Of a DNA stretch of 64,000 nt, positions 1 through 64,000 are shown piece after piece. Below the pieces are notes generated by a model that saw only the letters and a list, made by a program, of their open reading frames with translations, had not been told where the DNA came from and searched no databases. Where the stretch lies: NCBI RefSeq assembly GCF_902652985.1, contig NC_047017.1, positions 37,448,001 through 37,512,000 of the forward strand, in the 5' to 3' direction. Origin of the DNA: Pecten maximus (lineage: Eukaryota). Made by a program: the position numbers and the translations under genes. Position 1 is the first letter of the stretch. Every line of letters starts with the position of its first letter.

Positions 1-276
1 GCCACAGCATCATTTGAAGAGACAGTAGTTTACCTAGATTAACCAGGACTGATGTTCAGTCTCTATAGCTTTCAAAAATTCAAAAAGCTTATTCCTTGTC
101 ATTGATGAACAGCTGCATTAATTAGCTGTTAGGTATACATACATATTGACGTCGCATGGAAAAGTTTCATTGCTGATCAAATGATAGATAAGTCAAAAAC
201 GTCAAAGGCCAAGATCACATATAAATGACATCTTCTTACTGAGATTTTAAAACATTCAATCGTTAATCTTTACTAG

Positions 277-1356
277 GATACCAACCGTGAAAAAAAGAAC
301 AATGAGGAGTTTATCATGTAATTTTTTCTCAAGTGGCTACTTCGTGGGTACTGCAGAGCTGACCAGTGACACTGGACATCTACTGTGGGTTCGTCCACGT
401 GGTGACCTTCAAGTCATCTTCAAATACGCCAACACTGGACAGGATTTCAAGTAAGATAAACAATGTAACATTTGTAGTAGAGTTACTTATTCTCCATTGT
501 TAAAAGTACACATACCCTTGAAGTTGTGTTATGAGACTCGCAATAAAACTTATTCTGACCCGTGTTAAGAAAAAAATGGGTTGCTAAAAAAAGTAATTGA
601 TAGATTCTCAAGTACATGATGTGAAATGTAGAAAGATATATATGAGACACAACGGTTCAAAATCAAAATATCTAAGATTAAAAAAAACAAACTTTTTTTA
701 ATAAAACTACTTTCAATTGTAGCCTTCAGTATACCACAACCTCAAACTTTGTCTTTTGACAATATTAAATTTGTACTGCTTCATCTAAAATTGAACTTAA
801 GTGAATCCTAAAGTCAGTAAATATCTATTACCATAGTAACAGTTTGACATACAGCATACATATATTTATATAATATACATTTGTATATGTCTTTGGCCTT
901 TGAAAAACAGGTGAAGAAAAAGCAAAGTTCATAATCATTGACATAATTTTTGGAGCCTCAGGGTATGATTTGTGATACAGTTAATTTATTCAATCAGTGG
1001 GGAGGGAGATATAAGCAGACATACCCAATATGTTGCCTTCAGTACATAAAGATATATTTATGTAGTTGCCATTTTCTCAATGTATTTTCAGGTGTTTTGT
1101 CGATCCTCAGTATACTGGTGTCAAACTTTGCCAAAGGAAGCCAGATGGAGAGCTCACAGTCATTCTTGATGGAAAAGAAAGTCCACAACATAGCAACAGT
1201 TGCTACCATGTGCAGTCTGTCACTCGGTATCCGCCCCAAAACAACTTCAAACTGGTGTCCTATCTCGGCCGGATAGAGTTGATACTCCAGGCTGTCAAAA
1301 ATGATACTTTGCCAAACCCTCAGAGATTTAAGATCAATTTTACAATGACTTTGTGA
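277..1356 (+). CDS. Last two coding exons (277-450, 1092-1356) of a gene entering from the left; unknown protein with a C-terminal Meteorin/CUB-like domain
   Basis: AG acceptor at 275-276, GTAAG donor at 451, ttttcAG acceptor at 1090-1091. Phases join into one frame: IPTVKKRT...GHLLWVRPRGDLQVIFKYANTGQDFK|CFVDPQYTGVKLCQRKPDGELTVILDG...FKINFTMTL*. The W-x-x-P-x-G-x-L-x-V and GEL-x-hh spacing recalls the Meteorin N-terminal domain (judged by eye). Confidence 0.6.
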
Positions 1357-1534
1357 TATACATGTACTCCTTCCATGCACGAAGTATAAAGTATAATGTC
1401 TAAAGAACAAGGTAACCTATAATATGTCTCGGATATTTTTATGATATACAGAGTAAAGTGTTGATAATCATTTTTTATTAAATATCATTTTCTTACCACA
1501 TTGTCTTTTGTATTCATTATTTAGGGAAAATATG

Positions 1535-1972
1535 GTTCATAGGCCTTAACAGTCACCTGAGTTTTGATATATTTTTGCAGATTTGATTCCAGTGAGAAGT
1601 TGCTTGAAAGATTTTAACATATTTGACCCCTGTGCCCTGATTGAAGGTCTAGGTCATTTTTTGAATAATTTTGATAGCCCTTCATCCCAGCATGCTACTG
1701 GCTCAATATCATGCTATATCCCTAATATTAGGTGTCTAGGCCTTGCTTAATGAGAAGCCGTCTAAAGATTTTAGCATATTTGACCCCTGTGACCTTGAAT
1801 GAAGGCCAAGGTCATTCATTTGAACAATCTAGTTAGCCCTTTTCCCCAGCATACTTTATGCCCAATATCAGATCTCTAGACCTCTTGGTTATTGAGAAGT
1901 TGAAAATGTCAATTATTTAGGAACAGACGACAATGGACAAAAGGCGTTTAGAATGGGCGAGGTGACCTAAAA
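1535..1972 (+). mobile_element. Degenerate non-autonomous Helentron (HINE-like) element
   Basis: Starts ggccttaacagtcacctgag, like the 5' end of the 29927 element. Has degenerate internal tttgacccctgtgaccttgaa repeats, a GACGAC tract and an aggtgacctaaaa end. Confidence 0.55.
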
Positions 1973-2673
1973 ATCCATAAAAATGAGCAAATAAATAAAA
2001 ACATGATTGCATAGCAATGTTTGGAATTTTATTTTCGGTAAACATTTTAAAGTCTCTTGAGTAAATAGCACTTAAAAAATAATTAAAATATATTTAAACA
2101 ATAACTATTTGGAAAACAACAATGTCCAGAAGCATAAAGTCCATAAAAAATATGGAATGGAAATAAAGGAAATATGGTAATGCAAGATATGTGGCATTTA
2201 CTACATCTACCAGATAGCTTATATTTTATAGATATATCTTTAAAAACATTTACTACATCTAGTTATATCTTCAAAAACCTGTTCCTCCCTACGATATATA
2301 AAATTGTACCTAAACCCTACAACCTACATGTACTTCATCCCTCAGCTGCCTGTCTGACCTCCTCTACACAAACTTGTCCTTTCAGTATGGTATCCCCACT
2401 TAAATGTAGTATAATAGCCTCTTGATAGTTAAAGTCTACTAGAATGCCTGCTTAAGATGAGAGGAAGAAGGGTATCCACAAACATATCAGTTTCAAGGGC
2501 CCAAAACACTTAATTCAGCGAACACAAGTTAGTTTTTAAGATACTACAATACTCATTTTAGAAGATGTAAATTACAAGGAAGTAATGGGATGCTCAGACC
2601 TAAAACCATTGAGGAGGGGAGGGGCAATTGTAATTATTCAAGTTAAATGTTGCAATCTAAAACTGACAATTTG

Positions 2674-3075
2674 AACAAGAGCCTAGAGGGCCTGTATCGC
2701 TGACCTGGTTTCATGAGATATGAAAGAAGAATGATGCTCAAGTATATTTGTCACCGGTCTTGCTACTTGTATGTCAATATATCATAAGTATTTTATATGG
2801 GTACATGTACATTGATTTTATTGTAATTCTAAAAATGTGAGGTTTTTATGACAAAAAGTGCATTAATTCATGAAATGAAATTGACTTTTGGCCCAACCCC
2901 ATAGGGATGCTACCACACAAATATGAGCAATATATATTTGCTTAGTTTCAAAGAAGTCAATTTAGCCAAATTGACCCCTTTTGGCCCTAACCTCTGCCCC
3001 AGGTGGGTCAGCCCCACCATTTGTACAATTTTTAATGCACACCCGATAAGGATGCTTTGGACCAGGTGAGCTAAT
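2674..3075 (+). mobile_element. Internally deleted HINE-like element
   Basis: aacaagagcctagagggcctgtatcgctgacctgg 5' end and ccaggtgagctaa 3' end (subterminal inverted repeat), in an A-rich site. Confidence 0.5.
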
Positions 3076-3900
3076 AATATAAATAATTCTGACCTACCAC
3101 GTAACACCTCTGGGAACTTGTCCAGGATTGATCGATGAACTAAGGGCCATGATTGCAAACAGTAAACATGGGAATATGATCTACCTCAGACAAGTTGAAA
3201 GTGGAAAAATGAAATAAAGTTTGTATCACAAACAAAATCATTACCACTAAGATCCAGTCTATTAGCTCAATAGCACTTTTGGGCATGGGGAACACTCTAG
3301 TTATTTTATATGTATGGAAAATTAAAATAGAAAATGTCAATTTTACAATTTATAACTACAGTAAGACATGGTTTGTGAGAGTAAACAGTATAATACTAGG
3401 TAAATATATGTAATACGATATAAATGAGTGATATCAAGACACTTTACAGTTTGAATCACCAGTAAAAAAAACTTAACTGCATAATAAATTAGAAATAAAC
3501 ATTTTCATAAAACAAATGTTTTCCAGTATTAAACTTTTGGATTTATAGCGGTTTTTGTTGCTCCAATATGACCTAGTTGGGGCATACTGTTTTACCCCAA
3601 TTACATCCATCATTCCATCTATCCATCCACCAAGTTTTTTATGCCATTTTTGGGGGTCAAACTAAAGTGGGTGCAGGGCATTCATGTCGTACCAACACTG
3701 TTCTAGTTTGTTATGTGCTGGGGAAGGCACCAATTTACCCAACACATACGTCTGGTGTTCTCTTTTTATACACCATTTCTATTCTATACAGATACTGTAA
3801 ATCAAATTATTTTTGCAGGTGATTAAATTTCACAATAATTAATGAGTCTTCAATTAAAATCTATGAATATTAAATCCACAGACAACCTGTATGTGGAGAT

Positions 3901-4130
3901 GGTTTAATATGGTTTATTTTGTTTAACATCCTATTAACAGCCAGGGTCATTTAAGGACGTGCCAGGTTTTGGAGGTGGAGGAAAGCCAGATTACCCAGAG
4001 AAAAAACACCGACCTATGGTCAATACCAGGCAACTGCCCCATGTAGGTTTTAAACTCGCGTTACCCAGTGGTGGAGGGCTAGTGATAACATGTTGGGGCA
4101 CTTTAACCACTCGGCCACCACAGCCCACTA
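3901..4130 (-). mobile_element. tRNA-derived SINE (same family as 32703-32923)
   Basis: Reverse complement of the 32703 SINE (tggccgagtggttaa A-box; ctggctgttaatagga.gttaaac tail). 13-bp TSD tgtatgtggagat at 3888-3900 and 4131-4143. Confidence 0.85.
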
Positions 4131-4887
4131 TGTATGTGGAGATCATTAAAGAAAGCAGCAAAAACAACTGATGCATTGTAAATGACTACTTGATACCATC
4201 TAACAGAACTTAACCTATGGGGGTAAATATATCGTCTAATCTAAATCACCATCGGGATTCCTAAAACTTAAAAGTCATTTTTCATTAGATATAAAGAATA
4301 TTCCCTAAGCTGACTTCAAATTTTGATTTAAAAAAAATTGTCTCCACCAATCACAGATGCTGGTAGCCATCTTGATTTTTTTTATCTGGAAAATATCTTG
4401 GTAACCAGATTTATCACTAATTTCTGCCAATACCTTCAATATGCTGATAGTTTTTATGTTTCATTTCTGTGAAAACATCATTGTAAAAATGGATTTCATG
4501 AAGAAGCCTTTTAGTTGAGAAACCATCCAGGTTCACTTATCTTTCAAGGATGTAATGATCATTATCATTTTCACAAGTCAAACAAAAAATGTGGTTTACG
4601 GTAACAAAGAAAACAGTTAAAACTTTATATGAAGAATTGAATTATTTGCAGATAGGTATCAAGCACACTTTCTATATGTATAATGTATTGAGCAACATAA
4701 TGCATCAGTATTATCACAAGAAATACTGTATATGGCACACAATCAACATTGGCTGTCCCTAATATACTTGTTTAATTACTGTATACAGCAACATCTTCAG
4801 GTAAAACCTATTGTGTTAGTTAATATGTAAATATTTCATTTTGAAAAAAAATAGATTTTTGAAAAGAGTAAACTGATGACCAACACT

Positions 4888-7800
4888 CTAAGACATTTTG
4901 TCAGAGAATGAGATCACTGCCCAGTTTCCGTTGATCAACCATTTTTCATCCTTAGTGTTGACGTCATCTGCCTGACCGTCCTTCAATCCCGTCACTGTGT
5001 CACTCTTGCACGTCCTTAGTGCACAAAGTGGAGCAGGATGGAAACCCCTCAAACTCACATGGAATGGGGTAGTAAATGGCCAGGCAAGATCGCCAACCAG
5101 CTTTCGGTAGTTCAAATCCCCCTTGAGAAAGATGAAATCACTTTTTGCCAGCCTTGCGTGGAGATCAGGACAACGTGATTCCATTTCATTGAATGGGAAA
5201 GACAAAGTCCAAAAGTCATCCACTGCAACTTGCCATGTTTTATCTTCTAAATATTGCTTCCATATACTGCCAAACTTAGACATGTATATACTATTTGAGG
5301 CACATAGTTGATTGATTGTCCAACTAAAATCATATGGAGTCACATCTGAAACAAACCATGGAAATGCTTTTACATGAAAACAGATCTTTGAAGCTAGGCC
5401 AAAAGAGATGAGAAATTCAGCAAAGCAGAGATCTGTCATCAATTCAAACCCTGCATTATCCAAAATGATGTCAACACAGGCAGGACGACCTTTGGTGACC
5501 TTGGTTCTTTGTAGGCATCCAAATACAGCTTCAGTATCATCTGTCAGGATGTTGGGTTCAAACTGGTGCAGCTGATCCAAAGGTGAGGAAGTTTGTGCAA
5601 CGTCTTGACCTGCAGATATAGACAAGTCACACTTGTTTCCCCACAAAGATACCTGCAAGTGGAAAAAAATAAATCCATTTTAATCAAACTGTTATTTTAA
5701 TCAGAAAAGAGTCTTTACAAAAAGTCCTAGGTTTAAATCATTTTCCTATCGTAAAGAACTGATAAAATGAAAATCTTAATTTAAGCCAACGTTTTTTTAT
5801 AACAGAATGTCGGGTCTGAGGGAGGCAAGCAGTATGGCATCCTTCAGAAATCTTCTTGGAGTTATATATGATTTTTTTCACAGAAACATTGATGACTGGA
5901 AAAGCATGCTACCTTTTATAAGGATATCAAGAACTGTGAGTCACACTCGAGAAACACTGATTTTTCATTTTGGAACTAGCTGCAATCCACAGAACATATC
6001 TGGATATATTTTTTTGTCTGCACTGTACTTACTCTGAGAAAATTTTCAAACAGATGTTTCAAATCTAGCTGCTTTCCTGATTTAAATTCTCCTACAACAT
6101 TGTGAAGGTATTCCATCAACACAAGTATAGCTTCTTGAGAATCACAAAATGATTTTTCCTTCTGATCACGGAAAACATCAAAATCTTTCAATGTTATGCT
6201 GAAAAGAAATAAAAGTGTGATTTAAATGCACATTTTAATATAGCATTATTGTTGGTAAAACAACCTGAATCTCAAGCACCAACTGCTTTAGAAAGTGAAA
6301 AAATAACAGGAGAATGTTAGTGTTTTATAATGTATACAACCAAATGAAGTTTGGTAATAATGTTTGGTACTAATATTTGATATTGTGTTTAATAATAACA
6401 ATGTAAAACAAGAATGGATTGACAGTATTAATCTAAAATAAAAACTTCACTTTCACTTTAAGATATAATCACAAAACAATCTAATTTAAAGTCATTATGA
6501 TAATGATATACAGTTTTTAATATAGTTGACCTTGAAAACAGGTCAAAATTGTTGATAGGAAGAAAGTTTTATAACATCCTATCCCAAGTATCTACTTGTC
6601 CAAGTTCCAAGCAGGTCAAGGTCATTTATATAAACAAGAGGCCAATGGGCCTGTTTTTAAACTAAGAATTCAACACACATGACCAGTATGCCCTTGAAGG
6701 TAGGTCAAGGTTATTCAATTGAACAAAATGTTCAGTCAAATCATGCCATGGTCCCAATATCATGACCCTTGGACTCTAGGTTGAGAAGAAGTTGTTTAAA
6801 GATTTTAGCCTATTTGACCCCTGTGACCTTGAAAGTAGGTCAAGGTCATTGATTTGAACAAACTTTGTAGCCCTTAATCCTAGAATGCTATTACCTGAAT
6901 ATCAGGATCTTGGCATCATGGTTAATAAGATAATGTAGTTCAAAGATTTTAACAAACTTGACTTGTGACCTTAGAAATAGGTCAAGATGATGATGCTGGA
7001 AAAAAGGTTTCATCTCAGGTGAACTTAAAACTGTAATAGCGCTCAAGCCGATGTCTCTTCTGGCTAAATATCAGGACTCATGTTTTTTTGAAACTTAAGA
7101 AGATTCTAACATATCTTAGCAATGTGGTCCAGTTCAGATTTGCACTGCTGGTCTGAATAACATTATTCAAATATCATCACTCTTGACCTTATGGATCTTC
7201 AGATAATATTGTTTGAAATGTATAGCATATCTGACCCAATTGACCTAGAAGTAGGCAAAGGTCATTTTTATGAGGAAACTTTATATCACGCCTCCCAAGG
7301 TACCAACTGACCAATACTCTGGATCTTCCAAAACTGAAAAAAGATTTTACAGATTTTTTCCAATTCTAGACCAAGTCACTGTAACCTTTGATCCTTAGTC
7401 AGAATTCAGCAGTAAATGTACACACTACTACATATATATATATATTTATCTCGGTACAACTATGACAGGGAATGTGTACTGTTGGTCTACATACAAATGT
7501 ACCCAACAATCATTGCTCTATACCTTATGGATATTGAGATAATGTTGTATAACATTTTTGACCTTTGTTACCTTGAAAGCTGGTCAAAATAATTTGATGA
7601 GGATTCTTTTTAACATTCCATCCCTCCCTGATATACCTACTGGCCAAATATCACGACCCTCTTTCAGAACTGGACACAAAGACTCTCAATTCTTTCGATG
7701 AGAACCTGACAGACTGATGGATGGGTGGATGACAGATGTAGCATCATATTCATGCCATGTGAGCTACTAACCTATTTTCAAACAGTAGTGAATGTGCATG

Positions 7801-8313
7801 ACAAAAGGAAACAATCACATGAAAATTTACCATAACTCTGCAGCCTCCTGAATCCTGCGATACATGTAGCATTCTACATATAACCATGGTGATTCAAACC
7901 AACTGGGAGGGGATCCCGTGTTGGCGATTAACTCCTTCAAGTGATCATTCCATACGCATACATCAGAGCGGCCATCTTTGATTGGAACTACAGGTTTGTC
8001 AGTTTGAACTTCATTCCGTAGCTTTGAAATACAGCCAGCAAGAGATTTGAGATCTTCGGTTCCTTCCTACATTAACAGAAAATATATTACAGGATAATGG
8101 TTAATGTTAATTATTTCCATAGGACAATAAGATGTATCAACTTGCCAGGTTTGTGTAATAAGATACACTTAAAAAAAAAGAAATGATATACATGTACCAA
8201 AATCACCTGTATAGTCACACAAAAATTTTTTTAGAATAAATTATTCCTAATAACGTATATTGTACTCGGAAAAATGGCTGAAATGGATGGAGAGGGGGGG
8301 GGGGGGTGTGTGT

Positions 8314-8344
<31 letters not shown>

Positions 8345-10663
8345 GGGGGGGGTCAAATGCTTAAATGGATACCAAAAGAAGACCATGGAAAAAAGACTGA
8401 CAATGGCCAATCTAGTTTGGTTGGAGCAAGAGTTCCAGGTAAGGTCAGGAATAATTTTGGAATTCTTATTTCTATCTTCTCCTTTTCCCACACCTGTATA
8501 GATTATTACCTTTACTTAATAAATTAGCAATGTTATTCAAGTTTCCTGCATCCAGACCAGCATTTTCTTATAATAATACATATACTTGTCATCAAGCATT
8601 TCAATCAAATATTTGTCATCAAGCATTTCAGTTTTCAATATAAATGTTGGCAAGTATAGATAATTCACCTCAGTCATTATGGTATTAATATCAAACTGAT
8701 TTTTAGTTCTCATCATATGACCTTTACTGTAGTACAGTGTCTATCCATCTGTACATCAGTCGAGCGGTGTAAATTCAATTCACTTTAACATCTTTTTCTA
8801 CATAAACAAGAGGCCTATGGCCATGATAATTGGAAAGAGTAAAGGGCATCCAAGTTTGTTCAAATAAATCACCTTGAGTCACTTTTCATGTCAAAGGGGT
8901 CAAACGTGTTGAAAAATTTAAGATTTTCTTTGAATAACCAAAACACACAAAATGATCTGAAATATACATGTAGGTAGTGTGGAAGGAAAATATGGAATCC
9001 ACATAAATGATCTACACCAATAAATTCTCACAACAAAGTCTGTCTTCAAAATGTCTAGAACAATAACCTCTTCGGAGATTTATCAAATATTTATGACTTT
9101 GTCTGTTTCTGAAGTTACTGAAAGTAACATTATAGAAAGTGTGACAGGTGAGGTTTACATGTCCATTTGGCCTCCTGATTATCATCTTTAGCATGACAAA
9201 ACTTAAAAAGTAAAATGTAACATACCTCACCATGTTCTTCTTTAATTTTCCCCTTTAACCTATAAACACTGTCTGCAATCTTGGACAAGATCACAGGTAG
9301 TCTATCTTTGATTGTAAGGTATGCGAAAGAACTGAAAATAAATGAACACAAAAATATTAATGAAAGCCTTCAAATTGTAGTTATATGAAACAAGATATCC
9401 AAGGGATCTTGCCACCCACCATTGTAGGATATTTATTTGATCCATGTCAGACCAATCCTTTCTATACTTTTCTCATCTTCTAGATCTGTTGTCATCTTAA
9501 TTGGAATCAAGAGCAGTCTCCATACTATCTTAAAATTTGAAATGCCTGTCTGTCAGTCATTTTGTTTTCCAATCAGTCTCAAAACTGAACATGAAAAATT
9601 AGGGAAGAAATTAATAAAGGGAATCTACATATAAATTTAAATTGGAGAAAAACCACACAGATACGTACATTATATATAACTGTATATGGCATTTTCCGCA
9701 ATATAGTGGTAGCAAGGATTGTTCATGGACGATCAACCACTGTATTTTAATAACCCACCATCTGATAAACTGGACATATATTTTTCATTTGTGTACCGTA
9801 AATCCTATGACTTTAATCATGAATATATACATGGGTTGTATATATCAGTTAGTACAAATGAACTAGACACATATAAGAAAGTTCTGTGACTCATGCATGG
9901 TTAGGTCCAATACACCTGTGATAGTTTTGTACCCACATTGACATGGTCTTGATTTTAGGACTATGCTATAGAAACTATATATTTTCTGTACATTTTTAGC
10001 ACAGGGGCCCTGCTTCAGACTTTTGAGTAACATATGTAATATGTTGGAGCGGCTCCTGTATAGTAAAATGGGTTCACAACCACAACGCTATAAATTAAGT
10101 ATATTCATATATATTCTGAAAACATATAAAAATTGCAGTTATTGATGTAAAAAATCATGCATTGATAACCTTGAGTTTTATAAGGTTTCAAAATGTATAT
10201 GAATACTTAATTTATTGTATTCCGGTTGTTAATTACAATGTTACTCAAAATTCCGAAACCGAACCCCTGTGATATTTAGGTCGTAATCCAGTAGTCAATC
10301 GTGGGTTCTGATGTACTAAAAGTGCATTAGTAGCTGAACATTCATTTCGTCGATTACGAACTCATGTAATATGATTTACCAATTGTAGGCTTATTAAACA
10401 TATTCTTGAAACCGAGCCCCTGTGGTACTGCTCGTACTGCAGAAGGCTACCTATAAGCATACGTCATCGCCATGATGATCGAGGTGAGATCCGGCTTGAT
10501 GACACGCATTTTTTTAAAAGTCTTCTCAAATCGAGACATATTTAACAAATAAAAAGAAACGTCTAAAACACATCAATTTGAATTAAATAAGCTGAAATGG
10601 TGACATATAAACACACTTTTTATCCTTCGCTGAAAGGGGAGGCGCCTCCGCTGTTCCGCTCAT
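4888..10663 (-). CDS. ARMT1: Damage-control phosphatase ARMT1 (DUF89), 5 exons: 10617-10663, 9226-9331, 7831-8066, 6033-6198, 4888-5652; 439 aa
   Basis: All introns are GT-AG with matching phases. Motifs SFAYLTIKDRLP, KLRNEVQTDKP, ECYMYRRI, SLWGNKCDLS, ILDNAGFELMTD, FHVKAFPWFVSDVT, KGDLNYRKLVGD and LRTCKSD match ARMT1. Confidence 0.95.
6510..7770 (+). mobile_element. Degenerate/nested HINE-like satellite-carrying elements in ARMT1 intron 3
   Basis: Repeated tgaccttgaaagtaggtcaaggtcat motifs, an aacaagaggccaatgggcc start at ~6633, a GATG/GACA microsatellite and a gtgagctactaa end. Confidence 0.45.
8292..8352 (+). repeat. Compound poly-G/(GT)n microsatellite in ARMT1 intron 2
   Basis: G-run, (TG)n, G-run seen directly. 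Confidence 0.9.
9389..9600 (+). mobile_element. 5' fragment of the HINE family found intact at 21221
   Basis: aacaagatatccaagggatcttgccacccaccattg resembles 21221-21258; followed by a degenerate copy of the 155-bp core. Confidence 0.5.
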
Positions 10664-10852
10664 TACTTCGACTAGCCCAGTTTGGGAGTTAACCTGTTCG
10701 GCAATTCGACGTATCTCTGACGCTTTTAAATTCTCTACTGTAATCCTTGTAAAACAAACATTCGGTACGCTATGATCAAACACGCCGGCTACTTCCTGTC
10801 TTACGATGTAAACAAACCAGCGTTGACTGTTGTGTATAGTTAATGTCCAAAA
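10664..10852. promoter_or_regulatory. Bidirectional promoter shared by ARMT1 and NAA80
   Basis: Start codons point apart with only 189 bp between them. Locally CpG-rich, with an ETS-like acttcctg at 10791-10798. Confidence 0.7.
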
Positions 10853-13800
10853 ATGGAATTGACGACAAGGGTATTGCATGACTATCCACAATATATGGAA
10901 GAATGTGCAGATATTCTAAATGAAGAATGGCCAAGAAGTAAAGCGGCGAGGTGATGTATTTAACGAGGCATAAGCACACACTATGACACAGCATTAAAGT
11001 TCACACTTGACACAGGCTCCTGATACATGTACCCAATTATTACTGTTATACCGGAAGGAAAAAAACATTGGACGCAAAAAATTAAAATGCTTTCACCTAC
11101 AACAGCTAGTTTGGAGCTAGTTACCCAAGTAATAAACGACACAGAAATACCTATATGCCTACAATATAAAGTCTTTCTGGCTTGATTCCAAGTCAGTGGC
11201 ATAATATTCATACTGTGACAAACGTTGTTGTCAACATATTTGTAACCCTGGTAAAATACTAGCTGCAATATAACGCTCGGCTAGGGAGATCTTCTCTTTA
11301 GCTTGATCGGTTTAGCATAAGACTAGTAAGCCAGAGGTCCCAGGTTCGATCCCTAGCGGAGGCAGTGATTTAAATTAAAATAATCCTGTGCTCTGTTACA
11401 TTGGAGCCCATGTAGGGACCCGGGAATGATACTCATCGCTGCTTGCGAAAGCATCGCTGTTACCCCTGGAAACTTGAGGACGAGTTCTTTCCTGGAGGGG
11501 GAGTATGTAACCCTGGTAAAATACTAGCCGCAATATAACGCTCGGCTAGAGAGATCTTCTCTTTAGCTCGATCGGTTGAGCGTAAGACTAGTAAGCTAGA
11601 GGTCCTGGGTTCAATCTCTAGCGGAGGCAGTGATTTAAATTTAAATAATCTTGTGCTCTGTTACATATTAAATTGGACTCAGCCAGTGGCCACGTTTCAC
11701 GGGACGAATAGTTATATATCGAAATAACGAATCAAAGGCCTGTGTGTTACTTAAAATAATGTGTATTCAGTAAAACATGTATGAGTACAATGTCATAAGC
11801 ATGGGCGCAATAGGATATGGACAGGCTCAGTCTGCCTGAATAAAGGCAGATGATTTACAAAGAAAACTCTGTGACGACTTGACTTCACACTATTACGCAC
11901 GTTACGACTTGACTTCACACTGTTACGTTAAAGAACACAAGACATCTCGACTATATAGATTGACATCTCTCTCTCGTGACCAGACATTCCGACCCACACA
12001 CACGCTAACAATAAACAGGTACCCGAGCCGGTTATCCAGGTGTGACGGCTAAATATAGAACGCCTCACCTAGAGAGCGGCATGCGCACATGTAAACGACA
12101 ATAAATAAAGGCACTCGTTCACTCACATAAACACACGTATCTATACAGACATACACAGTCTAATAATTACATGTCATACATAATTAAAAGCTAACTACGT
12201 GACACTACATATAATATTTGAGAAGGAAATTACAAAAAATGTATTTTTAATGTGGTTTGAGTTTCCTATGACTTGCTTATTTCTGAAAGCGTAAAGCCAT
12301 TGGTTCAATAGACGAATGGCAGTCAGCGGTTTGATATGTAATTAAAAGGAAGTGATATGTATGACAAATGTGAATCATTGGCTGTGAACAATGGACGGAC
12401 AATTTCTGATAAATGGTCCTTGATAGCTGTGATAACATAACTGTGGACAACCAACAAACAAATCATGATGCATAGCTTTTGTCCAGAACTAATTTATATG
12501 TATATTATCATAGCTAATATTAATCACGTGTGACTGTGTCACATCACATAATTGCCTCCGCTTATGTATTAAATTTTCCAGGCTGAGCTATTAGATAATA
12601 TGCAGTAGTGTTAACAATTTTTTACATAAATATGACCTTGGCCTACATTTAAGACTTGACATATTGTATTTGGCCATGGGCAGGTACCTGGTAGAGAATT
12701 CTAGAAAGTTTCTCAAATGACTTACCTTGAACTAATTGTACCGGTACCTTCATTTGGTCTAGAGCAATGATACTTTTGAATGTTATGTTATAATGTAGAT
12801 TAGCAGTATGAATATTTTTCTTTCACAACAGTGAGATAAAGGATCAACTGAGTGCTAGCAAAGATTAATATTGGTGAAAATCAACTTCTTAAATCAGTTC
12901 ATGAATATCCTTAGGCATACAATATTCACCTTATAAGTGCACTATGTGTGTACGGAAACAAATTTCCTTTCAAAATGTGAGTGGAAAAAAGTAACTTTTG
13001 TTTTTGCTTTTTTTCATTTACATATCTTTATGTTGAAAAAGAAATCTACAATCTCTGGTTAAAGATTAGTGAAGTATGAAACTTTTTATATGTTTCAATT
13101 TGATCCACACCCGTCCTCTTTTCTTGAAAAAAAAGGGCCTATTTACAGTTACAGATGCACTTATTAAGTCAAATATGGTACATATACTTGGTCAATTGGT
13201 ACTTCAGCTGCTGTGTTATGACATTTCCATAAATAATTGATATGGATAGTCTTTAATCCCTCGAAGCTCATACAATTATATGTTAAAAAATCGATAAAGC
13301 ATTACCTAAATAGTCTCAAAGTCTACTCAGTTGTCATCACCCCAAACTGTTTATGTTCAATTCAGGCTGCACAGTCTACAAAAGTCAAATGAGAAGTTCC
13401 CAGTTTGTCTAGTACTTGTCAACAAAGAGAAAGGAGAAGAACTATTGTTGGGTCACAGCAAACTGTCCATCGTGTATGGAAAGGAGAGCTGTTGTCTTAT
13501 AGAATCAGGTAAGAATATACATATACATGTTTGTGTATATGTCATTGCTGAATGGTACATTATAAAAAATCCTACATTTGTGCACAAAATACTACAATTG
13601 ACAAATTAACACAAAAAAACATATTTTCTGTTGCTTGATTTAAATTTATGAAAAATAAAGACCAGAAGTTTACTAACTGATAATATTTGTGTACACATAT
13701 GAAACTAGAAAATCTTTTCCCTTTAAATGACAGTTTGTGTGAGGAAGAAACTAAGAGGGAAAGGATATGGGAGAGTTATCATGCAAGAGTCAGAAAAATA

Positions 13801-15886
13801 TGCCACAAGGTTTGTAGTGTTCTTTTAAAAAGTATATCTGCTGTATTCATATATTGCATGCAATCTATCTATCACCTATTAGCATCAACCAACATTTTTT
13901 TCTGAAGTATTTGAAAAAAACTACTATACTTGTAAATTGTTAATGTTTCAACTTGGTTTGAGTCACCTGTACTTCTCTACATTGTTTTATGTGTCTGTTT
14001 GAAGGTGACCTGTATTGATGTGACTGTCGGAAGGTGACCTGTATTGATGTGACTGTCAGAAGATGACCTGTATTCATGTGACTGTCAGAAGATGACCTGT
14101 ATTGATGTGACTGTCAGAAGGTGACCTGTATTCATGTGACTGCCAGAAGGTGACCTGTATTTATGTGACTGTCGGAAGGTGACCTGTATTCATGTGACTG
14201 TCAGAAGGTGACCTGTATTCATGTGACTGTCAGAAGGTGACCTGTATTCATGTGACTTGGAAGGTGACCTGTATTTATGTGACTGGTGGAAGGTGACCTG
14301 TATTGATGTGACTGGCGGAAGGTGACTTGTATTTGTGACTGTTGGACGGTGACCTGTATCTATTTCATGTTACTGTTGGACGGTGACCTGAATTTATGTG
14401 ACTGTTTAAAGGTCATTTTTATTGATGTGACTGTCAGAAGGCTACATGTATTTATGTCATGTGACTGTCAGAAGGTTACATGTATTTATGTCATGTGACT
14501 GTTTGAAGGTGACCTGTATTTATGTCATGTGACTGTTTGAAGGTTACATGTATTTATGTCATGTGACTGTTTGAAGGTTACATGTATTTATGTCATGTGA
14601 CTGTTTGAAGGTGACCTGTATTTATGTCATGTGACTGTAAGAAGGTGACCTGTATTTGTGTGGCTGTTTAAAAGTTATCTGTATTGATGTGACTATTGGA
14701 AAGTGACCTGTATTTGTGTGACTTGAAAGGTGACCTGGTTTTAAGCGACTTGGAAGGTGACTGTATTTATACCTTGTTTTACACGATCTTTTACAGTCGG
14801 GGCTACCACACCATGTACCTGACTACACATGATAAGCAGGATTTCTATAAACACCTGAACTACACCTTCTGTGAGGCAGTCATCAGCTTTGGTGCTGATC
14901 CTAAACTTATACCAGAACATTTAGTAAGGTTCAATGTTTTCTTCTGTTGTTTTATTGAGATCTACAAATGTATTTTGGGAAGGAAGAGTCACACTGTATA
15001 TAATCTTAATGACTTAGTACTATGCATTTCATATGATAATTTGTGACACTGTTTGGTCATTGGCGAGTCAAAATTCTAAATACATTTGTATGTATGCTAT
15101 ATTGGATGTGACAAACATATATTTTTATGTCTTAATTAATAAAATATAATCTGAATGGCAGCTAAATGTATTTTCTACGTAAATCATATAAACATCTTAG
15201 TTTGGTTTGTATTGATCATACTAATGTTAACCAAGGAATGCAATCCTGGTTTAAGATAAATTTAATTACATTTTATCAAAAGAACTGTATACATGTACAC
15301 ATATTTTTAATCATATACCCGGTAATTTATGTTGATGAAAGGATTGGAATATTGATATAAATTTTTCTAGATTTATTGCCAATAACTAAATCAATCTGAT
15401 AAAAATTCATATACAATTGTATTCAATATGATTATATCATTAAAGAGATGTATATTTTAATCAGATTGATACCTTGACGTGAGGATAATACAGAGGATTG
15501 AGACTACTTTGATAAGAACTGGAGGCCATAGTATGATTTTAATATTAGAATATCTCTTTGTAATTCAGATAAAACAGCTGACAGCTGCAACCTTGAGACC
15601 TCAGGAAAAGGAGCGGGAATCTTCAGACAAACAGAACAGTATAATTCTACCCCCACCTGCCAAATCAACCCAAGATGGACCCTCCCCAAAATCATCAACT
15701 GCTCCACCATGTCCACCTCTTACACACAGCACTGCCCCATTAGCTCCACCCAATCTTACTGTTCCACCACCTCCCCCACCACCACCACAACCCATTTCAC
15801 AGGACAAAACATCTAATCAGGGAAAACCAGAGATAGTGAAATGGGACCCTAGACACATATCATGGATGAGGAAGGATCTCAGTTGA
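10853..15886 (+). CDS. NAA80: Actin N-terminal acetyltransferase NAA80 (NAT6), 5 exons: 10853-10950, 13366-13508, 13734-13809, 14797-14923, 15569-15886; 253 aa
   Basis: GT-AG introns in phase. Motifs ECADILNEEWPRSKAARLHSL, GHSKLS, the acetyl-CoA motif LRGKGYGR, MYLTTHDKQDFYKHL, a polyproline tail and terminal WMRKDL are typical of NAA80. Confidence 0.93.
11241..11665 (+). mobile_element. Complete TRIM with tRNA-derived Pol III promoter inside both LTRs (Helenus/TRIMp3 type)
   Basis: Two 160-bp TGTAAC...GTTACA LTRs (11241-11400, 11506-11665), PBS tggagcccatgtaggg at 11402, PPT ggagggggagta at 11494-11505, 4-bp TSD TATT. Each LTR has an A-box, a ct-AGT-aa anticodon loop and a B-box (ggttcgatccc in the first LTR). 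Confidence 0.9.
11791..12204. mobile_element. Possible solo LTR
   Basis: TGTCA...TGACA inverted termini, internal TATATA and a short direct repeat; no clean TSD. Confidence 0.35.
13996..14770 (+). repeat. ~29-34-bp minisatellite in NAA80 intron 3
   Basis: More than 20 copies of gaaggtgacctgtatt(g/c/t)atgtgactgtca and variants. Confidence 0.9.
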
Positions 15887-16628
15887 TACAGCAAGGTGCC
15901 GATGGCATTTATAGAGCTGTACTGCTGCAGAGTATCGGATATGACCCTTCAAACCACTTTAGTCCTGTGTAAAACTTCAGTCTTATGTAAAGGGAGTTCC
16001 AACACTGAGGTATGAGTACACCTGTTGTGTTACAAGTATATTACTGCAGAATTGAACTAAGTTTAACTATATAAATAACATCAGATTCACTGCTGTCCCA
16101 TTCATGGCATCCCTTTCCTGAAGTCCACTGTCATTCTACATGTATTTATGGAATTAAGATCAGGTTTATAATCAGATTGGTGCAATAATTTAACACTTTA
16201 TACATCCAAGATTTAACTATCCAGTTTGATAATGCTGAAATACATGTACAGTGGATTATTTCCTGGAAAATGCTATTTTGTTAAGATTTCATAAGTGTTA
16301 CAAGAAACAATTTGTTCTTGAGATATATTTAACATACCAATCTCAAACTGATCTGATGTCAGAGATCTGTGCATGGTACTGTTCCGAATGACCAGTTCTT
16401 AAAACATGTTTCATCGTAAAGCTGAAAGTTCTTTTTGTACTCTAGATATACTCTTTTCTTAACCTAAGTGTGAACAAAGATAAATTGATAGCTTGATATA
16501 GAAGTCTCACTTGATTCAAGTCTTGCCTCTGATATTGTGTGAAGATCAGGATTACCTACATGTACAGTATATGGTTTACCAGATACTTAGCATTTATGGA
16601 TATAAATGTCTGGTAAAAAAGTGATTAA

Positions 16629-17516
16629 AGGGACATCACGGTAAAAACGTTGTTATTTTCATTGAATGTACGTGTTTTGATCCTTTCCAGTTATGTTTCT
16701 GTGCTATCCCAATATTCGCAGTCGATCCTTATGTTCAGCTTGACCACTCGATTTAGTTGAGAATCCCCCTCTAAATTTAGCGTGGAAATCATTTTTAAAT
16801 CATCACGTGACTGTTTTGAAATCGAGGCATTTTCATTTGTAAACACAAACACAAGATAGTTTACAAGTCGAAATATTCTATCTGGGTTAGTTTGATAACG
16901 ATATCATAGGGTGGTTTAAATGTTAAATAACACGTTCTGTATATATATTCCGGCACAAATATTTATGTGTATATAAGTGTAAACACTGTACATATAGCAT
17001 AGTGACAGTAGCGATGTACTGGTTCAGACTGTATAAATATTCCCGAGTTTGTGTAAATATTACCGAGTTTGTTATGGCCTACTATCCATCCTGCAATCAA
17101 GAAGAATACGAGCAGCGTCCGTATTACTGCTGTTTTCATGTTTGAACTGTTCCAATCTATTGTACTGTTTCCCCAGTGTAATTCTGGAATTTTCTTTGAC
17201 CCATTTGGCCATTATTCTCTTTATTGCACAAGCTGTTATCGTTTTCAACTGCAGTCGATTCACGTTGGAAGCCATTTTCGTTTTCATGTGTTTTAATTTG
17301 TGCGCATGTATTTTATCGTGCAAGTCACAAAATTTACATATCCAAAGTATCGATCAACGAATTGTGATAACCTTTTTATAATTAATAATTGATATTTTTA
17401 ATGTACATAATTGTCATCAAATTCGAATGGTTATTGTTCATAAGTTGTTTTTTTTAAAAGATATACCAAATAATATAAAAAATACAAAATAAAAATTGGT
17501 TTACCTTGATGTCCCT
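16629..17516. mobile_element. Non-autonomous Kolobok-type DNA transposon
   Basis: 17-bp TIRs agggacatcacggtaaa / tttaccttgatgtccct (one mismatch), flanked by TTAA at 16625-16628 and 17517-17520; purine-purine 5' terminus. Confidence 0.8.
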
Positions 17517-18513
17517 TTAAAAAGTTCACTGCATTGTATATAGTTTGCAATCATGGGAATTTTCAATATAAATCTGGGAAGATATCAACAAGCTGTATCA
17601 ACATTGAATTTGTGTGTCCGTGTCAAATTCTACCTGATTGATTGAAATACATACAAGTGTATAACATTTATCAAGGTTAATGTGAAATGTTCAATATTAA
17701 ATTGGAAGACAAAATATACATGTATTTGACATAGTTTTATTTCATAACAAAACAATAAAATTCTTGTGACAATTACAAATATTTTGCACTCTGTTTATGT
17801 TTATTTAAAAATATGTACGGAATGAAGCACACAAAGTGTTCCGATACAATGACAATAAGAAACAAGAACAAAAATTAAACAGTAGATCATTATACACCAA
17901 GCCAATAAATACATGTACATGTCTGTTTAGGGAAACACATCAAAAATAGACTAGTTAGATGTAGTTCATTGTTGTCAATGGGACAAATCTAGAATTGACC
18001 AGTACTTATCTAAAACTGCTTGTATAAACACTTCACAATCAGTACTATTGGTAATGGAGGTATAACCCTAGTCAACACACACATACTTTTGTTTGGCTGG
18101 CCTCATTTATGAATACTCATGATCAGTAAGGGTAATAACTTTTACAATTCAAGACAAACCTTGTCTGGAAAAGATAAACAGCACTAATTACACTGATGCA
18201 TAATTAACAAGGTTTTTGAAATAGGTAATGCCATATTATGCACCTAGGTAGTAAAAAATGTATATAAATTATTTTTTACTGTGGTATCAATTTTCTTGCT
18301 AGTTTACAACACAAACTATAGAACTTGTATTGGAAATCTTATGACCTCCTTTTTGTACAACAAGGACATATTTTAAAACAAAATTAAAGTTTTTTCTTTT
18401 AACTAAAACCACATATGCCTATGTATAAGCCACTAACAAACAATTTAACTCTATGTATATCAAAGCCAGTTTAAAATTCCTGAGAAATGAGATCCATGTT
18501 AACATACAGATAC

Positions 18514-21500
18514 TCATGGTATATGACTATCACTAATCTTTTGTTGAAGTTTGATCTCCTTCTCCAGTTCATACAAGTGGGGATCCTCCCTGCCTGGTGC
18601 TATAGACCTCATGGCCTGAGCGAGATTCAGTACATAGTCAATGTTTTTTCCACTTGGTCCAACAGACAAAATCACTTGTTTGGCAATCTCATCAATTGGT
18701 GCAGGTCCCAAGTAATCATCATTTTCCTCGGTGGCTAGGTACAATTCCAGATCAATAGGAGATTCTGGGGTATTTTCAGGGTGGAATTGAACCTTGGCTA
18801 GACTGTAGCCTCCCTTCTCTCTGTAGTTTAAGTGCTCTCTGACTTTAATCTCATCCTCCTCAGCAATCTCATATGCCATACCCCAGACTTTTTCCTTCAA
18901 TCAAAAAATTGTCAGCAATAAGTAAAATGTAAACAAAAGGCACAGAAATCTCATATGCTACATCTTGAAGTACATGTACATGTTCTTTTTCTTTAAAAAA
19001 GATGGAACATTTCAAATGATAACAACTAAAGTTTTCAACAAAGTTCCCTAAGACAAGACTTGGAAATATTATTTCCCATATCAACTGGTCCTCCTATAAT
19101 CTACTGATTATGGTGGCTGACAGTATCTGCTTATGAAATTTAACATCAGGTTTGTTTTAACCTTATGATTTTTATATTGCTTATATAATGGAGGTGTGAT
19201 GAAAATTTAACTCAGAGTCTCTAGTTATAATATATTTTTCAGTGCTGAAGAGACCAGCCCCTCCTTTTAAATAAATGTTTCGTTATGCTAGCACTTAATC
19301 ATACAAAATGCAGTGTAAGAACTCTTCGGAAACATTCTTTAAAGTGTCCTCTTTCGCCTATGTTCTCCCTAGGTGTTGACACTTGTATGATCACAGGGAC
19401 TTGGTACAAATTATATATAATGTATAGACCTTTAGTGGGTTGGTAATTCATGGCATTAGGTGACTACGGTGATGTAGTGACACAACATTTTTTGGTCTAG
19501 GGATGCTTCATAACATTTATGCATTGCTAACCTTTTTGCCATAAATTACTGTACTTTACAAAGTGTCATATTATTATCTGAAATGGTGCATTTGCCATTC
19601 AGAATTTAAAAAGTACATGCAGCGTAAACATGTATAAAAGATTTCACTTAAATTGACGTCGATCTTTATTGTATGGTCTGAAATTATGTAAGATTTGTAA
19701 ACACATATACAGTTTATACCATTTTTAAATGAACCTGAAATAAACAATATCCATCAATTCCTTTTTTACTTTATATACAATATACCTTGGACTCATTTGA
19801 AGCTTTCACCAGTGTCACCACTCTACCAGGCTGAAAGAGATTGAGTAATATTCTTTAAATTAAGTGTAACCGTGTTGCTTTTCATACAAAATTAAGCCGG
19901 TAGTAAGATAATGAGTTCTTTATTCTGGAGAATTTAAGCAGGTATTATACACAGCACATGTTGTACAGAACAGAAACAAGAACGAGAATGAATACAGAAA
20001 GGAAAGGAATAACTCTGAAATAAATATATAAAAATATACTAGACACTGAGTGGGATGAACAGTAGAACTTGCACACACACACAATACATAACTAAGGGAG
20101 ATAACTCGCTATTATAATTCATATACATAATTCCATTTTAGATAGAATTACAAAACTATCACAATAGATATAACCTTTCAGATATTTAAGATTTACAAAT
20201 TCATTGACTTCAATTAAATAATATCAATGATAACTTCATTCAAAGTCAATGTTTAAGTTATTATTTAAAGCTCTCATCAGACCACACCTGGAGTATGCGG
20301 CAAGTGTATGGAACCCATATATTGAGTAGCAGATATCCACCTGATCGAGAGCGTTCAAAGAAGGGTATCAAAACTTATTCCAGGACTCAAAAACCTTACA
20401 TATGAGGAATGCCTAGAGAGACTAAATCTTCCAACTTTACAACATTGGAGAACTAGAGGGGACATTATCAATGTTTTTAAAATAGTTAAAAAAAACTTTG
20501 ATTATAGAGTAACTGAGAACTTTTTCCAAATGGACAGTTCTAGCAGGACGAGAGGTCACTCTGAATTTTTTTTAAAGAAATGTTGTAATCTAGAATCAAG
20601 AAAGAATTTCTTCAGTAACAGAATAATAGATGTATGGAATAATTTGCCCTAACATATTATAGATGCAGATACTGTATACAACTTTGAAGTAATGCTAGAT
20701 AAACACTGGAAAGACATTCATTTTAAAGTTTAACATTTCATATATATTGAGGATACATATATTGTTGATATGGATATAGAGGCTTCCAGTCTGCATCCAT
20801 TGATTATCCTAATAAATCCTAATAAATTATAACATTACAGTTAAATTCATACAGCCTATCATGTATACATCATTAAGGGATTTAAGTTACATAAATGTTA
20901 CATAACATTAACCATTTATAAATAAAATATATTAATTAAATTCTGTGTGTGGCACAGAGCCATCCAACACAATAATTCCATGTTCTCTGCACAGTTTCAA
21001 TGCATCTAAAATTATATAGATAACTATTTACTACTTATTCTCTGATTACAAATAGATAAAGATATTTCAAGAATCAAAATAACCATTTTCAAAACTATCA
21101 ACTTTACACATTTTACCTCTAGCTCTATGACTGAAATTATAGAAATAAGAAAATAACTAATTTTACCAAATACTTCAGAATTATCACTAATCAGTATTAT
21201 CTAAATTAGCTATACTTAATAACAAGAGATCCCAGAGGGATCTTGGCGCCCACCATTGAATGATCTTCATAGGTTCCATGTCAGATTGATCTTTTCTCTA
21301 CTTTTCCCTTCATTTTACTAATCTGTGCAAATTGAGACATCCCTCCAGTACTTTTCAAACAAGGGAATCCTAGCTATATAAGAAATTTGAGATTTAACGA
21401 TAATGGCTGTTTGTTTGCCAGGTTGTTTTCAGGACAGACTGGTCCAAAAATGCAATACAAGGGACCAAGGGGAACCTACTTATTTGAAATTTGAGAAAGA

Positions 21501-23941
21501 TCCCTTTAGTACTTTCTCAGAAAAAGCGATAACAAACTTCAATTGTCAAAATCCAAGATGGCTGCCTGTCGGCCATTATTTTCAGATTGGTCTCAAAATG
21601 CAACATGCATAACTAGGCACCAAGGGAAACTTACATATGAAATTTCAGAAAGATCCATTCAGTACTTTCTCAGAAATAGTGATAACAAACTTCAATTGTC
21701 AAAATCCAAGATGGCTTCCTGTCGACCATGTTGTTTTCTGATTGGTCTCAAAACGCAATATGCATAACTAGGCACCAAGGGAAACCTACATATGAAATTT
21801 CAGAAAGATCCATTCAGTACATTCTGAGAAATAGCGATAACAAACTTCAATTGTCAAAATCCAAGATGGCTGCCTGTCGGCTATGTTGTTTTCCGATTGG
21901 TCTCAAAATGCAATATGCATAACTAGGCACCAAGGGGAACATACATATGAAATTTCAGAAAGATCCCTTCAGTACTTTTTGAGAAATAGCGATAACAAAC
22001 TTCAATTGTCAAAATCCAAGATGGCTGCCTGTCGGCCATGTTGTTTTCTGATTGGTCTCCAAATGCAATATGCATAACTAGGCACCAAGGGAAACATACA
22101 TATGAAATTTCAGAAAGATCTCTTCATTACTTTCTGAGAAATAGCGATAACAAACTTCAATTGTCAAAATCCAAGATGGCTGCCTCTCGGCCATGTTGTT
22201 TTCCGATTGGTCTCAAAATGCAATATGCATAACTAGACACCAAGGGGAACATACATATGAAATTTCAGAAAGATCCCTTCAGTACTTTTTGAGAAATAGC
22301 GATAACAATCTTCAATTGTCAAAATCCAAGATGGCTGCCTGTCGGCCATGTTGTTTTCCGATTGGTCTCAAAATGCAATATGCATAACTAGCTATCAAGG
22401 GGAACCTACATATGAAATTTCAGAAAGATCCCTTCAGTACTTTTTGAGAAATAGCGATAACAAACTTCAATTGTCAAAATCCAAGATGGCTGCCTGTCGG
22501 CCATGTTGTTTTCTGATTGGTCTCAAAATGCAATATGCATAACTAGGCACCAAGGGAAACATACATATGAAATTTCAGAAAGATCCCTTCATTACTTTCT
22601 GAGAAATAGCGATAACAAACTTCAATTGTCAAAATCCAAGATGGCTGCCTGTCGGCCATGTTGTTTTCCGATTGGTCTCAAAATGCAATATGCATAACTA
22701 GGCACCAAGGGAAACATACATATGAAATTTGAGAAAGATCCCTTCAGTACTTTCTGAGAAATAGCGATAACAAACTTCAATTGTCAAAATCCAAGATGGC
22801 TGCCCGTCGGCCATGTTGTTTTCCGATTGGTCTCAAAATGCAATATGCATAACTAGACACCAAGGGGAACCTACATATGAAATTTGAGAAAGATCCCTTC
22901 AGTACTTTCTAAGGATTAGCGATAACAAGAATTGTTTACGGACGGAGGGACGGAGGGACGGCCGGACGGACGGAGGGACGGAGGGACGGACGGACGGACG
23001 GACGGAGGGACGGACGGACGACGGACCACGGACGCAGGGCGATTTGAATAGCCCACCATCTGATGATGGTGGGCTAAAAATAGTGACCAATAAAACACAA
23101 GAAAAGGACATAGACTTTGGACTTGGATCACAGGGTGTAAACTGTAACACAAAATACAGCAAGACATAATACAAAGAACATATATGTAACGCCAATTAAC
23201 GACCCAATAAACGACAAACACATACACAATACAATCTGGGCACATTTAAACAGACATCTAAACACAAATATCACATTTAATATATACAACGATACAAACT
23301 AATAAAATTAGACCCTGTCACAAAAGTTCAGGATGACAAGCGACAGGCCTCCTCTATGTTGTGAGGTAGTCAACAACTACTACAAGGAGACCCTGCTTCA
23401 AAGTGACCTACTGTTAACAGGGCAATAAGCCCAACAAACAACAAACTTGAAGAGTAATGGCCTTTTAGAGTTTATTACCTTTGGATGTTGTGAATATGAT
23501 AACTTGAGTAAATATCAACAGATTTTGATAACATCTTGGACAAGTTTGACAAGGGAATGGTGACTCGATGTAGGTAACCGAATCACAATATTGGTAATTG
23601 ATGCTGTTCAAAGGGGGATTACTCCGTGATACATATACTATATACAACTGTAACAATACATGTAATGTTTAGTTATTGAGATGTTAACATCATTCATTAT
23701 AATAATCTACGTTGTTATCGCTAACTATGGCCTGCAGATGTACCCATGGACTAATTATAATACTGCATCTGCTAGTCACACAGTAGATGGGCCTAAAATA
23801 CGTCACCTTTCCTGGCACACCCCTGTGGTCCGTGCTTCCCTGCCAGAACCTGCGATGGTAACCTTCGATATAGCCCACCAGTTTCCGTTTAAACGGAAAG
23901 TCTACCTTCCATATGAGTGAACCGTATCCATACACCCACAT
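18514..23941 (-). CDS. CHAC2: Glutathione-specific gamma-glutamylcyclotransferase ChaC2, 3 exons: 23807-23941, 19786-19830, 18514-18894; 186 aa
   Basis: [16 protein letters not shown]...[16 protein letters not shown]|PGRVVTL...|...VWGMAY...LNYREKGGY...YLGPAP...GPSGKNIDY; phase-0 GT-AG introns. Confidence 0.95.
20250..20830 (+). mobile_element. 5'-truncated, frameshifted CR1/L2-clade LINE 3' end in CHAC2 intron 1
   Basis: Translates [20 protein letters not shown]...LIESVQRR...[13 protein letters not shown]...RGD...TRGH...[14 protein letters not shown]; short ctaataaat tandem tail. Confidence 0.85.
21221..23079 (+). mobile_element. Intact HINE-like non-autonomous Helentron carrying ~10 x 155-bp tandem repeats, in CHAC2 intron 1
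   Basis: 5' aacaagagatcccagagggatcttggcgcccacca; 155-bp period (repeat ORFs at 21728, 21883, 22038, 22193, 22348, 22503); (GGAC)n tract ~22937-23033; 3' hairpin tagcccaccatc-tgat-gatggtgggcta followed by an A-run. Confidence 0.85.
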
Positions 23942-25899
23942 CCCGGCAAGTAAACGGCAACAATATCGAGTCAATCTTGGGACATTCCACCTTTTCACCA
24001 CCGGATGTTGACATCGGTTTGTTGTCGCTTATACACTTGCAAATCTACTTTCATTTTACCGGTAAAATCTACTTACGTCTCGGAATTCAGAGATCTTTCA
24101 AACTTGAAAAATGATCACCCTTGTCTACATCTCACAAACGACATAAATGCAGTCATCCCACAGCACTCGGTTATTGCCATCCACGCATAGGTTTGTGCAC
24201 TAACACATTGGCATGAGAAGTGGACCAATCTATTCATTATTTAGATACTGTATTTAGATAGAGATTTTATACATACATACAGATAGTTTTATTTAAATAC
24301 AGATATCTCTATTTTGAATATACATGTAGATATATCTCTTTTAATCAAGGATATCTGTAATTTAGATACAGTAGAGACATATATCCCTATATACATGTAT
24401 ATGTCTCTGGAAACAGGCATGCATATTGTATTTTGTCAATGAATACAAATATCTCTAATTTAGATAAAGATATCTGAATTAAATGGGTACCCATCGTACA
24501 ATAAGTGTTTAGCACGCTAATTAATCAAATATTGGTATGACATTCTATGTAAACACTCATTTGTCAAATAGGGATTGAATGGATTTTCATTCCGGCTATG
24601 AATAGCAGTAACTACATTGTATATATCCAGTGGCGCGCGTTAGCGGGGAATGAAATTTAACACCATATATAAAACACACACACATTCTACTTCGAACGGA
24701 CCACGGACTTAGATATAGTGTTTTCGGACGACCTTAAATGGTAAAACCCACATTTTAAACATCACAAACATCTTTTTAATCAGCGCCCCTGTGCACCCAA
24801 CTCCAAAACACTCCACGAAATCGTCATTATTGACGGAAGGGAGTTATCATAAGAAGAAGAAGAAAGCTAGATCAGCCCTTTGCTTCCCAAAATAAACCCG
24901 AAACGCTGCCCATTGTTTTCCTTTATCACCAACGATTTCATTACAAGGGAAGAGGGATTTGTCACACAGATGCCCGAGGACCCGTGACTACTTACACTTT
25001 AGACTAGGCGTGCACAACAATTTAAAGAGTGGCTTTTATGTACAAGACTGTTGAGGGAATGTTACAGCCATATCTCTGAACGAACACCTTACAAAACAAC
25101 GACCAAAGTAAAGTTTTAAATATAGAAATAACGTTGGCTTTTACGTACATCACGTGTCACAAAAAAAAACACCAAAAAAACAAAACATAAACCCGAAACC
25201 TCTTGCAGAACCAACACACAATTGTCATGACTCTGAATACCGGACGCTTTCTTTGGGATACAAACAGTTACATATAGTCTGGAGGAATCATTTAGATAAA
25301 ATAGTGTGTGTGCTCGAAAATTGGTGGCTTCCAGAGGTGCAATAATGCATCAAAAGACTCTTATCCCCTGCGCACCACAAAAGAAACTACCAATATTTGT
25401 ATGAATTTGGCTCTTTGCACGAAGTGCGATGCAATTTAACTATTTGTTACCTTGGTTACAGGAAAAATTATATACATGTATATAGAAAACGCAAACCACT
25501 CCGTACCAAAAGGCACAACTAGACCGCTAGATCAATACGTGAACCAGGTTTTGTGAAGTTACCTTATTAAAAGTTTAAATGTTTTGGAATTAAGTTTCGG
25601 AAACAGTAACATATAGCTGTCAACACTTGTTTCCGTGGTTACAAGATGATAAGAGAAATGCAAACATCCCCATACCAAAAAGCACTGATAGACCACTAGA
25701 GCAAAACGGTAGTCGGACAGGCGGAACCCGCTAACACGTTTCGCGGGGATAAACATATGCACATAGGAAAACAAACATTGGAAAGGGAAGAATTATATAC
25801 GGTCTGAACAGTAGGACACTTCAGTCGACGTGGAAAGAAAGGGATATCAGAGTTTTTTGTGGATGAAGACCTTACAATGGAAGATCTACAAAAACAAGG

Positions 25900-26515
25900 C
25901 AAAACCCCAGACACTCGCCTCCCGATCGCTATTCTTCATAAATTGGTTTCTACATTGTCAAACATATAGACTTGACACACTATGAACAATTGACTATGGA
26001 ACAAGTTTATGTATTTGTTAACCGTTGATACTTTCTTACGGGTAGGTGAATCGGCTGCTGTTCAGGACAAACACAACCCTTTGAGCCTTGCTGACATTCA
26101 GTTTTTTTGACTTTTTTACCTCTGCCCTGTGAGTCGTGTAGAACTCCAATGAGATTAAAAATAACTTTAAATCTTATAAGGGTTATTATCTCACTGATCC
26201 GCCGGCATTCTCGTTGAGGAGTCGTTATGATAATACGAACTGCCAAGTGCTTGCACTGTAGCCCTTTGTACAGCTGCGCGGCTCATCCCCAGGTCCGAAA
26301 TTGATCATTTCGTCTGGTAAGACATTTTCATATGCTTATTTCGTAAAGATAATGAAGCATCCTTTGTAAGTTCCAGTTTATAGCTCTGATTCCTATAGGA
26401 TTCATAGTTTTAGGATAGGTGCAGCAAGCTCAGCTGCAATGATGGGGTCCACGAATGTGATATACAGGAAATGGGTAGGTGGTATCCAGGTGCATTTAAG
26501 CGTTACCCACATATT
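25900..26515 (+). pseudogene. Degenerate DIRS-type tyrosine recombinase (YR retrotransposon relic)
   Basis: Fragments DTRLPI, MYLLTVDTFLRVGE, HSFRIGAASSAAMMG and IQEMGRW..AFKRY, broken by frameshifts. Downstream gcatctctgctcc repeats to ~27120 resemble DIRS terminal/ICR sequences. Confidence 0.8.
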
Positions 26516-27399
26516 CTTCAATTTTATCATTTTGGTTTGGTGGATGTATGTCATCTGCATACCTAGTTTTTATTTGTTTGATCCTAATCTTCACAGTAGC
26601 CTTTGTGTATGATTAACTATTTGTTACAAGTTGTTCATGTTATTAAGTGCTCAATGGACTTGTATGAGCATACATAGGAATTTTCATTTACGAGGTTATT
26701 AGTTGCAACTGATAGGCATGGGAAGATGTAACTCTGCCTTTCTTTTGATGACCAGTCCGACAAGATATACTCGTACATCTGAGGTTGCTACCACTTCAGG
26801 ATGCGAACATTTCTCCTCGCTTTCACAGTCTCAGACATAGTGTAACACGCTTCTGTGGTTCTGCATTATGATGAATATGCGGTGGACATCATTGGAACAG
26901 AGCTGCTGACGCTGAGTGATGCACCTCTGCCACCAACTTCCATAACAAGTAATAATAGATAACATTTTTATGAAAACAAATAATGCAAATTGGATACATG
27001 GGATGAGGCATCTCTGTTCTCACTTGTCTGCATCCTTTCTATGTTTGCTTTTGACCTATTTTTGATCTTCATCGGAATATGACACTTTGCATGGGATGAC
27101 GCATCTCTGCTCCAAAAATATGAGAATTCGTGCATATAATGCACATGTACATATTGTTGTTTATTGCAGTGTTTTATAATATTTGTTGGCTACACTAATT
27201 TCGTCTGATTGTTCCCAGTCATACTGCGGCGGGTGGGGGATGAAGTCATTTTTCTCGTCGAACAAGGGGACAACAGAATAAATGTTGGCAGAATTAACAA
27301 GATACTTTTGTTTTTCATTCTACACGATTAAAAAAATTGAACAAACAATAAATAATGTCATGTAAATAGAGGTTACAAAATTAGTGGTTGCTGTATATG

Positions 27400-28080
27400 G
27401 AAAATCTTTCACGCGAGTAGTATTTTTCAAAGTACACAACGAGCTTCTCATTGAAGTGAATAAAATCTTGAGTAAATAAATAAGAAATAGAAAACCTCTT
27501 GCATTTTCTACTCAATGTCAATATTTGGCAATAAAAGTGGCATAGCCTTGGTAGAAAATGATCATAAAATTCCGTAACACGAACTCGTTCGAGCTATTGT
27601 GGTATAGAATATTTGAAGCAAGTTTCATATATATATATCTGTTGATAAATAGAGCTAAGAGAGTGCTAACAAAGAATTCTTAATGAATGAGCTTTACCTG
27701 AACAAAAAATATAAAATGTCGTTATGCCAATGGTTGAAACACGAACTAAAAACCGTAATCAATGTTAAACTTAATTGCTTGTAGTTGTATTTAGAGAATC
27801 TTCGAGAAAAAGAATAAAAAATAGAAAACTTCTTGCATTTTCTTCACATTGCCCATATTTGGCAATGAAAGGGGCATAACTCTGCTAAAAATAGTCGCGA
27901 AATTCTGTAATACGAACTCGCTTGAGCTTTTGTGCAATATAATATATTCTTAGCAAGTTTCATAAAAATCAGTTGATAAATATAGGCTAGAGAGCACTAA
28001 CAAGAAAAAGTTAACGGACGGACGTACGGACTGCGCAGGGTATACCATAATACGACCCGTCGATGGCGGGCGTATACAAA
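27400..28080 (+). mobile_element. Degenerate HINE-like element (copy at ~42340-43005)
   Basis: Two internal ~350-bp related units, a GGAC tract and a terminal hairpin atacgacccgtc-gatggcgggcgtat. Confidence 0.55.
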
Positions 28081-28242
28081 AGTAGTCCCGGTTATATCTC
28101 ACCGTGCCAGCCAATAGGAACTCGTTTACAGCTTATTACACATGTCGTATAAAGTGTTTATTTATACAACAGTTGCAATGATTAATTGGTGCATTGTGAG
28201 TTGAATAACACCCACCTTTTGTTGTAGAAACTTAGGTTTAGC

Positions 28243-28305
28243 TAGCCCGAGTTCCCTCTGGCCCTGACACAGACATGGTGTCAGGGCCAGAGGAAACTCG
28301 GGCTA
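28243..28305. mobile_element. 63-bp hairpin MITE with TAG termini (Academ-like) downstream of the ZDHHC stop; copy at ~43167-43229
   Basis: tagcccgagttccctctggccctgacac / gtgtcagggccagaggaaactcgggcta 28-bp stem; near-perfect 9-bp TSD aggtttagc / atgtttagc. Confidence 0.65.
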
Positions 28306-28395
28306 ATGTTTAGCCAGCAAACCTTCATGTTTTAATTTCACTGTTTTTAACATGCATCAATGAAACGATATCACAAGGAAATAAAATGCTATGCA

Positions 28396-29412
28396 TTATT
28401 TATTGTCATCACCGACATCCTTTACAATTGTATCTTTATATGGAGTCTGTGGAATAGGCAGAGGTAGAATCATTGTTATTAACCAGTATCTTCCGAAAAC
28501 ATCCAGGAAATTATCAATCTTTGATTTAGAAACTGTTCCACCTCCAATCGACGTGGCTTCATGTGTAGTCTGTCCCGCCATAGTGATTTGTAACTGCCAA
28601 AACCACAAGCCGGCGGCTATGAGTCCTGCCGTTAGACAAGCATACATGAGAAACAAAAGGAATATATAACCCAGCTCAACTTGAACATTCGTGGCTATTT
28701 TTCCAACCATGTCAATCAACAGGAATATAAATGTCTGTGGACCATGGAATGTGACATTATATAACTTTTTTAAGTGTACCACAATCATAATCATTCCATA
28801 GAACGTGCCGACCATCATGTAGAAGCAGTACATAACGAAGAACTTCTGGTTGAAGTAGCCGACGCACACAGTCATAAAGAAACAGTGGTGATCGCGCTTT
28901 AGGATGCAAGTCTGACACAACACACAGTGATGTGACCTGGGAGGAGGAACTATGTGACAAATCTCACAATACTTCTGGTCGTTGTCCGCATTTTTACCTC
29001 CTCCGTCATTTTTCTTGCCTTTACTCTTTGTCTCACTTGTTTTCCTTTTCCTTGCCATGCTAGATCCATTTTCCACCAACCGACCCTTCTTATCAGTATG
29101 TTTAACAGTGTGCTTTAGTTGACAACCTTTGTCGTTACATGGACTGTCAGGCTTAGCTAAGCTGTTAACTGCACTCACTTTCATGCTATTTCCGGATTTT
29201 ACCGCACGTTTGATACTTGTATCAGTGAAGACACACAGAACGAAGTTACCTACAGCATTGATAAAAGTAAACAAGACGAACAGTCTGTGTTGGCGTAATC
29301 GGCCTCTGTCACCCACATACAAGTCCGGTAGTATTTCTGACCAACATACCACAGTAACGACAAGGGTCATTAATGTAAAGTAGAAACATAAGAACAAGTT
29401 TCCAACTGCCAT
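28396..29412 (-). CDS. DHHC palmitoyltransferase, ZDHHC22-like, copy 1 (single coding exon; lacks the N-terminal 18 aa of copy 2)
   Basis: DHHC-CRD YCEICHIVPPPRSHHCVLCQTCILKRDHHCFFMTVCVGYFNQKFF, four hydrophobic segments, GQTTHE (TTxE) and NFLDVFGRYW. NAVGNF and DHHCFF are shared with ZDHHC22. Confidence 0.88.
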   Translation of the reverse strand: MAVGNLFLCFYFTLMTLVVTVVCWSEILPDLYVGDRGRLRQHRLFVLFTFINAVGNFVLCVFTDTSIKRAVKSGNSMKVSAVNSLAKPDSPCNDKGCQLKHTVKHTDKKGRLVENGSSMARKRKTSETKSKGKKNDGGGKNADNDQKYCEICHIVPPPRSHHCVLCQTCILKRDHHCFFMTVCVGYFNQKFFVMYCFYMMVGTFYGMIMIVVHLKKLYNVTFHGPQTFIFLLIDMVGKIATNVQVELGYIFLLFLMYACLTAGLIAAGLWFWQLQITMAGQTTHEATSIGGGTVSKSKIDNFLDVFGRYWLITMILPLPIPQTPYKDTIVKDVGDDNK

Positions 29413-29926
29413 CAACCGAATCCTGAAAGTGTAACAACACAGACTGGCTACACTCTGTCCGGACTCGGGAACACAAGGTTGTGTTAGTATACTAAGTATC
29501 TGGACTGTTGTATTTGACTTATACGACTGGCGATCAGTAATCCGATAAGTAGATCAACATTAGCGGTATAAAATGTGTATTTGTTTGAACATATGCAGTG
29601 ACACACAGTTGATGTTTACAGGTAAACCTATATTGCTTATATTGCCTACACAGGTAAAACACCCCGGCAGATCAATAATGTAAATTCCCAGTATTGATAA
29701 ACAAGTCTTACCGAGGCAACGACATGCCTTGCTGGTACGATTTATTATCGTATAATTTCCGTTGAACAGAAAGCGAACTTTTATTCCTTCGAATATTGTA
29801 ATTTAACATTTTGGCTTGACAGGAGTAAGTCGATAACCATCCACGGCGTTGGTCAGCATTTTGTCGAATAAGAACTCTCCAATCCTAAAGTGATTTTACA
29901 ATGCGTTCGAAATGTCTGGGTTTAAA

Positions 29927-32175
29927 AACAAGAGGCCCATGGGCCTTAACGGTCACCTGAGATTTGAAATATTTCAGTTAATTTAATTTACCTTTTTTGG
30001 CCACACCCATCAGCCCAGCCCCTAGGGGTCAGTCAGGGCCAGCATGTGCATGCCATCAAATTGTCATCCCATGCTGATAATGTTAACCAAGTTAGAATGA
30101 ATTCCAATCAAAATCAAACAAATTAGAGTCAAAAATGTGATTTCCCTATATAAACTATAGTACATTTTACCCCCTCCCCAGGGGCAAACTTGAGACCCCA
30201 GGGTTATGAAATTCACAATTTTGGTAAAGTACCTTAAGACCCTTCCATCCATGAAGAGTATTTGATTTCATCATATCTCATTCTGAGAGAAGAGAAGATT
30301 TTTGAAATTTCAGTCAATTTGACCCTTTTTAGCCCCGCCCATCAGCCCCTGGGGGTCAGTCAGGGCCAACATGTACATGCCATCAAACTGTCATCCAATG
30401 CTGATAATGTTAACCAAGTTAGAATGAATTCCAATTGAAATAAAACAAATTATAGTCAAAAATGTGATTTCCCTAAATAAACTATAGTAAAGTTTACCTC
30501 CTCCCCAGGGGCAAACGTGAGACCCCAGGGTCATAAAATTCACAATTTCAGTAAAGCACCTTAAGGCCCTTTTTATTTATGAAGATTATTTGATTCCATC
30601 ATATCTGAGAGTAGAGAAGAAGATTTTTGAAATTTCAGTCAATTTGACCCTTTTAGCCCCGCCCATTAGCCCCTGGGGGTCAGTCAGGGCCAACATGTGC
30701 ATGCCATCAAACTGTCATCCAATGCTGATAATGTTAACCAAGTTAGAATGAATTCCAATTGAAATCAAACAAATTATAGTCAAAAATGTGATTTCCCTAT
30801 ATAAACTATAGTAAAGTTTACCCCCTCCCCAGGGGCAAATGTGAGACCCCTGGGTCATGAAATTCACAATTTTGTTAAAGCACTTTAAGACCCTTCCATC
30901 TATGAAGAGTATTTGATTCCACCATATCTGAGAGTAGAGAAGAAGATTTTTGAAATTTCAGTCAATTTGACCCTTTTTAGCCCCGCCCATTAGCCCCTGG
31001 GGGTCAGTCAGGGCCAACATGCGCATGCCATCAAACTGTCATCCAATGCTGATAATGTTAACCAAGTTAGAATGAATTCCAATTGAAATCAAACAAATTA
31101 TAGTCAAAAATGTGATTTCCCTAAATAAACTATAGTAAAGTTTACCTCCTCCCCAGGGGCAAACGTGAGACCCCAGGGTCATAAAATTCACAATTTCAGT
31201 AAAGCACCTTAAGACCCTTTTTAGTTATGAAGATTATTTGATTCCATCATATTAGAGTAGAGAAGAAGATTTTTGAAATTTCAGTCAATTTGACCCTTTT
31301 TAGCCCCGCCCATCAGCCCCTGGGGGTCAGTCAGGGCCAACATGTGTATGCCATCAAACTGTCATCCAATGCTGATAATGTTAACCAAGTTAGAATGAAT
31401 TCCAATTGAAATCAAACAAATTATAGTCAAAAATGTGATTTCCCTATATAAACTATAGTAAAGTTTACCCCCTCCCCAGGGGCAAATGTGAGACCCCTGG
31501 GTCATGAAATTCACAATTTTGTTAAAGCACTTTAAGACCCTTCCATCTATGAAGAGTATTTGATTCCACCATATCTGAGAGTAGAGAAGAAGATTTTTGA
31601 AATTTCAGTCAATTTGACCCTTTTTAGCCCCGCCCATTAGCCCCTGGGGGTCAGTCAGGGCCAACATGTGCATGCCATCAAACTGTCATCCAATGCTGAT
31701 AATGTTAACCAAGTTAGAATGAATTCCAATTGAAATCAAACAAATTATAGTCAAAAATGTGATTTCCCTATATAAACTATAGTAAAGTTTACCCCCTCCC
31801 CAGGGGCAAACGTGAGACCCCTGGGTCATGAAATTCACAATTTTGGTAAAGCACCTTAAGACCCTTCCATCTATGAAGAGTATTTGATTCCACCATATCT
31901 GAGAGTAGAGAAGAAGATTTTTGAAGTTTTAGTCAATTTGACCCATTTTAGCCCCGCCCCTCAGGCCCCTGGGGGGTGGGGACCATATAATTCACAATTT
32001 TGGTTGACCTTTAGCCATAGAAGCTTCCAGCCAAATTTCATTGAATTTGGTTCAGGGGTTTTGGAGAAGAAGTCGAAAATGTAAATTGTTTACGGACGGA
32101 CGACGGACGACGCACGACGACGGACAAAAGGGGATTAGAATAGGTCACATGAGACTTTGTCTCAGGTGACCTAAA
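29927..32175 (+). mobile_element. HINE-like non-autonomous Helentron with ~6 x 324-bp tandem repeats; absent from duplicate copy 2
   Basis: 5' aacaagaggcccatgggccttaacggtcacctgag; repeat anchors at 30351, 30675, 30999, 31322, 31646; GGAC/GAC tract; 3' hairpin aggtcacatgagac-ttt-gtctcaggtgacct. Empty A-run site at ~44912-44925. Confidence 0.9.
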
Positions 32176-32702
32176 AACTTACTTACGATTTTGGGTAGCA
32201 TATTCGTGTGTTAAATTTAACTGGAACATACTTGAATTCACCGTGGGTTTGTGAACCCGGATGTGATGTACAATTTAGTCGTAATCTGCCCATGTTTCAA
32301 TGTAATTAAAGATCCAAGTGATAGGCTGACGTGACAGAGACGTGGTCTACATTTTTTTCTTTATACAACACTTTTTTGGATTTTTTAAGTGTCCACATTA
32401 CACTATCTTAATCATGATGTACACTTACTATAACATCATGACTGAATCGTTCACTTTGGTGATGCGGATGGCAATAAGTTTTGACGAAGACTTAGTTTAA
32501 TAATGGGTCGAAACTTCAATAAAACGTTGATAAGGTTTTTTTGTGAATTTTTGGCATATAATGTAAAGGAACACTACATCATTTAATGTGGTCTTGGCAT
32601 CGAGATTGAATTTTATATTTTAAGCTAGTAAATATTTTGTGATGATGGATTTATTCGACTCCAACAGCATATTCCGAAGTGTCAAAACTTTAGTGCCTCA
32701 AT

Positions 32703-32923
32703 GGGGCCGCGGTGGCCGAGTGGTTAAGGTGTCCCGACACTTTATCACTAGCCCTCCACCTCTGGGTTGCGAGTTCGAAACCTACGTGGGGCAGTTGCCA
32801 GGTACTGACCGAAGGCCGGTGGTTTTTCTCCGGGTACTCCGGCTTTCCTCCACCTCCAAACCTGGCACGTCCTTAAATGACCCTGGCTGTTAATAGGACG
32901 TTAAACAAAAACAAACACAAACA
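32703..32923 (+). mobile_element. tRNA-derived SINE with V-domain-like core; absent from copy 2
   Basis: A-box tggccgagtggttaagg, B-box gagttcgaaacc, core tttttctccgggtactccggctttcctcc, A/C-rich tail. 13-bp TSD ttagtgcctcaat (32690-32702, 32924-32936); empty site at ~45371-45384. Confidence 0.92.
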
Positions 32924-33464
32924 TTAGTGCCTCAATAGCCGTTGGATCCTTGGTTTTTACTGCAAGTTTCTCTCATAATCAAAGACAACATCAGCTTTTT
33001 TTTAATCATGTTAAGTAAAAACATAAACGCAGTACATCTGAAATGATCTTACAATGGATACCTTTCTAAGCAAATTGAGAGTTACGTCAGTGGAGTCAAA
33101 ATTAATGAGACTACAGCATACATCTCGATATTCAGAAAACTGTCAGTACACTGTAATCACATGAACTAAAACGTGACAAGAAAGTTAAAATGGACCTCGA
33201 GGATTGAAAATCAACTAGCAGTCCCCACCTGCAGTCCCAAAGAATTGTACCAAAGACACACAATACATTAGGATAAAATGTGGTTTATTTCATTAAAGAA
33301 TAATCAAGAACATTGTTTACAATGTTATTTCAAAAGTGGGTTTCGAAGTGTACACTATGTGAACACAATAATTTTGTTACGTGTACGCTATTTTTTACTA
33401 TCGTTAACTAAAGCATCTTATCTAACACACTGTCAATTTATAACTGTGGAGAAAACGATATATA

Positions 33465-34440
33465 TCAGTAACATCAGAAAGAAGAGGTACATGAATGTCA
33501 GTAAGAAGAGATATATAAAGGTCAGTAAAAAGATACATAAGTGTCAGTAAGATGAGATACATAAAGGTTAGTAAGAAAAGATACATAAAGGTCAGTAAGA
33601 AGAGATACATACATGGGAGAGTATGCCAGTCCAAGAGATTATGTGTTCTATAACCAGTCATGGAGAGTGTGTGTTCTGTAACCAGTCATGGAGAGTGTGT
33701 GTGTTCTGTAACCAGTCATGGAGAGTGTGTGTGTTCTGTAACCAGTCATGGAGAGTGTGTGTGTTCTATAACCAGTCATGGAGTGTGTGTGTGTGTTCTG
33801 TAACCAGTCATGGAGAGTGTGTGTTCTGTAACCAGCCCGGGAGAGTGTTCGTTCTATAACCAGTCAGGAGAGTATGTGTTGTATAACAAGTCCGAGAGAG
33901 TATGTGTTCTAAACCAAGTCCGAGAGAGTATGTGTTCTAAACCAAGTCCGAGAGAGTATGTGTTCTATAACAAGTCCGAGAGAGTATGTGTTCTATAACA
34001 AGTCCGAGAGTATGTGTTCTGTAACCAGCTCGGGAGAGTGTGTGTTCTATAATCAGCCCGGGAGAGTGTGCGTTCCCTTTACCAGTTCGGGAGAGTATGC
34101 GTTCTTTAACCAGATCGGCAGAGTGTGTGTTCTCTCACCAGCCCGGGAGAGTGTGTGTTCCTTCACCAGCCTGGAAGAGTATGTGTTCCCTCACCAGCCT
34201 GGGAGAGTATGTGTTCCCTTTCCAGCCTGGGAGAGTATGTGTTCCCTCACCAGCCTGGGAGAGTTTGTGTTCCCTCACCAGCCCGGGAGAGTATGTGTTT
34301 CCTTACCAGCCCAGGAGAGTATGCGTTTTCTTACCAGCCCGGGAGAGTATGCGTTCCCTTACCAGCCAAGGAGAGTATGCGTTTCCTTACCAGCCCGGGA
34401 GAGTATGCGTTTCCTTACTAGCCCGGGAGGGTATGCGTCT
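33465..34440 (+). repeat. Compound minisatellite: 24-bp unit (~5 copies) then ~28-32-bp gagagtatgtgttc...accagc units
   Basis: Tandem periodicity seen directly; the ORFs here are repeat artefacts. Confidence 0.9.
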
Positions 34441-34790
34441 GCTCTCTTAATAATTTTAAAATTACGCATTGGTAAGAACGTTATGCTATGATAATAATGC
34501 AGATTATTAAACAAGTTTAGTTTATTAGTGACATGAAATAGGCCCAGTTTAACGGACCAGATGTAATACTAATACTATATAACATGAAATATTGTGTGTA
34601 CTTTCTTTCGTAATATTGGAGTTTACAAAACAATTTCCATTATAATCTTAGTTAACAATAATGTAACAATAAACATACACAAAATATTCGTTGTTGCATA
34701 GCAACCAAGAAAACAATTAAAGTTTAGACACAAAATGAATGGTCCATGTTATACTGTAAAGAAAACAAATAATACATATAATTGACAAAA

Positions 34791-35927
34791 TTACCCACGC
34801 AAATATAGTCTCGGGTGATTGAGAAAAGTCACGATATTGTTCATTTCCTGCTGCAGTACGTCTTTATCCTTGCTGGAGAGCAGATTAACCCCGGTATGGA
34901 AGTACAGTGGAAGATTTCCCCTCTGGAGATAACCCAGCAGACGATACGTCATTGACTCCACACGGGTCGCCAATAGTTCCTGCTGCCATTCGGTATCTAA
35001 TGGGTGATACTCACACTCCCAGAACAGCACGTTCTTCAGGTGGTATGATGTTAGACCTTTTCTGGCATTATGATTGCACCATGTTTTTTCTTTTAAAGTC
35101 TTCAGAATACGAAGGCATTTCCTCCTGCATGTCCCGTTTTCGTCGATGCTTTCCAGAAGCTCCTTTTCACATGCAGCAAAAGACAATGTCCAATAAAATG
35201 GCGCCTTGGCTACAACATGTATCCCGATATCCTTGATACAGGAAATCTTTTGATCTGACGGCCATTCTCGGTCTTGTATTGGCATTGGCCAATTGAATTC
35301 ATTTTTAAATTCCACACTTGCTTCAATCATGGGGCACAAATCAATGCTGATTGGATAGCTAATATTCGGAAATGTTATGGAAAGTGTTATTGCTGGGGAA
35401 TCAGACATACGATCTGCCGTGACACGGTTTCTCATCTTCGGCTGGTTCACCGCCTCGGCTATAAGAGCCTTGAATCTTCTCTTAACTTTGATCGGCACTA
35501 TATCGTTATTAAACGTCATGCTCGCTCCACCATCGTTAAGTCTTTCGGAATCCCACCTTGCTACTAGACTGCCATATTCAATGAAACATTGGCCAGCAGG
35601 AGGGTTTGGTAGAGCAATCGCCGTGCTCTCTATATTTTTCTTAGATTTATCAAAGTCATAGTTTCTTGGACAAAATTTGTTTGACCAATACAGTTTCCCT
35701 ACATCGACGATTACACTGAAATCAAACTCGTCTGGCCTCTCTACTTTGAGATGTGTGTGGTAGCTCCCAACCTTCACTGTTGGGATCAGAAATCGGCTGT
35801 CTCTCTGATTAACATACCTTAGTAACTCGTCCACCAGTGGTAACACCTCTTTAGTAACCCTCTTTGTTTCGTCACGTCTCATTTTCACATTATTCTCATA
35901 AAAATGGTTCAGAATTGTGTTATCCAT
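34791..35927 (-). CDS. cGAS-like receptor (cGLR, Mab21-family nucleotidyltransferase), subtype A copy 1, 378 aa
   Basis: NTase signature KVGSYHTHLKVERPDEFDF, third acid ISIDLCP, VVAK..WTLSFAACEKELL, and Mab21_C TSYHLKNVLFWECE..P...W and LPLYFHTGVNLL. Uninterrupted ORF. Confidence 0.92.
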   Translation of the reverse strand: MDNTILNHFYENNVKMRRDETKRVTKEVLPLVDELLRYVNQRDSRFLIPTVKVGSYHTHLKVERPDEFDFSVIVDVGKLYWSNKFCPRNYDFDKSKKNIESTAIALPNPPAGQCFIEYGSLVARWDSERLNDGGASMTFNNDIVPIKVKRRFKALIAEAVNQPKMRNRVTADRMSDSPAITLSITFPNISYPISIDLCPMIEASVEFKNEFNWPMPIQDREWPSDQKISCIKDIGIHVVAKAPFYWTLSFAACEKELLESIDENGTCRRKCLRILKTLKEKTWCNHNARKGLTSYHLKNVLFWECEYHPLDTEWQQELLATRVESMTYRLLGYLQRGNLPLYFHTGVNLLSSKDKDVLQQEMNNIVTFLNHPRLYLRG

Positions 35928-36038
35928 TGCTATTTAGTAACGTTCATACAATCTGCCGAGGTATACCTTCACAATTCGGGAACAGACCGGTTGAATGTGA
36001 GTAGCAAGCACTGCGATAGCTAGGCCTATTGATATCCC

Positions 36039-36346
36039 GGGATTTCCGTCTAATTATAGAGCTGACAACTAAAGTGTATCTATTTTTAGCTCTTCTCTGC
36101 TTTCCAGAAACATGCAAGTACACTTTGTACATTGATTCAGTCAAAGTTTTTAATATAGACTGTCATCCGTAGGAGGTGTAGAAGTACGGAATGGTATCAA
36201 TCTGTTAACAACGTGTTAAACCGTTGAATACAGTGGTAAAGTCCCGTTCTGATCGTTTATATAGATATCCTCCTCCCTGTTGAGGTCCCTGTTACAAAAG
36301 TATCGAGTTCCGAGAAAATCAAGCGGTTACTTTCATTTTCGCTTTT
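36039..36346 (-). promoter_or_regulatory. Putative immune-inducible promoter of cGLR-A1 (ISRE + GAS + TATA + kB)
   Basis: Minus strand AAAAGCGAAAATGAAAGT (36329-36346), TTCCGAGAA (36308-36316), TATATAAA (36256-36263) and GGGATTTCC (36039-36047). Conserved at ~49818-50124. Confidence 0.55.
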
Positions 36347-37228
36347 GGTAAATTCCAAACGAACGCTTACTATCTGGTCAATTATTACGTAGTAAACATA
36401 TTAAACACGAAATAAACCCTTTCTTGTTATTATTACCTGGTTAAACACGAGTTAAACCCCGTCGCGTCAAGTGATTATTACTTGGTTAAACACGAGGTTA
36501 CATTGTTTGTGATTATGATATCAAAATAGTAAATTGTTCACAAAATATACCAACCCATATTGTCACGAAGACAATATATATATATAACTCAACTTTACCG
36601 AAACGTAGCTAAATTAGATCTATTGATAGTTTGACCAAGCTAACCTGCAAAATGTACACAATTCATGTATAATTGGTATGATTTCATAAGTTTATACAAA
36701 CCAAACGATCAAAATTGCACATAGAAAATCGCAAACATAAAAAAATGTAAACATGAACGGATTAGTAAGTTTCTATTTATAGGACTTCACCTGTATATAG
36801 ATTTGGAGTTCCGAGTAAATCCGGTGGTTTTATTTTCGATTTATGCTAGAATACTCATGGAAGAGATACCATCCATAAGCATTTATTGATTTAAGCAGAA
36901 AACCAATTCTGCAATAAATTACAGGGATGAATTATTTGCATCAAAATTGACAAATTTTTTTGCTATTTAAACTCATTTTCGGTTTTCATTTGTCATTACA
37001 CAGACGCCTGCTTCTGATTTGTATTTAAAGAATTAAGAAGAAAAAGTATTAGGAGTTTTTGTTATTTTTCAAAAAATACTAACTAAAAGCAGACGCCTGT
37101 GGCCATTAGCTCTAACTAGGTCACGGGCCCATTACACATTAGTCCGATACTCACAATTCACCATACCGCGTTCAATATAATTGTGATTTTGGTCAAATTC
37201 ATTTCGCTTAAATCATAAAAAGAAATTG

Positions 37229-37425
37229 AATAAAACACATATTACCAATTAAATAAAACGGATATTACCAACAAGATAAAACACATATTATGAATTAGAT
37301 AAACACATACAATGTATTACCAATTAAATAATACACATATCATCAATTAGATAAAACACATATTTCCAATTAAATAAGTACATATAATCAATTAGGTAAA
37401 ACACATGCATGTATTACCAATTAAA
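37229..37425 (+). repeat. AT-rich ~24-bp tandem repeat (also ~38230-38390, 51019-51260, 51750-51910)
   Basis: aataaaacacatattaccaattaa units. Confidence 0.8.
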
Positions 37426-38689
37426 ACCGCCAAGTAAATAGTTCTCATTGAATACTATTTTCTTTAGAAAGAGAGACAATCACTCACCTATTATGAGAAT
37501 GCACTGAAGTGTACAACTTTTTATCAAATTTTGAAAATCTCTAAGGACATTATTGTCATTCCGTTTTCAATCAATAAAGAAATACAATGTTTTTTGGACT
37601 GATTAATCAAACTGCATTATATAATAGGATTGATAAATTGATAACGAATTTTTTGTCTGTACTAAGCGTTACATCTACACCAAATGGTATGCCTTTAGTT
37701 AATTGCATTAAAGATTGCTATACGGTTCTGAATATATTGCATATTGCAGAATCGGATAAAATCAGTTGAACTTGTCTAACCCTGACAGTTATGCATCTCA
37801 CAGTATGTCTACACGTATATTATCCTCCCTTTTATACCTATTATGTTATACTTTCTAATTCTGTCGTCTTCACTTTCGATTTTCAGTAACTTGATTTAAA
37901 TAGGACCATATATGGAACTCATTTTCCATATTTTAGTTATTTTTTCATGTAAAAACGATACATACAGGCTTGACTATGCCTGTTCGTTAAAATGCTCGTT
38001 CCCTTCTCCTGTTTTTCTCCATTCAGACATCTTCATCAATGCCTCTATCTATTTCTTCTTTCTTTGTTTTATTTTTCCTTTTCTATTTCCTCTTTTCTAC
38101 TTTCCTTTTCTCTCACTAAAAAATGAGAGAGAAAATATGAATTTCGTGGTGTATGGATAAAAATCATTTTGTATATTGACACAAATATATTATTTTGTCA
38201 TTGTTTAAAACTGTTGAAAAAAAATAATAATAAAACATATTATCAATCAAATTAAAAACATTACCAATTAAATAAAACCTATTACCAGCAAAATAAAACA
38301 CATATTACCAATTAAATAAAACACATATTACCAATTAAATAAAACACATATAACCAATTAAATAAAACACATATTTCCTAATAGATAAGACACATGGGTG
38401 TGTGATTAAGTATATGTATTGTAAGGCTGTTAGAGTTATACTACTACATACCACTTTCGGTACCCAGTAACTATTACTTACAGTTACAATACTTGATCTG
38501 CTTAAATGATATTCTACAAACGGTAAAATGGAAGACTTGTCCAGAACCCGTTGAGAAATTTAGCAACATTGTTTTAAGACATTTAAGACGGATTGGTACT
38601 AAACATTCTGTTACATTTTGTATGTATTGATGGAAAGACACAAAACAAAAGAGCACATGTTCCAAAACACGCTGCATTAAAAAACTCAA

Positions 38690-38990
38690 CAAAGGGAAAC
38701 CGAATGTTGTTATGGCCAGAATTACTCAGAACGGCTGTGCGACAAATGTCACGTGACTGCTTCGTGTCAAGGTTTGTTTTCAATGTTCTAGAAGCATGAG
38801 GTAAGATTTGAAAAATACATCGGAGTTTCCAGTCCAAAATAAGCCATTCACGTGATAACTGATAATGATAAACAAGGAAGCTTTATCACACTGTTATGCA
38901 ATAGATTGTATATTTAGTGTAGGCAAAATCATGAGTTGTGACTTTAAAATAGAATGTAAGAACGGAAATGCGCCAGTCTTACATAGACAT
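38690..38990 (+). promoter_or_regulatory. Putative cGLR-B promoter and 5'-UTR intron
   Basis: IRF-like ggaaaccgaat, palindromic gtcacgtgac E-box/CLEAR motif, GAG|GTAAGA donor at 38801 and candidate acceptor cttacatAG at ~38986. Conserved before B1 and B2. Confidence 0.45.
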
Positions 38991-39030
38991 TGCCTGTGTA
39001 TGTTGGTATAGAGTTATATACAACTGAAAA

Positions 39031-39237
39031 ATGGATAACTATGCCCTCAACTGTTACTGTGATGAAAAGGTGTTGATGAAGAGAAACGAAACAAAAAGGA
39101 ATGTCAAGGAAGTGCTTCCTCTTGTCAATGAGATATTGAGATACGTAAATGAACGAGACAAACGTTTTCTGATACAACCACTGAGGATGGGCAGTTATGA
39201 TACGCACCTGAAGGTGGAGAGGGCAGACGAATTTTGA
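39031..39237 (+). pseudogene. Truncated cGLR subtype B (68 aa) cut by the duplication breakpoint
   Basis: Near-identical to the first 68 aa of 52592-53716; ends ...KVERADEF* where the sequence switches to the 24311 duplicate. Confidence 0.9.
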
Positions 39238-40819
39238 ATATACATGTAGATATATCTCTTTTAATCAAGGATATCTGTAATTTAGATACAGTAGAGACAT
39301 ATATCCCTATATACATGTATATGTCTCTGGAAACAGGCATGCATATTGTATTTTGTCAATGAATACAAATATCTCTAATTTAGATAAAGATATCTGAATT
39401 AAATGGGTACCCATCGTACAATAAGTGTTTAGCACGCTAATTAATCAAATATTGGTATGACATTCTATGTAAACACACTCATTTGTCAAATAGGGATTGA
39501 ATGGATTTTCATTCCGGCTATGAATAGCAGTAACTACATTGTATATATCCAGTGGCGCGCGTTAGCGGGGAATGAAATTTAACACCATATATAAAACACA
39601 CACACATTCTACTTCGAACGGACCACGGACTTAGATATAGTGTTTTCGGACGACCTTAAATGGTAAAACCCACATTTTAAACATCACAAACATCTTTTTA
39701 ATCAGCGCCCCTGTGCACCCAACTCCAAAACACTCCACGAAATCGTCATTATTGACGGAAGGGAGTTATCATAAGAAGAAGAAGAAAGCTAGATCAGCCC
39801 TTTGCTTCCCAAAATAAACCCGAAACGCTGCCCATTGTTTTCCTTTATCACCAACGATTTCATTACAAGGGAAGAGGGATTTGTCACACAGATGCCCGAG
39901 GACCCGTGACTACTTACACTTTAGACTAGGCGTGCACAACAATTTAAAGAGTGGCTTTTATGTACAAGACTGTTGAGGGAATGTTACAGCCATATCTCTG
40001 AACGAACACCTTACAAAACAACGACCAAAGTAAAGTTTTAAATATAGAAATAACGTTGGCTTTTACGTACATCACGTGTCACAAAAAAAACACCAAAAAA
40101 ACAAAACATAAACCCGAAACCTCTTGCAGAACCAACACACAATTGTCATGACTCTGAATACCGGACGCTTTCTTTGGGATACAAACAGTTACATATAGTC
40201 TGGAGGAATCATTTAGATAAAATAGTGTGTGTGCTCGAAAATTGGTGGCTTCCAGAGGTGCAATAATGCATCAAAAGACTCTTATCCCCTGTGCACCACA
40301 AAAGAAACTACCAATATTTGTATGAATTTGGCTCTTTGCACGAAGTGCGATGCAATTTAACTATTTGTTACCTTGGTTACAGGAAAAATTATATACATGT
40401 ATATAGAAAACGCAAACCACTCCGTACCAAAAGGCACAACTAGACCGCTAGATCAATACGTGAACCAGGTTTTGTGAAGTTACCTTATTAAAAGTTTAAA
40501 TGTTTTGGAATTAAGTTTCGGAAACAGTAACATATAGCTGTCAACACTTGTTTCCGTGGTTACAAGATGATAAGAGAAATGCAAACATCCCCATACCAAA
40601 AAGCACTGATAGACCACTAGAGCAAAACGGTAGTCGGACAGGCGGAACCCGCTAACACGTTTCGCGGGGATAAACATATGCACATAGGAAAACAAACATT
40701 GGAAAGGGAAGAATTATATACGGTCTGAACAGTAGGACACTTCAGTCGACGTGGAAAGAAAGGGATATCAGAGTTTTTGTGGATGAAGACCTTACAATGG
40801 AAGATCTACAAAAACAAGG

Positions 40820-41435
40820 CAAAACCCCAGACACTCGCCTCCCGATCGCTATTCTTCATAAATTGGTTTCTACATTGTCAAACATATAGACTTGACACAC
40901 TATGAACAATTGACTATGGAACAAGTTTATGTATTTGTTAACCGTTGATACTTTCTTACGGGTAGGTGAATCGGCTGCTGTTCAGGACAAACACAACCCT
41001 TTGAGCCTTGCTGACATTCAGTTTTTTTGACTTTTTTACCTCTGCCCTGTGAGTCGTGTAGAACTCCAATGAGATTAAAAATAACTTTAAATCTTATAAG
41101 GGTTATTATCTCACTGATCCGCCGGCATTCTCGTTGAGGAGTCGTTATGATAATACGAACTGCCAAGTGCTTGCACTGTAGCCCTTTGTACAGCTGCGCG
41201 GCTCATCCCCAGGTCCGAAATTGATCATTTCGTCTGGTAAGACATTTTCATATGCTTATTTCGTAAAGATAATGAAGCATCCTTTGTAAGTTCCAGTTTA
41301 TAGCTCTGATTCCTATAGGATTCATAGTTTTAGGATAGGTGCAGCAAGCTCAGCTGCAATGATGGGGTCCACGAATGTGATATACAGGAAATGGGTAGGT
41401 GGTATCCAGGTGCATTTAAGCGTTACCCACATATT
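40820..41435 (+). pseudogene. Duplicate DIRS tyrosine recombinase relic
   Basis: Essentially identical to 25900-26515. Confidence 0.8.
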
Positions 41436-43319
41436 CTTCAATTTTATCATTTTGGTTTGGTGGATGTATGTCATCTGCATACCTAGTTTTTATTTGTTTG
41501 ATCCTAATCTTCACAGTAGCCTTTGTGTATGATTAACTATTTGTTACAAGTTGTTCATGTTATTAAGTGCTCAATGGACTTGTATGAGCATACATAGGAA
41601 TTTTCATTTACGAGGTTATTAGTTGCAACTGATAGGCATGGGAAGATGTAACTCTGCCTTTCTTTTGATGACCAGTCCGACAAGATATACTCGTACATCT
41701 GAGGTTGCTACCACTTCAGGATGCGAACATTTCTCCTCGCTTTCACAGTCTCAGACATAGTGTAACACGCTTCTGTGGTTCTGCATTATGATGAATATGC
41801 GGTGGACATCATTGGAACAGAGCTGCTGACGCTGAGTGATGCACCTCTGCCCCAACTTCCATAACAAGTAATAATAGATAACATTTTTATGAAAACAAAT
41901 AATGCAAATTGGATACATGGGATGAGGCATCTCTGTTCTCACTTGTCTGCATCCTTTCTATGTTTGCTTTTAACCTATTTTTGATCTTCATCGGAATATG
42001 ACACTTTGCATGGGATGACGCATCTCTGCTCCAAAAATATGAGAATTCGTGCATATAATGCACATGTACATATTGTTGTTTATTGCAGTGTTTTATAATA
42101 TTTGTTGGCTACACTAATTTCGTCTGATTGTTCCCAGTCATACTGCGGCGGGTGGGGGATGAAGTCATTTTTCTCGTCGAGCAAGGGGACAACAGAATAA
42201 ATGTTGGCAGAATTAACAAGATACTTTTGTTTTTCATTCTACACGATTAAAAAAATTGAACAAACAATAAATAATGTCATGTAAATAGAGGTTACAAAAT
42301 TAGTGGTTGCTGTATATGGAAAATCTTTCACGCGAGTTAGTTATTTTTCAAAAGTTACAACAACGAGCTTCTCATTGAAGTGAATAAAATCTTGAGTAAA
42401 TAAATAAGAAATAGAAAACCTCTTGCATTTTCTACTCAATGTCAATATTTGGCAATAAAAGTGGCATAGCCTTGGTAGAAAATGATCATAAAATTCCGTA
42501 ACACGAACTCGTTCGAGCTATTGTGGTATAGAATATTTGAAGCAAGTTTCATATATATATATCTGTTGATAAATAGAGCTAAGAGAGTGCTAACAAAGAA
42601 TTCTTAATGAATGAGCTTTACCTGAACAAAAAATATAAAATGTCGTTATGCCAATGGTTGAAACACGAACTAAAAACCGTAATCAATGTTAAACTTAATT
42701 GCTTGTAGTTGTATTTAGAGAATCTTCGAGAAAAAGAATAAAAAATAGAAAACTTCTTGCATTTTCTTCACATTGCCCATATTTGGCAATGAAAGGGGCA
42801 TAACTCTGCTAAAAATAGTCGCGAAATTCTGTAATACGAACTCGCTTGAGCTATTGTGCAATATAATATATTCTTAGCAAGTTTCATAAAAATCAGTTGA
42901 TAAATATAGGCTAGAGAGCACTAACAAGAAAAAGTTAACGGACGGACGTACGGACTGCGCAGGGTATACCATAATACGACCCGTCGATGGCGGGCGTATA
43001 CAAAAGTAGTCCCGGTTATATCTCACCGTGCCAGCCAATCGGAACTCGTTTACAGCTTATTACACATGTCGTATAAAGTGTTTATTTATACAACAGTTGC
43101 AATGATTAATTGGTGCATTGTGAGTTGAATAACACCCACCTTTTGTTGTAGAAACTTAGGTTTAGCTAGCCCGAGTTCCCTCTGGCCCTGACACAGACAT
43201 GGTGTCAGGGCCAGAGGAAACTCGGGCTAATGTTTAGCCAGCAAACCTTCATGTTTTAATTTCACTGTTTTTAACATGCATCAATGAAACGATATCACAA
43301 GGAAATAAAATGCTATGCA

Positions 43320-44390
43320 TTATTTATTGTCATCACCGACATCCTTTACAATTGTATCTTTATATGGAGTCTGTGGAATAGGCAGAGGTAGAATCATTGT
43401 TATTAACCAGTATCTTCCGAAAACATCCAGGAAATTATCAATCTTTGATTTAGAAACTGTTCCACCTCCAATCGACGTGGCTTCATGTGTAGTCTGTCCC
43501 GCCATAGTGATTTGTAACTGCCAAAACCACAAGCCGGCGGCTATGAGTCCTGCCGTTAGACAAGCATACATGAGAAACAAAAGGAATATATAACCCAGCT
43601 CAACTTGACCATTCGTGGCTATTTTTCCAACCATGTCAATCAACAGGAATATAAATGTCTGTGGACCATGGAAAGTGACATTATATAACTTTTTTAAGTG
43701 TACCACAATCATAATCATTCCATAGAACGTGCCGACCATCATGTAGAAGCAGTACATAACGAAGAACTTCTGGTTGAAGTAGCCGACGCACACAGTCATA
43801 AAGAAACAGTGGTGATCGCGCTTTAGGATGCAAGTCTGACACAACACACAGTGATGTGACCTGGGAGGAGGAACTATGTGACAAATCTCACAATACTTCT
43901 GGTCGTTGTCCGCATTTTTACCTCCTCCGTCATTTTTCTTGCCTTTACTCTTTGTCTCACTTGTTTTCCTTTTCCTTGCCATGCTAGATCCATTTTCCAC
44001 CAACCGACCCTTCTTGTCAGTATGTTTCACAGTGTGCTTTAGTTGACAACCTTTGTCGTTACATGGACTGTCAGGCTTAGCTAAGCTGTTAACTGCACTC
44101 ACTTTCATGCTATTTCCGGATTTTACCGCACGTTTGATACTTGTATCAGTGAAGACACACAGAGCGAAGTTACCTACAGCATTGATAAATGTAAACAAGA
44201 CGAACAATCTGTGTTGGCGTAATCGGCCTCTGTCACCCACATACAAGTCCGGTAGTATTTCTGACCAACATACCACAGTAACGACAAGGGTCATTAATGT
44301 AAAGTAGAAACAGAAGAACAAGTTTCCAACTGCCATCAACCGAATCCTGAATGGTACACGCCATCCAAAGACTAAGCCTAGCGACACCAT
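43320..44390 (-). CDS. DHHC palmitoyltransferase, ZDHHC22-like, copy 2 (356 aa from ATG 44390)
   Basis: Same motifs as copy 1; first in-frame ATG at 44390 (MVSLGLVFGWRVPFRIRLMAV...). Confidence 0.9.
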   Translation of the reverse strand: MVSLGLVFGWRVPFRIRLMAVGNLFFCFYFTLMTLVVTVVCWSEILPDLYVGDRGRLRQHRLFVLFTFINAVGNFALCVFTDTSIKRAVKSGNSMKVSAVNSLAKPDSPCNDKGCQLKHTVKHTDKKGRLVENGSSMARKRKTSETKSKGKKNDGGGKNADNDQKYCEICHIVPPPRSHHCVLCQTCILKRDHHCFFMTVCVGYFNQKFFVMYCFYMMVGTFYGMIMIVVHLKKLYNVTFHGPQTFIFLLIDMVGKIATNGQVELGYIFLLFLMYACLTAGLIAAGLWFWQLQITMAGQTTHEATSIGGGTVSKSKIDNFLDVFGRYWLITMILPLPIPQTPYKDTIVKDVGDDNK

Positions 44391-45934
44391 GTCTATCTCG
44401 TGTTGAAAAGTGTAACAACACAGACTGGCTACACTCTGTCCGGACTTGAGCACACAAAGTTGTGTTAGTATACTAAGTATCTGGACTGTTGTATTTGACT
44501 TGCTGTCATACGACTGGCGATCAGTAATCCGATAAGTAGATCAACATTAGCGGTATAAAAAGTGTGTGTATTTGTTTGAACATATGCAGTGACACACAGT
44601 CGATGTTTACAGGTAAACCTATATTGTTCATATTGCCTACACAGGTAAAACACCCCGGCAGATCAATAATGTAAATTCCCAGTATTGATAAGCAAGTCTT
44701 ACCGAGGCAACGACATGCCTTGCTGGTACGATTTATCATCCTACAATTTCCGTTGAACAGAAAGCGAACTTTTATTCCTTCAAATATTGTAATTTAACAT
44801 TTTGGCTTGACAGGAGTAAGTCGATAACCATCCATGACGTTAGTCAGCATTTTGTCAAATAAGAACTCTCCAATCCTGAAGTGATTTTGCAATGCGTTCG
44901 AAATGTCTGGGTTTAAAAAAAACTTACTTACGATTTTAGGTATTATATTCGTGTGTTAAATTTAACTGGAACATACTTGAATTCACCGTGGGTTTGTGAA
45001 CCCGGATGTGATGTACAATTTAGTCGTAATCTGCCCATGTTTCAATGTAATTAACGATCGAAGTGATAGGCTGACGTGAAAGAGACGTGGTCTACATTTT
45101 TTTTCTTTATACAACACTTTTTTGGATTTGTTAAGTGTCCACATTACGCTATCGTTCACTTTGGTGAAGCGGATGACAATTTTGACGAAGACTTAATTTA
45201 ACAATGGGTCGAAACTTCAATAAAGTGATATTTTGGAATACAATGTAAACGAGACCCTACATCATTTAATGTGGTCTTGGCATCGAGATTGAATTATATT
45301 TTTAAGCTAATTAATATTTTGTGATGATGGATTTATTCCACTCCAACAGCATATTCCGAAGTTTCAAAACTTCAGTGCCTCAATAGCCGTTGGATCCTTG
45401 GTTTTTACTGCAAGTTTCTCTCATAATCAAAGACAACATCAGCTTTTTTTGAAATCATGTTAAGTAAAAATAAAAATAATTCGATTTACATAAACGCAGA
45501 ACATCTAAAATTATCTTACAAAGGATACCTTTCTAAGCAAATTGAGAGTTACGTCAGTAGAGTCAAAATTAATGAGACTGCAGCATACATCTCGATATTC
45601 AGAAAAGTGTCAGTACACTGTATTCACATGAACTAAAACGTGACAAGAAAGTTAAAATGGACCTCGAGGATTGAAAATCAACTAGCAGTCCCCACCTGCA
45701 GTCCCAAAGAATTGTACCAAAGACACATAATACATTAGATAAAACTATAAAATGTGGTTTATTTCATTAAAGAATAATCAAGTACATTGTTTACAATGTT
45801 CAAAAGTGGATTTCGAAGTGTACACTATGTGAACATCATGCTTTTATTACATGTACGTTATTTTTTACTATCGTTAACTAAAGCACCTTACCTAATACAC
45901 TGTCAATTTATAACTGTGGAGAAAAAAATATATA

Positions 45935-47390
45935 TCAGTAACATCAGAAAGAAGAGGTACATGAATGTCAGTAAAAAGGGATACATAAAGGTCAGTAAAA
46001 AGATACATAAGTGTCAGTAAGATGAGATGCATAAAGGTCAGTAAGATGAGATGCATAAAGGTCAGTAAGATGAGATACATAAAGGTCAGTAAGATGAGAT
46101 GCATAAAGGTCAGTAAGATGAGATACATAAAGGTCAGTAAGATGAGATGCATTAAGGTCAGTAAGATGTGATACATAAAGGTCAGTAAGATGAGATACAT
46201 AAAGGTCAGTAAGATGAGATACATAAAGGTCAGTAAGATGAGATACATAAAGGTCAGTAAGATGAGATACATAAAGGTCAGTAAGATGAGATACATAAAG
46301 GTCAGTAAGATGAGATACATAAAGGTCAGTAAGATGAGATACATAAAGGTTAGTAGGAAGAGATGCATAAAGGTTAGTAAGAAGAGATACATAAAGGTTA
46401 GTAAGAAGAAATACATAAAGGTCAGTAAGATGAGATGCATAAAGGTTAGTAAGAAGAGATACATAAAGGTCAGTAAGATGAGATGCATAAAGGTTAGTAA
46501 GGAGAGATGCATAAAGGTCAGTAAGATGAGATGCATAAAGGTTAGTAAGAAGAGATACATAAAGGTCAGTAAGATGAGATACATAAAGGTCAGTAAGATG
46601 AGATGCATAAAGGTTAGTAAGAAGAGATACATAAAGGTCAGTAAGATGAGATGCATAAAGGTTAGTAAGGAGAGATGCATAAAGGTTAGTAGGAAGAGAT
46701 GCATACATATCAGTAAGAACAGATACATACATGGGAGAGTATGCCAGTCCAAGAGATTATGTGTTCTATAACCAGTCATGGAGAGTGTGTGTTCTGTAAC
46801 CAGTCATGGAGAGTGTGTGTTCTGTAACCAGCCCGGGAGAGTATGTGTTCTTTAACAAGCCCGGAAGAGTATGTGTTCCCTTACCAGACCGAGAGAGTAT
46901 GTGTTCCCTTAACCAGCCTGGGATAGTATGTGTTCCCTTACCAGACCGAGAGAGTATGTGTTCCCTTAACCAGCCCGGGAGAGTATGTGTTCTTTAACCA
47001 GCCCGGGAGAGTATGTGTTCCCTTACCAGACCGAGAGAGTATGTGTTCCCTTACCAGACCGGGAGAGTATGTGTTCCCTTACCAGCCTGTGAGAGTATGT
47101 GTTCCATTTCCAGCCTGGGAGAGTATGTGCTCCCTTACCAGCCTGTGAGAGTATGTGTTCCCTTACCAGCCTGGGAGAGTATGTGTTCCCTTACCAGCCT
47201 GTGAGAGTATGTGTTCTTTAACCAGCCCGGGAGAGTATGTGTTCTTTAACCAGCCCGGGAGAGTATGTGTTCCCTTACCAGACCAAAAGAGTATCTGTTC
47301 CCTTACCAGACCAAAAGAGTATCTGTTCCCTTACCAGCCTGTGAGAGTATGTGTTCCCTTACCTGTCCGGGATATTATGCGCTCCCTTAC
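45935..47390 (+). repeat. Expanded compound minisatellite (24-bp unit, ~30 copies, then ~30-bp units)
   Basis: gtcagtaagatgagatacataaag array to ~46730, followed by gagagtatgtgttcccttaccagc units. Confidence 0.92.
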
Positions 47391-48850
47391 AGATTTACAG
47401 TTGTACCATCAGACAAAGGGTTATCTATCTGACTCGCACATCTCGTGATTTACAGTTGTAGAATGGGTCCTGGCAGTAGATATTTTAACTTCGTACATCT
47501 AACCATTCATAGTAAAAGTACTGTACATTCCAGCACCCTTTTTCGGTACATACAGCTCACGATTCTGTTATAGAGTAAGTTATAACCGCTTAGTAAAGGC
47601 GAGACGATAGCTTATACCGTAAAGTTCTGTTCTCTTTCTTATGTAATTATAGACGTGATAGAATAACATACATTTGTATATGGCATATTAACATATATAT
47701 TGAACTGGGAATAATATACCGAAACAAAGCACTTAAGTAAAACAATTGATCATTTTAAAGAGATATAATTTATTCAGATAAGGAATCGATAATGACATTG
47801 AAACAAATGTAATACAGAATGAATCTGGTCAACATCTACATTAAGATTATTTTCTGATTTTCTTATCATATATGACATAATTTTCAAATTAAAAATACAA
47901 AATATGTTAAAATAATATTAGATGTGCAGTTACTAGTATATTCATATTATATGTACATCAAATAAAACATATATACAGCTAATATACCGAAATAACCGTT
48001 GTCATGAGAACGTATAACAATGTAGTAAGCCGACCTTGTTATAAGTGCATATTAATTATCATGAAGCAAATACATTTTGTATATTGTTACAATGCATAAA
48101 TCAATATCACTACATTAAGATATCACTTCATCATCTGTATCTGTATTTTGGTGCAAAAACATATGATGCAGAAGTTGAATAAGATTTATACTTCGATTCT
48201 CAGCATTACAAATTGTGTTTACGTTACAACTACTACATGGAAATGATACCTAATCTGGCGGGATTTATTGTTTTTTAATATTTTAGTAATTACCATACTG
48301 TAAGTCACTTTATACTTATACTCTACTGCGCAAAATATATGCAATTGTAGGATTCGTTCGCCTATGTTTAAATATCTTTCGAAAGAACTATATATATTCT
48401 ATTATTAATATATGTTACCAAACTACCGGAAGTTATTTAAACTTTCGAGCGTAATTGAATAAATATTTCTTCTTGAAAATAGTGAGCTTTACAGGAGTCG
48501 ATTGTGTGATAAAAACGTAGTTAAAATACTTTGTATTAAATTTCATTTCTGGGAAAACATGTACAACGCCCATGGGCATTACACCTACAAATATTTCTTT
48601 GGCTGCTCAACAAATGACTTGATATTATTTGCTACCTGCTGCAGTACGTCTTTATCCTTGCTGGAGAGCAGATTGACCCCGGTATGGAAGTACAGCGGAA
48701 GATTCCCTCTCTGGAGATAACCCAACAAACGATATATCATTGTCCTCACCCGGGTGGCCAGAAGTTCCTGCTGCCATTCGGTATCGAATGGGTGATCCTC
48801 ACACTCCCAGAACAGTACGTTCTTCAGGTGGTATGATGTTAGACCTTTTC
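47391..48850 (-). repeat. Inverted repeat arm: B-type cGLR 3' coding end plus 3' flank (matches ~53460-54510 and ~58975-60320)
   Basis: Reverse complement matches the B1/B2 C-terminal codons, 3' UTR and first 55-bp satellite units. Confidence 0.88.
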
Positions 48851-49706
48851 TGGCATTATCAGTGCACCATATTTTTTCTTTCAATGTCTTCAGAATACGA
48901 AGGCATTTCCTCCTGCATGTCCCGTTTTCGTCGATGCTTTCTAGAAGCTCCTTTTCACATGCAGCAAAAGACAATGTCCAATAAAATGGCGCTTTGGCTA
49001 CTTCATGTATCCCGATATCCTTGATACAGGAAATCTTGTCACCTGACGGCCATTGAATACCCAGTCTTGGCCAATTGAATTCATTTTTAAATTCCAGTCT
49101 GGCTTCAATCATGGGGCACAAATCAATGCTGATTGGATAGCTAATATTCGGAAGTGTTATAGAAAGTGTTATTGCTGGGGACTCCGACAAACGATCTGCC
49201 GTGACACGGTTTCTCATCTTCGGCTGGTTCACCGCCTCGGCTACAAGAGCCTTGAATCTTCTCTTAACTTTGATCGGCACTATATCGTTATTAAACGTCA
49301 TGCTCGCTCCACCATCGTTAAGTCCTTCGGAATCCCACCTTGCTACTAGACTGCCAATTTTAGTGAAACATTGACCAGTAGGAGGGTTTGGTAGAGCAAT
49401 TGCCTTGCTCTCTATATTTTTCTTAAATTCATCAAAGCCATAGTTTCTTGGATAAGAGTTTGACCAATACAGTTTCCCTACATCGACGACTACACTGAAA
49501 TCAAACTCGTCAGGCCTCTTTACTTTGAGATGTGTGTGGTAGCTCCCAACTTTCTCTGTTTTTATCAGAAATCGGCTGTCTCTCTGATTAACATACCTTA
49601 GTAACTCGTCCACAAGTGGTAGCACCTCTTTAGTAACCCTCTTTGTTTCGTCACGTCTCATTTTCACATCATTCTCATAAAAATGGTTCAGAATTGTGTT
49701 ATCCAT
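48585..49706 (-). CDS. cGAS-like receptor (cGLR/Mab21), subtype A copy 2, 373 aa, with B-type C-terminus
   Basis: KVGSYHTHLKVKRPDEFDF, ISIDLCP, WTLSFAACE, SYHLKNVLFWECE; intact ORF. Confidence 0.92.
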   Translation of the reverse strand: MDNTILNHFYENDVKMRRDETKRVTKEVLPLVDELLRYVNQRDSRFLIKTEKVGSYHTHLKVKRPDEFDFSVVVDVGKLYWSNSYPRNYGFDEFKKNIESKAIALPNPPTGQCFTKIGSLVARWDSEGLNDGGASMTFNNDIVPIKVKRRFKALVAEAVNQPKMRNRVTADRLSESPAITLSITLPNISYPISIDLCPMIEARLEFKNEFNWPRLGIQWPSGDKISCIKDIGIHEVAKAPFYWTLSFAACEKELLESIDENGTCRRKCLRILKTLKEKIWCTDNARKGLTSYHLKNVLFWECEDHPFDTEWQQELLATRVRTMIYRLLGYLQRGNLPLYFHTGVNLLSSKDKDVLQQVANNIKSFVEQPKKYL

Positions 49707-52591
49707 TGCTATTTAGTAACGTTCATACAATCTGCCGAGGTATACCTTCACAATTCGGGAACAGACCGGTTGAATGTGAGTAGCAAGCACTGCGATAGCT
49801 AGGCCTATTGATATCCCGGGATTTCCGTCTAATTATAGAGCTGACAACTAAAGTGTATCTATTTTTAGCTCTTCTCTGCTTTCCAGAAACATGCAAGTAC
49901 ACTTTGTATATTGATTCAGTCAAAGTTTTTAATATAGACTGTCATCCGTAGGAGGTGTAGAAGTACGGAATGGTATCAATCTGTTAACAACGTGTTAAAC
50001 CGTTGAATACAGCGGTAAAGTCCCGTTCTGATCGTTTATATGAATATCCTCCTCTATGTTGAGGTCCCATTACAAAAGTATCGAGTTCCGAGAAAATCAA
50101 GCGGTTACTTTCATTTTCGCTTTTGGTAAATTCCTAACGAACGCTTACTATCTGGTCAATTATTACGTAGTTAACATATTAAACACGAAATAAACCCTTT
50201 CTTGTTTACCTGGTTAAACACGAGTTAAACCCCGTCGCGTCAAGTGATTATTACTTGGTTTAACACGCAGACACGAGGTTACATTGTTTGTGATTATGAT
50301 ATCAAAATAGTAAATTGTTCACAAAATGTCCCAACCCATATTGTCACGAAGACAATATATATACAACTCAACTTTACCGAAACGTAGCTAAATTAGATCT
50401 ATTGATAGTTTGGCCAAGCTAACCTGCAAAATGTACACAATTCATGTATAATTGGTATGATTTCATAAGTTTATACAAACAAAACGATCAAAATTGCACA
50501 TAGAAAATCGCAAACATAAAAAAATGTAAACATGAAGGGGTTAGTAAGTTTCTATTTATAGGACTTCACCTATATAGAGATTTGGAGTTCTGAGTAAATC
50601 CGGTGGTTTTATTTTCGATTTATGCTAGAATACTCATGGAAGAGATACCATCCATAAGCATTTATTGATTTAAGCAGAAAACTAATTCTGGAATAAATTA
50701 CAGGGATAAATTATTTGCATCAAAATTGACACATTTTTTTGCTATTCAAACTCATTTTCGCTTTTCATTTGTCATTACACAGACGCCTGCTTCTGATTTG
50801 TATTTAAAGAATTAAGAAGAAAAAGTATTAGGAGTAGGTGTTATTTTTCAATAAATACTAACCAGAAGCAGACGCCTGTGGTCATTAGCTCTAACTAGGT
50901 CACGGGCCCGACTATTACATATTACACCTTAGTCCGATACTTACAATTCATCATACCGCGTTCAATATAATTGTGATTTTGGTCAAATTCATTTCGCTTA
51001 AATCATAAAATGAAATTGAATAAAACACATATTACCAATTAAATAAAACGTATATTACCAATAAGATAAATCACACATTACGAATTAGATAAAACACATA
51101 CAATGTATTACCAATTAAATAATACACATATCATCAATTAAATAAAACACATATTTCCAATTAAATAAATAGATATAACCAATAAAATAAAACACATATT
51201 TCCAATTAAATAAATACAGATAACCAATTAAATAAAACACATACATGTATTACCAATTAAAACATTTTTCACCAAGTAAATAATCCCCATTGCATGTTAT
51301 TTTCTTTAGAAAGGAAGACAATCATTCACCTATTATGAGAATGCACTGAAGTGTAAAACTTTTTATCAAATTTTGAAAATCTCTAAGACATTATTGTCAT
51401 TCCGTTTTCAATCAATAAAGAAATACAATTATTTTTTGGACTGATTAATCAAACTGCATTATATAATAGGATTGATAAATTACATACAGGCTTGATTATG
51501 CCTGTTCGTTAAAATGCTCATTCCCTTCTCCTGTTTTTCTCCATCCAGACATCTTCATCAATGCCTCTATCTATTTCTTCTTTATATGTTTTATTTTTCC
51601 TTTTCTATTTCCTCTTTTCTACTTTCCTTTTCTCTCACTAAAAAATGAGAGAGAAAATATGAATTTCGTGGTGTATGGATAAAAATCATTTTGTATATTG
51701 ACACAAATATATTATTTTGTCATTGTTTAAAACTGTTGAAAAAAATAATAATAAAACATATTATCAATCAAATTAAAAACATTACCAATTAAATAAAACC
51801 TATTACCTGTAAAATAAAACACATATTACCAATTAAATAAAACACATATTACCAATTAAATAAAACACATATAACCAATTAAATAAAACACATATTTCCT
51901 AATAGATAAGACACATGGGTATGTGATTAAGTATATGTATTGTAAGGCTGTTAGAGTTATACTACTACATACCACTTACGGTACCCAGTAACTATTACTT
52001 ACAGTTACAATACTTCATCTGCTTAAATGATATTCTACAAACGGTAAAATGGAAGACTTGTCCAGAACCCGTTGAGAAATTTAGCAACATTGTTTTTTAA
52101 GACATTTAAGACGGATTGGTACTAAACATTCTGTTACATTTTGTATGTATTGATGGAAAGACACAAAACAAAAGAGCACATGTTCCAAAACACGCCGCAT
52201 TAAAAAACTCAACAAAGGGAAATCGAATGTTGTTATGGCCAGAATTACTCAGAACGGCTGTGCGACAAATGTCACGTGACTGCTTCGTGTCAAGGTTTGT
52301 TTTCAATGTTCTAGAAGCATGAGGTAAGATTTGAAAAATACATCGGAGTTTCAAGTCCAAAATTAGCCATTCACGTGATACTCCTGATAATGATAAACAC
52401 GGAAGCCTTATCATACTGTTATGCAATAGATTGTATATTTAGTGTAGGCAAAATCATGAGTTGTGACTTTAAAATAGAATGTAAATCCTCACTAATTATA
52501 TGGTATAGATATATGTTCTAGAACGTAAATACGCCAGTCTTACATAGACATTGCCTGTGTATGTTGGTATAGAGTTATATACAACTGAAAA

Positions 52592-53716
52592 ATGGATAAC
52601 TATGCCCTCAACTGTTACTGTGATGAAAAGGTGTTGATGAAGAGAAACGAAACAAAAAGGAATGTCAAGGAAGTGCTTCCTCTTGTCAATGAGATATTGA
52701 GATACGTAAATACACGAGACAAACGTTTTCTGATACAACCACTGAGGATGGGCAGTTATGATACGCACCTGAAGGTGGAGAAGGCAGACGAATTTGACTA
52801 CAATGTCATCGTCGATGTCGGTAAGCTGATATGGGGATCTGGAAAGACCAGATACTACGGATTTAACGACACCAGGGATCAAGTAGTGGAGAAAAAAGGA
52901 TACGCATTACCGAGTCCGTCAGTTGGCCAGTGTTTTATTGAAATCGGTTCCTTAAAGAAGAAATGGGAGGCTGATGGACTTGAAGACGGAGTGTCGAGCA
53001 TGACATTTGACAATGACATAGTTCCAATCAAGGTCAAAAGAAGATTCAAATCACTTGTCGGTGAAGCTGTTAATCAGCCGAAATTCAGAAATATGATAAC
53101 AACCGACAAAATATCAGCTTCTCCTGCTACCACACTTTCTGTGCAGTTCCCAGACATTCCATATCCAATCAGCATTGATCTGTGCCCGATGATCGAAGGT
53201 CAATTAGAATTCAAACCAGAGTTCAATTGGCCTAGACCAAATAGTCAGTGGCCATCACGACAGAAGAAGTCGACCATAGCTAAAATTGGCGTGAATGAAA
53301 TAGCAAAGGCGCCATTTTATTGGACACTGTCGTTCGCTGCCTGCGAAAAGGAGTTATTGGAAGGAATTGACATTGGAGGAACACGTAGAAAGAAAAGCCA
53401 GCGGATCATGAAACGACTAAAAGACGAAGTATGGTGTCCACCTGGATTAAAGAAAGTCCTTACATCATACCACCTGAAGAACGTGCTGTTCTGGGAGTGT
53501 GAGGATCACCCATTTGATGCCGAATGGCAGAAGGAACTTCTGGCCACCCGGGTGAGGGCAATGACATATCGTTTGTTGGGTTATCTCCAGAGGGGAAATC
53601 TTCCGCTGTACTTCCATACCGGGGTCAATCTGCTCTCCAGCAAGGATAAAGACGTACTGCAGCAGGTAGCAAAAAATATCAAGTCATTTGTTGACCAGCC
53701 AGAGAAATATTTTTAG
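52592..53716 (+). CDS. cGAS-like receptor (cGLR/Mab21), subtype B copy 1, 374 aa
   Basis: RMGSYDTHLKVEKADEFDY, ISIDLCP, EIAK..WTLSFAACEKELL, TSYHLKNVLFWECE, LPLYFHTGVNLL. Confidence 0.92.
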   Translation: MDNYALNCYCDEKVLMKRNETKRNVKEVLPLVNEILRYVNTRDKRFLIQPLRMGSYDTHLKVEKADEFDYNVIVDVGKLIWGSGKTRYYGFNDTRDQVVEKKGYALPSPSVGQCFIEIGSLKKKWEADGLEDGVSSMTFDNDIVPIKVKRRFKSLVGEAVNQPKFRNMITTDKISASPATTLSVQFPDIPYPISIDLCPMIEGQLEFKPEFNWPRPNSQWPSRQKKSTIAKIGVNEIAKAPFYWTLSFAACEKELLEGIDIGGTRRKKSQRIMKRLKDEVWCPPGLKKVLTSYHLKNVLFWECEDHPFDAEWQKELLATRVRAMTYRLLGYLQRGNLPLYFHTGVNLLSSKDKDVLQQVAKNIKSFVDQPEKYF

Positions 53717-54451
53717 GTGTAATACCCATGGGCGTTGTACATATTTTACCAGAAATGAAATTTAATATAAAGTATTTTAACTACGTTTTTATCAACCAAT
53801 CGACTCCTGTAAATCACAATATTTTCAAGAAGAAATATTTATTCAATTACGATCAGACTCGCTCGAAAGTTAAAAAATATTGAAATAACTACCGGTAGTT
53901 TGGTAACTGATATTTATATATTTATGTACATATAATATGAATATGCTAGTAACTGCACATCTAATATCATTTAAACATATTTTGTATTTTTAAGTTGAAA
54001 ATTATGTCATATATGATAAGAAAATCAGTGAATAATCTTAATGTAGATGTTGAGTGCTGGTTGACCAGATTTCATTCTGTATTACATTTGTACTTGATGT
54101 TTCGATGTCATTATCGATTCCTTATCTGAATAAATTATATCTCTTTAAAATGATCAACTGTTTTACTGTAGTGTTTTGTTTCAGTATATTATACCCAGTT
54201 CAATATACGTGTTTTATGTTAATATACCATATACAAATGTATGTTATTCGATCACGTCTATAATTACATTAGAAAGATAATAGAACTTTATGGTATAAGC
54301 TATCGTCTCGCCTTTACTAAGCGGTTATGTCTTACTCTATAACAGAATCGTGAGCTGTATGTACCGAAAAAAGGTTGCTGGAATGTCCAGTACTTTTACA
54401 ATGAATGGTTAGATGTACGAAGTTAAAAATATATACTGCCAGGGCCCATTC

Positions 54452-54765
54452 TACAACTGTAAATCACGAGATGTGCGAGTCCGATAGATACCCCTTTGTC
54501 TCACTCTACAACTGTAAATCACGAGATGTGTGAGTCCGATAGATACCCCTTTGTCTCACTCTACAACTGTAAATCACGAGATGTGTGAGTCCGATAGATA
54601 CCCCTTTGTCTCATGGTACAATTGTAAATCACGAGATGTGCGAGTCCAATAGATACCCCTTAGTCTCATTGTACAACTGTAAATCACGAGATGTGTGAGT
54701 CCGATAGATACCCCTTTGTCTCGTGGTACAATTGTAAATCACGAGATGTGTGAGTCCGATAGATA
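54452..54765 (+). repeat. 55-bp tandem repeat (~6 copies)
   Basis: tacaactgtaaatcacgagatgtgtgagtccgatagatacccctttgtctcactc unit. Confidence 0.9.
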
Positions 54766-55066
54766 TCATGCCATATCCTTTATCTAAAATGTAAATCTAA
54801 AGTGTATGTCGTTAAAAAGACACTGACATGTACCATCCTACAACTGTAACAAATCACCAACATAACTTTCTTTTCAGTCTAGCACTCGGGAAATACTGAA
54901 GAGACTTTTCAAAAACCGACAAAAAAAAAATAACGAAACGTAATTTTAAGTGGAAATAGATAAGACGAGCGGAAATACTAACAATGGTATAGATTTTCCT
55001 TGATAACCTTGAAAAAACACACGAAAAGACACCGTGTGTTCAGAAAGGTAAAGCGTCTTCTGCTTC

Positions 55067-55245
55067 ATCGACGACGCCCGTCATACAAATCTAGGTCACG
55101 GCGACACCCGTCATACAAATCTAGTTCACGACGACGCCCGTCATACAAATCTAGGTCACGACGACACCCGCCATACAAATCTAGGTCACGACTACGCCCG
55201 TCATAAAAATCTAGGTCACGACGACGCCCATCATACAAATCCAGG
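55067..55245 (+). repeat. 30-bp tandem repeat (copy at ~61472-61680)
   Basis: cgacgacgcccgtcatacaaatctaggtca units. Confidence 0.88.
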
Positions 55246-55714
55246 CAAACTCGAGGGTAACTTGACTTGCACTTTCTTCAGAAAATTTTTATTATTTTAT
55301 CAAAGCATCTTTAATAAATATGTTTTTTCACGTCGCCTTTCGTCTGATGTCAACCAACAGTCATTCTATTAGATTTTGCATATTCCTTTTGATGCTAGTT
55401 GTGCTATATTTCCTTTATTTTTATATCAATTAAATATGGTCGCTTTCTAACGTTCTGACTGTGGCTGTGTCTTCTTACAAATACTGTCGTACTGTGGTTC
55501 CGCTTTTATTCTGGTTGTGCAACACCACCTTGCTGTATTGTCAAGAACAGAGGTCAATAGCACTGTTTTTCAATTTCCGCTTCCACAAACATTGATCCTA
55601 ACACGAGATAATGAAACCAATTTGTTGAAAATAATAGCAATTGTTTCGCAATAATATAATGTGTAGGGAATATGGTGAAAGGTCAAGGTCGTCGTGGTAA
55701 AAACTGTCTAGCAT

Positions 55715-55982
55715 AATGATCCAACGATTCAATGATCCTCCAATGATGCAATGATCCAACGACCCAATGATGCAATGATCCAACGACCCAATGATGCAAT
55801 GATCCAACGACACAATGATACAATATTATGATACAATGAAACAATGATCCAACGACCCAATGATGCAATGATACAATGATCCAACGACCCAATGATACAA
55901 TGAAACAATGAACCAATGATCCAATGACACAATTATACAATGGAACAATGAAGCAATGATCCAAAGATCCAATTATACAATG
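55715..55982 (+). repeat. Degenerate 8-bp-based (caatgatN) microsatellite (copy at ~62150-62460)
   Basis: caatgatg/caatgatc/caacgacc units. Confidence 0.85.
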
Positions 55983-58105
55983 TCCCTTGTTCAAAATCCA
56001 ATGTTTATCCCTCTCTGGTTGAACACTGTGACGTAATATTATTGAGACTTAACTCCGAAAGGAACACTTCATCTTATCTTCTACGTTTAGATATTTATCT
56101 AGTTACATGTAGTTATGTATTTAGTACAGTAATTGGCATTTGAACAAGTAATGTATGCCATATCTAGATATGCTGATAAATCGTGTATTCTTATACATGA
56201 CCAATGGTATTTCCCGTTCCAGTCTCACAAATGAATTTTTGATTTCAAAGTCAAACAGAATAAACGTCATAAACACCGTATTGTCACCTCTTAGCTACAC
56301 CGTGGAGAAGGTTGACGGACATGGAGGGCACAGGACGTGCGTTCCCTTGCATCATGCGACGCGGCGACACACTCTGGAGAGAAGCGTGAATATGGCGAGA
56401 GATACAAGCAAGAACTTTTTTTCAATCAGATCTCAGAGAGAGATATCGTTTGCTTGTCTAGTTCTGATCAATTTATTTTCGCACGTTCAGTTAAAACAAA
56501 TCGTTGTACAGTGTTGATTTCAGCGAAGAGTTCGCGATTTTCTCAGGCTAATACACGTTAATGACGCGATTGAAGACGAAGGATGGTTGTTTACGTTTTC
56601 ACTGCTAAAAACGGCGAGCCTGTGACGGTTTCCCATACTTTATTAACTTCGTCTGTGATATATATGGCTTGGTCGATGTCCCCAGAATATTTCTGTTTGT
56701 GTTATTTGTCTGTTTTCTGTGTCAAAGCCATGAAATAGCGAAAAAATTGGGGAAGGAGTAATGAGGGAGAATAGCGGGAGCTGGCGACGGTGTTTGTTTG
56801 GATTGAGGTATTTGCCGAAACGGAAATGAATAGAAGTGAAAGACGTTTATCGCAGTAATTATAGCGTTTATATAACTCTTTCCACTAGGTTTGACAGGTT
56901 AACATATGCATTTATTGCCAAGTCTTACATTTGAAAATCTATCCATTCACAACAAATTGTATGACGTTACAGAAACTAAAAAAAAAAATACAAAAAAAAA
57001 CCGTAACGTCGACTATGTGTTGTATTTGTGCAATGTCAATGATCTTTAAAACCAGTGAATGGATTGATCATCTAATTAAAAAAAAAAAAAAACGAAAATT
57101 TCTTCTCAAATATCATGGAAGATACATGTATGACAGTCAGTGGAGATACATTTTGAGGATTCATTTGAAAATGTCATCAATGTGATTTCAAAATGGAAGA
57201 CGAGAGATATTGTTTATGACATTGTCACCGCTACTGTGTATGAACACCATGATGATGACCAAGAAAATGTATAGTAATTATGTTTTACATCTTTTTCTTT
57301 TTCGTGACTGATAACGAACCACGAAAACTAACACAACAAATGTTATCTCTAAACTATTAGATTATGTGGAGCATCCACGGAAGTCTGTACCACAAGCTAT
57401 GCCTATTTAACAGCTTGGTAAACCTTTAACAGTTCGTATCACGCAGTAAGAGGCTGTCACGGCGCATTACCTATACATTGTTAGCATTGTCATCAAATTC
57501 CAGTATCAGTCATCAGAAGAACCGTTTTCTTTTAGGCTGACGCCATTTAAGGAGAAACTTTAAATAACGTGTAGCCGATTTGTTTCTGATCAGGTGAACG
57601 ATGGCAATCAAGTGCTTAAATGATTGGGACAGACAGTATTTTCAAAATCAAAGCTGTAGTCCACCTTGGTACTAAACAGTTTGTTACATTTTGTATGTAT
57701 TGATGGAATGACACAAAACAAAAGAGCACATGTTCCAAAACACACCGCATTAAAAAACTCAACAAAGGGAAACCGAATGTTGTTATGGCCAGAATTACTC
57801 AGAACCTCTGTGCGACAAATGTCACGTGACTGCTTCGTGTCAAGGTTTGTTTTCAATGTTCTAGAAGCATGAGGTAAGATTTGAAAAATACATCGGAGTT
57901 TCCAGTCCAAAATTAGCCATTCACGTGATACACCTGATAATGATAAACAGGGAAGCTTTATCACATTGTTATGCAATAGATTGTATATTTAGTGTAGGCA
58001 AAATCATGAGTTGTGACTTTAAAATAGAATGTAAGAACGGAAATGCGCCAGTCTTATGTAGAAATCGCCTGTGTATGTTGGTTTATAGTTCTATACAACT
58101 GAAAA

Positions 58106-59230
58106 ATGGATAACAATGCCCTCAACTGTTACTGTGATGAAAAGGTGTTGATGAAGAGAAACGAAACAAAAAGGAATGTCAAGGAAGTGCTTCCTCTTGT
58201 CAATGAGATATTGAGATACGTAAATGCACGAGACAAACGTTTTCTGATACAACCACTGAGGATGGGCAGTTATGATACGCACCTGAAGGTGGAGAAGGCA
58301 GACGAATTTGACTACAATGTCATCGTTGATGTCGGTAAGCTGATATGGGGACCTGGAAAGACGAGATACTACGGATTTAACGACACCAGAGATCAAGTGG
58401 TTGGGAAAAATGGATACGCATTACCGAGTCCTCCTGTTGGTCAGTATTTTATTGAAATCGGTTCCATAAAGAAGAAATGGGAGGCTGATGGACTTGAAGA
58501 CGGAGTGTCGAGCATGACATTTGACAATGACATAGTTCCAATCAAGGTCAAAAGAAGATTCAAATCACTTGTCGGTGAAGCTGTTAATCAGCCGAAATTC
58601 AGAAATATGATAACAACCGACAGAATATCAGCTTCTCCTGCTACCACACTTTCTGTGCAGTTCCCAGACATTCCATATCCAATCAGCATTGATCTGTGCC
58701 CGATGATCGAAGGTCAATTAGAATTCAAACCAGAGTTCAATTGGCCTAGACCAAATAGTCAGTGGCCATCACGACAGAAGAAGTCGACCATAGCTAAAAT
58801 TGGCGTGAATGAAATAGCAAAGGCGCCATTTTATTGGACACTGTCGTTCGCTGCCTGCGAAAAGGAGTTATTGGAAGGACTTGACATTGGAGGAACATGT
58901 AGAAAGAAAAGCCAGCGGATCATGAAACGACTAAAAGACGAAGTATGGTGTCCACCTGGATTAAAGAAAGTCCTTACATCATACCACCTGAAGAACGTGC
59001 TGTTCTGGGAGTGTGAGGATCACCCATTTGATGCCGAATGGCAGCAGGAACTTCTGGCCAAACGGGTGAGGGCAATGACATACCGTTTGTTGGGTTATCT
59101 CCAGAGGGGAAATCTTCCGCTGTACTTCCATACCGGGGTCAATCTGCTCTCCAGCAAGGATAAAGACGTACTGCAGCAGGTAGCAAAAAATATCAAGTCA
59201 TTTGTTGACCAGCCAGAGAAATATTTGTAG
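58106..59230 (+). CDS. cGAS-like receptor (cGLR/Mab21), subtype B copy 2, 374 aa
   Basis: Same catalytic and Mab21 motifs; 14 aa differences from B1 by manual comparison. Confidence 0.92.
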   Translation: MDNNALNCYCDEKVLMKRNETKRNVKEVLPLVNEILRYVNARDKRFLIQPLRMGSYDTHLKVEKADEFDYNVIVDVGKLIWGPGKTRYYGFNDTRDQVVGKNGYALPSPPVGQYFIEIGSIKKKWEADGLEDGVSSMTFDNDIVPIKVKRRFKSLVGEAVNQPKFRNMITTDRISASPATTLSVQFPDIPYPISIDLCPMIEGQLEFKPEFNWPRPNSQWPSRQKKSTIAKIGVNEIAKAPFYWTLSFAACEKELLEGLDIGGTCRKKSQRIMKRLKDEVWCPPGLKKVLTSYHLKNVLFWECEDHPFDAEWQQELLAKRVRAMTYRLLGYLQRGNLPLYFHTGVNLLSSKDKDVLQQVAKNIKSFVDQPEKYL

Positions 59231-60253
59231 GTGTAATACCCATGGGCGTTGTACATGTTTTTTTCCCAGAAATGAAATTTAATACAAAGTATTTTAACTA
59301 CGTTTTTATCAACCAATCGACTCAATTACGATCAGACTCGATCGAAAGTTAAAATATATTGAAATAGCTACCGTAGTTTGGTAACTGATATTTATAATAG
59401 AATATATATAGCTCTTTCAAAAGCTATTTAAACGTTGGCGAACGAATCCTACAATTACACTGTACATATATTTTGCGAAGTAGAATATAAGCGAAGATAA
59501 AGTAACTTACAGTATTGTTAATTTAACTTCTGCATCATATGTTTTTGAACCAAAATACAGATACAGATGATGAAGTGATGTATTATTGTAGTCATATTAA
59601 TCTATACATTGTAACAATATATAGGCTTCATGATAATTAATATGCACCTATAACAAGGTCGGCTTTCTACATTGTTATACGTTATCATGACAACGGTTAT
59701 TTCGGTATATTAGCTGTATATATGTTTTATTTGATGTACATATAATATGAATATACTAGTAACTGCACATCTAATATCATTTTAACATATTTTGTATTTT
59801 TAATTTGAAAATTATGTCATATATGATAAGAAAATCAGAAGATAATCTTAATATAGAGGTTGAGTCCTGGTTGACCAGATTTCATTCTGTATTACATTTG
59901 TACTTGATGTTTCAATGTCATTATCGATTCCTTATCTGAATAAATTATATCTCTTTAAATGATCAACTGTTTTACTTTAGTGCTTTGTTTCAGTATATTA
60001 TCTCCAGTTCAATATACGTGTTTTAATATACCATATACAAATGTATGTTATTCTATCACGTCTATAATTACATAAGAAAGAGAATAGAACTTTATGGTAT
60101 AAGTTATCGTCTCGCCTTTACTAAGCGGTTATGTCTTACTCTATAACAGAATCGTGAGCTGTATGTACTGAAAAAAGGTGCTGGAATGTCCAGTACTTTT
60201 ACTATGAATGGTTAGATGTACGAAGTTAAAAATATATACTGCCATGACCCATT

Positions 60254-61170
60254 CTACGACTGTAAATCACGAGATGTGTGAGTCCGATCGATACCCCTTT
60301 GTCTCACTCTACAACTGTAAATCACGAGATGTGTGAGTCCGATCGATACCCCTTTGTCTCACTCTACAACTGTAAATCACGAGATGTGTGAGTCCGATCG
60401 ATACCCCTTTGTCTCACTCTACAACTGTAAATCACGAGATGTGTGAGTCCGATCGATACCCCTTTGTCTCACTCTACAACTGTAAATCACGAGATGTGTG
60501 AGTCCGATAGATGTCCCTTTGTCTCACTCTACAACTGTAAATCACGAGATGTGTGAGTCCGATCGATACCCCTTTGTCTCACTCTACAACTGTAAATCAC
60601 GAGATGTGTGAGTCCGATAGATGTCCCTTTGTCTCACTCTACAACTGTAAATCACGAGATTTGTGAGGCCGATAAATACCCCTTTGTCTCATGGTACAAC
60701 TGTAATTCACGAGATGTGTGAGTCCGATCGATACCCCTTTGTCTCACTCTACAACTGTAAATCACGAGATGTGTGAGTCCGATAGATGTCCCTTTGTCTC
60801 ACTCTACAACTGTAAATCACGAGATTTGTGAGGCCGATAAATACCCCTTTGTCTCATGGTACAACTGTAATTCACGAGATGTGTGAGTCCGATAAATACC
60901 CATTTGTCTCGTTGTACAACTGTAAATCACGAGATTTGTGAGGCCGATAAATACCCCTTTGTCTCATGGTATAACTGTAAATCACGAGATGTGTGAGTCC
61001 GATAAATACCCCTTTGTCTCACTCTACAACTGTAAATCACGAGATTTGTGAGGCCGATAAATACCCCTTTGTCCCATGGTACAACTGTTAATGACGAGAT
61101 GTGCAAGTCCGATAAATACTCCTTTGTCTCATAGTACAATTGTAAATCACGAGATTTGTGAGTCCGATAG
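60254..61170 (+). repeat. 55-bp tandem repeat (~17 copies)
   Basis: Same unit as 54452-54765, expanded. Confidence 0.9.
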
Positions 61171-64000
61171 ATATCATGCCATATCCTTTATCTAAAATCA
61201 CATAATGTATGTCGTTAAAAAAGACACTGACATGTACCATCCTACAACTGTAACAGATCACCAACAGAACTTTCTTTTCAGTCTAGTACTCGGGAAATAC
61301 TGAAGAGACTTTTCAAAAACCGACAAAAAAGGCATAACGAAAGCGTAATTCTAACTGGAAATAGATAAGACGAGCGGAAATACTAACAATGGTATAGATT
61401 TTCCTTGATAACCTTGAAAAAACACACGAAAAGACACCGTGTGTTCAGAAAGGGTAAGCGTCTTCTGCTTCATCGACGACGCCCGTCATACAAATCTAGG
61501 TCCCGGCGACACCCGTCATACAAATCTAGGTCACAACGACGCCTGTCATACAAATTTAGGTCACGACGACGCCCGTCATACAAATCTAGGTCACGGCGAC
61601 ACCCGCCATACAAATCTAGGTCACGACTGCGCCCGTCATACAAATCTACGTCACGACGACGCCCGTCATACAAATCCAGTCAAACTCGAGGGTAACTTGA
61701 CCCGCACTTTCTCTCAGAAAAAGTTTATTATTTTATCAAAGCATCTTTAATAAATATGTTTTTCACGTCGCCTTTCGTCTGATGTCAACCAACACTCATT
61801 GTATTAGATTTTGCATATTTCTTTTGATGCTAGTTGTGCAATATTTCCTTTATTTTTATATCAATTAAATATTGTCGGTTTCTAACGTTCTGACTGTGGG
61901 TGTGTCTTCTTACAAATACTGTCGTACGATGGTTCCGCTTTTATTCTGGTTGTGCAACACCACCTTGCTGTATTGTCAAGAACCATGGTCAATAGCACGA
62001 TTTTTCAACTTCCGCTTCCACAAACATTGATCCTAACACGAGATAATGAAACCAATTTGTTGAAATTAATAGCAATTGTTTCACAATAATATAATGTGTA
62101 GGGAATATGGTGAAAGGTCAAGGTCGTCGTGGTAAATACTGTCTAGCATAATGATCCAACGATTCAATGATCCTCCAGTGATGCAATGATCCAACGACCC
62201 AATGATTCAATGATCCAATGTTCCAACGACCGAATGATGCAATGATCCAACGACCGAATGATGCAATGATCCAACGACCGAATGATGCAATGATCAAACG
62301 ACCGAATGATGCAATGATCCAACGACCCAATGATACAATGATGCAATGATCCAATGATACAATGATGCAATGAAACAATGAACCAATGATACAATGATGC
62401 AATGATCCAACGACCCAATGTCACAATAATGCAATGAAACAATGATCCAATTATACAATGTCCCTTGTTGGCGAAAGATCAAAATCGAATGTATATCCCT
62501 TTATTGTTAAACACTGTGACGTAATATTATTGAGACTTAACTCCGAAAGGAACACTTTATCTTATCTTCTACGTTTAGATATTTATCTAGTTACATGTAG
62601 TTATGTATTTAGTACAGTAATTGGCATTTGAACAAGTAATGTATGCCATATCTAGATATGCTGACATGACCAATGGTATTTCCCGTTCCAGTCTCACAAA
62701 TGAATTCTTGATTTGAAAGTCAAACAGAATAAACGACATAAACACCGAATTGCCACTTCTTAGCGACACTGTGGAGAAGGTTGACGGACATGGAGGGCAC
62801 AGGACTTGCGTTCCCTTGCATCATGCGACGCGGCGACACACTCTGGAGAGAAGCGTGAATATGGCGAGAGATACAAGAATTTTTTTTTTCAATCAGATCT
62901 CAGAGAGAGATATCGTTTGCTTATCTAGTTCTGATCAACTTATTTTCGCATGTTCAGTAAAACAAATCGTTGTACGGTGTTGATTTCAGCGAAGAGTTCG
63001 CGATTTTCTCAGGCTAATGCACATTAATGACGCGATTGGAGACGAAGGATGGTTGTTTACGTTTTCACTGCTAAAAAAGGCGAGCCTGTGACGGTTTCGC
63101 ATACTTTATAAACTTCGTCCGTGATTATATATGGCTTGGTCGATCGATGTCTCCAGAATATTTCTGTTTGTGTTATTTGTCTGTTTTCTGTGTCAAAGCC
63201 ATGAAATAGCGAACACATTTGGGACGGGGTTATGATCGAGGGAGTGTTGGGGTATTTGCCAAGCGGAAATGAATAGAAGTGAAAGACGTTTATCGCAGTA
63301 ACTATAACGATTATATTATTCTTTCCAACAAATTGTATGACGTTACGGAAACTTAAAAAAAAAAAACAACGTAACGTCGACAATGTGTTGTATTTGTGCA
63401 ATGTCAATGATCTTTAAGACCACTGGACGGATTGATAATGTCATAAACTAGAAAAAATAAGCATCTAATTAAAAAACCGATAATTTCTTCTCAAAAATCA
63501 TGGAAGACACATGTATGACAGTCAGTGGAGATACATTTTGAGGATTCATTTGAAAATGTCATAAATGTGATTTCAAAATGGTGGACGAGAGATACTTGTT
63601 TATGACATTGTCACCGCCACTGTGTATGTTCTTATTTTTCGTTGCTGATATCGAACCACGAAAATAAATACAACAAATATAGTCTCACAACTATTAGATT
63701 ACGTGGAGTATCCACGGAAGTCTGTACCACAAAGCTATTTAAACAGCTTGGCAAACCCTTAACATTTCGTATCACGCAGTAAGAGGTTGTCGCGGCGTAT
63801 TACCTACAGATTGTTAAACATTGTCGTCAAGTTCCAATATTTGTCACCAGAAGAACCGTTCGTTCTGTACATTTTCTTTTAGGCTGTCACCATTTGAGGG
63901 GAAACTTTAAATAAAGTGTAGCCGATTTGTTTCTGACCAGGTGAACAATGGCAATCAAGTGCTTAAATGATTGGGACAGACAGTATTTTATTTTCAAAAT

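What the first reader, a model, noticed from the sequence alone, without database searches (positions are those of the whole stretch)
47391..54510. Chimeric cGLR-A2 and a potentially invertible cassette: inverted gene conversion swaps C-terminus and 3' UTR between subtypes
Seen: A1 ends QQEMNNIVTFLNHPRLYLRG with its own 3' flank (34441-34790). A2 ends QQVANNIKSFVEQPKKYL like B (QQVAKNIKSFVDQPEKYL/F) and is followed by ~1.2 kb of B-type flank down to the 55-bp satellite. The 5' parts of A2 and B1 and their shared promoter (~48850-53460) are therefore bracketed by >1-kb inverted repeats that begin inside both ORFs in frame. A2's flank contains one block missing from B1 and another missing from B2, so the donor predates those deletions or is a third B copy. 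Even A1 is near-identical to B from SYHLKN to DVLQQ, implying repeated homogenisation. Inference: crossover in the arms would flip the ~4.6-kb core and re-pair N-terminal sensor/catalytic halves with alternative tails and UTRs, giving recombinational receptor diversification.
Basis: partly seen in the sequence, partly recalled or inferred. Interest (0 to 1): 0.78.

Follow-up and report, generated by a model that had tools for sequence, protein, structure and literature searches.

The report
Scallop cGLR genes share copied tails
One of four neighbouring scallop cGAS-like immune-sensor genes has had its last part and the DNA behind it overwritten by an inverted copy from its neighbour, which is ordinary gene-to-gene copying and not a demonstrated flipping switch.

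Summary
The window has four intronless Mab-21/cGLR genes: A1, A2 (- strand) and B1, B2 (+ strand). A and B differ at saturation over their first ~290 codons (synonymous difference 0.82-0.84). A2 47392-48848 is an inverted copy of the B 3' end: the last ~260 coding bases, ~1.2 kb of flank and ~1.3 units of the 55-bp satellite. It is about 93% identical to B1 and B2 and abuts the 28-bp satellite at 47391. Contigs from independent samples bridge both ends of the arm, and an RNA library covers the A2 ORF and part of the B-type 3' flank.

A 337-site test puts the recent exchange point at 48762-48782 (0 of 10,000 permutations). An older ~205-bp conversion block is shared by all four genes. In Ylistrum balloti the A and B orthologues also share a species-specific C-terminus (68/69 identical against 62% before it), so C-terminal concerted evolution recurs in scallops.

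The invertible-cassette reading is not supported. The arms differ by 7%, with at most 77-93 identical bases in a row. They are not homogenised, and a flip would swap at most 8 residues. Orientation could not be tested. The scan noted cGLR conversion at another locus of this genome.

The parts
34791..35927 (-). cGLR-A1 ORF (378 aa), with an A-type tail of its own
   Evidence: ORF. Pfam Mab-21 (2.9e-18) and Mab-21_C (2.4e-22).
34848..35053 (-). Older conversion block in A1 (ORF alignment columns 878-1083). It is 82-97% identical to B per 60-nt window, where the flanking ORF is about 56-70% identical.
   Evidence: One search gives the window identities. One search gives pS for A1-B of 0.21-0.25 here against 0.84 in the 5' part. 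One search gives 17/206 differences against 320/865 (p = 4.7e-18). The coordinates are converted from alignment columns.
34439..34832 (-). A1-specific last ~14 codons and 352-bp flank, up to the 28-bp satellite. About 34556-34762 of it is a dispersed repeat.
   Evidence:(a): nothing else in the window matches it; 40 further genomic matches to query positions ~118-324. One search shows the sequence.
46753..47390 (.). 28-bp satellite array that abuts the outer end of the A2 arm. A homologous array lies at 33611-34438 next to A1.
   Evidence: TRF and the repeat finder families D4, D6 and D7. One search shows the junction sequence.
47392..48848 (-). A2 arm: an inverted copy of the B 3' end. It holds ~260 coding bases, 1,193 bp of flank and ~1.3 units of the 55-bp satellite at 47392-47465.
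   Evidence: Contigs of an independent sample bridge 47391/47392 (X6, 47318-47543) and 48848 (X6, 48675-49220; X18, 48786-49763).
47392..48772 (-). Recent B-to-A2 tract. Its inner end lies between 48762 and 48782.
   Evidence: of 337 informative sites, 277 of the 305 upstream are A-like and 31 of the 32 downstream are B-like. Max chi-square is 154.2, reached by 0 of 10,000 permutations.
48585..49706 (-). cGLR-A2 ORF (373 aa), a chimera of an A-type 5' part and a B-type tail
48849..53452 (.). 4,604-bp core between the arms. It holds the 5' parts of A2 and B1 and a 2,885-bp spacer with 23-76-bp tandem repeats and a stretch of very high contig depth at about 50700-50899.
   Evidence: pair I1; TRF; depth 2138-3433 in the bin 50700-50899.
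52592..53716 (+). cGLR-B1 ORF (374 aa)
53453..54520 (+). B1 arm. It lacks a 438-450-bp block that A2 and B2 both have.
58106..59230 (+). cGLR-B2 ORF (374 aa)
58967..60323 (+). B2 arm. It lacks a 38-bp and a 109-bp block, and 10,118 nt separate it from the A2 arm.
   Evidence: (pair I2).
39031..39234 (+). B0 stub: the first 68 codons of a B gene, cut by the junction of the 14.9-kb tandem duplication (24311-39234 against 39231-52795)
   Evidence: 61% identity to A2 residues 1-71, with one TGA; b.

Best explanation
A and B are two old subtypes of an intronless cGAS-like receptor (Mab-21 family) gene. They sit head to head in a scallop genome and were later amplified by tandem duplication into A1, a B0 stub, A2, B1 and B2.

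The last third of the Mab-21_C domain (about 205 bp, LTSYHLKN...DVLQQ) is repeatedly overwritten between the inverted paralogues by interlocus gene conversion. It therefore stays similar while the rest of the genes is saturated with differences.

In A2 one such event did not stop inside the gene. Copying started in the already similar block, between 48762 and 48782. It ran through the B stop codon, about 1.2 kb of B 3' flank and about 1.3 units of the 55-bp satellite. The end was then joined without homology to the 28-bp satellite. This replaced A's own last codons and short flank.

Inferred mechanism: a break near the A 3' end or the satellite was repaired by one-ended strand invasion into B and synthesis along it (SDSA/BIR-like), and finished by end joining.

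The by-product is an imperfect inverted repeat of 1.07-1.46 kb around a 4.6-kb core. A2 also gained a B-type tail and a B-type 3' UTR. The repeat could in principle allow a rare NAHR inversion, but nothing shows that it flips, and a flip would change little.

Shown: the mosaic structure, its breakpoints, its presence in other samples, and concerted evolution in a second genus. Inferred: the repair pathway, the order of events, and any regulatory effect of the new 3' UTR.
For: Identity step inside the ORF:
- A against B is 44-85% identical per 60-nt window up to column 900, then 82-100%. In the last window A2-B is 93-94% and A1-B is 56-57%.
- At synonymous sites, pS for A-B is 0.82-0.84 in columns 1-876. 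In columns 877-1083 it is 0.11-0.14 for A2-B and 0.21-0.25 for A1-B. A1-A2 dS rises from 0.10 to 0.30 in that block.
- The breakpoint lies at 48762-48782, with 0 of 10,000 permutations reaching the statistic.

The similarity runs on into non-coding flank up to the satellite. This flank occurs nowhere else in the 918-Mb assembly: all 24 matches lie in this locus.

The transfer is non-reciprocal. B1 and B2 both keep the B tail, and only A1 keeps an A tail. A1's tail still fits the family pattern and ends like the Ylistrum A orthologue, so it is the older state.

In the arms, A2 is outgroup to B1+B2: 47 sites support this, against 21 and 14 for the alternatives, in 969 columns.

Cross-species evidence:
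- N-terminal tree: A clade 87/99 and B clade 99/98.
- C-terminal tree: Ylistrum A+B pair 100/98.
- AU tests: the C part rejects the A clade (p = 0.0011) and the N part rejects the Ylistrum A+B pair (p = 2.3e-11).
- Ylistrum A and B are 62% identical before the block and 68/69 identical in it. They share 8 species-specific residues in the 87 C-terminal columns against 1 in the 296 N-terminal columns.

The structure is real. Contigs of other samples bridge 47391/47392 and 48848 and run through the A2-only block (X6, 47961-48704). An RNA library has contigs on the A2 ORF and on 47978-48151 with 0 differences.
Against: - The distal end of the tract has no homology partner (55-bp satellite against 28-bp satellite), so this is not a classical two-ended conversion. 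The repair pathway is my inference.
- The order of events is not clean. The arm looks older than the B1/B2 split (7% against 3.9%). Yet B0 groups with B1 (15 sites against 7 and 5), and the two 15-kb units differ by only 0.25% in the DHHC block and by 6.5% in the A ORF. Later homogenisation, or an origin from diverged haplotypes, must be assumed.
- Only one other species (Ylistrum) has both an A and a B C-terminus among the proteins found. The Mizuhopecten A-type model stops exactly at the block boundary, and I could not fetch its DNA.
- The groups for the AU tests were named after I had seen the first trees.
- RNA evidence comes from assembled contigs of a metatranscriptomic library, so DNA carry-over cannot be excluded.
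Confidence: 0.8

Rival explanations
1. Invertible cassette: crossover between the arms flips the 4.6-kb core (or 10.1 kb with B2) often enough to act as a diversification or regulation device. A weaker form is that the inversion segregates as a polymorphism.
For: Inverted repeats of more than 1 kb do bracket the core, and they start in frame in both ORFs. Exchange between the inverted paralogues has recurred. Inverted repeats of paralogous genes do drive recurrent inversions elsewhere: the Saccharomyces flip/flop region (PMC9731477, abstract) and human inversions mediated by inverted repeats (PMC3961182, passages).
Against: - The arms are 6.8-7.1% diverged, with indels of 7-450 bp and at most 77 or 93 identical bases in a row. 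The yeast repeats are described as almost identical 4-kb sequences, and a human example places its likely breakpoints in 782 bp of 99.9% identity.
- There is no sign of ongoing homogenisation in three other samples: 3 of 8 listed variants are B-type and 5 are not.
- The tails that would be swapped differ at 8 of 81 residues (my count).
- No ORF of 120 aa or more lies in the core apart from A2, B1 and one 128-aa ORF antisense to the B1 start, so no recombinase gene is there.
- The two 'opposite strands' joints (49001/49006 joined to 53299/53294) coincide with the end of the laid stretch, and their loose ends read as B sequence.
Confidence: 0.08
2. Old palindrome: A and B arose by an inverted duplication that included the flank. 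A2 keeps the ancestral arm, which arm-to-arm conversion has maintained, and A1 lost it secondarily.
For: The 28-bp satellite adjoins both A copies, and over half of the A1 flank is a dispersed repeat that could be a later insertion. B0 groups with B1, which would make the A1/A2 split younger than the arm.
Against: - A1's last 19 codons are a genuine family tail (NNI..FL..P..YL pattern) that ends like the Ylistrum A orthologue. They are as far from B as the 5' part is (56-57% nucleotide identity). A deletion or insertion would not create such a tail.
- The A/B split predates the three scallop genera. A 93%-identical non-coding flank would therefore need continuous homogenisation, yet the arms have drifted to 7%.
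- In Ylistrum the A and B tails after the block differ (11/17 identical), as expected if conversion is normally confined to the block.
Confidence: 0.06
3. A1 and A2 are alleles. The 14.9-kb 'tandem duplication' would then be two haplotypes of a highly heterozygous bivalve placed in series by the assembler, so the A-type and B-type tails are allelic states of one gene.
For: Divergence between the units forms a gradient from 0.25% to 6.5%, with large indels in the satellites. That pattern resembles allelic variation. I did not lay reads on the junction or on A1.
Against: The junction at 39231-39234 is seamless, has ATTT microhomology and creates a B stub that ends in a stop. The window contains no N. 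This reading would change the gene count but not the conversion finding.
Confidence: 0.08
4. Assembly artefact: the B-type flank was wrongly attached to A2.
For: Paralogous repeats and satellites are typical places for mis-joins.
Against: In sample X6 (a different study from the best DNA holder), contigs cover 47318-47543, 47961-48704, 48675-49220 and 49225-49760 with 1-6 differences each. X18 has 48786-49763. These contigs carry A2-specific letters and the A2-only block.
Confidence: 0.02

Closest known systems
Interlocus (ectopic) gene conversion and partial-gene concerted evolution between inverted paralogues, for example human RHD/RHCE
   Same: Both are non-reciprocal overwriting of part of one paralogue by a neighbour in opposite orientation. 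Both leave a sharp step in identity that includes synonymous sites, and both give trees that group by species for the converted part only.
   Different: The recent A2 tract leaves the gene and ends in a satellite with no homology on the far side. It is also longer (about 1.38 kb) than the few hundred bases usually quoted (PMC3961182 discussion). The RH comparison is recalled. Of PMC4824203 I saw only the search listing and the start of the abstract.
Saccharomyces chromosome XIV flip/flop region (Salzberg et al. 2022, PMC9731477; abstract read)
   Same: Paralogous genes form an inverted repeat at both ends of a segment, and the repeat is homogenised again and again across a genus.
   Different: There the repeats are almost identical 4-kb sequences and both orientations are documented. 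Here the arms are 1.07-1.46 kb and 93% identical, only about 205 bp is homogenised repeatedly, and no second orientation was seen.
Human polymorphic inversions mediated by inverted repeats (Aguado et al. 2014, PMC3961182; passages read)
   Same: The architecture is inverted duplicates that contain parts of paralogous genes. In that paper one inversion (HsInv0241) exchanges the first exons of AQP12A and AQP12B.
   Different: The breakpoints there lie in stretches of very high identity (for example 782 bp at 99.9%). Here the longest identical run is 77-93 bp.
cGLR radiation in bivalves (Li et al. 2023 preprint, PMC9980059; passages read)
   Same: The protein family is the same. The best solved relative is 'cGAS-like receptor 1', 8gjy_A, at E = 4.9e-32. 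Bivalves are reported there to carry many cGLR genes.
   Different: The passages I read speak of radiation and gene numbers, not of conversion between paralogues. 'Scallop' has 0 occurrences in the main text. Its Table S1 could list these genes, but supplements were closed.

Membership tests
cGLR / Mab-21 nucleotidyltransferase family | Mab-21 nucleotidyltransferase domain followed by the Mab-21 C-terminal domain | tested here: met
   All four ORFs match PF03281 (E from 8.7e-15 to 2.9e-18) and PF20266 (E from 8.5e-21 to 3.7e-24), above the curated cut-offs. The best PDB match is 8gjy_A, 'cGAS-like receptor 1', at 4.9e-32.
cGLR / Mab-21 nucleotidyltransferase family | Intact catalytic motifs: G-S, an acidic pair [DE]-h-[DE], and a third acidic residue | tested here: met
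   G54, D66, E67, F68, D69 and D196 (A1 numbering) are invariant in 33 aligned relatives, and S55 is at least 90% conserved. GSY...DEFD aligns with the same letters of 8gjy_A. Which residues are catalytic is recalled from cGAS literature, not tested.
cGLR / Mab-21 nucleotidyltransferase family | Ligand-activated synthesis of a nucleotide second messenger | not testable with these tools
   This needs biochemistry.
Interlocus gene conversion | Abrupt change of paralogue identity that includes synonymous sites | tested here: met
   pS is 0.82-0.84 in the 5' part and 0.11-0.25 in the block. Fisher p = 2.7e-24 and 4.7e-18. The breakpoint test gives 0 of 10,000 permutations.
Interlocus gene conversion | Phylogenetic incongruence between converted and unconverted parts | tested here: met
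   Trees. AU tests give p = 0.0011 and 2.3e-11.
Interlocus gene conversion | Non-reciprocal: the donor keeps its sequence | tested here: met
   B1 and B2 keep the B tail and flank. The A-type tail survives only in A1.
Interlocus gene conversion | Homology on both sides of the tract (classical double-strand-break repair) | tested here: not met
   This applies to the recent A2 tract, whose outer end joins the 55-bp satellite to the 28-bp satellite with no shared sequence beyond about 1 nt. The older ~205-bp block lies wholly inside homologous coding sequence.
Inverted-repeat (NAHR) flip-flop region or invertible cassette | Inverted repeats bracket the segment | tested here: met
   Arms 47392-48848 against 53453-54520 and 58967-60323.
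Inverted-repeat (NAHR) flip-flop region or invertible cassette | Both orientations exist | tested here: inconclusive
   Only assembled contigs were available, all under 1.1 kb among those listed and shorter than the arms. The two strand-changing joints are artefacts of the stretch end.
Inverted-repeat (NAHR) flip-flop region or invertible cassette | Arms kept nearly identical by ongoing exchange | tested here: not met
   The arms are 7.1% and 6.8% diverged and the longest identical runs are 77 and 93 bp. In other samples 3 of 8 listed arm variants are B-type.
Inverted-repeat (NAHR) flip-flop region or invertible cassette | A dedicated recombinase or signal sequences (for a programmed switch) | tested here: not met
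   No further ORF of 120 aa or more lies in or beside the core, except one 128-aa ORF antisense to the B1 start. No Rfam family is found in 33000-62000. Smaller or spliced genes were not excluded.

The most novel reading that the evidence does not exclude
The head-to-head cGLR pair is a long-lived flip-flop locus. The conserved ~205-bp conversion island has the same boundaries in two scallop genera. It would mark recurrent crossover as well as conversion between the inverted genes, so that the core (and in this species the larger A2-B1/B2 segments) segregates in both orientations in scallop populations. The identical C-lobe of A and B would be kept because the two sensors must share a partner or pair with each other.
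Probability: 0.1. Interest if true: 0.6.

Novelty: new member of a known kind. Interest (0 to 1): 0.36.

Why it matters
cGLRs are a recently recognised and, in bivalves, strongly expanded family of innate immune sensors (PMC9980059). How the paralogues diversify is little described. My library searches for 'cGLR' with 'gene conversion', and two related searches, found no paper on it.

This locus shows a modular pattern. The catalytic and ligand-facing 290 codons of two subtypes stay far apart for longer than the scallop genera have existed. The last ~70 codons are kept alike by recurrent conversion. Once, the exchange also carried a whole 3' UTR from one subtype to the other. That gives a natural experiment: A1 and A2 have the same sensor half but different tails and UTRs.

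It is also a practical warning for cGLR phylogenies and orthology calls built on full-length alignments. The mechanism itself is ordinary, and the attractive 'invertible receptor cassette' idea has no support so far.

Tried and rejected
- Purifying selection as the cause of the similar C-terminus. Rejected: synonymous sites drop from 0.83 to 0.11-0.25, and Ylistrum A and B share 8 species-specific residues there.
- The shared flank as a transposable element inserted twice. Rejected: it occurs only at A2, B1 and B2, and the similarity is continuous from inside the ORF.
- A third B copy as donor. Rejected for this assembly: 9 matches among 82 scored candidates, of which only the four genes and the stub are close.
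- The 'opposite strands' joints as evidence of inversion. Rejected: they sit at 53294/53299, the end of the laid stretch. The 54-59 letters placed on A2 fall in a block where A2 and B are about 86% alike. The loose ends read as B sequence. I could not see the contig letters themselves.
- Concerted evolution in mussels. In N- and C-part trees of 33 proteins, the Mytilus and unnamed rows gave no clear species-wise regrouping, and I did not pursue it.
- Microhomology at the outer junction. A TGTAA motif occurs twice, 4 nt apart, but at most about 1 nt is shared at the join itself. I draw nothing from it.
- Rfam (0 matches in 33000-62000) added nothing.
I used protein alignments and trees and Pfam and PDB coordinates instead. 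By Pfam coordinates the block is roughly the last 70% of Mab-21_C, and all catalytic motifs lie before it.
- Supplements of the papers were not opened.


Full report
WHAT IS THERE.
The window is G000:C3:37448001-37512000 of a 918,306,378-base assembly in 3,983 contigs. The nearest named proteins are 'protein mab-21-like 3' of the scallops Ylistrum balloti (77% identity to A2) and Mizuhopecten yessoensis. The genome is therefore a pectinid. The assembly size and contig number match my recollection of the king scallop reference; this is recalled, not tested.

Between 34.4 and 61.2 kb lie four uninterrupted ORFs of 373-378 codons: A1 34791-35927(-), A2 48585-49706(-), B1 52592-53716(+) and B2 58106-59230(+). 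All four match Pfam Mab-21 and Mab-21_C. Their best solved relative is 'cGAS-like receptor 1', 8gjy_A, at E = 4.9e-32. The G-S and DEFD motifs and a later Asp are conserved in 33 relatives. Calling them cGLR genes is therefore justified. Activity is untested.

LARGER ARCHITECTURE.
A self-comparison shows a 14.9-kb tandem duplication, 24311-39234 against 39231-52795. Each unit carries a DHHC palmitoyltransferase gene, satellites, an A gene and the spacer up to codon 68 of a B gene. Unit 1 therefore ends in a B0 stub (39031-39234; 68 codons, then a stop) at a seamless junction with ATTT microhomology. A second duplication made B1 and B2 (52116-57642 against 57666-63989). A and B stand head to head, and the A2 and B1 start codons are 2,885 bp apart.

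- The A2 stretch 47392-48848 is an inverted copy of B1 53453-54520 and B2 58967-60323.
- It covers the last ~260 coding bases, 1,193 bp of flank and 74 nt (about 1.3 units) of the 55-bp satellite that follows B1 and B2.
- It ends sharply against the 28-bp satellite at 47391.
- In the arm, A2 differs from B1 at 72/1009 aligned sites (7.1%) and from B2 at 88/1290 (6.8%). B1 and B2 differ at 39/1013 (3.9%).
- In the rest of the ORF, A and B differ at 317-320 of 865 sites.
- B1 lacks a 438-450-bp block that A2 and B2 share. B2 lacks a 38-bp block that A2 and B1 share. B2 also lacks a 109-bp block that lies inside the B1 deletion, so it is seen in A2 only.
- A1 instead has its own last codons and a 352-bp flank (34439-34832) that matches nothing else in the window. 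About 200 bp of that flank is a dispersed repeat with 40 other genomic matches.
- The B-type flank occurs only at A2, B1 and B2 in the whole assembly. No third B gene exists.

IT IS EXCHANGE, NOT CONSTRAINT.
- The synonymous difference (pS) between A and B is 0.82-0.84 in columns 1-876. In columns 877-1083 it is only 0.21-0.25 for A1-B and 0.11-0.14 for A2-B.
- A1-A2 dS rises from 0.10 in the 5' part to 0.30 in that block. This is expected if A2's block was replaced from B after A1 and A2 had separated.
- 337 sites have A1 different from B1=B2, with A2 matching one of them. Upstream of the best breakpoint 277 of 305 are A-like. Downstream 31 of 32 are B-like.
- The breakpoint lies between 48782 and 48762. 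Max chi-square is 154.2, reached by 0 of 10,000 permutations.
- There are thus two layers. The older layer is a ~205-bp block (LTSYHLKN to DVLQQ) shared by all four genes, with both ends inside coding sequence. The younger layer is a ~1.38-kb tract that starts inside that block and runs out of the gene.

DIRECTION AND DONOR.
A1's tail still follows the family pattern and ends like the Ylistrum A orthologue. It is as far from B as the 5' part is (56-57% nucleotide identity). It is therefore the old A state, and A2's tail is derived from B. B1 and B2 keep their tails, so the transfer was non-reciprocal. In 969 three-way columns of the arm, 47 sites unite B1+B2, 21 unite A2+B2 and 14 unite A2+B1.

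OTHER SCALLOPS.
- In a tree of the N-terminal 296 columns, the A genes group with Ylistrum P0003 and Mizuhopecten P0009 (87/99). The B genes group with Ylistrum P0007 and Mizuhopecten P0005/P0008 (99/98). The A/B split is therefore older than these genera (repeated with 33 proteins).
- In the tree of the C-terminal 87 columns, the two Ylistrum proteins pair (100/98).
- AU tests reject the A clade for the C part (delta lnL 28.0, p = 0.0011) and reject the Ylistrum pair for the N part (delta lnL 98.0, p = 2.3e-11). The groups were named after I had seen.
- Ylistrum A and B are 180/288 identical before the block, 68/69 identical in it and 11/17 after it. They share 8 residues found in no other sequence within the 87 C-terminal columns, against 1 in the 296 N-terminal columns.
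- The same block, with nearly the same two boundaries, is thus overwritten independently in a second genus.
- My inference is a self-sustaining island. Only this stretch is similar enough to prime exchange, and each exchange renews that similarity.
- Limits: only one further species is informative. The Mizuhopecten A model (P0009, 286 aa) stops exactly at the boundary.

IS THE A2 FLANK A MISASSEMBLY?
No. I laid contigs of two DNA samples (X2, X5), one probable RNA sample (X6) and one RNA library (X18) on 47300-53299. All four come from studies other than that of the best holder.
- X6 has contigs at 47318-47543 (across the satellite junction) and at 47961-48704 (through the A2-only block into the ORF).
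- X6 also has 48675-49220 (across the inner boundary) and 49225-49760. All four X6 contigs carry 1-6 differences each.
- X18 has 48786-49763, and 47978-48151 with 0 differences.
- X18 shows no depth in 49900-52299 except at a very high-depth stretch (50700-50899). It has contigs on B1 from 52455.
This fits transcription of A2 with at least ~600 nt of B-type 3' UTR. Contigs cannot prove a single transcript, and DNA carry-over is possible. A conserved AATAAA lies at +810 (A2), +412 (B1) and +708 (B2). The A2-only block adds two more signal-like hexamers at +305 and +315.

THE INVERTIBLE-CASSETTE INFERENCE.
The geometry is right, and such loci exist. One is the yeast flip/flop region bounded by homogenised paralogous genes (PMC9731477, abstract). 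Others are the human inversions mediated by inverted repeats (PMC3961182, passages). Here, however:
- The arms are 7% diverged, are interrupted by indels of 7-450 bp, and share at most 77 (B1) or 93 (B2) identical bases in a row.
- In three other samples, 3 of the 8 listed arm variants are B-type and 5 are new A2-specific letters. The arm evolves on its own. The tool did not show 65 further variant rows.
- No recombinase-like ORF lies in the core.
- By my count from the alignment, the arms encode tails that differ at 8 of 81 residues. A flip would create almost no new protein.
- The two 'opposite strands' joints sit at the last bases of the laid stretch and are explained by B contigs running off its end.
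Orientation itself remains untested, because every contig listed in table 8 is shorter than an arm.

HOW IT MOST LIKELY HAPPENED (inference).
A break at the satellite-proximal 3' end of A2 was resected into the conserved block. The end invaded the inverted B copy. Synthesis then ran through the B tail and flank into the 55-bp satellite, where it dissociated. The end was joined to the 28-bp satellite without homology. This is conversion-like at one end and end-joining at the other, so it fails the two-sided-homology criterion of classical conversion.

UNRESOLVED: THE ORDER OF EVENTS.
The arm looks older than the B1/B2 split. Yet B0 groups with B1 (15 sites against 7 and 5). The two 15-kb units differ by 13/5124 in the DHHC block, 1.9% and 3.6% in the spacer and 6.5% in the A ORF. 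That ORF has dN/dS of about 0.55. Three explanations remain open: later homogenisation between the direct repeats, an origin from two diverged haplotypes, or, less likely, haplotypes assembled in series.

EARLIER NOTES OF THE SCAN.
Other notes of this scan describe the same stepwise divergence (s1-802943) and the co-duplicated cGLR/DHHC cassette (s1-802649). At another locus of this genome they report cGLR paralogues that overwrite each other (s1-802620, s1-802836). I did not test the latter two.

VERDICT.
This is a real, expressed chimeric cGLR gene made by non-reciprocal copying from an inverted neighbour, on top of a recurrent C-terminal conversion island shared by scallop genera. It is a new example of a known process in a family where my searches found no report of it. 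The invertible-cassette reading is unsupported.

Noticed in passing
window 24311-39234 and 39231-52795: Divergence between the two 15-kb tandem units is a gradient. It is 13/5124 mismatches in the DHHC block, 1.9% and 3.6% in the two halves of the A-B spacer, and 6.5% in the A 5' ORF (dS 0.10, dN/dS about 0.55). The coding A gene is thus more diverged than the neighbouring non-coding DNA.
   Followed up: partly
window 39031-39234: This is a B0 stub: the first 68 codons of a B-type cGLR with its upstream region intact. It is cut by the duplication junction (ATTT microhomology) and ends in a stop. Over 642 aligned bases it is closer to B1 (2.0%) than to B2 (3.3%).
   Followed up: partly
window ~34556-34762: The 3' flank of A1 contains a dispersed repeat of about 190 bp. 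It has 40 further matches (67-93% identity) on many contigs of the genome.
   Followed up: no
window 28396-29415 and 43320-44453: Two intronless DHHC palmitoyltransferase ORFs (Pfam PF01529, E = 3.4e-26, scanned for the second copy only) are duplicated together with the cGLR pair. The duplicated block that holds them is about 99.5% identical.
   Followed up: no
window 48181-48342: One contig of DNA sample X5 skips these 162 bp of the A2 arm, with only 28 letters on the shorter side. It may be a deletion allele that overlaps the A2-only 109-bp block.
   Followed up: no
window 50700-50899: Contig depth in this bin is 40-70 times that of its neighbours in both DNA samples, and many loose ends fall here. 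A high-copy element probably sits in the A2-B1 spacer.
   Followed up: no
window 48606 and 48627: The contigs of X2 and X5 carry the B-type letter at both of these places in the A2 tail, and the X6 contig at 48606 only. The changes would be E to D and N to K. These two A2-specific residues of the reference are therefore polymorphic or private.
   Followed up: partly
protein P0009 (Mizuhopecten yessoensis A-type model, 286 aa): The annotated protein ends exactly at the 5' boundary of the conversion block. This could be a truncated gene, an annotation problem or an assembly problem at an inverted repeat.
   Followed up: no
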